Below are positions 1-64,000 of a stretch of DNA of 64,000 bases, piece after piece. The stretch covers positions 38,316,001 through 38,380,000 of the forward strand of contig CM060733.1 in the NCBI GenBank assembly GCA_030704615.1, in the 5' to 3' direction. Source of the DNA: Takakia lepidozioides. Lineage: Eukaryota > Plantae > Bryophyta. Position 1 is the stretch's first letter. Each line of letters starts with the position of its first letter. Position numbers and translations under genes: made by a program. The notes below the pieces were generated by a model, which did not search any database, was not told where the DNA came from, and saw nothing but the letters and a program-made list of their open reading frames with translations.

Positions 1-418
1 GCATCCACACTACACCCATATTGACAGCCACAAAACCTGCTTTAATTCTGGCTTGAACTTCTCCTTGGTGAATGCTTAGCTGCAGATAACTCCAGATTAC
101 ATTGACCTAGACTCAAGTGGCCTTCTTACATCTCTGTGTGTAGTCCTGAAAGATCCGAACCCTACATATAACCAGCTGGAAACTTAGCCACCAGTTGTTG
201 AAACCCTGTGTGAACTAAGGTTGAGAATGGCTTCAAAGAATGAAAAGCTCTTCCACTTCCTAGAAGAATCCTGAAACTCTTTGAAATTAAAAGGCACCTA
301 AGAAAAACCTTCATGGTTGAGATATAACAGCATAAAGTCATCCATGGCGAAGTAAAATTTTGTGAGGCCTCGCCTTGACTCTGGGCTCTACTGGCAAAAC
401 TGTTGTGTGCTTGCCTAC

Positions 419-2272
419 CTGTTGCGGAGAGGGGCTGTGAACTGCAATGAATGTGCAGTTGCAAAGCGATCTATGGGAAGGCCTGTGCCAGCCAGCGCAC
501 ATGAGCCAAGTGGTGAAAAGTTGAGGCGAACTTGGCAATCAACCAAACGCCCTGCATCACGCTCCAGCTAGCCACCGTGAATGTAGATGAGTATGGTTCA
601 ACCTCCAACTGTGGTCCCAATGAACTCACAATATCCAGTCCTAGAAGCAACCCTCACCCTAACGCCTCTGCACTCATTATAATGTTGGTGCCCCCTGGCT
701 TTCTGAGGTAACATGACATCCTCCCTTGCTGCTGCTGCTGCTCTCTCTCCCCTAAATGGCAGTGCAATAAAGCTACATATGTCCACATATGCCTTCGATA
801 GGAAGATACTGTGTTATTCCACATCATGATGTCTGATAGGATGTCAAAGACTCCCTCTCCCTCTGTAAGAATAAGAACACTCAGCAAGCATAAGAACTTG
901 ACCCTTCATGGGGATACCTCAACTACAAGGTGGGCACATACCTGTTCCACATAGGCCAGTAAGAGGTGTTGCAGCAACAGTGGTTGTGCACGCTGCAGGT
1001 GAGTATAGCCAGGTACCACTATGCCCTCGTTTCTCACTGCAAGCCTCACCAGCGCCCTCTAGCAATCCAGGCCCACTCCTCAATCATTGGTTGGACATTG
1101 TCAGAAGTGAGTGCAACATGAAGGTACATGTAACTGCAAAAGTGGAAGGTCTAAACACTACCTGTAAGAGTTTGATGTGATCCAGGATCTGGTTGATTGC
1201 ATCACGGCACCACAGTCGCACATCTGTCACCACCTGGTTACAACAAAGTTCACTGGGCTGATTGCACACGTTCCTTGCTAGAGGAAAGAACGGAAGATAG
1301 AAAGAGAGTAACTCATTATGTCCACAGGAATTCGGGTTTATGCGACAAGAACTAGAGGCATTACACTCCACCAGTGCCTGTAAGAAATGTAGCACTTTAG
1401 GCCAGCAGTTTGGAAACCTGATCATTTCGACTCCGTGCTGTGTGAAGCTTCTTGGCAGGCTCCCCAACCAAATCGATGAGTGCAGCCTCCACGTTCATGT
1501 GCACATCTTCTCTGTCCGGCCTCCAGACAAACTTCCCCTCAACTATTTGCTTCTCGATCTCATTTATTCCCTTGAGAATTGCGTCGCGATCCTCCTCCGT
1601 TATAATGCCCTTCAATGGTAGGTTATATACTAACGTTCAAGCTCAGACTGAATCACCAGAACTTTGACTATGAGATTCTTGATTCAACACCATATACCTC
1701 CAGATGTGTCATAGATTTAAAAAGCTGACAGGCCATAAAATTTCTCATTCTAAGCATTCAGACTACTCATTGCAAGGCACTCTTCGAAATTTCAGCCTTA
1801 ACACTTGACCTGTGGGCAATCAAATAACGGTAGGCACAAATATTTAGAGTCTGGCTTTCGTAATGAAAGGCTACAAACTTTGCAATCAACCACCATTAAG
1901 AATATTTACCTGTTTGGCAAGCATCGCTGCATGCGCGCGACTCCCCATAAGGTCATGCTTGTACAGTTTCCAATCAAACGACACAGACTGACCGAATTTT
2001 TCCACAGCAGGTGTCACACTCTCTTCGAATCGCCCGCCCCACAGCTTCGCCTCCTTAGTCTCCATACCTGCGTCAGGGATTGCACCTGCCTCTGTCGTGC
2101 TGGCAAATATCCGCCCTCGCGCACTTCTGGAGCCTCCCTTTGCAAGACCCAAACAAACTTCGGACGCCTTTGTGCCAGAACTTGGCAAGACTACACCGGT
2201 TGCGCAATCAGGCACTCTGAATGAGTCCAACGAAGAAGGCAGGGCAGCACACGCATGCAATCGCAGAGTCAT
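419..2272 (-). CDS. argH: Argininosuccinate lyase, plastid-targeted; 5' part only, gene continues beyond the left edge
   Basis: Motifs [38 protein letters not shown] and [11 protein letters not shown] across GT-AG exons 1910-2272, 1418-1609, 1162-1233, 942-1058 and 419-567; N-terminal transit-peptide-like extension. Confidence 0.95.
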
Positions 2273-5200
2273 TTTTGTGAAAGCAGCAGATACCTTCTAA
2301 GTATATTGCCTAAAACCCGAGAATCTAAAACCCCCGTGATGTACACTCCCCTCCGTCACCCCACCCACTCTCTCTCTCACAACCCACCTTCAATTTTGTG
2401 CATGTCTTCCCCAAATCCGAACTGCCAAACCCACAGCGTCAACATTGAGGGACGAAAGCAGCCGGATGAAATGCTGTCAACCCATCGTTGACACAGTCGT
2501 CCCTCTCACAACAATCTGACACCGGTGGACCAAGGCTGCCTTCCCAAGTTTCCTTGCCGATCTCCATGCGAAGATGGTGACTCGATGGAGAAAAATAGAT
2601 AAACTCAGGGCGGGCTGTAGCTTAGCGGTGGCAGCTTAGAACATCTGCCACGCATCTTTGCAGCCTATAGACTACAGGAAGCTAAGAATTTTTCGAAGTC
2701 CTCTCTTTGTTCCGGATCTTTGACTCCAGATCTCCGCAGAGCACCCTGTCTCCGTCTCAATCCCAGCAAGAAGTGACGAAACTTCAAACACAGTAGTGCC
2801 GTTCCCACGGATGCATTAGCGTGGAGCTCGTGTTGCGGATGGTAGAACGGCTAGCGGATGTGTTCTTTAGAAAGAGAGTTGACAGAGTTGTAGCTGGTAT
2901 TTGAATGTCAGCAGTGAAGATTGAGAACGTGAACTGTGATCTCATTCCACAAATCGGGGACATGCAAGAGGGGAGCAGCAGACGCTTAATGTCGACCCAC
3001 GCCCACAGCTGAGCAATTCTTTCGGGCTATGGAACCAGTCAGGTCGCACATGGATATCGGCTCCATGGATTGTTTGGGACAGTGGCCTTCATGTGGTGCT
3101 GTATTCGGAGTCTTTGAGTTCTAGTTATGCAGGAGAACACCATGCGTGGGAGAGGGATGGGCAAAGCCGGGAAGGGTATTGCCGACGGATTCAATTGCAC
3201 ACCATTATCCCTGCTTCTCTGTTTCTGCAATTTGTTAATGCACATGCTCTTCTTGTCTAGGGTGACAACTGAATGCTGAATTGTCTGTAGTCTCACAACT
3301 GAATGGTACATGCTGAAGTAAGTAAAATTTATTTGGGAGAATCATAGACGCATCCAAGATCGTAGTGGGCCAAAGGCCATCGAGCAAAGAATTATCTGAT
3401 TACAACAAGGTCTTGATCTGGAGGTCTAAGCTGTGCAAAAAAGCTGCAGCTGAACTTCCTTCTTCCTCCTGCTCCTCATGCGTTGAGTAATTTCTAGGCT
3501 CAACTTTCTTCTGCTGCCTCTTCAAAATATTCAAGGATTGTGTACCTGACCGAACCTACGTTTTGCTGCACTTTCTGCTGGTGCCATTGACAAAGAAAAC
3601 CTTGCCGGGCTTCTTCAGGTGTTTTGTGTGCCACCCGGCGGCCACTTCCTCGCACTTCCCTCGCACTTCCAAGTCGAGGAGCCTCTTGATATCCAGATAA
3701 TTGGCCGCCTGCAATCAAACATGACATTTGGCCCAAGATGATATTCACGAGATGATCAAAACAAGTAGAGTCATCAAGAGCTCTTGAAAACCTTTGAACC
3801 CATCGCAGTACTGCATAGTTCTACTCCAACCCTTCACAGACGGAATGAATGGTTGAGATCCACGGTTGGTCGGATCACCCTCTAAACTATGATTCAAGGA
3901 CAATGGAGAATCTCTTGAAATCTGAAATCTCTAGTACAAAATTTGGCTATGCATGACTATGCTGAGGATGACGATGATGGTCATTGTAGCTGCCAGACGG
4001 GAGACTTTCAGCTTAAGTTTGCAGAGATCGAAATGCAGCTCCAAATGCAGCTCCAGGAGGAGTTTTTAGAAGAATTCTTTCAAACTTGTGCAAATACCTG
4101 GATAGTACTCGAGATAAGCCTGACGTTGCAGTGGGATTGAAAGCGTACAAGATACCGTCAAAGGCGCGCGAGGGACTTCTATTTGGGTACCATCTTAACG
4201 GTGCTTGCAGTATGTTGAGCTCAGAACATCCTCCACAGTTGACCACGTAGATAAAAGCTTCATCCCAATTCTTCACATCGTTCTTTTGAACTCCACTTTG
4301 TTCCGCGGCAACTCGATACTCGCAGTCCTCCAAGACTTTGGCCAAAGTATTTGCTTTTACAGTAAGGCAGAGTTATGGGTCTGCTCATATCTGTGACATC
4401 CTCTAGACAGCTTCCCAGAAAATTTGACCCTCAAGCTTCAGTCGCACTCACACGACACATCTGCCCATCAGAGCTTATATAACCTGTGCCGATGTTTTTG
4501 CTTCTGACTCTACATCATTGCTGGAGCAGCTGCTTCTGGCACATTGGTTACACCACCCTCATCACTACCCTTGTTTTCCATGGCGCTTCCTTGACGCCAT
4601 TTTCGAAGTCGATCTCCAAAGACAGAATAAAACTTGTTGGGTGGAAGCGAAAGCGACGCTCTCACGGTGAAAATCATGTTCCAATTCGAGAGAGACAAGC
4701 AGAGAGGCTGGCTAGAAGCAGCGATTTTACATCGCCTATCACTTCCACATGTGACTCCCATTCCAACAAGCTCTAGAATGAGAGAAGCTTTGATGAGAAG
4801 TGATCTTCCGATTTGGGAGAGAGAACGTTAGATTTTAGTTATCACTTCCACATCGAGAGCAAGGTTTAGTGCGAAGAGAAGCCATGATCGTATTCCCCCC
4901 CACAACAAGCATGCTCGTCACTCGCAGGTATTCTTGGCATCTACAGCGGTTGCACCCTAATTTGGGAAACCTAATGTTGGGCAGTTGGTTTATCATCAAG
5001 AAAGCGAAATCTGTTACAGAAATCAAGTCAAGAAATGCGGGATTTTGAACTCACCGTAGGATTGTTGTTCAACGTCGCGCAGCAACAGTGTGGGAAGTGC
5101 GAACGTGATGGATAATAAATGGCCCAAGAAGATTAAGTAGATGAAGATGATGGGGATGTGCGGGCACCAACCGACCTCCAAAAAATATGATCGTGCAGGA

Positions 5201-5341
5201 CCCACAACGGGGTTCGTGCAGTGGGCGGGGTAGAGCGATGGAGGGCGGGGTTGCAGAGTGTTGCAAAGCGTGCAGTGTCGGGGGTTCGATCCCGGGCTGT
5301 CTCAGAGCATCCATGGTCGTCTCGCACCTGTAGAAGAGAGA

Positions 5342-8300
5342 ATGGACCTCGAGCTGGAGTCTGGCTATGGTGGGCGCAGCAGCGATGTGGCCGTTGCCAG
5401 CCCCGCGCAGGCCGTGGCACTGGTGGGAGCGCCGGCCTTTCCCAACTCGGTCAAGTGGTCGGAGGAGAATCTTCTTGCTGTGGCCTCCGGTCACCTCGTG
5501 ACCATCCTTGTATGTCCAGGTTTTTCCTGTGCTTGACATTGTCACAATTGCTTCGATCTCGTTTCGTGTATGAAAGCCTGCAATGCAAGCCATGTTCGCA
5601 TGGCCCTTTACATGTCTGTCTCTTGTGAACTTGTATGTGTGCAGAACCCAGCATCGCTTGCTGGCCCACGCGGCTTCGTTTCAATATCGCAAAGCCCTGT
5701 TCTTGATATTGGAAATGTCACGCGTGAAGGTGTGTTGCTTTTACATATTGGTGGCAGTGGTTTCTGAGAAATGTTCACATTGCAGAGAGAGAGAGAATAC
5801 TTATCGATCGTTGCCCTTGAGTGTTAGCAATGAGGGCATAGTCTCTACCGGAGTCCATGTACACCACCAGATAGGCTACGAGACTCAGCCAGAATTTGCT
5901 CTAACCCTAGTGCATTGCCGACGACCTTGTACAGATAATTGAAATTGAGTGTTGAAGTGCGGACATTGTACTAGAACAGTGATTGATTCCAACACTACCT
6001 TGTTAGCCCTCCAGCTATAATGGAATACCACGCATGTGACATTTCCAGTGATACTGTAGGAGGATATATGTGTGTGTAAAGAGAAAGAGAGTTGTTGTCA
6101 CTAGACTTTGCTTTTACACTCCATCTAATCCCGTGTCTAGAGTAATTGGGTCGACAGTCTCTCAAGCTACACAGGCCCCCCTCAGAAGTGAATGATGTCC
6201 CTCGTTTGTGTAGAATTGGCAGCCCCTGCCCTTATGCCATTTCGGCTGTGGAGAGAGAGCCGCGTAGGAGTGCGGTCTGTTGACTGGTCTCCTCAAGGCT
6301 TGGCATCAAATGGCGGGTGTGTTTCCAAGACTCGGTGAAGCTGATTCTGGTCGGGAGATTAGAATCTGTGTTTAGGGAGTACTTATCAGGGTGCCAGAGT
6401 TGAAACTTTCAGCAATGTGACGAGGACTCAGATCATGCTTCTGCACAAGTACATATGTGCTTCATCTGGTGGGAAAGTGTGAGGCCTGATCTAGGGCATC
6501 TCGCACTGACTGTGTATCCATGGCTTGGCTAGGCAGGTGTGAAGTATACAGCAGAGTTCTTCCTTTGAGGGCTAACATCTTTCTTGTCTATCACTGGCAG
6601 ATGCTTATTGGCTGTCTGCACAACAGACTCCCGTGTGAAGCTATATCGCTCACCCTTCTGTGACTACCGATCTGAATGGGTAGAGGTGTGTTAACCACTA
6701 CATCTCCTCAAGACTCATGTTCTTTTGGAGGGAAGTCATAGGCCCTTTGTTGCATAGTGCTGTGAGGTGTCTTTTCCCTCTTGACTCACTGCTAACTCCT
6801 GATTAGGAGACCTTTTTGACCCATCTCCCCTCTCTCGTTCTAGTTCTTCTGGAGCCTTGTTTTTAGGAGCAATGGGTGAGGGAGAGAAAGAGGGCAAGGT
6901 AAAAGTAGCTTTACATTGGCTGGGGTTACTTTAGATGTCTATGTGTAGCAAGATTGTGTTTTTACTTCTCTTATGTTCCACACTCTATTGCTTTCTCATG
7001 TTATAGGTGGCCAGAAAAGTAGTATATATGAGTAACTAACTCGCTTCACCCGAATTGTTTGCTTGGCATTATGGATGTAGGATGCTCTACATACATGTTT
7101 CACGCCACAGATTGTCGAGCCATAATGATTAGCTACATTGTGCAGGTGGCGGATCTTACAGAGCTTATGTATGGATACTGTGTGGAAAACAGGTTCAAGG
7201 ATGGAGAGCTAGCTGCATCAGTACTTGCCACGGTATTGTATTGCTGGGATTTTCACTCATGTATGTTGCTCCAGTGTCGCAGGCAGAGGAAAGATACAGA
7301 GGGTGCTCACTTTTGACTGTTAAAGTTGCTAGCCAGTTGATAAAGTTGAATAGTGTAGTCTGGTCAAACTAATGACGCTAAAAGTGCCCACGATATGGAG
7401 TACTTGCCTCCAGGAACTTGATGGCATTTGGGTGTCAGGGAACAGCTTACTACTTTACAGGGCCTCTGATGGGATATGGGTGGTATGTTTTCCCTTGCAG
7501 GAGAATGAAGACTCCTCGGCTAAAATTAGCTTGGGGGTCAAAACTAAGAAAAGGCGTTTGTCAACCCAGGAGCCTCAACATCGGAAAGTGCAGAAAACAA
7601 AGAAGTAAGTTTTGCATGTCTTATAGTGTGTGCTGCCATGGTAAATGCAAGGTTTCAACTAGATGTTAATTGGATGGTATGAACTCACTATGGTCTGTCT
7701 GAAATGGCATATCAGATTACGATGCCTACGTCTGTTTGAGGAAGGCTGGTAACTCTATGTTACTTCTTTTGTAGCTCATGAACTTGGTGTACTTCCAAGC
7801 TTTGGGCTCCATAATTTCTACGTGCACCTGATGTAGAAAGTTAATAGTGGGGTAGAGAAGACAAAGATATTGCTTGTTGTACATTGTGTTAAGTGTACCC
7901 TTCAAGCCGTGATGTTACTGAGGTAGCTACTTTTTATGGCTTCAAGACTTCAACACAACAATTAATGAATAGCTTTTCCTCCAATCATTGTAGAAAATAA
8001 GTCTTATTGTGCATATTGGTACTCCTGGATGCAGTAATGCAGACACGCATGAGGGCGCCAATGAGATCGTTGATGGTGCTACACTTGAAGAAAAGGTGTC
8101 ATGCGAGAATCCCTCTGAAAGCTTGCTGGCACAGGTGTCCAGTGTTTGTCCTCAACTCTGACATTCCCCATCAGTAGACACTGACTGACATTCCCCATTG
8201 TTGAATATCACTAATGGGTGAATGATTCCCTTACAACATAGATCTAGACGTTCTCACTCAGAGCAGGGACATAGCCCAAACATTGTGAATGATTGGCAGA

Positions 8301-11300
8301 GCGACCACATTACATGTCCCCACGATGTTTCATTATGGGCTGCTGGCGCAGTGGGAAGTGATTTCGTTTCTGTTTCAGGTGCATAGCACGTGGGCTTCGC
8401 TGTAAACTCAGGTTGTCAGATTGTGGATAACAGATGCAGATAATCTGGGCAAGTACAATTGACCAGTAAGGTTTGATTGAACACATGCACAGAAAGGTTC
8501 TTAGGGAATCAAATAGGGTTGCAGATGGGTCTTGTTGCTACCTTCCTTGTATGTGTGTATGTGAACTTCATCATTCAGAGGTTTGGTCATGTTCAGGTCA
8601 CAGAACATCCTTGCATTGTGACAGAAGAGGCAACTCTCGAGGTCAATGTGACACAAGAGCCTGTCATTGAACCAACACTTTTCAACCTCTCAAATGGGGC
8701 CTTTCAGAGTGCAGTGAGGCCTTTAAGACGAAGAAAACGTACTACAGACAGCTCAGTAGGTGCCCAAGATGGTGGAACAGCACTGGAAAACAACTCAACG
8801 GTGGGAAATCTTCAAATAAGCAGGAATATATCTGCGGCGGAGTATGCCGCACGGAGCTACATGTTGGCGCCGCTGGTGTTAGCGTGGTCCGCCAAATGTC
8901 AGACAGCAGGCCCAACAGGCTCAGAAATGGCTCAAAGTTTTGTGCTCTGTGCAGTGGGAACAAAGGCTGGCAGTGTCGCACTGTTTCGAATGGCTGTACC
9001 ACAGTCTTACTCGATTGAAAAGGCTCTTCCCCTACCAGAGATCTGCTTTCTTGGATTTCTATGGGCCCATGAGTCTTGGGTGACTTCTGTTTGCTGGGCT
9101 TCATGTCCCACGTCCAATGTGGAGCTGCTCAATGGTGAAGGTGGATCAGGGGAGACGATTTTATTGGCCACTGCCAGTGCTGATGGAAGGTGAGACCACC
9201 CTCTTGCTTTCCTATGCCCGATTGACCTTCTAGTCAAAGATGCTTTTAGAACTGGGCTTTCCAGTATAGTGACATGATTAAATAAGCCTGATATATGTAT
9301 AGTGTGTTGATGGCCTTTGGCACACATCAGTTGTCATTGTTTTGCCAAAACTGAAATTGCAAAGTTTATGAATATTTTTCAAGTTTTTTCTCAGTGCGGC
9401 ATTAATGACAACATGACTGTTAGAATCCTATCATCTAGAATGAAAATGCAGCTTGGTCAGACCTCAACACAGCTGACTCTGAAAAGCTTGTGTTGTCAAG
9501 TTGACTACGTAATATGACGACACCACCATATGGAAGAGTTTTGTGGATCTGTCACTAATGGTGGTTGTGAATCTTCTGTGACAGTGTTAAGCTGTGGTCA
9601 GGAAATTCACAAGAGTTGGCACTCTTGACTCCAGGCAGCCATACATTACCATTGACACTGCTCAGACAGGTATACCTTCATCATTTTCTGGTTCTTGGAC
9701 AGTAAAGAGATTCTGGAAGAGTAGTTCTACTTAGTAAACAATCAGGTGTTGTGGGTGAGGCGGGAGGTCAAGCTGAATTAGTATTGGTTCATGTGATTGC
9801 AAATTAAACTATTAGCAGCTTAAAGCATTATGGTCTTTTCACGTGCAACTTTGTCATGCTGGTGATTGGCAAGTCCCAAAACCAGACAGGCAGAATGCAT
9901 GTGCTGAATTGCATGCTGTTATTCATTTAACAGCCCTAGGTTTCTGAGAACTTACATTATAGAACATAGCAATCGTCCCCTTGCTGCACAAGAGAGCATG
10001 ATTACATGACCCCTGCCAAGACGGTCCAACTGCTGTTGTATACTGAACTGGCATGATCAATGCCTAAAGAAGATTTGAAAGTTTTATGTTCTGCCTCTGG
10101 TCACTGCCAATTGGACGCAGAGTAGTAGCATTGAGTAGAGCTCTAAAAGCCGTGGTGGTACGGTGGAAGTGGCTCTACACACAGTCCAAAGTCTACCTTG
10201 TCTACGGCTGAACCTTAAATATCTCAACATTTTCCCAGTCACTGTAACATTCATCATTCCAATATTTATCCTTGGCAGGTAGCAGATGCAGATCTTGTCC
10301 CCGTGAGTTCAGTTGCACTTACTGTATCGGAAGGGGTCCCAACAAGAGTGCTTTTGGCGGTTGGAAAAGGGTCAGGGAAAATTGCTGCGTGGGAATTTGA
10401 CATGTCATGGTGCTGTTGCCAAATGGCGAGCCACGTGCGGGCACATGATCAAGTGGTAAGAAGCTACTGTCCATCTAAGATGATGAACCTGTTATATTAG
10501 GAGATCCCTTTCTGACATCAGACTGGACGAAATCAATCAGCAGTCAGAATGCCAATACAGTGTCCATTGCTTGCAGTCATTTCTGAGGAAATTTATCCAT
10601 TAAAGTATGCTCCTGATGTAAATACTTTTATCTTCCATTAAACAATCAACACTCATCTGGACTAAGGGTTATGGTGGCAGGTGACAGGACTGATATGGAC
10701 GCATGATGGGCGATGTTTGTATAGCTGTGGCCAGGTGTGGTTTGTACCAGCAACTGTACTGGAACATGCCCTGCTGCACAATTTTTTGTTCAATGTGTTG
10801 ATGTCCTTCAGCATCTGGCTTATTCTACGAACAGATTGATTTGTGGGTGCTGAACTTCACCAGTTGATTTCTGACAAATCTGAAAGAAATGTCTTTCATG
10901 TTGTGGGTAGTTTTCCATGTCTTCATGAATTTGAGGGCTACAGGGGCAGAGTCTTTGGGAGTGCTTTGAATTGTCAATATCTGCTGTGCATAATGAATTT
11001 CCAGGACAATATGCTGAAGAGTTGGGAATTATTGGGGAACGAGCTGTGGCCTCTTTCCTTCCCTGAATGCTCAGCACTTCTGGTTTCTGACCCCATTTCA
11101 AGTGAGGCAAGTTCCTGTTTCTCAAGCTTGTGATGTCATCTGCTGTGAGATTTAGCATTGCAGATAATGACAGTCTATATATGTCATCTATAAATTTGTC
11201 TAGTCTCAGTAGCAAGTGAGTCCCCTTCCTTCTTGGTGGTGGAGGTAGCGAGAGGGTCAGGGAGATAATAGAAGAAACTTGGCCTGCAACAGCTATAGTG

Positions 11301-14300
11301 ACTCGGGCGTGTTTCCAAGTGACACAGCCGGTCACAGTTATCCAGGAGCTTTTGTAGCTGAACTGTTGATCATCTGGGTTCGGATTCAAACAGACATGTC
11401 TTGGGTTCAGAATAAATGCTCCACAGCTGTTAATGGACTACAGCTTACCAGTGGGGACCCAAGGGCTTCCTATTCTCTGTGGGAAAGAACAATTGCACTT
11501 GATGTGACCATTGACAGGTGTCTGGCTCAGGGCAGTCTCCTTGATGTGTCAAACGCACTACAAGTTATTCTGGTTCATGTTGGCATTTTACACAATTTGA
11601 CATTTAAAAGATAAGGGCAGTTCGCTACAGTGAGATTGTGTTGTTTCTTGGAGCCCTGTATCATGAATGTACTGCTTGCTGTGGTCATTTATCAAAAAGA
11701 AATATCTGGATTGGTCTTATATTATTGGGTCTGTTGATTTGTAGTTTTCATTCAGTCTCCATTGTCTCCTTTTCTCTTTGGTTTCCTCTCAAATGTGTGT
11801 CAGAGTTTACCCAGACCCTCATAGTGATAGATATCATTACCTCCAAAGCAGCCCCTCTTAATATAGACAAGGGATATGGAAAAAATATGGTCTCTTATGG
11901 AAATGTAAGTTATGGACTGACACATCAGAAACTTCCATTCCATGATTGCAGCTGCCTGCCTCAGCACTTGATCCATTTTATGGAGTGGCATTGTCACGGG
12001 GGAGCCTTGCTCTGGCAGTGGTATGTATCTCTCTGTCTGTCCCTCTCTGGCATGCTTTACGGCGTACTGGCAGTGTGTATTTATCAGAACAAGACCATGC
12101 CCGTGGGTAGGTTTTGGTTTGCAGTCTATCAGGAAGACCAATGATTCCATACTGGTGTTGTCACCCAATGAGGAAGGGTTACATGCCTCAAGGTGAATGA
12201 CATCTGAGCTATCCCATGTGTGTAATGGCAAATCCTTGAAATTTGGAACATTTAGTGCACATTTTTTCATGCAGATGTGTGTGTGGGGTGGTTCAAAGCT
12301 CATTAAGGCAGCTGATAGAGCTGTTCATTCAGGGACGCTAGATTGTGGATTGCTTAAGACAATGCCGGGGTCATGCTGACGGGGTCAAGGGCTACAACTC
12401 GATTGCATGTAATGGCGACTTCCATTTTACTTTCCATAGTGTGCATAGTAGTAGTGCTCTTTCCATGGTTTGAGATGGTTGTATTTAACTCAGCTTTTTT
12501 CCTATCAGGTGCGAGGCATTGCCAGTGATGTAATAGATCAAATGTATCAATCAAGGCAAGTCTTCATCACCTTTCCATGATCAGATAAGATCAGAGTGCA
12601 TTGCAATAGCTGTAAGATTTTTTTGACTAAAGCTGAAATTGTGTGCTAAAGCCATGCCTATTGCATCATGGTACATTTCTCTTCAACATTTTGCTGCTGT
12701 TCTGCCGCAGATCACAGAAGGGTGTAGTCCAGCTCTTTTGGGTGGGCGGGCAACGGTACAGAGACTCAGTGGGCTGGATGACACATGGTGGTATAGGAAG
12801 GCCTGTAGCAAAGAGTCTCTCATCAGAGGACCTGGATTGCTGGTGTTCACGGCTAATTTCTACATTCCGCCACCTAGAAGAAAGTACACATGCATTAGTC
12901 CTGTGGGACGTAGTGACAGCCCTATCCTATCTGAAGACCATTGCAGGCTCCACATTCGTGACATCGGTTGTGTCTGGCTGGCTGGACAACTGGTGCAAGG
13001 AGGGCAGTCACCTCCTGGGGGACAGCATTAACTGGTCAGTTGAGAGCCTGCAGGCATGTCTCCCTGAAGCCACCTGTCGCCGATTGCAAATGATTAATGT
13101 TGTTTATAGGCGTGTGCTATTGGATAATTGCAAGGCTGAAGTCCTCAGCGGGCGAAGCTCAAGAAGCAATGGGGACTCTGCTACAGACAGGGCAGCCCAT
13201 GTGGCAGGACACCAGTGGCGTCTTAGTGGGGAGGGGGGGTTGACCCCAAGCTCTGTAGCCCTCCCTGAACAACAAGAGATATGGAAGGAGCATCTATGGC
13301 TGGTAGAACATGAGCTTCGACAACGTTTAATGTATTTCACACTTTTTGCTGCTGCTTGCCATGGGATAAACCTTGAAGAATCAGAACAGAGGGAAGAAAA
13401 ATTGGGGGAGCGAGCGCTACCAGGAACATGGCTAATGGCTGATTGGATACTTGCCAATGGCTCCCAGATTTTTCCTCGCTTGGTGCAAGTCGCAACTCGT
13501 GTACGCGACTTGAGCGATGAGATGTAAGTTGTCTGTCCTAACCCCCAGGAAATGCTACTAATTATATTTATGCAAACAGATTAAGGTGGGCAATGTGGCC
13601 CTTGTGATTTGCTCTTGAGCTTTTCCTTCAACCAAACATTCAATGTTCCTGTCCCAGACTAATGATGAGTAGGTAAAGCTGTTATGATTATGTTGTCGAA
13701 GCACTTTAACTGGTTGTAAAAGATTGTGAGCTTGTAGTAACTCTTTGGGAGGAGTAGACAGTCTCCTTAGAGACAGATCGTTAGTAGTAGGCACCAACCT
13801 GCCAAATTATGTTGCCACCATGGAGTGCCCATGAGAACCACTGAGTTAGAGTTTGCTAGTTTCTCTAATCCTGTATTGTGATTGCTTTGACAGACTTGCA
13901 TTATCGGGTGAGACAAGATCCTTGGAGGGTTGTACATTCTGTGATGCCAGCTTACCTTTGGAGTCCCCGGAAGTAGGCTACTGCAGTTCTGTTGATTTCA
14001 ACAAAGAAGGACTCAACCATAAGCACCAGCGGTGCTCTGTATCTTTGCAGGTTAGTTTCACATGTAGTACTTGCATCCAAATAAACTTTCAGAAGAAGAA
14101 AAAGAGTGATGCAGGTTGTCTAGATTTTAGTCCGCCCTGTATGAATCCCCTTAATGTCTTTGGGCTACAGCTTCAGAAGTATGGGGATCACCTTCAATGT
14201 TGAAAACCTATTATTGAATGGCATGAGTACATTCCCTCACTGCTTGATGTATGTGTTTCAGTCTGGTGTTTTCTGCTTTGTTTTGATGGTAATATTATGT

Positions 14301-14931
14301 CTTGGTTGAGTCCTCCCGTGCTGACACAAACTCAGTATATCTGCACCCTCTGTGGGGAATTGATGAAGTCACTGGGGAGTTATAACAGCTGGCCACTGTT
14401 ATACAGGATAGAGTGATTGTCTCATACTCTCCAATTGACTCTCCAAGTCATGAGATAGCATCTTGTCTGGTTTGCTTCCTCTTTTCATTGTTCCTTCTTT
14501 GATGTGGCTTTCCTCGATGTTTTTGTCTGGGTGCATATGTTTTCATCTTTGAAAGCAACCTTGGATGTGGCTATTTTACTTTATCTTCAGTTTATGTGTG
14601 AGTTCAGAATCCAGTAGGCTCTCACATTGATATATCTGTTGCAACTTATCCTAAAGTATATATTGATTTGCATTGATTATTGGTGTTGAAGGCTGTCATT
14701 GTGCTTGTGTAGGTGTGCCGTCCCAATCCTCTATGGTACTGCAGCTGCTGTGCACGACGGGCAACAAAGCTTGCTCCTACCTTTTTCTTCACTCTCTCCT
14801 CTCAAAGTGATGTTGAGCGTCTCCCTTTACCCTTGCTCCTCCATGGGGTGCCTCTGCCAGCATGTCCCTTTTGCGGTATATTGATGCACCGCTTGCTGCC
14901 AGAGTTCCTGCTCACCCCCTCCTTGACCTGA
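5342..14931 (+). CDS. Transcription factor IIIC 90 kDa (delta/GTF3C4-like) subunit: beta-propeller plus C-terminal Cys zinc finger
   Basis: Phase-consistent exons 5342-5509, 5645-5729, 6214-6316, 6601-6685, 7146-7232, 7501-7604, 8035-8134, 8597-9189, 9585-9669, 10279-10455, 10681-10734, 11005-11106, 11952-12020, 12509-12555, 12711-13523, 13894-14050, 14713-14931. N-terminal PNSVKWSEENLLAVA and VDWSPQGLASNGGCLLAVCTTD; C-terminal CxxC..H..RCSVSLQVC..WYCSCC..CPFCG. Confidence 0.88.
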
Positions 14932-15971
14932 TCTGTCTTCCCATTTTCCATATGGTCCAGATGACACATCCCATTTGATCAGATGTGAGTGAGACATGGG
15001 CAAGGAGTCTCCTGGGTTTCAGATTTTTTCCTGGAGATCATGCAAATGAGTATATGGAAACTAGTCTATTGTACATGACCTTTCTTGGTTGAAATTTCAA
15101 TCATACAAAGCCCTGTGCCTTACTATGCCCCCTAGCAGTAGTACTATTATTGCATCTACAGAAAATTGCAAATAATCCAAATGTTAGAAAATCTTTTGAA
15201 GTGCCATATGATTCTAAGAGGCTAACCCACTGATGAGCTTGTAACCTGGCCCATCACACTGCAGTAGTGCCCTGCTTCCATTCCCCCAACCACAGAAAGA
15301 TTGAAAACAGACAGACTTGTCACCGCTCAAGTTAACTACACCTGAATGTTAACTACACCCAAATGATGAAACCCACATGAGATGTAGTTTTTCTCCTCTC
15401 AAACCACCAGGCATTGTCATCATCCTGTAGGAGAAGAGTGTAAGAAAAGACTGTAAGCAGGTAACATGTTGGCTGGGACAAGAGTAGAAGGGGAGTGGGG
15501 GCACTTGAGACAGAGGACATGTTTGATGTAACACTTTGGTTTGTGTTGTGTCAATATGTCACTTCATAGCTGCAAATAACATTTCAGTTCGAATCCCCAA
15601 GTGCCCAAGTGATGGTTTGGTGGCTTTCTGCTCCTTTATGTATACCCAAAAAGTAAATGAAAAAGTATGCAACTATTAAACCCTACAGGACTGGATTTTT
15701 GGCCAACTTCCCTGGACCCAGAGGGTAAGTTAGAACCAGTGCACCTGCCCAAATGCTAAGCTTAGCAGCCAGGTGTGGCTGGGGCCTTACTGTACATACA
15801 CAAATGCCTCTACCCCACATGGCAGAATGTGCCTTGTCAAATCATTTTGCATCATAGTGGATTTGAAAACCCAAGATTGGATGTTACAATTGATTCCCTA
15901 TTGAACCTATGCGAAAGAATTCTATTGGAGACAACTGCAAGAATCAGCTCTCCCTCTTCCAAATGCCTAGC

Positions 15972-18200
15972 CTAGCATTGCACAACCGCGCACGCAGCGC
16001 CATTCTTGACATAGGGCAAATCAGGACCTCGTGACCACTCTTGTGCACATGTGTCGTAAATGAGCACTAAGCCCTCCTTATAACCACGGCCATTGCGCCC
16101 GCTTCTGCGAAGAAGATCATCAATTGACCCTCCCACCTGCAGAGTTGTGAACTAAAAATTATGTCAACGATACACAGAGCGAGAACAATTCAGAAATTGC
16201 ACTTTAATTGTACATTTGGCCTCAAATATCAAATGTGCTCAACATGGCCAGGATATGTTAAAAGTTTCCACCCTCGGAGGTTCTATTAGGACTATCCGCA
16301 AGCATCACCTGCTGTAATTTTGGAAGCCCAAACCAAGCTTCAAAACTGTCCAGCGATTTCCTCTGTGCTCTGTCAGTGTCTCTAAAACAAGGGGAGAACA
16401 TTCATAGCAAGGTGTGAATTGGATTGTTTATTTTAGCTCCTCCCTCTATTCAGCTTCAATAAAGCCCATAGGTTAGAAATGGACAGTTTCTAAATCTATA
16501 ACTTTTTCTTGGAAAAACAGTAATGTTGACACACCTGAATAATGTACACAGAACTCCCCATTGTCACGCAAGAAAACTTCAAGTAATTGTCGATCCGCAA
16601 TGGAGATGGTATTGGGGGAGGCTTGATTCGACTCCAGGATTCCTCCCGAGTGTCGAACTTCCAAAAAGAGAGTTCAACAGCATGACTTGAGAGCATGTAG
16701 ATACCTGGCCCAACCACGGTACAAGCAATGACACAGCCTCCCATTGGAAGCACTCGTGTCTTTTGCCAGCTGTTGGTTTTTGGGACATATGCGTCCATGG
16801 AACCCACATAGGCGTAAGGCTGCATTGATAGCCCAAGCATGCTGCTAAACTTCAAGCCCCCAATGACATAGAAGATACCGTTGACCGCTGCTCCTAAGCA
16901 CCCATACCTCCTGAAAGACGGAAACTATGACTCATTAGAAGATGTGGTAATAACAGAAGCTGTGGTATGAATATGACATCTAACTGAACTACATATCACA
17001 CGCCACTTTCACACAAAGATCCCATGGGGTTGACATTGAGGAGCACTAAAGGATACTAATCAACCTCCAGAGTCTGACGTTGAGCGCAATCATGCGACTG
17101 CAGTCACATCACCACCATTTGAGCATAGGGCACCTTTTCCATACCGGCACCTCACCACTGCTGATCAGATTCTTTTTCCCCTATTTCCACTGTCGGAGAA
17201 AAAAATGGTGGTTGGAGAGAGGGAGGGCACATCCTAGCTACCAAGCCTTCCTACCTGAACCCAGGATTGATCTTAACATATATCTTTCTGAGAGAGGGCT
17301 TCATAACCTCAAGTTGGAGTGGTGCAGCAGACTCCTTCAGTGGGTAAGTTCTATGATTAATTGTGGCTCATAAATTGTCAGGAAAACCTACCAGGGGGCT
17401 AAGTCTATGCAAAGAGCAAGGCCAACTGATTTTCTCACATACCTGCGCGGCATGCTTGCAATTGGCCTCCAGGTATCAAGCCCAGGAATGTACTGTTCAG
17501 CATCCATGATGGCATCGCGGCTGGAGTCGTTTCGATTAGCACCCCCAGCAACAAAGATTCGATCGCCAATCACACAGCATGCAAACTTTTTCCTGGGGCA
17601 AAGCATTGGAGCGCCGCGCGTAAGCGTCTTAGTCCATGCATCATACACAATTGTGCACTCTATTCCTAAGGGTTTTGAGGAGAGGCAAGGCACAGCCCCA
17701 AGGATGAAAATCCTGTGCTTTATGACGGCAGGCTGGGCATGAAGGAGAGCGTGGTCAGCACTGTGGTAGTCAATCAGCCATTCATTCTCAACTATTGAGA
17801 GCAGCGAGCACAGCAATCCGGCCCGCCAGCCACCGCTACTCTTGCAGTAGACCGCAGACGAGAGACCAGTCCCAGCACCACCAAACACAAACAGCAAGCT
17901 CTCCACCCGCCCATTCTTCCTCCTCATCTCATAAAACTCAGATGATTTCAGTATGCAACGCCAATTCTGGCAGACCATCATGGCACTGTGAAGAGCAGCT
18001 CGCGGCATTCTGGCCAGGCATTCGAGTAATACATCGTCAGGAAGGGAAGAGATAGAGAAGGGTGGTTCTTTTGCTGGCAGTTTCTCGTTGGGTAGTGATC
18101 GAGGAGGCCAGCATCCCTGAACCAAACCCCGCAATCCAGAACGAGACGACAATTTTTTCTTAACCCCAGGCGGACGTGCTGCAACAGGTGGTGAGGCCAT
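15972..18200 (-). CDS. F-box/kelch-repeat protein
   Basis: F-box LPDDVLLECLARMP..VCQNW followed by kelch repeats (IFVAGG..WRPIASMPRRRYGC..FYVIGG); phase-consistent exons 17443-18200, 16535-16910, 15972-16136. Confidence 0.92.
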
Positions 18201-18465
18201 CTCTCATGCTCCCTCACCCACCTTCCCTTAAAACTTCATCTCCCTACCACTCACTCTGCATTGCTCATAACACAAAGCACAGCCCTACTTCACCCATCTC
18301 TCCCTGCCATCTTCCCTGCTGCAGCGAAGACTACCCGCCATAGCCAATGCATCCCCTTTTGCCGAGTCAGACCAGCCCTGTCACCCCCACTCACCTCTCT
18401 GCTCCATGTGCCCCCTCTGCCAATCAACTGTCCTCCTTTCTTTATATGGCCCTCTTGGTCCCCCC

Positions 18466-18488
18466 CTCTCTCTCTCTCTTTCTTTCTT

Positions 18489-18520
<32 letters not shown>
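18466..18520. repeat. (CT)n/(TG)n microsatellite upstream of the kelch gene
   Basis: Directly visible dinucleotide runs. Confidence 0.9.
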
Positions 18521-18521
<1 letters not shown>

Positions 18522-19190
18522 TGTCTTTGCCCTCAAACTTAGCCAATTTCCCTGCTCTCAATGTTGGGCAGGTATATTTTTCGCCCTATGTATATTTTTC
18601 ACTGTGCTGTCAGAGATTCCACTCTTTATCTTTATCTTGCATTAAGTTCTTGCACTGTTGCTATTATTCTCCGGTTGGCAGACCTCACAAGTGCGTTCGG
18701 ACATGGTTGGAACCATGAAAGGAGGAGGGAAGACTCGACAAGCGTAACTTATGGTATCACTTTCACCCCACATGGCTGCTGCTCTCCCTTTGGAAGGTGG
18801 ACATTTCTAATGGCTACATCCGAGGCAATGCGGTTGCCCAACCCTACCGAAAGCCGCAAGCCGAAAGACTTGCAATGGATATATAAAATTTTAGTGATGA
18901 CTACAAGTCGGAGACCCATGGGAGGGTTAAGTAATACCTTGATCCAGTACCATTTTTTTCTCAGCAAAGCTCAAAAAGTCGACGCTACCTGAATCCATCC
19001 AAAGAAAGTATCGTCAAATCAGTATCGTCAAATCGTAAGCCTGCATTAAGTTTTTACATTATTTCTATTTTTTTTGCATAAAATATATTTCCAATCAAAA
19101 GAGAATGGACATTGACTTTTTGTAAAACTTGAATAGTGTTCTCATAAGTCGTCACTAATTTAATAGTGTGGAACAATGTCCATGTCCATG

Positions 19191-19293
19191 GGAGTCCACT
19201 TAACTGTCTAATCCAATCCACTCTACTCCGCGCTGCGGGTGATTGGGACGCCTGTCTGTCAAGGAGTCCACTTAATTGTCTAATCCAATCCAC
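19191..19293. repeat. ~31-bp direct repeat, two copies
   Basis: GGAGTCCACTTAA(C/T)TGTCTAATCCAATCCACT at ~19191 and ~19263. Confidence 0.85.
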
Positions 19294-20149
19294 TAGATGA
19301 TCCGCACCTCCATGTAGGGGTTGGTATCACGTGAGCACAGTGTGAGTACTGAGCATGCTATCTTGATGGAGAAGTTTCTTCCAAATGAAGCTTCCTGAGT
19401 AGTTTCCCAAGTTACTCTTGGTAATTTGGTAAACTCTCGGTAACTTGGTAAGTAATGGTAAATCATGATAGGTCATGGTAACTTTTGGTTACATGGTAAC
19501 TTAATAACTTTTGGTATTTACTCCTGGTAAGTTCATCTGGGCTATGTCCGTGACATCACCCCCTCCTCTAGCGCCAAGTTCCTCGAGGAGCGGTAAAATC
19601 TTGGACTTGCTTAGAGTTGGAGAAAATCCAAAATCCGACGAATGGTACTTGCCAAGTATTCGGCTCTTCGTTCTTGACTCAAATGATTTATAGGTCCCTG
19701 TAACCATCGATAGTGTCCAACACCTTGAACTTGGGACCACGCAGTAATTTGAGCATCTGATTTTCGAAACTGCCTTCAAACATGATTTCGTTGCTCTCTG
19801 GGTCCGAAGCCTCAACCTCCAACAGAATTATCAGACTTCGAGTAGGCTCCACTTGCCGTCGTACGGGGTCCAGACAAGGAAGTCCGCGTCGCATTGGTGG
19901 CCCATCGTCTCGAGAACGTCGGCGTGATGTTGAAGGTCGTGAGAGTCGGAACGGCTGATCTGGTAGTTGGGTAAGCGACAACTCTAATGTATCTGATTCT
20001 TGTAACTTCATGCTGTCAATACAAGATGCAAGAGTGCTGGAAGTGTAGCTATATATACTGATGTGTGGTACTCCTCTCTCATTAGCGTGTATCAGGTACA
20101 TTGAATGTGGAGTCTTCACCTTGAAGCTAACTTGGCTGACATCATCGTT

Positions 20150-23100
20150 GTGACGTCTTATTGACGTGTAGCTCGGGGCTTAGCTGTATATCGTTGATGA
20201 AACTCTTGGACTTTGTCAGATGCATTGGCGAGGTTGGATAAAGGTTCTCACTTTCGTTTGCTGATGTCGTAGCTTTTCCAATGTACGAAATACTCAAGAC
20301 GTTTATACTTGATACGAGAGTCTAGGACTTTGTCGACTTCATACTCAATTTCCTGATTGACTTCGATTGGTGGAGGTGGTACGGAGACTCTCATTGGAAT
20401 ATTCGATGGATGATACAACTCCAATAATGAAACATGAAAGACTGGATGGATGCGCATACTTCGTGGGAGTTCAAGCCGAAAACTGACCGAATTTATTTGT
20501 CGAATAATTTTGAATAGGCCCAAGCGTTGATAATCCAACTTCATTGATGGTCGCGAGGTTTGTATGTCCCGTCGAAGAAGCCACACACGATCTCCGACCT
20601 TGAACTGGGGTTGGAGTTTGCGACGTTGATCTGCATACTCCTTGTATTGTTTTTGAGCTTCTGTAAGGTGGAATGTAAGCTCCTTGTGAATCGTAGCAAG
20701 ATGAGTAGCAAGGTTTTCTGCAGCAGGGCTTCCAACAGTCTTCATGTAGAAAGGGTTTGCTCGAGGATGATGACCATAATTGGAGAAAAATGGAGTTTGT
20801 TGGGTCGAAGAATGTATAGTGTTGTTGTAGGCAAACTCAGCCAATGACAGAAGGTCCGTCCAATTATCTTGGTGATAATTTATCGTACAGCGAAGATACT
20901 GCTCCAAAATCTGGTTTACACGTTCGGTTTGACCATCAGTCTGTGGATGATTAGCTGTAGAAAGATTGATCTTAGTATCCAATATGTGAAATAATCCCCT
21001 CCAGAAATTTGATATGAACTGTGGTCCTCGATCAGATACGATGTCATTCAGGAGTCCATGAATGCAGTAGATATTATTGAGGAAGAGTCTTGCAGTTTCC
21101 TCACCGGTAATCGTCTTATTACATGGAATGAAATGTGTCATCTTCGTAAAACGATCTACAATAACAAGGATTGAATCGGTGGTCTTGGAGATTGGAAGGT
21201 CCGTAATAAAGACCATAGACACGGACGACCATGGACCCTTGGGAATGGGTAATGGTTGAAGAAGGCCGTAAGGTTGATGTCGTGGTCTCTTCGCTCTAGC
21301 ACACGTGTCGCAAGATTTTATAAATTCTTTCACGAGTTTCCACATCTGCGGCCACCAATAGTCCCTGGATATCAATTCCATTGTTTTGTTGAAGCCGAAA
21401 TGTCATGCAGCCGGAAGATCATGACATGTTTGAAGAATTCGAAGTTGTGTAGGTCATGGAGGTACATAGAGAAGTCCCTTGAAATAAAGCAAGTCATGTT
21501 TGAACTCGAAGTTGTTTGTAACATGTAGGTTGTCTCGAGGTCGATTTAGTTGACTTCGTAGTGTCATAGAGAATTGGTCGCTCTTCAGTGCTTCCTAAAT
21601 CTCCTTTATGATCTCTGCATCGTCATAGGTGGACATGGATAGCATATTCAATTGGAGATTTGTTGGTTTCAAGATGATGGATTTCTGTTGGTCAAAAGTT
21701 GCATTCCCTTCCTTTGGCGCAAAATACGATCGTCGAGAAAGAGCATCTTGGTTTCTTTGAAGATGTCCGGGACGGTAGGTAATAACAAAATCAAACCTTG
21801 CTAGTGACATACTCCATCTTGCTTGACGTCGATTCAAAACACGAGCACTCATAAAATACTCGAGGTTTTTGTGATCGGTATAGACAGTGACCTGATGTTG
21901 AGCTCCTCCAATAGATGACGTCACTCCTCAAAAGCATCGATAATCGCTAGAAGTTCTTTGTCATGGATTTCATAATTGATCTCCGCAGCGGAAAATTTGC
22001 GAGAACGAAAACCAACAGGGTAAAGTCGGCCATCTGTACCGTATTGAGAGAGTACCGCGCCAAGTGCAAAGTCCAATGCATCTGCTTCCAAAAATAATGG
22101 TTTAGATGGGTCTGCATGTACCAGTATTGGAGCCATTGTAAATGTCTGCTTCAGCCTTTCAAATGCTTAGTCAGCCTTCTCGTCCTATACAAATTTGTCC
22201 TTCCTTGTGAGTCGTGTCATTGGTGCAGCAATTTTGGAGTATTTCTGGATGAAGATTATATAGAAATTTGCAAATCCTAGAAAACATTGTATATCTCGGA
22301 CCGAAGTTGGTTTAACCCACTCGATGATGGTTTGCATTTTCTTCGAATCCATAAAGACTCCTTTGTCGGAAATAATGTAGCCCAAAAATTCGACTTCAGA
22401 TTGGTGAAAAAGACATTTTTCCAACTTGGCATATAGTCATTTTTTCCCTCAATTTATCAAGGACAAGGCGTACATGACGACCATGTTCTTCTTCATTATG
22501 CGAAAATATCAAAAATAGATGACTACAAAGTCATCTAAAAATTCTCGAAAGATGTCATTCATCATGTGTTGAAAATTTGCTGGAGCATTTGTGAGACCGA
22601 AAGTCATAACACTGTATTCGAAATGTCAATACCTTGTGCGAAAAGCAGTCTTACATTCGTCTCCTTCTTTTATTCGTACAAGGTTGTAAGCTCCTCTCAA
22701 GTCGATCTTTGTGAAAAAAATTGCTCGTCCAAGTTGTTCGAGGAGTCCGGAAATCAGCGATTTTTTATAGTGACTTTGTTGAGTCCACGATAGTCCACAC
22801 ACATGCGTAACGATCCGTCTTTTTTCTTCACAAATAAGATAGGTGCTCCCGCGGGTGATTTCGAATGTTGAATGAAATTCTTTGACAAATTTTCATCAAT
22901 GTATTCGCGTAAAGCAGCCAGCTCCGTCTGAGATAAATTGTAGATCGGGCCGAATGGTGGTTGAGCTCTTTCTTGCAACTCAATTGCACAATCATAAGGT
23001 CGATGTTCTAGCAACATGTCTGCATTTTTCTTCTCAAATACATCCTTGAAATCTTGATATTGAGTGGGTAATGTCGAAGTACCTTGGTCTGTTGTGGTTT

Positions 23101-24681
23101 TGATCGGAGTCGCATAAAGTGCAAATGTCGCGTCTTTTTTCGTAGCTCTCATGAAGGCTCTAGCTCCAAGAAACAGGGGTTGAATACCTTTGGTACTTTT
23201 GCATTTTTGTCTTGCCGAAATTTTTCGTAATCGCCAGTCGATGTCAGGATTATGAAGTACAAACCAGGGAAGTCCAAGGATCACAGGATTCGTTGGAGAC
23301 TGGATGACATTGAAAACAATATGTGATGCTTGATTTTTAAGCTTCATTTCAAGGGGTCGAGTTTCATGGTCAACATTTCCTGATGCTAACGGTCGTCCAT
23401 CGTTGACTTCAACAGAGGCCGAGAATTTCTTTCTTACGAGCGTTAAATTGGGTTGCTTCGTAAAGTCTTTATCAATAAAACACGCTGAAGCGCCCGAGTC
23501 CAAAAGTGCTTCTACGGAGATATCTCGATTTTGCATCCTGATCTTTACTGGAACTGTGAAACAAGATACAGGGTCTTGAGGTAGAAAAAGACATTTTTTT
23601 TTTTAGGAATTTGGGGTGTCCAGCCGCATGGTCCCTACTGTGACTGGACATCTTCGTTTTCCGACCTCCTCGTATCAAACACTTGAGTGGTGCCCCGAGC
23701 TTTGAATCTTCTCTTGTTGGGGCAGTTTAATGCCATGTGATCATTTTCTCCGCAATAAAGGCATAATCCATTCGAGCACCGTCTTTGTTTTTCATGTGGC
23801 GTCAATGGCTTGAATCGGACAGCATCAATCTACATATGATCATTATCGGATGTCTGATGGATCGTTGTATTTGGTGCCGTAGTAACAGCGGCATGGTGCG
23901 TCGTCGACCATCCAGATCGCTTCTCTTGACGTCTTTCGAACAAACGATTATCGCATGCAATAACCTGGGTGATGAATTCGCTCAGTGTACTCACGTTTGA
24001 CATTGTCAGCAACAAATCTTTAACATCATCTTTTAAGCCACATCGAAACTGACTAATGAGGCTCTTCTCATTCCAGTCAAGGTCGCACGCAAGTTGTCGA
24101 AACTCGGCAGCATAAACGGAAGCTGGACGTGCTCCTTATCGAAGATTTCGCATCTTTGTCTCTGCAACTCTCTCTCTATCATTCTCTCCAAACGTTGCAG
24201 TGAACTCGGACATGAACGCTTCAAAATTGTATAGTAAATGCAAATTTTTCTCTAATAGCGGTGCAAACCAAGATAGGGCAGTGCCTGATAGAAGGGTACC
24301 CACGAATCTCACTTGAATACCTTCATCAGAGTAACGTTGTGGATGTAGTCGTATGAACAATCGTACTTGTTGGACAAAACCGCGAAATCTTGATCTCGTC
24401 CCATCAAATTTCTCGGGCATGCTGACCTTTGGTTCCCTTATAATCTGTTGAAGATTTGGAGGAACCGTTGCAGTAGGATTTGTTGTAGTATGGACTCGTA
24501 AGGTTGAAGATCCATTGTTCGACTCCTTCAACTCTGAAATTTGTTGTTGCAAATTGTTGAGAGCATTGCCAAGGTCTTGAGACTGGTCAGCTTGTAGTTG
24601 GGCAGTAGCGGCACGAAGTTCTTGCATCTGGAGCTGAAGACTCTGCAATGTGGCGACCATTTTCGTAAATGTGTCTTCCAT
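20150..24681 (-). pseudogene. gag-pol of the chromovirus, with frameshifts and stops
   Basis: ORF fragments 24136-24681, 22754-23536, 22185-22424, 21921-22136, 21595-21924 and 20248-21381 in Gypsy order PR-RT-RH-IN-CHD. Confidence 0.92.
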
Positions 24682-24719
24682 CTTAACTAACTAAGGAACA
24701 AACTTTAGTCTCGCCAAAC

Positions 24720-25346
24720 TGTCAAGGACGAGAACAAGACTGAACACAAACAAGAGATAAGACTAGAGGTACAAGGCTAGACAAGAAGTCAAGGTCGGCG
24801 TGGCCGAATGTACGATGAGTAAATAGAAATCAAAACGATTAACAATGAACAAGAGTACAAGATATTGGAACACGACTTGAATACTGGAATGCTGGAAACC
24901 GGACTGGAGTACTCGATACTAGAAACTGGGCTAGAGTACTGGGAACTGGAAACAAGAGTAGCTTGAACTGGTGTTGGCGAAACTAAAGAGTGCCCAGTCT
25001 CGCCTCCTACATATACTGACTACTAAGAAGCTTCCCCAAGAAGCTTCCCTTATGGAGGTTTTTTGCTGGAGAAGTTTCCAAGATTAAACAAAGATTTCTT
25101 GATGGAAAAGCTTCCTTAAACAAAGGAGGTATCTTGATGGAGAAGTTTCCTCCAAAGGAAGCTTCCTGAGTAGTTTCCCAAGTTACTCTTGGTAATTTGG
25201 TAAACTCCCGGTAACTTGGTAAGTAATGGTGAATCATGGTAGATCAAGATAAATCACGGTAAGTCATAGTAATTTTTGGTTACATGGTAACTTGGTAACT
25301 TCTGGTATTTACTCCTGATAAGTTCCTCTGGGCTGTGTCCGTGACA
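24720..25346 (-). repeat. 5' LTR of the chromovirus
   Basis: Minus strand begins TGTCACGG and ends TTGACA; 25130-25346 closely matches 19358-19555. Confidence 0.9.
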
Positions 25347-25610
25347 TTGAGAACCCTTCCTGGTATTTGAGACAGATTTGGTTTATGGACACAAACGTAT
25401 GCAGCGGGGGGTTTTGCATTAAGAAACATTTTCTGGTATTTGAGAAACACTATGCAGAAGTGGGTTTCGCTTTGAGAAACTCTTACTGGTATTTGAGAAA
25501 TACTATGCAGAAGTACGTTTCGCTTTGAGAAACTCTTACTAATGTTTCAGAAATACTATGCAGAAGTGAGTTTCACTTTGAGAAACTCTTCTTGGTATTT
25601 GAGAAATACT
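25347..25610. repeat. Tandem array of a ~52-bp unit, about 4-5 degenerate copies
   Basis: Recurring GAGAAACTCTTACTGGTATTTGAGAAATACTATGCAGAAGT..TTTCGCTTT. Confidence 0.85.
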
Positions 25611-26337
25611 TTGGTGATATGGGCTTGGTGATGGGGACTTTAAAAGTGACCTTCTCCTACTTTATGTTACGCCTGGTTGGTATAGAGTTTCGCCCTGCAA
25701 AATTATGAGGTTGTGTGGTACATATTCCTTTCTTTTGAAATTAGCTATGGGCGAGGACCTGCAATTTCAGTAGAAGCCTCACCGCACACTCTCGCGCTTG
25801 TTATGGAGAAAATGCCACGCCTATAGGGTAACATGCTCATCGGGTATATGGGCTACGTGTTCTCTATGTGTTAGTTTTGGATAGTTTTTAGTTTCGCCAA
25901 ATTCGTTTTGCAGTGGAAAATTCAAGGAAATTTCGTGCAAATTCGGGGAATATGCCCTTGTACTCATGTGAGCACGCTCACGCGCTACCCAACCTCCGCA
26001 CTACAGGTTAGTGGGGCACCTGTCCACTGGTCCGCTCTCGAGGTCCACCCACATATTTTTTGCGGAAATAAGGAGTTCATAAAGTATATTATCATAACTA
26101 AGACACTCCAAGTAGGAATTGAACAAAAGGTTACTTAGTGACCATTCATGGCTCTAAACCATCACACTACCTACTACTTTTTAAAACACCATGAAACTTT
26201 TAATGTTTTTATCTGGCTAGAGGTTGGTCATGGCCCTCCTGCCTCCCATGAGCGGTACCACACCATAGTGGACTCATTCCCAGCCTACTCTTGCATACTA
26301 GATTCATCCAAGCGGGCTAGGTTGTTGGAAGCCTTGC

Positions 26338-26540
26338 ATGCACCCTACATGGGCCCCGCCACACACACCTTAAAGACCTTAATATCTTCTAATGAGAAGC
26401 TTATAGTCCATGGTGCAAGCATCTTTTACAAATGCCTCACATGCACCCTACATGGGCCCGCCACACACGGACGTCTTAAAGACATTAATATCTTCTAATG
26501 AGAAGCTTATAGTCCATGGTGCAAGCATCTTTTACAAATG
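26338..26540. repeat. ~104-bp tandem duplication
   Basis: ATGCACCCTACATGGGCCC..TTAATATCTTCTAATGAGAAGCTTATAGTCCATGGTGCAAGCATCTTTTACAAATG occurs twice. Confidence 0.85.
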
Positions 26541-27924
26541 GCCAAGCGGCTATGGCACAAGACCGCCATACAAGATTCACATAGGTGCATGTTCAATGTC
26601 ACCATTATGACCAACCCCCTTATAAAAATGGAATATTTGGGTCAACCAGTTACTTCATGTCTGGTTGGACTTTCCATCTAGCTATGTGTGCAACTTGGAT
26701 AACCAAGTTGTAGCCATGGTAATAGGCACATACCACCTCAGAAGTAGTTGTGGGTTCAATCCATGGATTGGGTGTCACAAACGTGTCCACCTTCCTATCG
26801 GAAGGCAGTAGCCCTTTAGGATCAAGAGACACCATAAGTTATGCTCCCTTTGGAAGGCATCATATCTTATTATTATTGTCCCCAACCATCCATTGCAAAG
26901 CTCATAGGTTTACTTGTGGGAACAAGTGAAAATTTGAGAAAAATAAAGCTTTGACAAGAGTGGGAGAAAAAACAATGCCTTCCAAAAGCATAGAGCTCAA
27001 TAATCTTTCCAAACATTGTGAAAATAGATAAAACAAATCGGGATGAAGTGACAATGTCACATTTGCAATGTAGTGAATCTTAGGGCCACTAAGCCTACAA
27101 TCTAAAGGCACAATTGAGGTGATACTTAGAAAAAATAGAAGTGGTAGTGAAGACTATTGGGTAAAAAAGTCAAGTAGATTCATTTGGACAATTTTTTATT
27201 GCATCACATCAATGAGGTGACATTACAACATGGAAAGTGAGATTTGTTTTTATGGACACCTCCAAAGCAACTTTTGGGAGGCTAAGTAGTTAAGAAGTGC
27301 CACCCCTTACCCTATGTTACTCTCAGATTCGACACAAATTAATTATATTTTGGGTTGTTGAAATTTTTGAATTAACTCAAGTGATATGTCTAAAAATCCA
27401 GAAATATTACATACTCAGCTTGTCAAAAAATAAGAAAATTTGGAAAATCTCAAAAAATCTACTAAAGGACAGAATACAGAGGGCACGTGCAGCCTCTAAA
27501 GATGCGGAGCTCATATCGCAAGCTTGTATCGCAGGTGGCAAAAAATTTCAATTCTAAACTGACGAAACCGTGGAGTATAAAATATGAGGTGCCGAATGGA
27601 CTGAGCCTCCAAAAAATAATTATTTCGGCACTGTGCTATTGAATCTGACAACAACGTACGGTATGAGTTCGTTTTATACTATTTGTATCCACTTTCAAGC
27701 AATGAGAATCATGTTTTTCCCTTCGGAGTAAAGTAACACCATAAGTTACGCTTCCCTCATGTTTGGAGGAAAATTTGGCAATAACAAGCTCTTATTTTCA
27801 AGATGGGTTTCTCCCTTTTTCTTTTTCTTTTCCTTTTTTTTGAAGGAAAGGGGACGGAGGCCCTTTTGATCAAATTAATGATTGAGGAAAAAATAACCTC
27901 AAGGCCATAAGGAGTACAAAGCGA

Positions 27925-27973
27925 GGCCACTTCAGGGCCCACTTCAGGGCCACTTCAGGGCCACTTCAGGGCC
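27925..27973. repeat. 11-bp tandem repeat (GGCCACTTCAG) x4
   Basis: Directly visible. Confidence 0.85.
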
Positions 27974-28137
27974 GCAAGTATCCGTGCAGAGCTAACACAT
28001 GAATACCAAAACAGCCTACCAACTACCAAGAAGCTAGAGCTTGCAGCTGCACAAAAAAAGCCAAGCCAGAGTGAGGAAGCCGACAACCCGCAGAACTACT
28101 CAAAAGTAGGATCAACGTTTAGCTTGAAGATGAGTTG

Positions 28138-28855
28138 CAGAGTACGGTGGACCAAAAACGGCAGATTTTTCCTCCATGAAAGTCCATATAGATACCTCAA
28201 ATTACGGGAATTTATCCAAATATTTAGTTTTAGATGATAGATATGATATATTTAAACACTTTTAGTAAAAAAAATCCCACCCCAAATAGGCTAGTTTATT
28301 AGAAATTTTAGTATTTAATTCTGAAAAATAGAAAACAATTTTTTATTTCTAATAATTAAAGATTTTTGAATTTTTTCCATATATCATTATAGGTTTTTAC
28401 ACCTTTATAGTAATGATGATATCCCAAAAGCCTTTAAATGAGGATGATGTACATTAGAAAAAATACACTGCAATTTGGCCCAGTGTTTAGTATAAATTAG
28501 TCCATACCTCTCATTTTTTGATGTTTTTAGTCCATATAAAAGTGCATTGGGGTAGCTTTCAAAAATGGCACCCCTACTGTGTTTTCTTTTTTGCTATTGT
28601 TTTTTTAGTCCATATGGTTTTTCATATGTAACACTGCAGTGACCCATAAGATTCAACTTTAAGAGTCCATAGCTCTTTCATAGATGATCTTTTTTACGAT
28701 AAATATTTTTGAGTATGTCTCTACTGTAGTTACATATCTTAGACCATATAAACTTGTATGAAATATTGATTTGTGATTTTACTATAAAAGGTACCATGAA
28801 TTGAGGTCACTACAGAAACTGTCATGTTACGCAGTTTTTGGTCCACCGTACCCTG
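28138..28855. mobile_element. Non-autonomous DNA transposon (MITE) with 22-bp TIRs
   Basis: CAGAGTACGGTGGACCAAAAAC versus reverse complement CAGGGTACGGTGGACCAAAAAC (1 mismatch) around an AT-rich non-coding interior; no TSD recognised. Confidence 0.75.
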
Positions 28856-29192
28856 AAACTACCCAAGATTCAAAATCTAGTTGAGCTTGAATCTTGGAGC
28901 TTCTAAGCTTCTCTTGGAGCTTCTCTTTCATCCACTCTTGTGAAGGCTTCCTTCAATTTAAGATTCTCACTTGCTATCAGAAAGAAACCCAAAAGCCTTG
29001 CAATTCAAAATAGCTTATGTATTGGAGGATTTTACATGCCTAAAGGCGAAGGGGTGGAATCGTCAAATGGATCTGTAAAGTAGTCGCAATCACATTTTAA
29101 ACTACCCAACCGTAGCTAGCGTAACTAAGAGCCTCTTCCCCTTGCGGATACTGTCCCTTTTTGGGGGTGGGCTCTAAGAGAATCAGAACTAG

Positions 29193-29917
29193 TCACACAC
29201 TGGCTAGTTGGCCACTTTCAATTTTCCTTTTATTGAGAATTAGGGATGTGAGTGATGTAATTGTTGTGAAGTACATGGTGCGCAGAAGAGGTGTGGTGTA
29301 CTTAGGTGATAGTTGAAGGTTCTTTTTTAGATCATGGATATTATGACTATGTGCGCCACCCCTAACACCCGCAATAATAACGGTAAGGGAGGCTGTCTTC
29401 CATCCGTATTGACGAAGGGCCAATAGAATTGGGTCATATTTTTCACGTTTATACATAATTGATTTGCCTGGATATCTATCATGGCATAATGTGAATTCAA
29501 TAATATGGATTGTGAAGGATGGGTGTGGTTTTATTGGTGAGATAGTTGTGATAGGAAGGCCGTGAATAAGTAGATATCCGGGCAATGCCACGGTAGCAAC
29601 AAGGGTGGCCTAAGCATATGCACGGCAGTAGCCATTGGGATGTAGTCTTGTCGGACGGTTGTCCCTAAAATATACCTACATTAATGAGGTTGAACCATCT
29701 AGACTTAGTGCGACAGAAGTAATTTAAGAAGTTGTCTAGCTCCTTGGTTATGCCTGGTTATTTGAAGTCCGTGGATTATGGGGTGGTTACAATGGAGAAG
29801 CAAGTATGGCCATGTGTCTATTAAGGGTGGTTGGGCGCTACATAAAACACAATGCTTGTTGGGGTATAATAAAGGCCAGAACAAATTATGTCTTTGGGTT
29901 ACCCATGTATTGTCCAT
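29193..29917 (-). mobile_element. 3' remnant of a non-LTR retrotransposon with restriction-like endonuclease (R2/CRE-type)
   Basis: CxxC zinc-knuckle remnant, RHN motif, LPDI (frameshifted) and IIEFT..K..KY..L..ALRQYGW..IIAGVRG. Confidence 0.75.
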
Positions 29918-30631
29918 ATCTAAATCTTAGGGTTTGTTTAATTTGTGCACAGTAACTGTAGGGGATGTCCAGATTTCTCACTTCTCCCACATTTGGCAAA
30001 ATGGCTCTTTGTTACCACCTCACGAAGCAACTCATGATCTATCTCGGAGACGGGCTGCCGCTGGGTGGAATGAGGTATTCAGTAATCTCCCTGCTTTATG
30101 GATCTCTTTGACTTCTTATCCCAAAAATTTGAGACAACTCCCAATGTGGCTTGGATATTTGCCTCATTCTGAGGACATTTCGAGGACATTTCTGAGGACA
30201 TTCTGACACATGAGTTGATTGGAACAACTCCCCACCTTCCTGCTGGCAGCTCCCATAGTGCTAGATTTTCTCCAATAGAATGAGAAGAGTCTGAGGTTAA
30301 TTAGAGACACCGTAGAAGTTTTAGAAAGGGAAAATCTAAAGCCCAACTCTCGTTTGAGCCTTACAAACGTACAAGAGAGGTAGCTATGAGTGTTTCTGAA
30401 TTTATGGTATTTTTTGATGACTATGGCTATGGGTTGTGTCCCCCTGTTCAGCCTCCATGGCCTTCTTGGCAAGGTTATTTTTTCCTTGCGGAATCTTAAT
30501 ATATTATGTGGGCTTCATCCTGATTCCCCACATCTGCCAAAAATAATAATAATAATAATAAAATGAAGAAATAATAGGGTGTATATGTTTATTCCTGTGC
30601 CCTGAAAAAACTAAAAACATAATAGAAATAG

Positions 30632-32894
30632 ATGACCAAATATTTCTTCATAAAGGCAAAGCAAAGAAGGATGGCCTCTTCTATTGCTTCTCTCACAAAA
30701 CCGGATGGTTCGGCCACCACCTCCCCAAAAGAGATGGCTCTAATTGCAGAGCAGCATTTCGCTTCGTTGTTCTCCAAAAGAGCTGCCTCTGCTGAGAAAG
30801 AACAGGCCTCCACCTCTATTCTGCATTCTATACCATCGCTCCTCTCAGATGAAGAAAGACTGGAGCTGGATGCCCAACTTTCTGACTCAGAGCTGGCCCA
30901 CGCTCTGCAATCCCTCCAGTCTAGAAAAATGCCGGGGTTAGATGGATTGCCTATAAAGTTCTTCAAAGCGCTATGGCATACTATAGATGATGATTTTATG
31001 GCGTTAGTTAAAGACGTCCTCTCTAAAGGCATTACGCCTTCTCAAATATCTATAGGTCTTATCACTTTGATCTATAAGAAGGGGGACAGAGGGTTACTAA
31101 CCAACTATCGTCCTATTACGCTCCTAAACACCACTTATAAGATCATTGCCAAGGCTTGGCATTGAGATTACAGCCTATCCTTGCCAGGATCATTAGACCA
31201 GAGCAAACTGGATATCTCAAGGGAAGAATGATCCTAGACAACCTGCTTCTAATTAATGAGGCTTTACACAAAGCCAAACATTCGGAGGAGCCCCTGGCTA
31301 TTCTCATGCTAGACTTTGAAAAGGCTTTTGATAATATAGATTGGATTTCTTGCATAAGGTGCTGGACAAAATGGGCATGCCAGCATCCTTTTCCAAGTGG
31401 GTAAGGATCCTCCTAAGTTATGCGTCAAGCAAGGTCTCGGTTAACGGGGCTATATATCCAAGTCTTTTGCTCTTCACAGATCTGTCAGGCAGGGCTGCCC
31501 ATTGGCCCCTTACCTTTTTCTAATAGCAGCTGATGCGTTAGGTCATTATCTCGGCTCCAGACATGGTATACTGGGTCTAAAAGTGTTGGGGGACTCATCT
31601 GTCAAATTGTCTATGTACATGCCGATGATTATACTACTCTGCTGCTCAACAATGAAAGCCAGGACAATATCAACAGGGCTTGTGAGGCCTTGCAGCTTTT
31701 TTGTTTGGCTTCTGGTCTCAAAGTGAACTGGAACAAGTCAGTTGGGCTTCTCACCAGGAACTGCTTCTTAATGCCAGCAAGAGTCATGGCCTCCCTGGGG
31801 TCAGGAGTGGGGCCTTAGGTGGTTGCAACCCGGTACTGCTCACACTTTGCTGGGTTTCCAAGTGGATATTGGTCTTTCTGAAGAGCAGCGACAGTGAACC
31901 TATTCTTCGGAGGCTCCAAAACAGCTGTCTTTCTGGAGCTCCGCTATGCTCTCAATTGCAGGTAGGGCTCTTGTGCTCAATCAGATTTTACTCGCCTCCA
32001 TGTGGTTTTTAGCCTCAGTCTGGTCCACTGGAACTAAGCTCATCGCCAAAATTAAAGCGTTGATGTGAAATTTCCTGTGGGGAGAATCCCCATCGGCTCC
32101 TACCAAGCGAGCGCTAGTCTCCTGGGCCCAGCTCTGTAGGCCTAAAAAGAAGGTGGTCTGGGCCTTATAGACCCCTCATGGCAGATTTGTGCTCTACTAG
32201 CTAAGTGGATTCCTAGGACTATCTATCATGGGGATAGCCCCTGGTGCATTAATCTGGTTAGAGAGCATCTGCTCAACTCTCTACCCTCTTGCTCCTCTTT
32301 GTGGGCACCGTCCCTGAAATGGCTGGTGTAGGGACCTGTCAAAACAAAGAGCAAAGGCTCGAGGGCTTGGAACTCCATTTGGGCAGCTTGGAGCTCCATC
32401 AGGCCACATCTGCAGCAGGTAAGGGCCTCTTGCTTTGAGGAAGCCATCAGGCAGCCGTTATTTGGCAATCTCAATCTCAGTTGTGAGCCCTTATCTACTT
32501 TGAGCAAAAAGTGGGCTACATTGGAGTCCAAGGGGCTCTCGCATGTTGCCAATGTTTGGGAAAATGGAGACTTCCTGGAGCCTCACATTCTTTCTTCTCT
32601 TCTCTCGGCTTCCTCAATTCGTAATGACTGGGAATTAGTTAGGCAAGGGGTCTTGAATGTCATGCCACTACTAACAGGAGGAGGCTGCACTGCCAGTGGT
32701 CTTCCTTGTTGGTTTGGCAGAACCGTGGGGCTCGTTATATGCCTTGCTGGCAATCGAATCGACCGACTCGCAGTGGCTAGGGCTCATGTTTCATTCTTCG
32801 CCAGATGGTTCGCTTTTGTTTCTAGGATCGGGAGAATTTAAGCATGAGGAGGCTTATAGGATCAGAGTCTTGGAGACTTCCTCGGGTATCTTGG
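30632..32894 (+). mobile_element. L1-like LINE reverse-transcriptase remnant, frameshifted
   Basis: TKYFF, KMPGLDGLP, NYRPITLLNTTYKIIAK, EQTGY..GR.I.DN, LDFEKAFD, RQGCPL.PYLF, ADD, W..LC.PK.EGGLG. Confidence 0.9.
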
Positions 32895-35800
32895 CTTGGG
32901 GGGTGCACTCTTTATAAACTGTGCGTATCACGTGCGTTTGTCGCCTAATAAAAAAACCCCATGTATACGGGTCCTTGGATAATTTATACCCCCTCTATAC
33001 ATACTTTTTGAAGATTATAAAACCCCCTCCTGTAAATATACAAAAATTTATAAATTTTAAAAAGTACCCCCTTTTGTATGTATAGTCTCATTTTCCATCA
33101 TTAAAAATAACCCTCCAATATGTATATGTATGTTTTTATATTATATCGAATTTATTCATTTAAAACATAATAAAATCTAATAAATTAATTAAAAAAATTT
33201 ATTTGCCTTTGATAAAGTTGTCAAAGACTTTTCGGTCATTTGCATCAAGTACATATGTGTTTGACTTGACATTGTACTTTAAACATGCTAACGCGATAAT
33301 GGAATCCAAATCAACCATCATGTTATCCGTCAAATCGTACGTATAGACCCCTCCTCGAATTTTTTGGTACCATGCTAACCCAATCTCCATATGAGAAGGA
33401 CGCTCCAATAAATCAACAGAATCCCTACATTCTACAAACCGCTTATTGATTTTCTTCCGCATTCTTTGAACCATGCCCAAATACCAAGTGCCTTTGGTTG
33501 CTCCTCTGTAGGTTTTCCCTGGTCTGCCTTTCCTGTTTGTAGTTTGGATCGCAGTCTCCTCATCAACAAAAAATACAGCACAATCCGAACCCAATCCCAA
33601 GCTCGTGGCTTTGTTGCTGGTAGTTGGTTTGTTTTCTCGGCAAAACAACATCGATGCACTTCTTACTCGTGTCAATCTATCCTTGGATAGAGTAGGGTTG
33701 CCATTGAGTTGGCTAACCAAAGTGCTTTTGAATATGGTATTCCCGTCTATTTTGACAAATGGAACCATCACCTTCGATCCATCTTTCTCTTGTTCAAACT
33801 CATCAATGACAGCATCCAGAGTATGTCTCAATTCACTTTGAATAAGTACCTCTTCCGCATGATCATCCAAAGGTTGGCTCGAAACATCCTCCATTGAATT
33901 CGAAGGCCCGCACACCAATTCATCTTCCACGACCTCATTTTGAATATGTGTGTCTGCATTAAGAGGACAAATAGAATCTATGGCATCGACATCATCACCC
34001 TCCTCTTCCATGCTTTTGAATAGCTCGGCCTCCATTTGTCTCTCAATTGTCCATGGCTCATTCCACCAATCCAAGTTTGTCGCTTTGTTTGGTTTCATCC
34101 CAAGTTTATGGCATAAAAGTTGCGCTTCTAGAAATCCAGTTTTCAAAGCCTCCACAATGCAATCATCCGATTGGACAGTAGAAAAGTCGGACAAATCAGC
34201 AAGGGGGATACCTGGCTTCTTCTCCAAAGAAAACCAAATGTGTTCTTGTTTCTTGTGAGCTCTTGAGAACTTGGGTCATTTTGGATTCACCTCGAACTCG
34301 GATATGCGTGTTAATGCTCCTGCACTCTCAATCAAATCACACCCGTCATATGTCCTCTCATTCCGTAACATACCTCCCACTTTGCTGAAGAATATTTCAC
34401 ACACATCTGAACCAACAAGGCTCAAAAGAACTTGCACATGATTAAACTTATCCTTGAACAATTTGATAAGTAGAACCACGTAGTGGCATGAAATTTGTAA
34501 ATCCAAGTATGTTTCCCTGCTAATGAAGAAGGATTTCAGATTATACACCTCGTGGTGGAATAACCACAACTTCCACAATCTGAAAAAAAACGATACATTC
34601 GCAGCAGATTGTACCCTCTCACACAATGACATGTGAGGAGACAAAAAAATGTCGATGTAGCATGAAATGATGTATAGGTAAAATTCAGTATTTTTGGTCC
34701 TCTCCCTTCGATGATTCACAGTTGATTGTAACTCCCTCAAACAAGCTTGCACCTTCCGAGATGCCAGTCGTTGAGCTGCTGCCCAATTCTGTCGATCTTC
34801 TCTTTTGATATCACATTCCCGAAGTCCATGCTTGTCCACTGAAAATGAATGGTAGACCAATAACACATGATTCAATGTAGCAACCTCATCACCCAACACC
34901 AAAGTCCGTGATGCACTGTCCAAGGGATTTACCAATTTTTTCCCATTGTGGATGAAGTCCTGATCATGGAGTCCGTATATATCTCCCCAGTTGCACACTC
35001 GACCTGTAAACAACCATCCTTCCCAAGGGATGCAAAATCTACTTCCAGCCCCATTGGCATAATCTTCTAACATCACTTTTCTCCTCCTACTATCTCCGTC
35101 TGAAGCATGCCCAATTATAGGCCCAACCACGTCCCTCACATATTTGTCCCACAACTGTCTCACCACTTCCCATTGTGATCTCACAAAATTGTTGTCAAAT
35201 CTATTGCAAGTGAGCTGGATTACCAATACCAATCGAGGTAATCGTACATGTAGAGGATTTGCTATCAACACTCTGGCGTAATGGGCAACCACATTGTTTT
35301 TGAATGCCTCCACAATATGTTCGTACCCTGATTCCCCTTCTCCCACTTGCACCACAAAATTTGAAATACATACATGGTTGTCTTGAAGCCCACAGAACCC
35401 GAGAAGGGTGTCATCCCTAGCAATCCAACGTACCAATCGCTTCACAACAGTTTCATCTTCGGCCACCATCACTGGGATGCTTCCCATTGGAATATTTGCA
35501 TCTTCCATCACATCTCTGTAAATTCCAGCCACATGCTGAAATATATCATCCCTTCTCCCGCTCTATACTTCAAACCTTTCCTCAAAGACCGTCTTGTAGT
35601 ATCAATAGAAGGACCCCCCACATTTGAAGCCAAAAAATGATGCAATCTCGGACCCCCCCAAAGCTGCACAGTCTCAAACATTGTTTTTGTGCTAGTACCA
35701 TACCTCTTCCCTTGTGGAGACCTGTCAATATTCTTGCCCATATCAACAATAAAATCCCACAAACTTTCTTTTCCTTCAAAATCCCCCCTCCTATGTGCAT

Positions 35801-37607
35801 CAACAATATCACGACAAAATTTGAGAACATCTCCTCTTTCAATTGCCTCAATCCCAGACTCCTTCAAACTCCTACATCGCACAGACAAGGATGCCACTTT
35901 GGTCCTGGCCTCCCACAATTTGAACCTCAACTGCCTCAACTCCTGTCTGTTTTTGTAAACTTGTTTGACAATCTCGACATTTCCAAGATATGACAACCTT
36001 CTTCCCTTGCCAGTATCTCTCTCCCCTCTATATTCCATGGCACCTCTCTCTCTATATACCCTCATTCTGAAGTCATTTCCAAGGGAATGGAAGAACATGC
36101 TGAACACCTCAAGTTTGGAAATGGCTCCCCATCCAATGACACTCTAAACAATCCGCGTGCCGAAACGTACCAACAACCTTATGCTCTTGATTGTTTAGAG
36201 TGATGGTTGCATGTGTCAACGGCTCGACATACCACTTCTTTCCTCCCTTGCTATCTTGAAGGAATGGTTTCAGACTTATTCTCTTGTGGTTGTACTCCCA
36301 CCATTCATCCCATAGGCCCCAACACAAACTGTCTCTTCCTTTGTTGCATTGGGACCTTCGCTGTAATTGTCAATCCTCAATCAGATCTGCCCGTTGGGCA
36401 GCGTCAACACAAGTGTATGGAGTTTGTGACGAGGATGCTCCCATTGTTGATGCCACAATTGGATTGTCAAGTGGTGGGGACGGCAACACAGGTTGACTGA
36501 CCAAGAAAGAGCTTAGATCCCGTTGCTTTACATCTTTGGCAATCATAGGCTTTGGAGGCCTTCCTCTCTTTTTGCACAGTCCTTCACTACTTCCAACCTT
36601 CTGGCAAATCTCTGCATCGACATGAGTTTTCCCTTCACATGCTCTGTCAAAGAAGATTGCAAAGAACCTGTCCTTGGAAACAAGAGTAGCCACTTCGAAT
36701 CAAGTGCGCACTTAATCCTTATGGAACCCAACTGCGAATAGTCTCCAATTGTGGCTTCCACAATCTCAAATTTGTTTCCAGGATTGTCCTCACAAAACCG
36801 AGCGACTTCCTCTAATGCCTCTTTCACCCTGTTCTTCTTTGCATCTAATGCTTCATCTGCATTTACAGGGCTGATGACACATTGTGATGAACCCTTCCCA
36901 TGACGCCTCTCATAGGCTATGCGATGCCCCTCACTCCTCAAATGAGATCTCATAAAGTTTGCACATGCATCATATGGTTTGTTTTTCCCAGACCGTGCAT
37001 AAACATCCTCACACTCAACACACCATATGTGGAACATTGCTTGTCCTTGTTGATCCTTTGTCATGAGCTCAAACTTGTCACATCGTCCTTCTGCAGAGAT
37101 TTTCCTTTCAACGGCTCTAATCTCTTTCTGCCATTTTTGAATATCGCTGGATGTAGCCAATGTGCTGCACAATCTACCATATCTCTGTTGAAGTGCATGC
37201 TCATGTGCATGGTCTTCATTTCCACCATCGCCAGCAAAGGGTGTATCAGGGTCCATCCTCATCTTTTTAGACACTGGTGCCGGGTCCTCGCCTGGTCTGT
37301 CCTCATGCAAGATCGTAGAACCACTGGAAGATAGAGGTCTTTTCAATCCTTGGTCCCCATCATTTTGGTCTGAAATCTTAATGTGTACAGTATCCCCTTT
37401 CAGAACCATCCTCTCTTCCTGCTTGGCTGAAAGGACACTACCCCCCATGGAAAGGAAATGAAATTTTCCTGAGACAAGCTCATCACCTAGAATTTCTGCT
37501 CGGATGCATTTGTATGTGACACCTTGCATAGTGAACACAGAACCAAGCCTGTTTGGTGATGCATCTCCTCCAACGAGCAGGACTTTTACTTCCAACTCTT
37601 CTTCCAT
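32895..37607 (-). mobile_element. P-element-superfamily-like DNA transposon, decayed; one terminus predicted at 32895
   Basis: Transposase motifs as in the next feature; AT-rich 3' subterminal region; CACGTG at +34 from 32895, the same offset as in the related element at 45224. Confidence 0.7.
33199..37607 (-). pseudogene. P/THAP9-like DDE transposase, ~1,470 codons, broken by 3 frameshifts and 2 in-frame stops
   Basis: AEDET..RW....LLGFCG, GHASDGD, DFIH (DxxH) NGKKLVN, EDRQNWAAAQRL and GSDVCEIFFSKVG. N-terminal zinc-finger-like CxxC..H..H motifs and AT-hook KKRGRPPK. Stitched from ORFs 36543-37640, 36370-36693, 36109-36327, 35508-36107, 34276-35532 and 33199-34227. Confidence 0.8.
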
Positions 37608-38144
37608 GATGAGTTCACCTGCAAAATGCAATGAAAACATTTCAAATCAGACCTTGATAGACCAATAACAAAGCACCCAGGTTGGAAGGTTCCAAAGTCC
37701 TATTTTATACAGCCCTATAGGCTGTCCAAGCAGGGACTACGTTGATAAGAGGATGAAATGTGTACAGAAGCAAGTACCTGATTGATGAGTTTGATGCTGC
37801 TAATTCTTGCTGCTGCTATTGACCAAGTGCTGCTACTTCCACTGCTGGTAGCCCTCTTGGGTGATCCTGAACCCACAGTCCATCCTTGCATCAGCGGCTA
37901 GCCCTCCCTCCACACTAACATATTTAAATACAAAGTTATGTCAAACTCCCTACGATGTTGCATGAAGAAAGCTCACCTTGTTGACAATATTGTCCCACCG
38001 TTGTGGATCATATTTATAGAACTCCTGCCAGCGCTGTTCCTTGCTCCAAATCTGGCCCTCTTGGATGATTTTGCACCCACGATCCTCTCCCTGCATCAAC
38101 AGCTACCCCTCCCTCCACACTAACAATGCGTACATCATGCCTCT

Positions 38145-38782
38145 GCAGCTGCTACAGTGGCTTCCAGTTGACCATCTACCCATGCAGGTTTCTTGTAGCT
38201 ATCCTTCCACATGGAATCATAGGTAATCTGGAGCTTGGAATCCGGCCATCTGGAAATTTAGGGACGACTCTGATAACAGGGAAAAACAGGCTGAAATGTG
38301 TTGAAGAAGGTACCTTCATTAGCAGTCCCTTGTTCTATCAATTGCGCTGCTGCCGCTGCTATTTCCAGTTGACCATCTCCTACATTGTCCCACCACTGAC
38401 TGGGGTCAGAAAAGTATTCATTCCTTGAAAGCTTCTCTCCATCTCTGTTATCTTTTTTTAGGTATTGTCATGCTGCCACCTCGGCAGTAACTTGCAAAGT
38501 CACTCCAAAGCACCGCAGATCCACCCAACGAGCTAACTTACAGAATTCAATACATATGCTTCAGGGCTGAGTCTGATGAGAGGGAAAAACAGGCTGAAAC
38601 AGGTCAAACCAGAAGGTGCCCTCAGGCTGAAATGTGTTGAAGAAGGTACCTTCATCAGCAGTGCCTTGCTCTATCAATTGCGCTGCTGCTGCTGCTGTTT
38701 CAAGTTGACCATCCACCCACATTGTCCCACCATTGACTGGGGTCAGAAAAGTGTCTCATTCCAAAGCTTCTCTTCATCTCTG
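38145..38782 (-). repeat. Scrambled, degenerate duplications of the dynein-fragment region
   Basis: 38145-38310 resembles 41107-41305; 38500-38552 resembles 41319-41372; 38289-38447 resembles 38624-38782. Confidence 0.8.
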
Positions 38783-40660
38783 TGGTGCTATTGCAGGGTG
38801 ACTTCAATGCCCAAGTGGGCAAAGGGCTCCATCAGGACGATATCATTGGGTCTTCTGGTGAGGACGAGCTGAATTCTAATGGCAGACGGTTAATTAACTG
38901 TCTGGAAGAGCTTCAGCTTTTGACCTTGAATAACAAGACAAGAGGTGACCAAGTGCAGTGGACTCGTGAGAAATCCCAAACTGGGGAACGTTCCATTGTG
39001 GACTATATCATAATGGACAAAAATTTGTTCCCCCAGTGTGCCAATGTGTTGATCGACAGAACTGATATTGGTACCTCTGACCACTTCCTGGTTTGGACTG
39101 AGATCAAAAGGTGTTTTCCCAACACCAGAGTAGAAGAGATTCTCAAGGACTTGGACCTGGATCTGCAAGTCTTGACCCTGCTGGATAAATCCGACTTAGA
39201 GGCTGTAGTGTCCAAAGCCATGTCTGTTGCCATGAGATTGTCTGATGAAAATGAAGTTAGGCAGAAAACTTCCCTGAACTTGTTTCTAGTCAGTGACATG
39301 GGGGAGGACATCTTGGATGACCTCAAGGGTCCACCCACTCTCGGCACTAGACTGAAATTTAAACTCAGGGAAGGAAGCCTACCTTTGAACAGCAAACAGA
39401 AGCAAAGAGGAAAGGGGGAGTGCACTTCCCATTGTGTGGGCAATCTGAAGACAATATTCATTTTCCGATACACTGTCCGAGGTTCTCTCACCAAAGAGAC
39501 GCTCTCTTCAAATCTATCAAGGGAATTGTGCATGAATTGTCCTCCAATTGTAATTGGGATGCACATATCCAGAAAGTTGTTCAAACTGGCAAAGGCAAAG
39601 CTCTGGGGCTCACTAAAATTTTCCACTGCAGAGGGGTCAACTCTAAGGTTAAGAAAACCATGCTTTCTCGCGTTATTAGACCTACCTTGGAGTACGGATC
39701 TGCTATATGGGTTGATAACTCCAACCAGGCTAAGTCTCTAGAATCCATTCAAGTGGGGGTGCTTAAGGAGTGTATGTCAGCATGCTCCAAAACAGCCAAT
39801 GTGGCTGTTCGGGGTGAGTTTGGCATTCCATCCTTAAGCTCCCGACGAGATGAATTCATGGTCAGATGGTGGGGTCAGCTGCAACATATGCCCAACACCA
39901 GATATCCTAAGTTAATCGACTCTATATCTTGGAAACAGGACCGCCCTGTCAAACAGGCAAAGCCCTGGCAGAAGAGAGTAGAAAAGATTCTCAAGGACCT
40001 GGACCTGGATCCGCAAGTCTTGACCCTGCTGGATAAATCTGACTTAGAGGCTGTAGTGTCTGAAGCCATGTCTGTTGCCATGAGATTGTCTGATGAAAAT
40101 GAAGTTAGGCAGAGAACTTCCCTGAACTTGTTCCAGTCAGTGACATGGGGGTGGACATCTTGGATGACCTCAAGGGTCTACCCACTCTCGGCACTAGACT
40201 GAAATTTAAACTCAGGGCAGGAAGCCTACCTTTGAACAACAAACAGAAGCAGAGAGGAAAGGGAGAGTGCAATTGTCCGTTGTGTGGGCAACCTGAAGAC
40301 AATATTCATTTTCTGATACACTGTCCGGGGTTCTCTCACCAAAGAGACGCTCTCTTCAATTCTATCAAGGGAATTGTGCCTGTACCCCTGTTTACCAACT
40401 TTGAAAGTCTTGAGGCTGAGCCAAAAGCCCAGGCCCTCCTGAGGCCTAGTTTTTGGGCAAATCACACACAGCAGATTGATGCTTGTGTGAAGGGATTTCT
40501 AGAGGATATCTGGAAAACCCGGATTAATTCTATATATGAAGGTAAGTCTTACTACCAACGTCAGCCCCTGACAGAGGTAGGTTTTGTCCCTTTTGTTCCC
40601 GCTCAAACTGGGCGCGGGGTCAAAGTCCACAAGGCTATGGCGAACAACGTCTTATGAGTA
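38783..40660 (+). mobile_element. APE-type LINE remnant with RT core deleted and an internal ~405-bp duplication
   Basis: Endonuclease motifs LQGDFNA, SIVDYI and SDH; post-RT thumb (IRPTLEYGSAIW) and CPLC..ED..HFLIHC zinc knuckle; 39127-39531 duplicated at 39975-40379. Confidence 0.85.
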
Positions 40661-40949
40661 CAATCTAACTAGCTTCCCACTGGAAACCATCCTCCCTCTG
40701 CCCACATATCATTGAAGTACATCTCCAAAGGTAAGGATTGCAAAGGTAAGGATATGAGATTGGATCAAACATAGGTCTGAAGGAAAACCGAACTGTTTAT
40801 GTCTTTTCCTTCTCTCCTTTGCATGCTAAAGGAAGCCAACATATTTATACGTTTTAATCCAAGGAGTGGCCCCACCTTTGCCCTGGTTGGTGACAGTGAT
40901 GCACTTAAGCAAGAGACAAACATACATATCTGAATCTGCTAAAATGCCT

Positions 40950-42588
40950 CATTGGTTTAGAATCTGTAGAGCCTCTGTCAGGCTGTCTGCCGCACAAAGT
41001 ATCTTCACATGCCCAGAAATGTCAGAAGAGGCATTGTGGACTCCCTCTCTTGATCCTCTTTCAGAAGCTGTGGTCATGGTTGAGGTGCCTGATTTTATCA
41101 TCTGTGCCGCTGCAATAGCTGCCTTTAGTTTACCATCTACCCATGTAGGTTTCTTGTAGCTACTAACCCACATGGAATCAAGGTAATCTGGAGCTTGAAG
41201 TCCAACCCTCGTGGATGAATCTGGACCCACACTCTATCCCTGCTCCTTCCTAAACCCTAATGATGAGAGGGCAAAACAGACTGAAATAGGTTGAAGAAGA
41301 AGGTACAGGGAGCACAAAATCACTCCAAAACCACCATAGATCCACCAACGAGCTAACTTGCAGAATTCAACATGAAAAAATACGGACGACTCTACTACTT
41401 CCAACAACTATCCCCGCATGGCAGTGGGGCAAGGCCACATCAAATTCATTCTTTCTATTATGGGTGCTGAACACAACACACTTCTCTTCAAATGTACTCC
41501 TCAGAGCCTCAACATGCCTGCATGCTAACACTGGTGCATATCAATGATTCTATGGTTCCTCCTTCACACAACACAAAGTATGAATGCTTCTGATTGAGGA
41601 GCTTGCGACTTTGATTTCCTCTACATGAGACGGACAAAGAACAACAAAGGGCATCAAACGACAACAAAAAATTGTGACTCTCTGCCAATCACCTTTGAAT
41701 TAGTGAGAGGAGCCTATGTCCTTCACTTGCCAGACACTGCACCACAAGAGGTTTTCCAAAGAGCTCTTTAAACCTGCGGAGTTCTCCCATCACCTGCACA
41801 CAGCTGTCAGCACAACAAAACACATACCATTTAAAAAGATGTGGTTGTGCAAGGATACACCGACCTCTTTATCTTCTTACTAGCCTTCATTTACCAAGGT
41901 TCCCCACCAGAGGGAAACTTTGCATATAAAGTCAGTGCAATTGGGACATTCCTGAAAGCTAAAGAGAAATTTGCAAACACCAGATGGTCTAAGGAACGCA
42001 TTATAACTAGAAGAAAAGAAGTTTGCCACCTGATGAGGCCAAGCCATAGCTGAAACAGAGTTGTTTGCATTTTCTCTGACAGATGTTGCAAAGGAAGGTA
42101 GGAGAGAAGAGCAAAAGAGTTCCCGCAGTTTTAAGGCTATCTTCCCCTCTATTGGAAGCATCTTTTCCTCATACTCCACCAAAGCAGCCTACATCAGACA
42201 TACAACATGAATCTATCTGTAAATATTGGGCGTCCTAGAATGCTGCTCTGATGCCAAACCAAAATTATCGAACTCTTTGCATGCATCTTTCAGCACATGT
42301 ATCTGCTTTTAGGGTTTCACCTATACCTCGTTGAGAAAGCAGATAAAGATCTACATATTTTGTTAAATCGACTAGAATGAGAAAGTCTTTTTAGTCAATA
42401 CAACTTGTTACCACTGAAACAAGACTATGAGCCCTTAGAGTGAACAGGTGGGAGAAAGCAACCTTCCACAGACTCTCAGCAGTCGACGTGCATTCAAAAG
42501 GTCTCACAGTAGAGAAAGGTTGGAACACACGCTCAGCCAGTGAGCGCATCTCATTTGCAGAGACCAGCATCAGCAGCTTTTCATGTAC
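40950..42588 (-). pseudogene. Intron-containing internal fragment of the cytoplasmic dynein-2 (IFT dynein, DHC1b/DYNC2H1) heavy-chain tail
   Basis: Spliced exons give VHEKLLMLVS..RVFQPFSTVRPFECTSTAESLWK / AA.VEYEEKMLPIEGKIALKLRE / PHQ / VMGELRRFKELFGKPLVVQCLASEGHRLL, matching the recalled DYNC2H1 N-terminal region. No motor domain and no start codon in the window. Confidence 0.75.
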
Positions 42589-42898
42589 CTGTGCTAACAT
42601 TGTTTGTAACAGATTGTTCATTTTGATTTTCCACCCTTTGTAGCAACAAGGCTCAAGCACTGAAGGAAGGACATGCTACGTAAGCCGCTACAATCTAACT
42701 AAGATGAGGGCATGTCAGATGTCACCATGTACTCTTCTGATGCAAAACCTAGCTCTAGTCAGCAAGAACAGGTCTGCACTCACGCCACGTCACCCGAACT
42801 GTGGGCTCACGCCACCTCAGCAGGCGTGAGCGTACGCTCACGCCACGTCACCAATCTGTGAGCGTACGCTCACGCGCCAGGCTCACGCCGTTGCGTCG

Positions 42899-44900
42899 TT
42901 GGAAGAAGAGGAGCAGCCTGGGGCAATGGATGCTCCACCTGAGCAGCCCCTTCCACCACCCCCTGAAATGTCGTGGGAGGATTTTGAGAGTGCAGCTAAA
43001 AAAACGTTGGAGGAGACTCACAACGGCATTGGCAGAGTTCTCGGGAGCAAGGTGTTTCCTCATACCCTCAGAATTCCCCTCTGCCGAATGATCTCCCTCC
43101 CGATAGTGAAGCCACTCTCCTAGGGGATGTCGATAAAATGGAGTTCGCATTCCGAGATTAAGGCTATTGGGTGGGATCAGCCGCCTTCTACGTTTCCATT
43201 GAGAATAAGGAAGGTGAACCGCGTGGCCCGACAGTGTAAGAAAAAACAGCCTGGGGTCCCCACTGGTACACTCGAAAAACTGAATTCGAAAGAATGTTGA
43301 AGGATGATCCAATGTTCCGACATATGACGGGGAAAATGTTTTATGTTTGGGACGGGAATCACCGTCTTCTTGTATGGAGGGAGTACATCAAGCAGAACCA
43401 CCCCAAGGAAATCCATTGGCACTACGTGGACTGTGTGATCCTGATGTCAAAGCAAAAAACTCCTCCCTCTTGAAAAATGCTATAGCGGACCTCAACATGT
43501 GCAATTCTTCTTCCCATCCCAAATGAATCCTGAAATGCGGTGCCGCATTTCATTACCTTTGAGTTTCCGCATACAGAACGTCATTCACGTTTTGTATACT
43601 AAATTGGACAGTGGGCCTTTCAGGGTGACTGAAAATGCATATGTCCAAATCCATATGGCACATATGCTGTACAGGTTCAGGAAAACTGGTATGACTGATG
43701 TGTCTTCGTATGTGGATATCCTCGATGCAAAACTAATTTGGAAATCGGAGGCGAAATCAGATCGGACATAGTATCGGCTTAGCATGGATGCTCCTATTTC
43801 CCCACCGGAGCCCTTCTCCATTTTACTCTCTTCTGTGCAGATGAATTGAATCTATGGTTGGTGCAATTGCAATTTCAGCCAAATATCAAGTTGGATTTGG
43901 CCCATGCCAAATGTTTCTTCATGGAATATGATGACAAACCTAAAATAATGGAGGCACTGATAGGCTACCTGGCTGCTATTGGGATGAAGTCCAGAATCAA
44001 ATACAAGTCCAAACTTGTGAAGCTGGTGGCCATAGCAGATCCGGCTCTTGGAAAGGACTTTTTGCCAAGCATTATTCTCGGGCCATACACCCAACCATGC
44101 AATTGGAGAAACCGCATCACGTGTCAAAGGCTTGTGTTGATGCAAAAGAGATTAAGGTAAGGTTGGACTCTACTGCTTCTTCATATTCCGCAATAGCGAC
44201 TATACTTCCTCTTCCTAACATTGGCTAGCAAATGGCAGACAAGGTGGCTCTCAATCTGGAATGCGGCGAAAAATATAAGGAACGCGTGGTCTTTCCCAAA
44301 AGAAATCTCCGACGACAGCATCGATGGGTGGCTCAACCAGATGATCTGGTGGTTCCAGGTATTGCATGCAATCTGTAACTTCCCCTTCTTTTTCGCTCTT
44401 TTCTTTTCTTAGCACGAAAACACATAGCACGAAAGACTATGTGAATCATTTCAGAATTGCCTAGACAATGATTCCCTCTTCTTCATGGAACTCCACATAG
44501 CACGAAAGAGCGTGAAGTTCACATATCAGGAGGAGGCGGGGAAAGCTGCCATGTAAATTCTCTTCAGGTAAGCATTGACAACAACTCCCATGCAACTTTC
44601 TGGTTTTGCAAAAAACTTGTTATGATGACCTCCAGTGGGAAATGCGGCGCCGCATTTCTAGATTCTGCAGCGGATGATGCACTGCAGGGACAGTGTCGGA
44701 GAAATGCAAACACGACACTGCATTTCAACCGAATTTCTACCTCAGCCCAGAATTCGTTCTGCAGATATTTCGCTCTCCTAAAGCATCTGGTGTGTATTGC
44801 AAGTACATCAAATTTGTCCTCGTTGCGAGCGGGGCTCTCGCAAGGGAGCCCCCTTTTTCCTGGCTTGGAGGATTGCGGGCTCGGTCTCTATGTATGTAGC
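42899..44900 (+). pseudogene. ParB/Srx-like domain protein (TE-associated type), decayed
   Basis: IPLCRMISLPIVKP..DVDKMEFAF..GY..FYVS..FYVWDGNHRLLVW (DGNHR at 43351-43365), interrupted by a frameshift and stops; the 3' boundary is approximate. Confidence 0.6.
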
Positions 44901-45050
44901 TGACATTGTCAATTCCGAGCATCTTCGTGACTGCTCGTAGTACCTGGATACATCGCTCGGAATGTTGGACCCATGTGAGACGGAAATGCAGGTGGAGGCC
45001 AATAAACGGCAGAATCGTGCCCTTCCTAGGCTAATGCAGCCAGTGGAGGC

Positions 45051-45960
45051 CACTAGAAGGAAAATGTGAAATAACCACTGGTCCCTTTAACCACTTCTGT
45101 CTTTTATCACTCTATCAATCACTCACAGTAATGGTAATTAACCACTTGCAAGTGGTTAATCCCGATGAAATGCCACGGTGGCATTAAATGAAGACTGAAG
45201 TGGTTGGAAGTCCCACCCCCGAGCCTGGAGAAGTCACCTTCTATCGTTTGTATAGGGCACGTGAGATAAATGGGTATTTTGTAGGGGGATATTATTTTTA
45301 TTTTGGGAATTTTTTAGTACCCTATAATTACGTAATTTTGTAATATGGTGAATTTTTATATGCAATTTTAATTATATATTTTTTGTTTCAAACAAATAGT
45401 ATATACCATATATTAGTAATACAATTTTTTTTTCCCAAGATAATTGGATTTATTTTTTGGTTGAAATAAATTCATTTAAAGCATTCGCATCATCATCATT
45501 CAAGGTATAAACGTTCTGCGCTCTATCAAAAGTCATAGTGACTGAACTAATAACGTCTACATCTATCCACTTGTTGTCGGTATGATCATATTTGAGTTTA
45601 AATTGTCCACTAGATTTTGAGGAAGCTAAATACAAACATTTGTATCCTCCCCCTAAAAATACGTATATATTTTGGAAAATTTCCATAGGTATTTTATCAA
45701 CCCTATAGTAATCTTAAGAAAAAACTGTAATGAGTTATTATTTTAGACCCTATATTAATTTAAATTCCCTGATCACAATATAATGTACCCTTTATTATTA
45801 TTATTATTATTATTTCTAATTTTTATCTCTTCAAAATAAATTGCACCCTATATTTTTTTGCACATCGGTTGGAAATCCTTGGAAGTGACTTCCCCAGGCC
45901 CCCGAGAAGGGGCAGTAGCCGTGAGGCGAAGTGGCTCTTAGTCACGTTGGTTTCGGCTGG

Positions 45961-45996
<36 letters not shown>

Positions 45997-46397
45997 GGAA
46001 GTGGTTTCAACCACTAGCTATTCCACGTGTAATATTGTATTTTTTTAATTTAGGATTTATCATTTGATAATATAGATTTATAATAAATATAATATTCCAC
46101 GTGGACGGGTACAGTGGTAGATCATGAGTGGTTAAAGACACCACCTCAGTGATGGAAAGTGGTTGAAACCACTTGCTACTCCACGTGTGATAGTGTAAAT
46201 TTTTGTTGAGGATTTATCATCTGGAAATATATTTTAATTAATAAACATAATATTCCACGTGGACAGTGACAGTATACATAGATGTTGAGTGGTTAAAGAC
46301 ACATCAGTGAGTGGTACCACTTAGAAAGTGGTGGAGAGTGAGTGGTTAAAGACACTGAAGTGATTGGAACCACTCGGATGGTGGTCTCTTGTAAGTG
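45051..46397. mobile_element. Non-autonomous CACTA element
   Basis: Left end CACTAGAAGGAAAA; right end TCTCTTGTAAGTG (near-CACTA, 1 extra base); ACCACT/AGTGGT subterminal repeats in both arms; no 3-bp TSD match. Confidence 0.65.
45224..45898 (-). mobile_element. Non-autonomous P-like deletion derivative nested in the CACTA element
   Basis: TIRs CCTGGAGAAGTCAC / GTGACTTCCCCAGG (13/14); exact 8-bp TSD CCCCCGAG at 45216-45223 and 45899-45906; internal ORF 45450-45686 (YDHTDNKWIDVDVI..VYTLNDDDANALNEFI) homologous to the C-terminus of the 33199 transposase. Confidence 0.85.
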
Positions 46398-46398
46398 G

Positions 46399-48429
46399 TT
46401 ACATACACATCAGTGATTGATACCGCATTTGTGGTGATACATGAAAATGTTTAAGTGGTTTGTGCATCTGTGACAGACTTTGAAAAGAGTCATAGTATTC
46501 ACTCTCTGAATCACTTTGCTCAACTGGAATAACGGTAGGCTGTACAAATGCCGCTTGAATGGTTGCCAACACAACCAGCTCTTCTCTATTTAGAGCCGTG
46601 GCACTATGTAATGACCTAGGTATGGGCTGATCTGATAAGGTAGACGGTGCTTGCAGACCATCAAAATGTGCATTTTCTCCAATGTCACATTGATCTACGT
46701 CCGCCACAATTGTTTCTGCTCTTGGATCCTTCCGAAGGACTATCTTCCACTTCGAACCTGTTGACTCATCAGAAAAAAACACTTGTTCAACTTGAGAGGG
46801 AAAAATGAACGACTCTTCATCTTCGGGCAACATCCTCCCAAAATTCGCAAGAAGAAAACCATATGAATCCCTTTTCATTTTAGCATTTTCTCCAACGATC
46901 CTCACCCAAGCACAACGAAATACAATTGGGTGTACTCGCCCATAATCCAGTTTCAAGATCTCTTTGATGACCCCAACGTAGTCTAAAGGTGACATGACTG
47001 AATTTCTATCACGCACACTTGGATTTCTACTCTCTTGGTGAAAGATGGATCTGGAATCAAAAGAGACAAGAAGACGACTCTCCGTGTCGTCCATTCGATA
47101 ATGTTTTCTATATGCCTTCATCCCACAAAATGAGGCTGATCTCAACGAGGGGGGAGAAGACAAATGAACGAGATCCCTATCCTCAACAATATGCTCAGAG
47201 ACATGGGCCTGGAGCGCACGGCGTATCCATACCAGTAGGGGTCGAAACTCCATCAAATGGTTTGGGTATTGCACCGGAAGGTTGAGCTGACTTCGATTGG
47301 CATGTCATCCATGACTAAATGTCTCTCTGTTTGCTATGAACTGTGCCTTCCCTGTTGCATACTTCCTGTCACAAGATGACAAGAAGAATGACACGTTTTA
47401 GCAATGTGTTGCATTACTTGGCACCCCAACCTAGCATGACTGCTACTTTGAAAACCACAAGAAGAACCATTGGAGGAGTGAGCAGTATTTGAACATGCTA
47501 TTATAACAAAGCACTCACTCAGACATTCAGTTACTATTGAAGTGGTTATAATCACCAATGAACTACTGATACCAATCGACAATCGTGACTTTGTGGGTGG
47601 AATCATCCACTGGTGATAGTCAAAATTGAAATTTCACTTCATATGAATAAAAAGCAATGAAAGATTACATATACTCAGTTATGAACCTCATGGCCTCATC
47701 AAGAACATACCCTGCAGCCATACTCACTTCTGGCTTTGCTAAATTCCTAACATACCCCTCGAGACTTTCATGTAATGGTCCATGGGGTACATCCACCGTG
47801 AAGACACCAGACCACATGTGTCTAGTTCATCTACGAGGTGAACTAACAAATGGGTCATGACATCAAAGAAAGAAGGGAAACACTCTTTCTCTAACAAACA
47901 CAAGGTGATAACAACATCCTCACGTAACGAATTTATTTCCAAAGGGTCCCATACTTTGGCACAAATTCGGTGGAAAATGCGACTGACACGCATAATGACC
48001 CCACATGGGCCTGGAGCCATGCAATGGCGAATACACAGGTACAATCTGTTGCATTAAAACGTAATAATCATGGGACTTCATACTCGTCAAATGTTTCCTA
48101 GACGGGTGTATGTGTTTCTGAAATGCATTTGCAAATCCCGAAGGGATTTTGATAGCCCCCAAAGTATCAAGAAATCTCATGATTTCAGCGGGAGTGAGAA
48201 CATACGGTGCTGCTGGTTTCATGATACTTGAAGGCCTGCGTGGATCAGGGCGAAGCCACAAGTGCCGTCTGATGCCGACAACCTCCATGTCGTTCCTCAC
48301 CTTCACACCGTCCTTCAGTTCAAAAATTGTCTTCAATAAGTTTTCACAAAAATTCTTTTTGCAATGCATGGAATCCAATATGTAGCATTGCAAAAGATCT
48401 TGCAATTGGTGACACCATTTCAAGAACAT
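46399..48429 (-). pseudogene. CACTA/En-Spm Tnp2 transposase C-terminal remnant
   Basis: LDSMHCKKN, MKSHDYYVLMQ, FPSFFDVMTHLLVHLVDE..G.V..RWMYP, YVGVIKEILKLDY..VFRCAW and FIFPSQVEQVFF (DUF4218/DUF4216-type motifs). Confidence 0.9.
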
Positions 48430-49331
48430 TCAGACATAATGCAATCCAATATAATTCAAATTCCTTTATCCTCACCATATACATCCATGTATAAAGTGGC
48501 TGTGATGCATGACAGTCCTCGTCAGTATTTCAAACAACTTCTTTAGTGCATTTTAACCTCTCAAGTGATGTCAACAACTTCCTAAACATCATGGATACTA
48601 CCTCTTAACACTCCACGAGTTATTAATGCAGAATTCAAATTACATGCACTGCTATTTTACCACTCGTAAAATAAGAAGTAATCACTACAAGGGCACTACC
48701 TTTTCCATTTACAAAACCTCATTGGAGCTTCATGTAGAAGTCTAGCAAAGACACCTAAGGTTAGCACTTTGCAAACAGCCCTTCCAAATCTGCAGAGATC
48801 TATGCTTCCAACTATTTTTGCTGATAGATTTGCTTGTTCATGTCAACTAGGATTCTACCTTAATGTGCAAGTAAATATAAGTTCAGGTGAGAGATTGCAT
48901 ACTGTGGGAACATGTAATTTTAATGCCCTCCAAGTCATTAAGGAGACATTTACTTGTTGTGATACCTGTGAGTGGAAAGCAATGTAAAGATGCAGACCCA
49001 ACATTCTTGGCAGTTGAGGTAATGACTAGGCTCCGATATGATGCCCAGTTTTTTAACTTGTTTGTGGCAGTTATTTGGCAGAGATAGCGATGCTACGGCG
49101 TGAGCGTAGCGTGTGAGTGTATGCTCATGCCACGTTAGCGTGAGCCCGTATCCCGCCACGTCAGCATGAGTCCGCACCCTCGCCATGTCAGCGTGAGTCC
49201 ATATACCGCTACGTCACCTTGGGCCCACATAGAAAGTTACAGAAGAAATGATGCCTATACCCGAGGGGCCTATAAACGCGGACACCCTCCACACTTCAAA
49301 ATCCCAGCACCTCAAGGCATGCCAGTTGTCG

Positions 49332-49530
49332 GTAGGTCTGACATTGAATGAACGCCTACATCACGTGGTCGAAGATCAAATCAAGCATCGTGCAGGTTGT
49401 GGTGGGCCAGTAGATCTCCTCACCCGACAACCTACCAAGGATCGTAACAGTCTTGGGGGGGTCAAGTTTGGGGACATGGAGCGTGATTTCATGTTAGGCA
49501 TGGAGCTTAAGCTACCTTGCAAGAACGCTA
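49332..49530 (+). pseudogene. Fragment of an RNA polymerase second-largest subunit, NRPD2/NRPE2-like
   Basis: VGLTLNERLHHVVEDQIKHR..GPVDLLTRQPTKDRNSLGGVKFGDMERD..ATLQER. The TRQPxxDR and GGxKFG variants are typical of Pol IV/V subunit 2 rather than RPB2 (EGR..RFG). Confidence 0.7.
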
Positions 49531-50669
49531 CTAAGCGGTGGTCGAACAATCAGCATAGAGACCATTCTGCAAAGCGGAATCCTCAACCTCCCACCTACTA
49601 CAACCATGTGGTTGATTACAAGTTGCGAGTTCACTTTCTAGTTCTCCATCACCTGCGCGGCCTTGCTTTCATAGTATGCATCCTCCACATCTTTCTCCAT
49701 GTCCTCCGTTTGGACCTCCTCTGTCTCTACAGGTGGGTTATCGACAACCACTATCTGCATCTTCCCCTGCAATGTTGCGACAGACGGGTCAGTACCCGGA
49801 CTGCAGAGATGGTGTGCAGTGCTGGACACCACTTTCCTACATTGTTGTGAACACCAAACAGTAGCCTCCATCCTCCCCCTTCCAGTCAAATCACACATTT
49901 AGAGGGAGCTTAAACGGTGTGCGGCACCGCAGACCGTGGGTGCATTCTTCTCTACCCCTTTCAACACTCCATGGAACGTTCTCCATGAGCTTGATGGGGT
50001 CCCCAATTCAGTGTTTTTCAATGGGCAGAAAGGGTGTGCGGCACCACACACTGTTTTTCCAACCAACCAAGGTGGAAAAATAATAATAATAATAAATCCC
50101 CCTTTGGTCGGTTGGAAAAATGGCCGAGTTTGGTGTTTTTCAATGGGTAGAAATAGTCTGCGGCGCCGCACACTGTTTTTCCAACCTACCGGGAGAGAAA
50201 AAATAAAAATAAAATCCTCTACTGAACACCGTACAGTTGTCATTTTTTTTTGTTTACCCCCCACCCCCCGCGGAGAATTGAGGGCGTCAACGCACTCAAT
50301 TTCTTCATGATCATGTTTCTTGATGATCATAGACGACATCTACCCAAATACCGAAAAAATAAAATAAAAAATAAAAAAACTGATAATCGTCGACGATCAT
50401 CACGACATCTACCCAAATGTCGAGGGGGGGGGGGAAAGTATCCTCGGAAATAGGGAAACAAAGTCTCTGTAGAATGCATTTTCCTTCTGGATGTTACATA
50501 TCTTCGCGGATATAGGTGTGCCCCCACAGTATTAGGCCCAACATCTTCCTCGATTCCATCCGCGGCTGGGCTGGGCTAAGCTGTGCCCACGTGGCGTGAG
50601 CGTAGGCTCACACGCTCACCCGGCTAGGCTCACCCGGCTAGGCTCACGTGAAAGCATTCCCCTTGGCAG

Positions 50670-51872
50670 AGATAAGGACGATGGCATCCGACGCAGTGTG
50701 GTATCTGGCAAATATGTATGCATGTGCCTAACTTTGTGCTCTCATTATTTGCGGGTTTTAAAGTTGTTTCTCATATATTAAATTGGTCCAAAGCTCTTCT
50801 TATGATCTGCATTACATTGAAGAGTCTCATGTAATGATGCTTGACATGCTAAAAGATGTTCTGCTTGGGTGTAAAGTAAGGTCGTATTTGAACATAACCA
50901 GAGAGCGCCCCTAATTAGCTTCAAAAGAAAAGAACCTGAAGTTTGAAAACTGAAATGACAGTTATCAAGAACTTGCTTCTGAGCTAAATGTGTAAAGAAG
51001 GCTCAAAAGCATGATTGCAAGGTCAGTTTTGCTTCATTTGGAGGAATGCGGTTGTTATGTACGGGATCCATGAAATGCTATTCTAGTACCTGCTAGTATC
51101 GACTCTGCCAAGCACATTCTGACTAAATGATTAGGATTGAACAGGTCAAGGACTAGTATACAAATGAGGCCAAAACCGTGTAATTTTATTCAACACAGTT
51201 GTAACACCATGTCACCTCATGCTCATTAGTCTTATCACCAAACAACAGTTTATTTTAGCTGAACATTCCTTACAATAGCCATGTGCAGAAGACTCTGTAT
51301 CCATGACTGCATATTGCAGCTCTGAACTTGGTGTGCTTTTTACTTTGGTCTCAATGCACTACATAGATCCTAAGTAAATGTCAAGTGGCGTCGATTTTTA
51401 TTGGAATCTTGCCTAAAGGACCTTGGTGAAAGCCATTTATCCGTGATTGTCAGTTCTTCTCGCTTCAGCCTTTTCTGGGCATTATACTTGATGAAGTGAA
51501 GGACAAGTAGAGTGGCCGGTTAGCTGGACCAGCGGTGGATCTATAATTGCAGACTCATTCACTATGGTATAGTGAGGTTAACTAGTTGGTTCAGCTGTCA
51601 AGCATTGGCTTGGAAGTCCGGTTGCAAGATTTCTATCCAAAGACTTATAGCTGATAAATATTACAAATGAGATGCTTCTGGAATCAGGGCCATTCATGCT
51701 AATGGGGGTGGTACATGATTTCCCTTCAAAACTACTGAAACAGTTTGTCTTGAAGCAATGTCTTGAACCAGTTAGTGTTGGGGGGCTGCAGATTTAGAAG
51801 ACCAAGGAGGACAAACTGGCAGAAAGCAACCGCTCCGAGCTTCTCAAGTTCTTAAATGCAAGCTACGATTGA
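50670..51872 (+). pseudogene. 3' remnant (two exons) of a small uncharacterised protein gene
   Basis: Exon 50670-50715 gives DKDDGIRRSVVSGK and exon 51792-51872 gives I*KTKEDKLAESNRSELLKFLNASYD*; canonical splice sites, an in-frame stop and no 5' part. Confidence 0.5.
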
Positions 51873-52712
51873 GGAGCACTCATTTGAAAGTAACTCGGTT
51901 GTATGCACATACCATGGCTTTGGATGCGGAGGCATGGAACTTGGCATTTCTTATATCCTTGAGGACGTGTCTGTGGTTTGCGGGGAATTTGATCCTGATC
52001 ACCTATGTTTGTTTCACCTGGAAAAACAATGGGGAAAAGAAGTAGCTCTTGACACAACATTGATGGCCTCTTGGTATCAAATGTATTGTTCTAAGTAAAT
52101 ATAGAACCCACTGTCTGCAGGTTTTTGTCACTTGATGTACATATGGCCCCTACTTTTTGTTTCAACCTTGTGTGGCTCCAACCCCGAGAATGCAAAATGG
52201 ATTTAGTACAAATCAAATGGCCTCCTTAATAGCCTTGCAGCCCTGTGTGGAGTCAAACAGACCTGTGGAAGCTCGTCAAGCCCATAGAGTGATACCTGCA
52301 ACACTTGCTCAAAGAACCATACGTGGCATGGTTTCAATATCCTTAATCCTAGAAGACCCTGCTGGATGTGCTTGTGGCTAACTATCCAACTCGGTTCGAC
52401 CAGGTAATATTTTTTTTTCATCCCAAAGGCCATTGTGTAGGAGTCGTACAAAATCCAGTTATCTTAGTGTGCTTTCCCTTTAAAGATCCAGCTTCTCCTT
52501 TCAGGGAAGTATTTTAGTGGATAAATGTATGATGAACCCCCCTGGAAACATGCCATCGACTTTGCAGAGTTTCTCCTCCATCGGGCAAAACTGGAACCTT
52601 TGCTAAAAACCTTAGCTTGGGTTTTCATGTTTCTGCCGTGGCAGCAGCCCGACGAATACTTGGAAATATGTTACGTATTTGGTGATATACAAAAAATATA
52701 TATATAAGCAAG

Positions 52713-52879
52713 TAGGTAGCCCGGGATCCTAGACCCCGGGCCTAGGCTGTAAAATCTTCTTAGGAATGTATCCTAGGCTACATACATTCTTCACATACCC
52801 AGGCCCGGAACCCCGGATACGGAATATTCTAGGAATCTACCTGGGATATCGTTTTCTTCCCGGGGCCTGGGGTTACCTA
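52713..52879. mobile_element. Possible short MITE
   Basis: Imperfect TIRs TAGGTAGCCC / GGGTTACCTA with internal CCCGGG/CCTAGG repeats; no TSD seen. Confidence 0.45.
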
Positions 52880-53918
52880 ACATGCATGGCCGTTTTTGTA
52901 CTCGGTAAGCAGGATGGGCAGCAAGTTGGGGCAGCCCAGCCCACAACTAGACTCTTGCCAGCCTCCGACGCCTCCGACATTTAGCCTCATTGCATCAGCC
53001 TCATTGCATCTCAGTGGTCAATAGGATCAACCGAATATGTAAGTTTGATTCGGGCCCTGTTCATTCTAGAGTGGTCCAGGAATTACTGTGGCCCAGGAAT
53101 TAGAGTGGGGGGCTTATGTAGTTAGGCCACGTGGATTAAGGAATAAGATCAAGGGGTCCAAAAAAAGAACGGGCTAAATGGCCAAATTTAGATAGGGAGT
53201 CTTGTAGGGCTGACATATGTCCAGGACCTATATGTGCACCTATATGTGCAGGACCTTCTAGAGGCCCAGGGTCGGTGGGCTTCTAGAGGGGTCCCACCGT
53301 TCTGAGAGGGTATATAAGGGAGGGACCCCCTCTTACTACCTAGTAACTTACCTATTGCTTGGTTAACCTCATCTTTTGATATGTTAGGGCCTGGCCGCAC
53401 AGGGGGGTTGCGAGCCGGAATCGGCCAGCTAACCCCCACTTCCCGGGGGCCGCAGAGAGAATCTCCGTCGCGTAAAATACGGATCCTGTCGGGGGCATGT
53501 CGCGGATAATTTTATCGGAAATTTCGTTAGAATCGGGGGTTACCAACTGTACAGTTGGAGGTCCGTTTGCGGGAAATATCAAACTATCTGGATGAAAGTC
53601 GATGGATTCCACGCTCCGAGTTCTTCTATCATCGTGGGAACTTGGCATAGGGAACGTTGAGGCGGAGAGGAAGGCACAACGGCTTAGTGCTGACGCTTCG
53701 CAAGACTGCGAGCATCCAGATATGGGAGCTGGAGCTTGCAACAATGGAGTGGATAGAGGTTCACAAACTGCCTGGTGCGTCGAATTTTTGGAGCCTTTGT
53801 TATCTTTCACGCTGAGTGTCGGTTTGCGCCTTAGTGATCTGGTTTGTCTAATGACCAACTGCTGCTGCTGTATCAAGCAGTTGCCTCAAATTGGCATGCT
53901 ATACATGAGAGATAGAAT

Positions 53919-54540
53919 GTACTCATAAAACATTTGTTGTGGGTTGTGGCCATAGCCCCGCGTCCAGTTTGGACCGAACAAGGGGGAACATACAGTAGCG
54001 ATGATTGCAGGATATGCACAACAAGGGGCGGGATGGAGGCTTCGGAGACCTATGAGCAAGGGGTGAAGCCCGACCGCATAATGTTTGTTTGCATTTGCAA
54101 TGCGTGTGCAAGCCTGGCAGCTCTGGAAAAGTGCAAAGTGGTCCATGGTGACATCGTCACATCTGGAATTGTACCCAATGTCATTTTGAACACTGCCCTG
54201 CTGGACATGTATGTCAAATGTGAGTGCATCGAGGATGCAAAGGGAGTTTTCGACAGTATGGCTGAAGGAGATGTGGTGTCGTGGAGGGCGATGATTGCAG
54301 AATATGCACAACAAGGGCGCGGGATGGAGGCGTTGGAGACCTATGAGCAATTGATGTGCGAAGGGGTGAAGCCCAACCGCATAACGTTTGTGTGCATTTG
54401 CAATGCGTGTGCAAGCCTGGCAGCTTGGGAAAGGTGCAATGAGGTCCACGCATGTGACATCTTCAAAGCTGGATTTGTACCATATGTCATCCTGAACATT
54501 GCCCTGCTGGGCATGTATGTCAAATGTGAGTGCATCGACT
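53919..54540 (+). pseudogene. PLS-class PPR gene fragment with tandemly repeated motifs
   Basis: GVKPDRIMFVCICNACASLAALE..VH..NTALLDMYVKC..A..VFDSM..DVVSW.AMI..YAQ.G.G.EAL repeated twice; truncated at both ends. Confidence 0.85.
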
Positions 54541-55006
54541 CTCAAATGAGATTGGTTAGGGTAAGTAGAGTATCTCTTACGTGTGTCTTTGTATACACAG
54601 TTTCAGTTTACCACGGGAGTGGTATAAGTATGCCAGTGATCTCTGGTGTTGGGGGACAGCTGATTACCCGATTGAGTGCTTGTAAACAGTTCTGGATGCA
54701 TGCCAACTGGAGTCATAAAGTGTCATTCTGACTGCAAAATCGACAATGTATCTCATTGCGTAGAGTGCTTCTTAATACAGAGGAACCAACTAGTTAACAA
54801 GTTGTCACTAGTCACTTCTTCCTAGGGTCCTTGCATAGAGGGCTCATGTCATTCCATTCTTGAGTAATGTTAGAGATCACTAATGTTCCACCAAATAAAC
54901 TATGGAGAGGAAACGGTGCTGCGTCAGAGACTTCCGCATAAACCAAAGTGATATTTTACTTGCAACAAAGCTTTCTACTAACCTATGGGAGATGGGTTGC
55001 TTGCAG

Positions 55007-55372
55007 TACGTTCGTTTGGGACAGAGGGCCACAAGAAGGACGGCCCCAGATCCCTACCAGTGTCAAGGTCTATGACTACATCATTTTCCGAGGATCTGAC
55101 ATCAAGGTGGATATCAAACTTCCAGACATTCTGCCATGTGGGATAAGTTTAACAGATGGTGTGCTTACATATGCATCGTGCAACTGTGTTGAGATCAGTA
55201 AGGGCGTAATTATAAATTACTCTAGCCCTTCTTTAGCAATGGAAGGTCCAAGTGATTCATGAAACTTACCAACTTGACGGTGATAATGGGTACTGTTTGT
55301 TATCTGATGTGAGCAGCATTTGCAAGTGAAGTTGTCACCACCACTGCAACCGCCACCACCACCACAGCTGGC
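55007..55372 (+). pseudogene. DCP5: DCP5/LSM14 gene fragment (two exons, frameshifted)
   Basis: Exon 55007-55106 gives RSFGTEGHKKDG[fs]PQIPTSVKVYDYIIFRGSDIK; exon from 55317 gives LQVKLSPPLQPPPPPQ. Confidence 0.8.
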
Positions 55373-57091
55373 TTCCTTTGCTTTTCCTTTACAGTCATTT
55401 ACAATAGTCTGTTCATTTCGCTGCCCATTGCTTTCCTGGTTTCATGTGTTAATGCCAGCTCTCTGCTGTGAGGGCTGCTGCTGGGAAGGCTGAGATGTAT
55501 ACACTCATGGACTACTCTTTGTTTGATGCCCGTGGGGAGTTGTGCATCATCATGATGGCAATAATATGACAGGGCAAATATGAGAGGGCAAACATTCATT
55601 GCCATATTTTTATGTCCTTGAAGTTGACAACAATTTTTCTGACTTCTCACCTGCAAATATCTCCAACAAAGGATAATGGAAACTGAACAACAATTCAACT
55701 GGAGTTACGTAGCTTTCCTGTTGGTTCTATTGCTTTAGACTGCCATCTCCAGATACAAGGGATGGACAAGCTCACTCCAGAACATGAACTCCACTGCACA
55801 TTAGTGCTCAATACCATATGGCAATCAGGGTAAGAAACAATTACAGCATGGTTGTGAGGCATGAGTCTTGCATATGAATTTGGGTGGGAAAAATGCTCAC
55901 TGGAATGTCAACAACCTTTGTCTACTTTCTGGCTTGGTCTGGATTGTAATGAGGCCAGCAAGTTGTGGGGGTCATTTATTCTACAACAAAGCCAGACAGA
56001 GTGTCATTAGAGGCACTTGAAATCCTTACCACCAATGCCTCCAACATCTCTTTCTGAATGAAACTTGTGAGTCCTGTGTCTTGTTTCTTCCACATGGTTG
56101 CTAGAGGCAAATGCTCAGGGTCCTAGCTTTTAAGGAAAAAGGCTTGGTTGAAAAATAAATCACATAAATACTGCTCATATTGTGCAAACATACCTGCGTG
56201 AGTGCGAAGAACCCAAAGAATTACAAATTGATCACATAAAAACCAGCGGTAAGACAACCAAAAGAGCTTCAAGTGCTTCAAGGTCCTGGAAGAACGCACA
56301 CAGTATTAACATTCACATCCTTGAATGAGACAAGATCTCTGCTCAATTTCTGCAATGCTTACCCAAAAGAGGTGTCCCGCAACACCTTTCATTCTTTGCT
56401 GCCCACTCCAAACTTCGATGTTGATTGCCCAGCTCCTTCCACGGAGCTCCTTCCTTCAGACATGCTCGGTTCTCATCGTAGCAACCGCCGCGATTAGTTC
56501 CCAGAAAAGTTCCCATGGTAGAATGAAACATGTGGATGAAGTTTTATGGCATCCCGTTACGTGCTGGCCGGTGCGGCCATTGCGGAGGACGCGCCTCATG
56601 CACGTGGTCTGCCCTCTACCCTCCCCTCTACCTCTAGATTCTTCCGATAGTAACTTGGTACGGGTCTGTACTGCCCTGTGCGGCCAGGCCCTTAATCTGT
56701 TATTCCTCTCGAGCTGGTAGACATTTACTGCAGCTGCTTTGATAGCATCCTATGCAAAATTGAGAGGCACTAACCACAAATATCAATTTCTAATATTGGA
56801 ATTCATTTTATGCATTGCCCGCACAGTTTCTGAAGTGTGGTACAGATTCTTGAAATTGACAATCGAAGTTAGGACAGAACATTTTATCCATATTTATAGA
56901 TGATGCATGTTTGAGAAGACAGGTTCAGGGCTTCATCCAGCGCGCAACTTTCTATACAAAGGTGCAAACTGGATCGGTACAGATCCCTCGACTTCACTTG
57001 CTCGCATTAGAAAGTGGATGCCGACATCATGAAGTCAATCACAGTTGATATGTAGTTAGCTGTGGTCACTAAACAACATCTGTGGGAAGGA

Positions 57092-57174
57092 AAGGCTGTC
57101 AGTTGGTGATGCATGTAAGTGTTCTTCACCATTGGTTTCAGAACAGGTCTATGTATATATCATCATCCAGCCTT
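57092..57174 (-). ncRNA. Box C/D snoRNA, U33/snR55-like (18S Um1269 equivalent) with a D' guide for the Gm1428 equivalent (U25/snR56)
   Basis: 7-bp terminal stem, C box ATGATGA, D and D' CTGA; guides complementary to 18S UGGUGGUGCAUG and AACAGGUCUGUG (one G-U each); the +5 rule gives the known sites. Confidence 0.88.
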
Positions 57175-57198
57175 ACCTTCCATGCAACCCTAGATGTC

Positions 57199-57299
57199 TC
57201 AGATACTCAGGACTGACAAAAACTTCCATTCACAAAACTTGTTCCTCAAACAGCACAAAGATCTAACGCAAGAGGCAATATTGTCATCCAGGTATCTGA
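57199..57299 (-). ncRNA. Putative orphan box C/D snoRNA
   Basis: 8-bp terminal stem TCAGATAC/GTATCTGA, C-like box TGGATGA, D box CTGA; no target recognised. Confidence 0.6.
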
Positions 57300-57382
57300 A
57301 TGCAGCTTCAGTCGAAAGATGGTGATAATTTCACATCAGGGTTTCAGTAGTTTTCGGATTTTCTCTTCATCATAAGCTGCAT
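57300..57382 (-). ncRNA. Box C/D snoRNA U51/snR39-59-like (25S Am807 equivalent)
   Basis: Terminal stem ATGCAGCT/AGCTGCAT, C box ATGATGA, D box CTGA; 13-nt guide to 25S CGAAAGAUGGUGA. Confidence 0.92.
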
Positions 57383-57422
57383 GCATAACCCAACGATCCA
57401 ATATGACGGCATTTTGGTAAGA

Positions 57423-57515
57423 GGGATCAGACTGACGTGCAAATCTAACGCAAATCCACAGAGGCGTATACAGAGCACAGGCCTTCGGATACAGCGAGAT
57501 GTATCGTCACTTCCC
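57423..57515 (-). ncRNA. Box C/D snoRNA snR72/snoR72Y-like (25S Am876 equivalent)
   Basis: Stem GGGA/TCCC, C box GTGACGA, D box CTGA; 14-nt guide to 25S CUGACGUGCAAAUC. Confidence 0.88.
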
Positions 57516-57594
57516 AATAAAACAGAACAAACGTCAGACAAGTCTCACAAAGAGGTAGCCATCAAGGAGATACCAGCTTCATTACTGATATAGA

Positions 57595-57681
57595 TGGAAT
57601 CAGACGAATGTAAGTCAATCCTCATGGTGCACCAAGGTGCACGCGTAGGACTGGGGCGACAATCTTCCTCATCACATTCCA
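57595..57681 (-). ncRNA. Box C/D snoRNA U31/snR67-like (25S P-loop Gm2619 equivalent)
   Basis: Stem TGGAA/TTCCA, C box GTGATGA, D box CTGA; D' (CCTA) guide GTCGCCCCAG pairs with CUGGGGCGGC, and +5 falls on the second G. Confidence 0.88.
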
Positions 57682-57730
57682 ATGACCACACAACACATAA
57701 AAAAGAAGGAATAGAAGGTGTATGGAGAGA

Positions 57731-57849
57731 AGGCCTCAGTAGAAGTTTATGCGTCACAGAAATGCAGGGGCACGCTGAGGAGGTTCTCCCTGCCAAGCAG
57801 GGTCTCAGCACCACCTACAACTGCGCTCGAGAGTTTCCATCCTCGGCCT
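57731..57849 (-). ncRNA. Possible degenerate or orphan box C/D snoRNA
   Basis: Stem AGGCC/GGCCT, non-canonical C-like box AGGATGG, internal and terminal CTGA; lies within the cluster. Confidence 0.4.
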
Positions 57850-58381
57850 CAAGTTTGGCATTGACCACTACTCTACGTCACAAACAACAAATGACAGCAC
57901 CTCAACCTTTCCAGACTAGCGGGGAAAACCTGATAGAGGAAGATCGGAACGCTCAGAAGATAGACGACATCAAGGTTCTAGAAACTTGCATCCACCAGAA
58001 ATGAATTGACAAAGCGAACTTGAGACAGAAAAACTGCAAGCGCAGACGCTTTCAAGAGAAAATGTAGTCAGGTAGAAAGTAATGGAATGGGAACCAAGAA
58101 CCCAACCCATGTCGCAAATCCGGGCCGATTGCTGTGGGCCTTCCTAACGAGGCGATCGGTCATTGCAGCACAAGGCACGCTCACATCACCAGATACCACG
58201 AGGCCATAACACCACGGTCAAAACTCAAAACTCAAAACACAAAACAAAACAGCTCTCCCTATCGAGCTAAGCACAAACTCCGACAGCCCACAACCATCCC
58301 GAAAGACTACAACATCTCAAGAGCCCGACCCCTTACCAAAATGCCCGTATGCGAAAGAGAAGTAGTGTGGAGCTGCCACAG

Positions 58382-58450
58382 TATATATAGTCGCCACCAT
58401 AGCCGTGCGTATCAAGCAAACCCTAAAATGAGAACGAGGAGTTAGGGTTT
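58382..58450 (-). promoter_or_regulatory. TATA box plus two opposed telo-boxes (ribosome-biogenesis-type promoter)
   Basis: TATATATA at 58382-58389, AAACCCTAA at 58418-58426 and TTAGGGTTT at 58442-58450. Confidence 0.75.
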
Positions 58451-59170
58451 CATGGGATGCAATATCTGTCATCTGTACATAATCCATCCGATGGCCTTTT
58501 TCGTTCCTTCCCAGTATCCTTCATAACAATTGATAGAGTATATCTAGACACAGAGTTTCCAGATCTCTTGTCACATACTGCAAGAGAGTAGAAGTGCGGT
58601 GTGCGTGATTGATTAAATTTGAGCTGTCTTGAGAATCACACACAAGAGAGGCAGATCACAAGATGTAGACCTGATCATGTTTGAGATCTGTTGAGAGGGA
58701 GATTGCACTATGTAAAACCGAGTCTCTTTGGGAATCATACATTGCAATAGGGGAAGCAGTATATCTCTTTCCCTCACCTAAAACGGCATGGCTTCCTCTG
58801 CAAATTGGAGTACTCATCGATTGTGGATGGCCAGGATCAAGTCATATGGAGAGGAACAATTTACAAACCAAAAAGGTTAGAATCAATCAACATCATTGAG
58901 CCGCAGTTCAAAGGGCCTCCATCACAGTAGCACGTCACACACTGTCACGACAGGGAGAGTGCAGATATACTAAAGACTGTTTTCTCCATGTACAGTGGGG
59001 AGACAAGAAAGACAGGTATTCACACTCTGCAACTAATCAATGTTGTGGGCTTATCAGCAACACCTACAACAGATTGTCTTTGATTTCCTCCCACATGTAT
59101 GGATCGTCTTCCCAGGAGTAGATGGGAAGAGCATGGAAGGCACCCTTTTGTCTGCAGAGATGGCGTTTGA

Positions 59171-62100
59171 TTATGAGAGTGAGGGCTCCTTGTCATTGTC
59201 CACCTCATTGTCCTTCATGTACTTTTCTTGCACTGCTGCTGACGTGCCAAACTGCATCATCAAGGCAAACACGATAAAACACAAGGACTTGAAAGACGTA
59301 TTTTTAGGTCCAGGACACCTCCAAACTACACACTTCGGTATATGAGGGCAATGCATACAAACGTTCAATTACACCAATCAACTGGTTGATTGCATGCGCC
59401 AATAGGGCGTCCACGACCTAATCTTGGTGCCGTGTTTGCATAAAGACACGTGACTGACATGTGGAACAGCCCAAATTCTTGGATATCCAATGGCAGACTT
59501 CTCAAGAGCAGATAGAGGTCAAGCTCCATAAGCTCCATGCCCTGCTGCTCCAAAGCGAAGAAGCTGAAGCCGAGCATAAATCTACTCTGCATTTTTCCAC
59601 TCTTTAAGAAACAATTATAGCTAAATGACTATCCAAAGGTCCTCCCCACCTTGGACACTAAGTTCAAAACTTGGAAAAGGCTGTCTACCTCTCCAGAGTA
59701 CATTAGAAAAGAAAAGCCACATGTACGATCTGAGGGAATGATGGTGGATGGCGGACATTCTGATGCTTTGTAATGGGTAAGATTGCCTCTTTGCAAGCAT
59801 CAAACAGACCGTCACTACATCTCCTTCAATCAGTTAGAGAAGCTTGAGACAAATCCAGATGCTCCCTCCTTGGGTCTGAATTCCGGGAGCAATACTCTAG
59901 TAAATCTGGAAGGTCAGAACCAAAACGTGAGTCACTACTGCAGCAAACATTCTGCAACTAGACTGGGCTCCCCTATGCTCCTTCCTGCGCACTCCATCCA
60001 AACAGGGAATGGGGTCTATCGCCATAATGAGATGGTAAGCAATATCTCTTGTATACATCTCTCCTTCTCTCTCTCTACCGCACGTCTGTCCTGTCCTCTC
60101 TCCTGTCCCATAAGCTCTTTGAGCTTCCCATAGACATTATGCTCCTTTTGTTTTTTAATTTCTGTCTCTCTCTCAGACAGGCCATTTACACTGCCCCACT
60201 TTCTGATGGATAGTGCCAATGTGTGCAAAGTAGAGGACTCACAATCGCTGATTGGCAACCCAGTGGCAATTTAGGCTGCATCTACTATTTGTAGACACAA
60301 ATGGCTGAGAAGGCTTGAGACCTGCAAGGACTGTCTAAGGGAATGGTCCATGAGTACACTCACACACACAGCCTCAACACTGAGGGAAAGAGGGAAAGAA
60401 ATAAAGGATATCTGTAATAATCCCAACTTAAAGGACCAGCTGCAATCTTGTTAAACTCGTTGATATTTCCCTCAATCCCAGCAAAGACATAGCCATTGCT
60501 TTTGTCAATCAGCTTCACAATATCCATCACGCTTTCTTTGTCCTGTTGTCAACTCAACACCCCAAAACTCAATATACCAGCACCCAACAACTTGTCGATG
60601 GGCTCATTCAGACTGGTGCATACAATGCCTAGGCTGGGACGAGGTACAAGTGTGCTGGATTTAGATGTCTGCGAAAAGAGTTCTGAGGTTTGGGGATTTG
60701 AGGACAGACCAGGATGAGTGTTGTGAATTATTTGTCTAACCCGACTGGATTCTGGCTGAGTAGACTCTCCTTTTTGGGCTTGTACTGTTTGCAAGACTGG
60801 CATTCCAGTTCTGACAGACAGGCAGCCTGAGTTGACTCTTAGCCTACCAGGGGTGCGCCCCACTCTCCCGAAGAGGCTTTCCATCTAAGTCTCTATTAAC
60901 AATCGAAGCAATACCTCACTCACAGCTAATGACAACCACATTGTGAATTTAATGCTCGTTGTAGAAAGGGAGAAGGAGCGGCGGGCCACAAGTTTTGTAT
61001 TTGACCAAATCATCGGAGAAACAGAACACATACCCTGAATCATATAGATACCTGAATATTTAATGTCGTAAAGTTGACAAGACTGTAGTCTTCTATGACC
61101 TCACACAAATTCGTGGTCAACTTTCTGCCACAACCACCCCTCAAAGAGATAGAGGTGAATTCTGGTGTTACACTTAACAAACTGAACAAAAAATAACCAG
61201 AGTCTCCTAAAGGGCAGAACAGTATCTGAAAAATGTTTTAGAATCTGGACCATGACAGGAGGATGCAGAAAGCTACCTATATCTGGCAGAGCGTGGATCT
61301 TGATCCAAAAAGTCCTGTAGGTACGAAAGGTCTTGTACATCTGTGTAAAAGTCCAGGTTGAAAGCTTGAACACAGAGAGACACCACCAACAGTTCAGCAA
61401 ATCAACTTGATTAACAATCGATGATCTGCAAACGCTGTATGTTAAGTATGTGAAAAAAAATCTCAATTTCATGAGACACCTATTCAATTCACTGTTTCCT
61501 CATATTGACTCTTAAAAAGAGAGGAAACAGATTCTTGGAGTGAATCCTGAGGGCCAGCAGCCTCCAGCTTCTACTCACACTTGTCCCAGGCACTCACATC
61601 ATATCTTCTGTTTACACTGACATATTAAACTCAATTGGGTGCTTCTGGCCAAAACGCTAGTAATTTGCAACCTCTCTGTTTGCAGGCGGCCCCAAACTGA
61701 TGCAATGAGTTGAGAGATTACCAAGTTTGCCATAGCTTTGAATGAGGTCAATTTTGGAAAGAACATTTATGTGGGGAAGCTCTAAGTGAAGCATGGCCGA
61801 CAATGACATCAGCAGTGCTGACACATACTTGCCAGGATCACTGCACAAATGTGCGTCAACCAGATGCACCGCTGTAAGCTGCAAAAGTCCAAATCTTTCT
61901 AAGATCTTTACATTATCATCAACAAAGGACAAAAGTCAAAATTTTCACATGGGGTATCTTTCCCTGCCATAGGTGTCTCTATAGTTGTGACACTGTACGC
62001 TCCCAATGAACTTGATTGACTAGACTATGCTTGCCCAGGCCTGTGTCCTTACATCAGCAGGCAGGGAAGAATCACACACCTGAGTTTCTGAACTCATATC

Positions 62101-64000
62101 TGAAAGGTGGAAGATAAAAGAGGAATACCTGGTATTCCCATTTATTAGCCATTTCGAGGATCACACTTTTTGCATTTGAGTGTAGTGTGAAGAGTTCCAC
62201 CTGCCCTGGAAAGTCAAACAGCAAATAGTGATCTGGCCCAAACAGTCACACTGCATACATGATTAGTCACCTGCCTAGGACACAAAATTCTTGACATGGG
62301 TATGGCCAATCAGGTTTCAAAGCTCTGCTGATAGAGATTCTTGATATGTGTAGGCTGACAAACCCATAAAAGAGAGTGAGAGAATAGTCAAGCATGTGTA
62401 GTCCAGTAATAAATGGAGTTTGTGAGCATTGAAGGTTTGAAGGACTGTTTATAATGATTGGCACAGGAAATTAACTTTTTCATTCCATGCCAAAACTCTG
62501 GACTGGAGCATCGTGAATGGCAGCACAATCCGACATGCACAGAATCCTGTTCACATTGTGTATGAGTTATAGCTGCACACAATTATGTTTGCCGTACTAT
62601 CCAATTATGTTTCTGCCTCCCATGGAAGACCTTCGTCCATACAAGTGAAATACTATCTACAGCTCCAGATGCCGCTACCTATACTATAGTCATGCAACCA
62701 TTGCATGGTAGTATCAGTACGTATACAACTAACTGTGCAAACGAAACTGTAATATGTCTGCATCCACACACCTTTGACAAGGGGTTGAAGCTTGGCCTGC
62801 AGCCAGTCAATGTTCTTTTCCAGATAGTCCATGCAAAACACTAGCCCTGTATGCACAGAGCCACCCATCAGTTTCACGTCCCTAAACAATCAAGATCATA
62901 GTGCTGACAAGCAGCAACAACAACAACACCAGTAATCTTGTGAAAATCATGCAGGACTAGGGGTCTGAATCTGCAGAGGCCATCTATGTGTGCTTCCCAG
63001 CAGCCACCACTTCATATGGGCCCTACCAAGCTCTGTGTGGAGAGACACATATTCCTCTGTCATCTTGTGCCGAAGTGATACACTTTGTTTGGTGTTTCTA
63101 GCGGATGGCCTGTCTCGATCTGCGAGTGCGCATGTAGTGCACGTTCAAGTTGCACATATATTTCTTGCCAGCCCTAAAATAATGAGTTTTTTGTACCCCA
63201 ACTTTCAGTTCAAGAAAATTCTTCTGTGCTGGGAGTTCCGCATGTCCCACTTTGATCCAATAGATTTGGGAGATTGAGAAGAAAATTTACTGCTACAGTT
63301 GCTTGAAATGAAACAAACAATCAAAATGTTGCCTGGGCTGACTTTCCCAGGCTCCAAAGGTCCAGTCAAAGCTCTAGCAACTGTTCTTAACACAGGCAGC
63401 ATAGCCGAAAATGAAACTGAACGCTGTCAAATGCATGGCTGAGTGAAGGCCCAAAAGTTGGAAAATGTATCCGCAGTCCTGAGGGAGAGAAGTACCTCCA
63501 TTAGGACCAAGCCCATGCTCAGCCATTACATCGTCCAGCTTGATAAGCTCTTCAATGTTGACTGCACACTCATACCTATGCACCAGGTTAAGGGCTCCTT
63601 GGTAGACTTTCTGTCCTCTCTTCCTGTTTGTATTACAAAACTCAAATGTAACTCCATTTTCTTTCTTGCACAGAACACGAAGTCCTTACAGAGCCCAGCA
63701 GCCCCAGCTGGTCATCACAGCACTTCCCAGGAGGAGAGACAGAGAGAGAGGATACGGAAGATGGTCATTGGCTGGGTCCAAATTCACAACCGCAGTCTTC
63801 CTGCCAGACCAAATTCCCATGCACAATCAGCCCTTTTTAGGTCTTGGCCCTCCACCCTGTTCAGAGATGTTGAAGATACACAAGTAAGGCCAGCTTCCAG
63901 AGGAGCATACAAGAGGCGAAGGATACAGACCTGCCAATTAGCTGAAGGAACTGTGACATCCCATTGCAGTAGGTGGTTTTCCCAGAGCCTGGTGGACCAA
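59171..64000 (-). CDS. GPN2: GPN-loop GTPase 2 (QQT1); start codon lies just beyond the right edge
   Basis: [42 protein letters not shown] and [11 protein letters not shown]. Exons 63931-64000, 63756-63800, 63496-63575, 62772-62846, 62129-62232, 61722-61878, 61277-61364, 61052-61124, 60412-60542, 59171-59243. Confidence 0.95.
59244..60411 (-). other. U12-type AT-AC intron of GPN2
   Basis: Donor ATATCCTTT, branch CCTTGAT ~15 nt upstream of the AC acceptor; reading frame preserved (YYR/SAAVQEK). Confidence 0.9.
63576..63755 (-). other. U12-type GT-AG intron of GPN2
   Basis: Donor GTATCCTC, branch CCTTAAC ~11 nt from the 3' end, no polypyrimidine tract. Confidence 0.8.

Follow-up and report, generated by a model that had tools for sequence, protein, structure and literature searches.

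What kind of element is encoded where six collinear open reading frames on one strand of a moss chromosome together spell out a protein of about 1,470 amino acids? The locus (minus strand, 33199-37640) lies in a 64,000-nucleotide stretch of Takakia lepidozioides DNA, hereinafter the window, and was initially annotated as a large P-superfamily transposase with a non-THAP N-terminus, from a distinct, possibly horizontally acquired clade. The most plausible answer, in which we have high confidence, is that this is a slightly degraded copy, incomplete at its 5' end, of an autonomous cut-and-paste DNA transposon, whose transposase belongs to a deep, unannotated P/THAP9-like branch.

Layout and lesions of the window copy

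The reconstruction from six collinear frames is supported by a relative with 60% identity, L003, which has the same six pieces in the same order. From the N-terminus, all on the minus strand, these are N1 (36543-37640, 365 aa), frameshifted near 36626; N2 (36370-36693, 107 aa), which ends in an in-frame TGA at 36370-36372; the Cys-rich module N3 (36109-36369, with an ORF of 72 aa at 36109-36327); N4 (35508-36143, with an ORF of 199 aa at 35508-36107); an uninterrupted catalytic piece of 418 aa (34279-35532, or 34276-35532 with its TGA); and a C-terminal piece (33199-34227, 342 aa) that ends in a natural stop, TAA, at 33199-33201.

The breaks between the pieces are real lesions because the relatives read straight through them, as also follows from the frame offsets across the five breaks (2, 0, 1, 2 and 0) and from the contigs of other copies. 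The junction of the catalytic and C-terminal pieces, with a frame offset of 0, is interrupted by an in-frame TGA (34276-34278, minus strand); L003 is continuous there, and other copies have a sense codon, with C, not A, at plus-strand position 34278. A 1-nt deletion relative to other copies at 35551 causes the frameshift between N4 and the catalytic piece, two more, after 36075 and after 36145, jointly cause the frameshift between N3 and N4, and another lies between N1 and N2 after 36626, where other copies have an additional T; the extra nucleotide is present at all four sites (35551, 36075, 36145 and 36626) in same-species contigs of other copies. Assembly error is a possible source of the deletions at 36075 and 36145 because both sites are in short homopolymers. 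Introns were rejected as an explanation of the breaks, given that relatives are continuous at these points and each copy breaks elsewhere. Carrying four 1-nt deletions and two in-frame TGA codons and lacking a 5' terminus, the window copy is non-functional in its present form. Of these six lesions, five or more are absent from other copies in the species, so that, judging from sequence comparison, the family has probably been active there recently.

Catalytic core and accessory modules

The ORF translations place the catalytic motifs where the initial annotation had put them, namely, AEDET (D26, 35455-35457), ASDGD (D145, 35098-35100), DQDFIH (D192/H195, about 34950), DRQNWAAAQRL, and SDVCEIFF (E379, 34396-34398). 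In an alignment of 42 relatives, D26, D145, D192-x2-H195 and E379 are invariant or at least 90% conserved; the catalytic D, D and E of the P superfamily, with D(2)H after the second D, are thus all present. The 418-aa piece matches 1,840 cluster representatives at E≤1e-3, which puts the observation of the ORF and its motifs far beyond chance. The AlphaFold model of this piece (pLDDT 95) shows a split RNase H fold, with D26 on β1, D145 after β4, and E379 on the helix that follows an all-α insertion domain (residues about 191-372) beginning at DQDFIH. Residues 196-378 are modelled as helices and, in the model and the 42-sequence alignment, contain no conserved CxxC/H cluster; the same alignment reveals a conserved C47/H53/C55/C109 cluster within the RNase H domain.

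The solved Drosophila P transposase is the closest structural match to this model by a wide margin. Foldseek returns 6p5a as the best match (E 1.2e-11, TM 0.64/0.61), compared with TM of at most 0.41 for RAG1, Transib and Hermes, and VIA-align superimposes 334 aa on 6p5a with Z 28.5 and rmsd 3.2, the next best Z being 9.3, with about 9 for RAG1, Transib and Hermes (8.5 for the latter, a hAT transposase), in a comparison without Kolobok, Zisupton or Dada, for which no structure exists. A shape search of the ESM Atlas finds THAP9/P clusters at TM 0.74-0.85, and language-model features match TNP-like clusters at 0.91-0.94. The P/THAP9-like core proposed from the motifs is therefore borne out by the comparison of the AlphaFold model with Drosophila P, which is a better match than any other superfamily compared; the P-type combination of an RNase H DDE domain with an α-helical insertion is recognized in the model, at the level of the fold only.

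In sequence, the resemblance to P is marginal and unstable. Identity is 14%, below Pfam detection, and when the family profile HMM is compared with the PDB, 6p5a is the best match, a weak one (E=0.019). In that weak alignment, D230/D26 (P/family), DxxH, KQKVKLATQ/DRMNxxSAQR and E531/E379 are in register, so that the parallel motif order noted originally stands in one HMM alignment, but the similarity is fragile: the match vanishes with a longer profile that includes the putative helix-turn-helix (HTH) segment. The six pieces of the window, searched one by one and not as a joined or repaired ORF, have no Pfam match at E≤1; eight long relatives yield nothing usable, and no P/THAP9, MULE, KDZ or hAT dimerisation domain; one of the 42 alignment members matches PF21787 at E=0.036, with no P/THAP9 model significant; and the single-sequence PDB search returned only noise. 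About three of the eight residues listed as GTP contacts of P (D528, K385, K400, V401, S409, F443, D444 and N447) are kept in the weak HMM alignment: D528 (D), S409 (S) and V401 (V/W) are retained, K385 (G), K400 (N) and N447 (L) are not, and D444 is variable.

The modules around the core are conserved as well, and the zinc-finger-like motifs, AT-hook, Cys-rich segment and long C-terminal domain recognized originally are all found in the alignments. N1 has a conserved domain of about 85 aa at its N-terminus and a coiled coil, and includes a C-x2-C-x22-H-x5-H finger (about 36924-37022) in which C207, C210, H233 and H239 are invariant in the alignment; a degenerate second C...H-x5-H unit starts in N1 and ends in N2. 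Also in N2 are an AT-hook, KKRGRPPKP (about 36547-36573), and a Ser-rich linker. The Cys-rich N3 contains CWGLW...FRHADCLECH..., followed in relatives by FxCxxC. N4, with 47-54% identity to the fern copy and L003, comprises a basic stretch, a coiled-coil-like stretch and a segment (...LWGGPRLHHFLASNVGGPSIDTTRR..., about 35574-35735) that occupies the place of the HTH domain of P/THAP9 and may, by its position in the sequence, be an HTH itself. The absence of a THAP domain claimed from the letters is confirmed, with no Pfam match to THAP and no C2CH pattern in the N-terminal pieces, and with a C-x2-C-x22-H-x5-H finger and an AT-hook present. Because THAP reportedly occurs only in animals (PMC7776569), this domain may not define the P superfamily elsewhere. 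In the model of the C-terminal piece, two or three helices prolong the catalytic core and are followed by a disordered acidic linker and a β-barrel (residues about 205-342, 33202-33615) whose fold weakly matches BAH/chromo-barrel domains. The piece has 65 homologues, several within the same proteins as the catalytic part, and the domain is kept in the distant intact ORF of L005.

Termini, duplications and the position of the family

The end of the element on the 3' side of the transposase gene is marked by a 17-bp terminal inverted repeat (TIR) at 32895-32911 (plus strand), CTTGGGGGGTGCACTCT, which resembles the TIRs of a Riccia element (CTCGGGGAAGTCACTCA) and of a nearby MITE (CCTGGRGAAGTCAC). 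Contig depth in a DNA run is about 56 up to the bin boundary 32896/32897 and about 20,000 beyond it, and it remains high over the ORFs. The flanking 8 bp (32887-32894), TATCTTGG, would form half of a target-site duplication (TSD); a search of the 64-kb window for the TIR-plus-TSD signature found no second TATCTTGG after a TIR-like sequence. A terminus at 32869 (CTTGGAGACTTCC) was also considered and dropped, its matches being at chance level and the alignment placing the tip at 32895. Inward from the TIR are the subterminal motif CACGTGCG (32929-32936, plus strand), 35 nt from the tip and a candidate transposase-binding site, and an AT-rich region with dispersed ACCCC...TATAC repeats (32937-33198, plus strand). 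A CA(C/T)GTG(C/A)G motif lies 33-35 nt from the tip in the Riccia element L017, in the window element and at the left end of the MITE, and the transposase would bind there. On the opposite side, the 5' leader region (37641-38018, minus strand) has the same depth class as the element interior and no recognisable terminus, and a far more abundant repeat starts beyond 38019; an inverted-repeat scan, degenerate patterns, the TIR-plus-TSD signature and blastn-short with the left 66 and 306 bp found no right-hand TIR of the window copy.

Complete ends are available from relatives. The MITE, a non-autonomous relative in the window (45216-45906, plus strand), has TIRs CCTGGAGAAGTCAC and CCTGGGGAAGTCAC at 45224-45898, the motif CACGTGAG 35 nt from its left tip, and a perfect 8-bp TSD, CCCCCGAG; BLAST of the element end against it found no significant similarity beyond short motifs. 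Of two Riccia fluitans copies, L017 measures 13,014 bp and has 17-bp TIRs that match at 16/17 positions, a perfect 8-bp TSD, GCATCATC, and no informative domain in the rest of its length; the other, L016, has a perfect 8-bp TSD, AGACATCT. TIR searches gave no clear ends for L001, L002, L003 and L005, and L004 has a 22-nt inverted repeat with no readable TSD. The 24 contigs of P0060 were dropped as a source of TSDs, being one locus sampled in many metagenomes. The 7-8-bp TSD expected of the P superfamily is thus found in two Riccia copies and the MITE, the window copy being one-ended.

These features suggest how an intact enzyme would work. The C2H2/BED-like finger, AT-hook, Cys-rich module and HTH-like segment would recognise the 17-bp TIR and the CA(C/T)GTG(C/A)G motif, and two protomers would be paired by their coiled-coil segments, as in P. 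The DDE centre (D26, D145 and E379), of which the fold and the residues are observed, would cut the ends and join them to target DNA; attack on the two target strands 8 bp apart would produce the 8-bp duplications seen in both Riccia copies and the MITE. The insertion domain that splits the RNase H fold is homologous in fold to the GTP-binding domain of P, and the β-barrel might tether the enzyme to chromatin.

Whether this kinship amounts to membership in P is a matter of degree. The family might instead be a separate superfamily-level lineage, sister to the P elements curated in Repbase and sharing with them only the ancient P-type fold of RNase H with an α insertion, a reading that we consider unlikely, if by no means negligible. 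It draws on the failure of the Pfam P/THAP9 models and the fragile HMM link, on the TIR tip, CTCGG/CCTGG here versus CATGATG in P, and on the nearest Atlas clusters, which are unannotated Basidiomycota proteins (TM 0.93 over 415 aa), nearer than any THAP9 cluster. Against it, a Z of 28.5 over 334 residues, insertion domain included, is typical within one family, the 8-bp TSD is that of P, and the domains come in an order like that of P (DNA-binding, coiled coil, HTH-like, split RNase H, acidic/C-terminal part).

The phylogeny bears on the origin of the P/THAP9-like branch in plants. All 11 labelled land-plant sequences group in a single clade (SH-aLRT 98) that contains subgroups of ferns and of liverworts; the window copy lies beside the fern group, Riccia forms a group of its own, and no labelled non-plant row falls inside. 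Because all labelled plant copies form one clade, the horizontal acquisition initially entertained is not supported, and the identities among plant copies, 46-67%, indicate deep divergence. Recent transfer into this plant or into land plants is accordingly improbable, even though the hosts of relatives are highly diverse, with Basidiomycota clusters, a TARA Oceans scaffold and a EukProt set labelled GoldUCD among the matches, and a review documents horizontal transfer of Drosophila P elements.

Taken together, the data can be read, tentatively, as pointing to an old P-type lineage of land plants (liverworts, ferns and this host), still or recently active and overlooked because it escapes the Pfam models, with a non-THAP zinc-finger/AT-hook head, a possible chromatin-reading barrel that would steer insertion, and a possible loss of GTP dependence.

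Significance and comparison with named systems

Seven plant TIR superfamilies are named in recent reviews, P not among them, and P elements were not recovered when 1,007 plant genomes were screened with Pfam models in 2025 (PMC10741241, PMC12973397). This gap appears to be a detection problem: no Pfam model detects the large, unannotated family, and screens built on Pfam miss it likewise. The suggestion of a distinct, poorly described clade holds insofar as Pfam does not see the family and published plant TIR lists omit it, but the 'P-Fungi' class may cover its nearest kin. Bryophytes and ferns widely carry a P-type transposase with 8-bp TSDs, which appears to have been recently amplified in this genome. 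Plant transposon annotation thereby gains one superfamily, copies of which now stand as 'hypothetical protein' gene models in Riccia and Adiantum. The family also offers a distant comparison point as to which features of P, such as GTP use and THAP targeting, are ancestral; GTP dependence is not known outside Drosophila P. If an intact copy is active, it would be a candidate for a new transposon tool in non-seed plants.

Assignment to another superfamily with a C/DxxH signature (Kolobok, hAT, MuDR, Dada or Zisupton) is very improbable. That signature is common to all of these, 8-bp TSDs are also produced by hAT and Zisupton, in some Kolobok lineages a zinc finger immediately follows the first catalytic D, where this family has its C/H cluster, and the structural comparison contained no Kolobok, Dada or Zisupton. 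Kolobok, however, makes TTAA duplications, has 5'-RR...YY-3' tips and, in all lineages except Kolobok1, carries a zinc finger in the C/DxxH-to-E interval (PMC9587614). The plant family shows none of these features: its own interval is all-helical, with no CxxC, and because its TSDs are 8 bp, of varied sequence and none of them TTAA, P fits and Kolobok is excluded. With hAT (Hermes, Ac), the family shares the TSD length, an N-terminal BED-type zinc finger and an α-helical insertion in the RNase H fold, but Hermes scores Z 8.5, compared with 28.5 for P, PF05699 was not found in the pieces or the long relatives, and no MULE or KDZ domain was found either. That the locus is a domesticated host gene, after the THAP9-like exaptations repeatedly undergone by P transposases in animals, is hardly credible for a copy with frameshifts and stops that adjoins a TIR and subterminal repeats, exists in multiple copies in the species, and has relatives bounded by TIRs and TSDs.

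Another close system may be the 'P-Fungi' class that RepeatMasker/Repbase recognizes, with reports from rust fungi and Pleurotus: the nearest neighbours of the catalytic piece in structure and in features are unannotated Basidiomycota clusters, the class name implies non-animal P-like elements, and this class may cover the nearest kin of the plant family. Compared with Drosophila P (6p5a/6pe2) and THAP9 (PF21787/PF21788/PF21789, PF12017), the plant family differs in having a C2H2/BED-like finger, AT-hook and Cys-rich module in place of THAP, the C47/H53/C55/C109 cluster in the RNase H domain, an added C-terminal β-barrel, a protein about twice as long with 14% identity, land-plant hosts, the CTCGG/CCTGG tip, and about 3/8 of the GTP-contact residues, as far as the weak alignment allows. 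Common to both are the all-α insertion between β5 and α4 (Z 28.5), the motif order D, D, DxxH...K...N, K/RxxN/VxxAxQ, E, the 8-bp TSD, and a coiled coil and HTH-like segment upstream of the core with an acidic stretch after it.

A transposase gene split by small lesions

One copy of a family of P-type cut-and-paste transposons lies in the window, lightly decayed and with a single end. The initial annotation had pieced its transposase together from six collinear minus-strand ORFs, an arrangement that is borne out by the ORF listing of the window: N1 (36543-37640, 365 aa), N2 (36370-36693, 107 aa), N3 (36109-36327, 72 aa), N4 (35508-36107, 199 aa), the catalytic piece CAT (34276-35532, 418 aa) and C (33199-34227, 342 aa), with AEDET, ASDGD, DQDFIH, DRQNWAAAQRL and SDVCEIFF all lying where they had been placed.

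The six ORFs are fragments of a single gene split by small lesions. The successive pieces, from N1 to C, are offset in frame by 2, 0, 1, 2 and 0, and every internal stop between them is TGA. The closest relative, a 5.2-kb Logan contig with 60% identity in CAT, keeps the six pieces in collinear order, with one shared frame for N3, N4 and CAT and another for CAT and C, and its break site differs from that of the window copy; intact N-terminal relatives run uninterrupted through the N1/N2 frameshift point (...HVNGKAH...GRPPKP). Same-species contigs from a DNA run, at ~99% identity to the window, contain one extra base at each of four points (G after 35551, T after 36075, A after 36145, T after 36626) and have C where the window has A at 34278, exactly the differences that would restore the frame between the pieces and abolish one stop. 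The frame offsets, the continuous relatives and the same-species contigs together rule out the reading of the pieces as exons. Three of the four indels fall in short homopolymers, so that an error of the window assembly is possible for those three. All homology searches were run with each piece of this split gene separately, unjoined and unrepaired.

Contigs of two runs guessed to be RNA match parts of the transposase (33370-34900 and 35665-37616) at ~97-99% identity; one of these lacks 12 nt at 34468 and joins 32898 to 33370 on opposite strands. Such contigs possibly reflect transcription of paralogous or rearranged copies.

The other genes in the window are consistent with a land plant. The F-box/Kelch ORF (17388-18200), the chromovirus-type Gypsy integrase and protease ORFs (20248-23536), the DUF4216 ORF (46399-47274; usually a CACTA-element domain) and the PPR ORF (53934-54731) around the element are ordinary plant genome content, and the plant box C/D snoRNA U31b is encoded at 57597-57679 on the minus strand (RF01285, 54.9 bits).

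Transposon ends and target-site duplications

Three copies from Riccia fluitans share 88-90% DNA identity over ~5.5 kb and the terminal blocks. On contig L017, the element spans 9177-22190 (13,014 bp); its terminal inverted repeats (TIRs) are 17 bp long (CTCGGGGAAGTCACTCA / CTCGGGAAAGTCACTCA), and the 8-bp duplication flanking it, GCATCATC, is perfect. The tips on contig L016 are the same, and the duplication is AGACATCT. A CA(C/T)GTG(C/A)G motif lies 33-35 nt inside the element tips. The 3' side of the window element ends at 32895 (CTTGGGGGGTGCAC), with CACGTGCG 35 nt inside the tip, followed by an AT-rich stretch with ACCCC...TATAC repeats. The contig depth in the DNA run jumps from ~56 to ~20,000 at the bin starting at 32897 and is ~2,500-7,000 onward to 38018, which suggests many near-identical copies of the element, contig depth not being copy number. 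Searches of the full 64 kb gave no second terminus for the window copy, and upstream of ~38019 the sequence passes into a repeat of much higher abundance and an ORF for a LINE-like endonuclease.

This repeat (38019-38780), with a summed contig depth of >200,000 in the DNA run and a high depth also in both presumed RNA runs, contains units of ~150-200 bp, which occupy 38270-38420 and again 38570-38760 (a weaker version lies near 37860-38125), and adjoins the endonuclease ORF (38782-39741, PF14529).

The Riccia element reaches 13 kb, whereas the window copy ends ~300 bp past the stop codon, so that the cargo differs greatly among members. The ~7.7 kb downstream of the transposase in L017 (14800-22190) hold only short ORFs without informative domains. 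Internally, the Riccia elements (L016, 14924-14961; L017, ~15210) contain a tiny head-to-head TIR-like pair, GGGAAAGTCAC...10 nt...GTGACTTCCCC, which may be what is left of a mini-element or else an internal palindrome for transposase binding.

A short non-autonomous element (MITE) at 45224-45898 (45216-45906 overall) belongs to the same TIR family as the P-like element of the window. Its tips are CCTGGAGAAGTCAC / CCTGGGGAAGTCAC, with a TIR nearly identical to that of the R. fluitans elements; CACGTGAG lies 35 nt inside the tip, the subterminal CACGTG motif being common to the P-like family, and the perfect 8-bp duplication CCCCCGAG is the sole complete target-site duplication (TSD) of this family within the window. 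BLAST of the MITE against the autonomous copy detected no similarity outside these short motifs. Kolobok is ruled out by the 8-bp TSD, given its TTAA specificity (PMC9587614).

Distribution and detectability of the family

The family occurs widely among non-seed land plants, where it is unannotated. With CAT as the query, a word-indexed search retrieved 128 proteins and an exhaustive search 1,840 cluster representatives at E<=1e-3; the named matches are 'hypothetical proteins' of the liverworts Riccia sorocarpa, R. fluitans and Calypogeia and the fern Adiantum. When 42 diverse members are aligned (A1), the conservation of D26, D145, D192, H195 and E379 is 90% or higher, up to invariance. Pfam gave no match to any of the six window pieces, nothing except one C-terminal Tudor domain in eight relatives (1,005-1,546 aa), and a single PF21787 match, in one of the 42 aligned members (E=0.036). 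When 1,007 plant genomes were screened with Pfam models, P included, in a 2025 survey, only seven superfamilies were reported, P not among them (PMC12973397), as expected if Pfam is blind to this transposase clade. The 'P-Fungi' class of RepeatMasker/Repbase, which appears in tables on rust fungi, on Pleurotus and even on a legume, may represent the Basidiomycota neighbours of CAT, and the family may already be curated in Repbase. The finding is of solid interest for transposon and plant-genome annotators, the mechanism itself not being new.

In a maximum-likelihood tree of 67 catalytic domains (a quick search, with most rows unlabelled and an arbitrary root), all 11 labelled land-plant rows fall into one clade (SH-aLRT 98) that also takes in seven unlabelled rows. 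The window copy and two Logan contigs adjoin the Adiantum group, the Riccia rows group separately, and the sister clade includes 'GoldUCD' rows, presumably the gene set of the jellyfish Aurelia. The single land-plant clade fits a long residence of the family in land plants and lends no support to recent horizontal transfer, horizontal acquisition having been raised as a possibility in the initial annotation.

Domain architecture and relation to the P transposase

The P-like catalytic core proposed from the motifs holds up in structure comparison. The AlphaFold2 model of CAT built from A1 (pLDDT 95, pTM 0.92) has a five-stranded RNase H core, with D26 on the first strand, D145 just past the fourth and E379 on the helix after a helical insertion of ~180 residues. 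Drosophila P transposase is the clear first match, both in Foldseek against PDB (E 1.2e-11, TM 0.64/0.61, ~430 columns; runners-up RAG1, Transib and Hermes at TM <=0.41) and in an independent all-against-all structure aligner (6p5a, Z 28.5, 334 aa, rmsd 3.2 Å; next entry 9.3). The ESM Atlas shape search put unannotated Basidiomycota clusters at the top (TM 0.93), followed by clusters with PF21787/PF21788/PF21789/PF12017 and THAP (TM 0.74-0.85), and language-model features of CAT likewise pointed toward TNP-like clusters. P transposase is also the best PDB match of the A1 profile (E=0.019, three collinear stretches), aligning, P residue first, D230 with D26, SDTPHLIKLVRN with DQDYIHNgKKLiN, KQKVKLATQLFS with DRMNvesAQRlvS and E531 with E379. 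This match is weak and was lost entirely with A6, a longer profile; therefore, the link to P is one of structure and motif order, not of sequence statistics.

The N-terminus is indeed non-THAP: a finger, an AT-hook and a Cys-rich module are found instead of a THAP domain, which is reported to be confined to animals (PMC7776569). N1 comprises a conserved ~85-aa domain, a coiled coil and a finger of the form C-x2-C-x22-H-x5-H whose four ligands are all invariant, followed by a degenerate second C...H-x5-H unit and by the AT-hook in the N2 frame. N3 and its continuation in relatives form the Cys-rich module (FRHxxC...FxCxxC), and N4 is a basic/coiled-coil stretch leading to a segment, LWGGxRLxNFLxxNxxGPSxxTxxR, immediately ahead of the catalytic core.

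The hosts of CAT also conserve the C piece, which is found in the same proteins and is still recognisable in a distant intact 1,119-aa ORF (L005). The model of the C piece is confident solely for a β-barrel (residues ~205-342), for which BAH and chromo-barrel/Tudor/PWWP histone readers rank top in both aligners, weakly (Z <=7.5; Foldseek E >=0.011), and a marine relative has a bona fide C-terminal PTM/DIR17 Tudor domain; chromatin tethering is thus a lead, not a result. This marine relative, on the TARA Oceans scaffold L004 (2656-8039), is an intact ORF of 1,123 aa; a second ORF, of 531 aa, lies in the same unit, which has a 22-nt inverted repeat at its bounds.

Compared with P, the family combines differences and likenesses. 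Among the GTP contacts of P listed in a review (D528, K385, K400, V401, S409, F443, D444 and N447), the weak A1 alignment gives like residues at D528, S409 and V401 only, and none at K385, K400 and N447. The RNase H domain also has four residues conserved across A1 (C47, H53, C55 and C109), which suggests a metal site that is absent from P. The C-terminal barrel is a further addition relative to P. The N4 segment ahead of the core, a putative HTH, occupies the position of the HTH domain of P. The 8-bp TSD agrees with that of P, the TSDs of 1360 and Galileo being 7 bp (PMC3698922).
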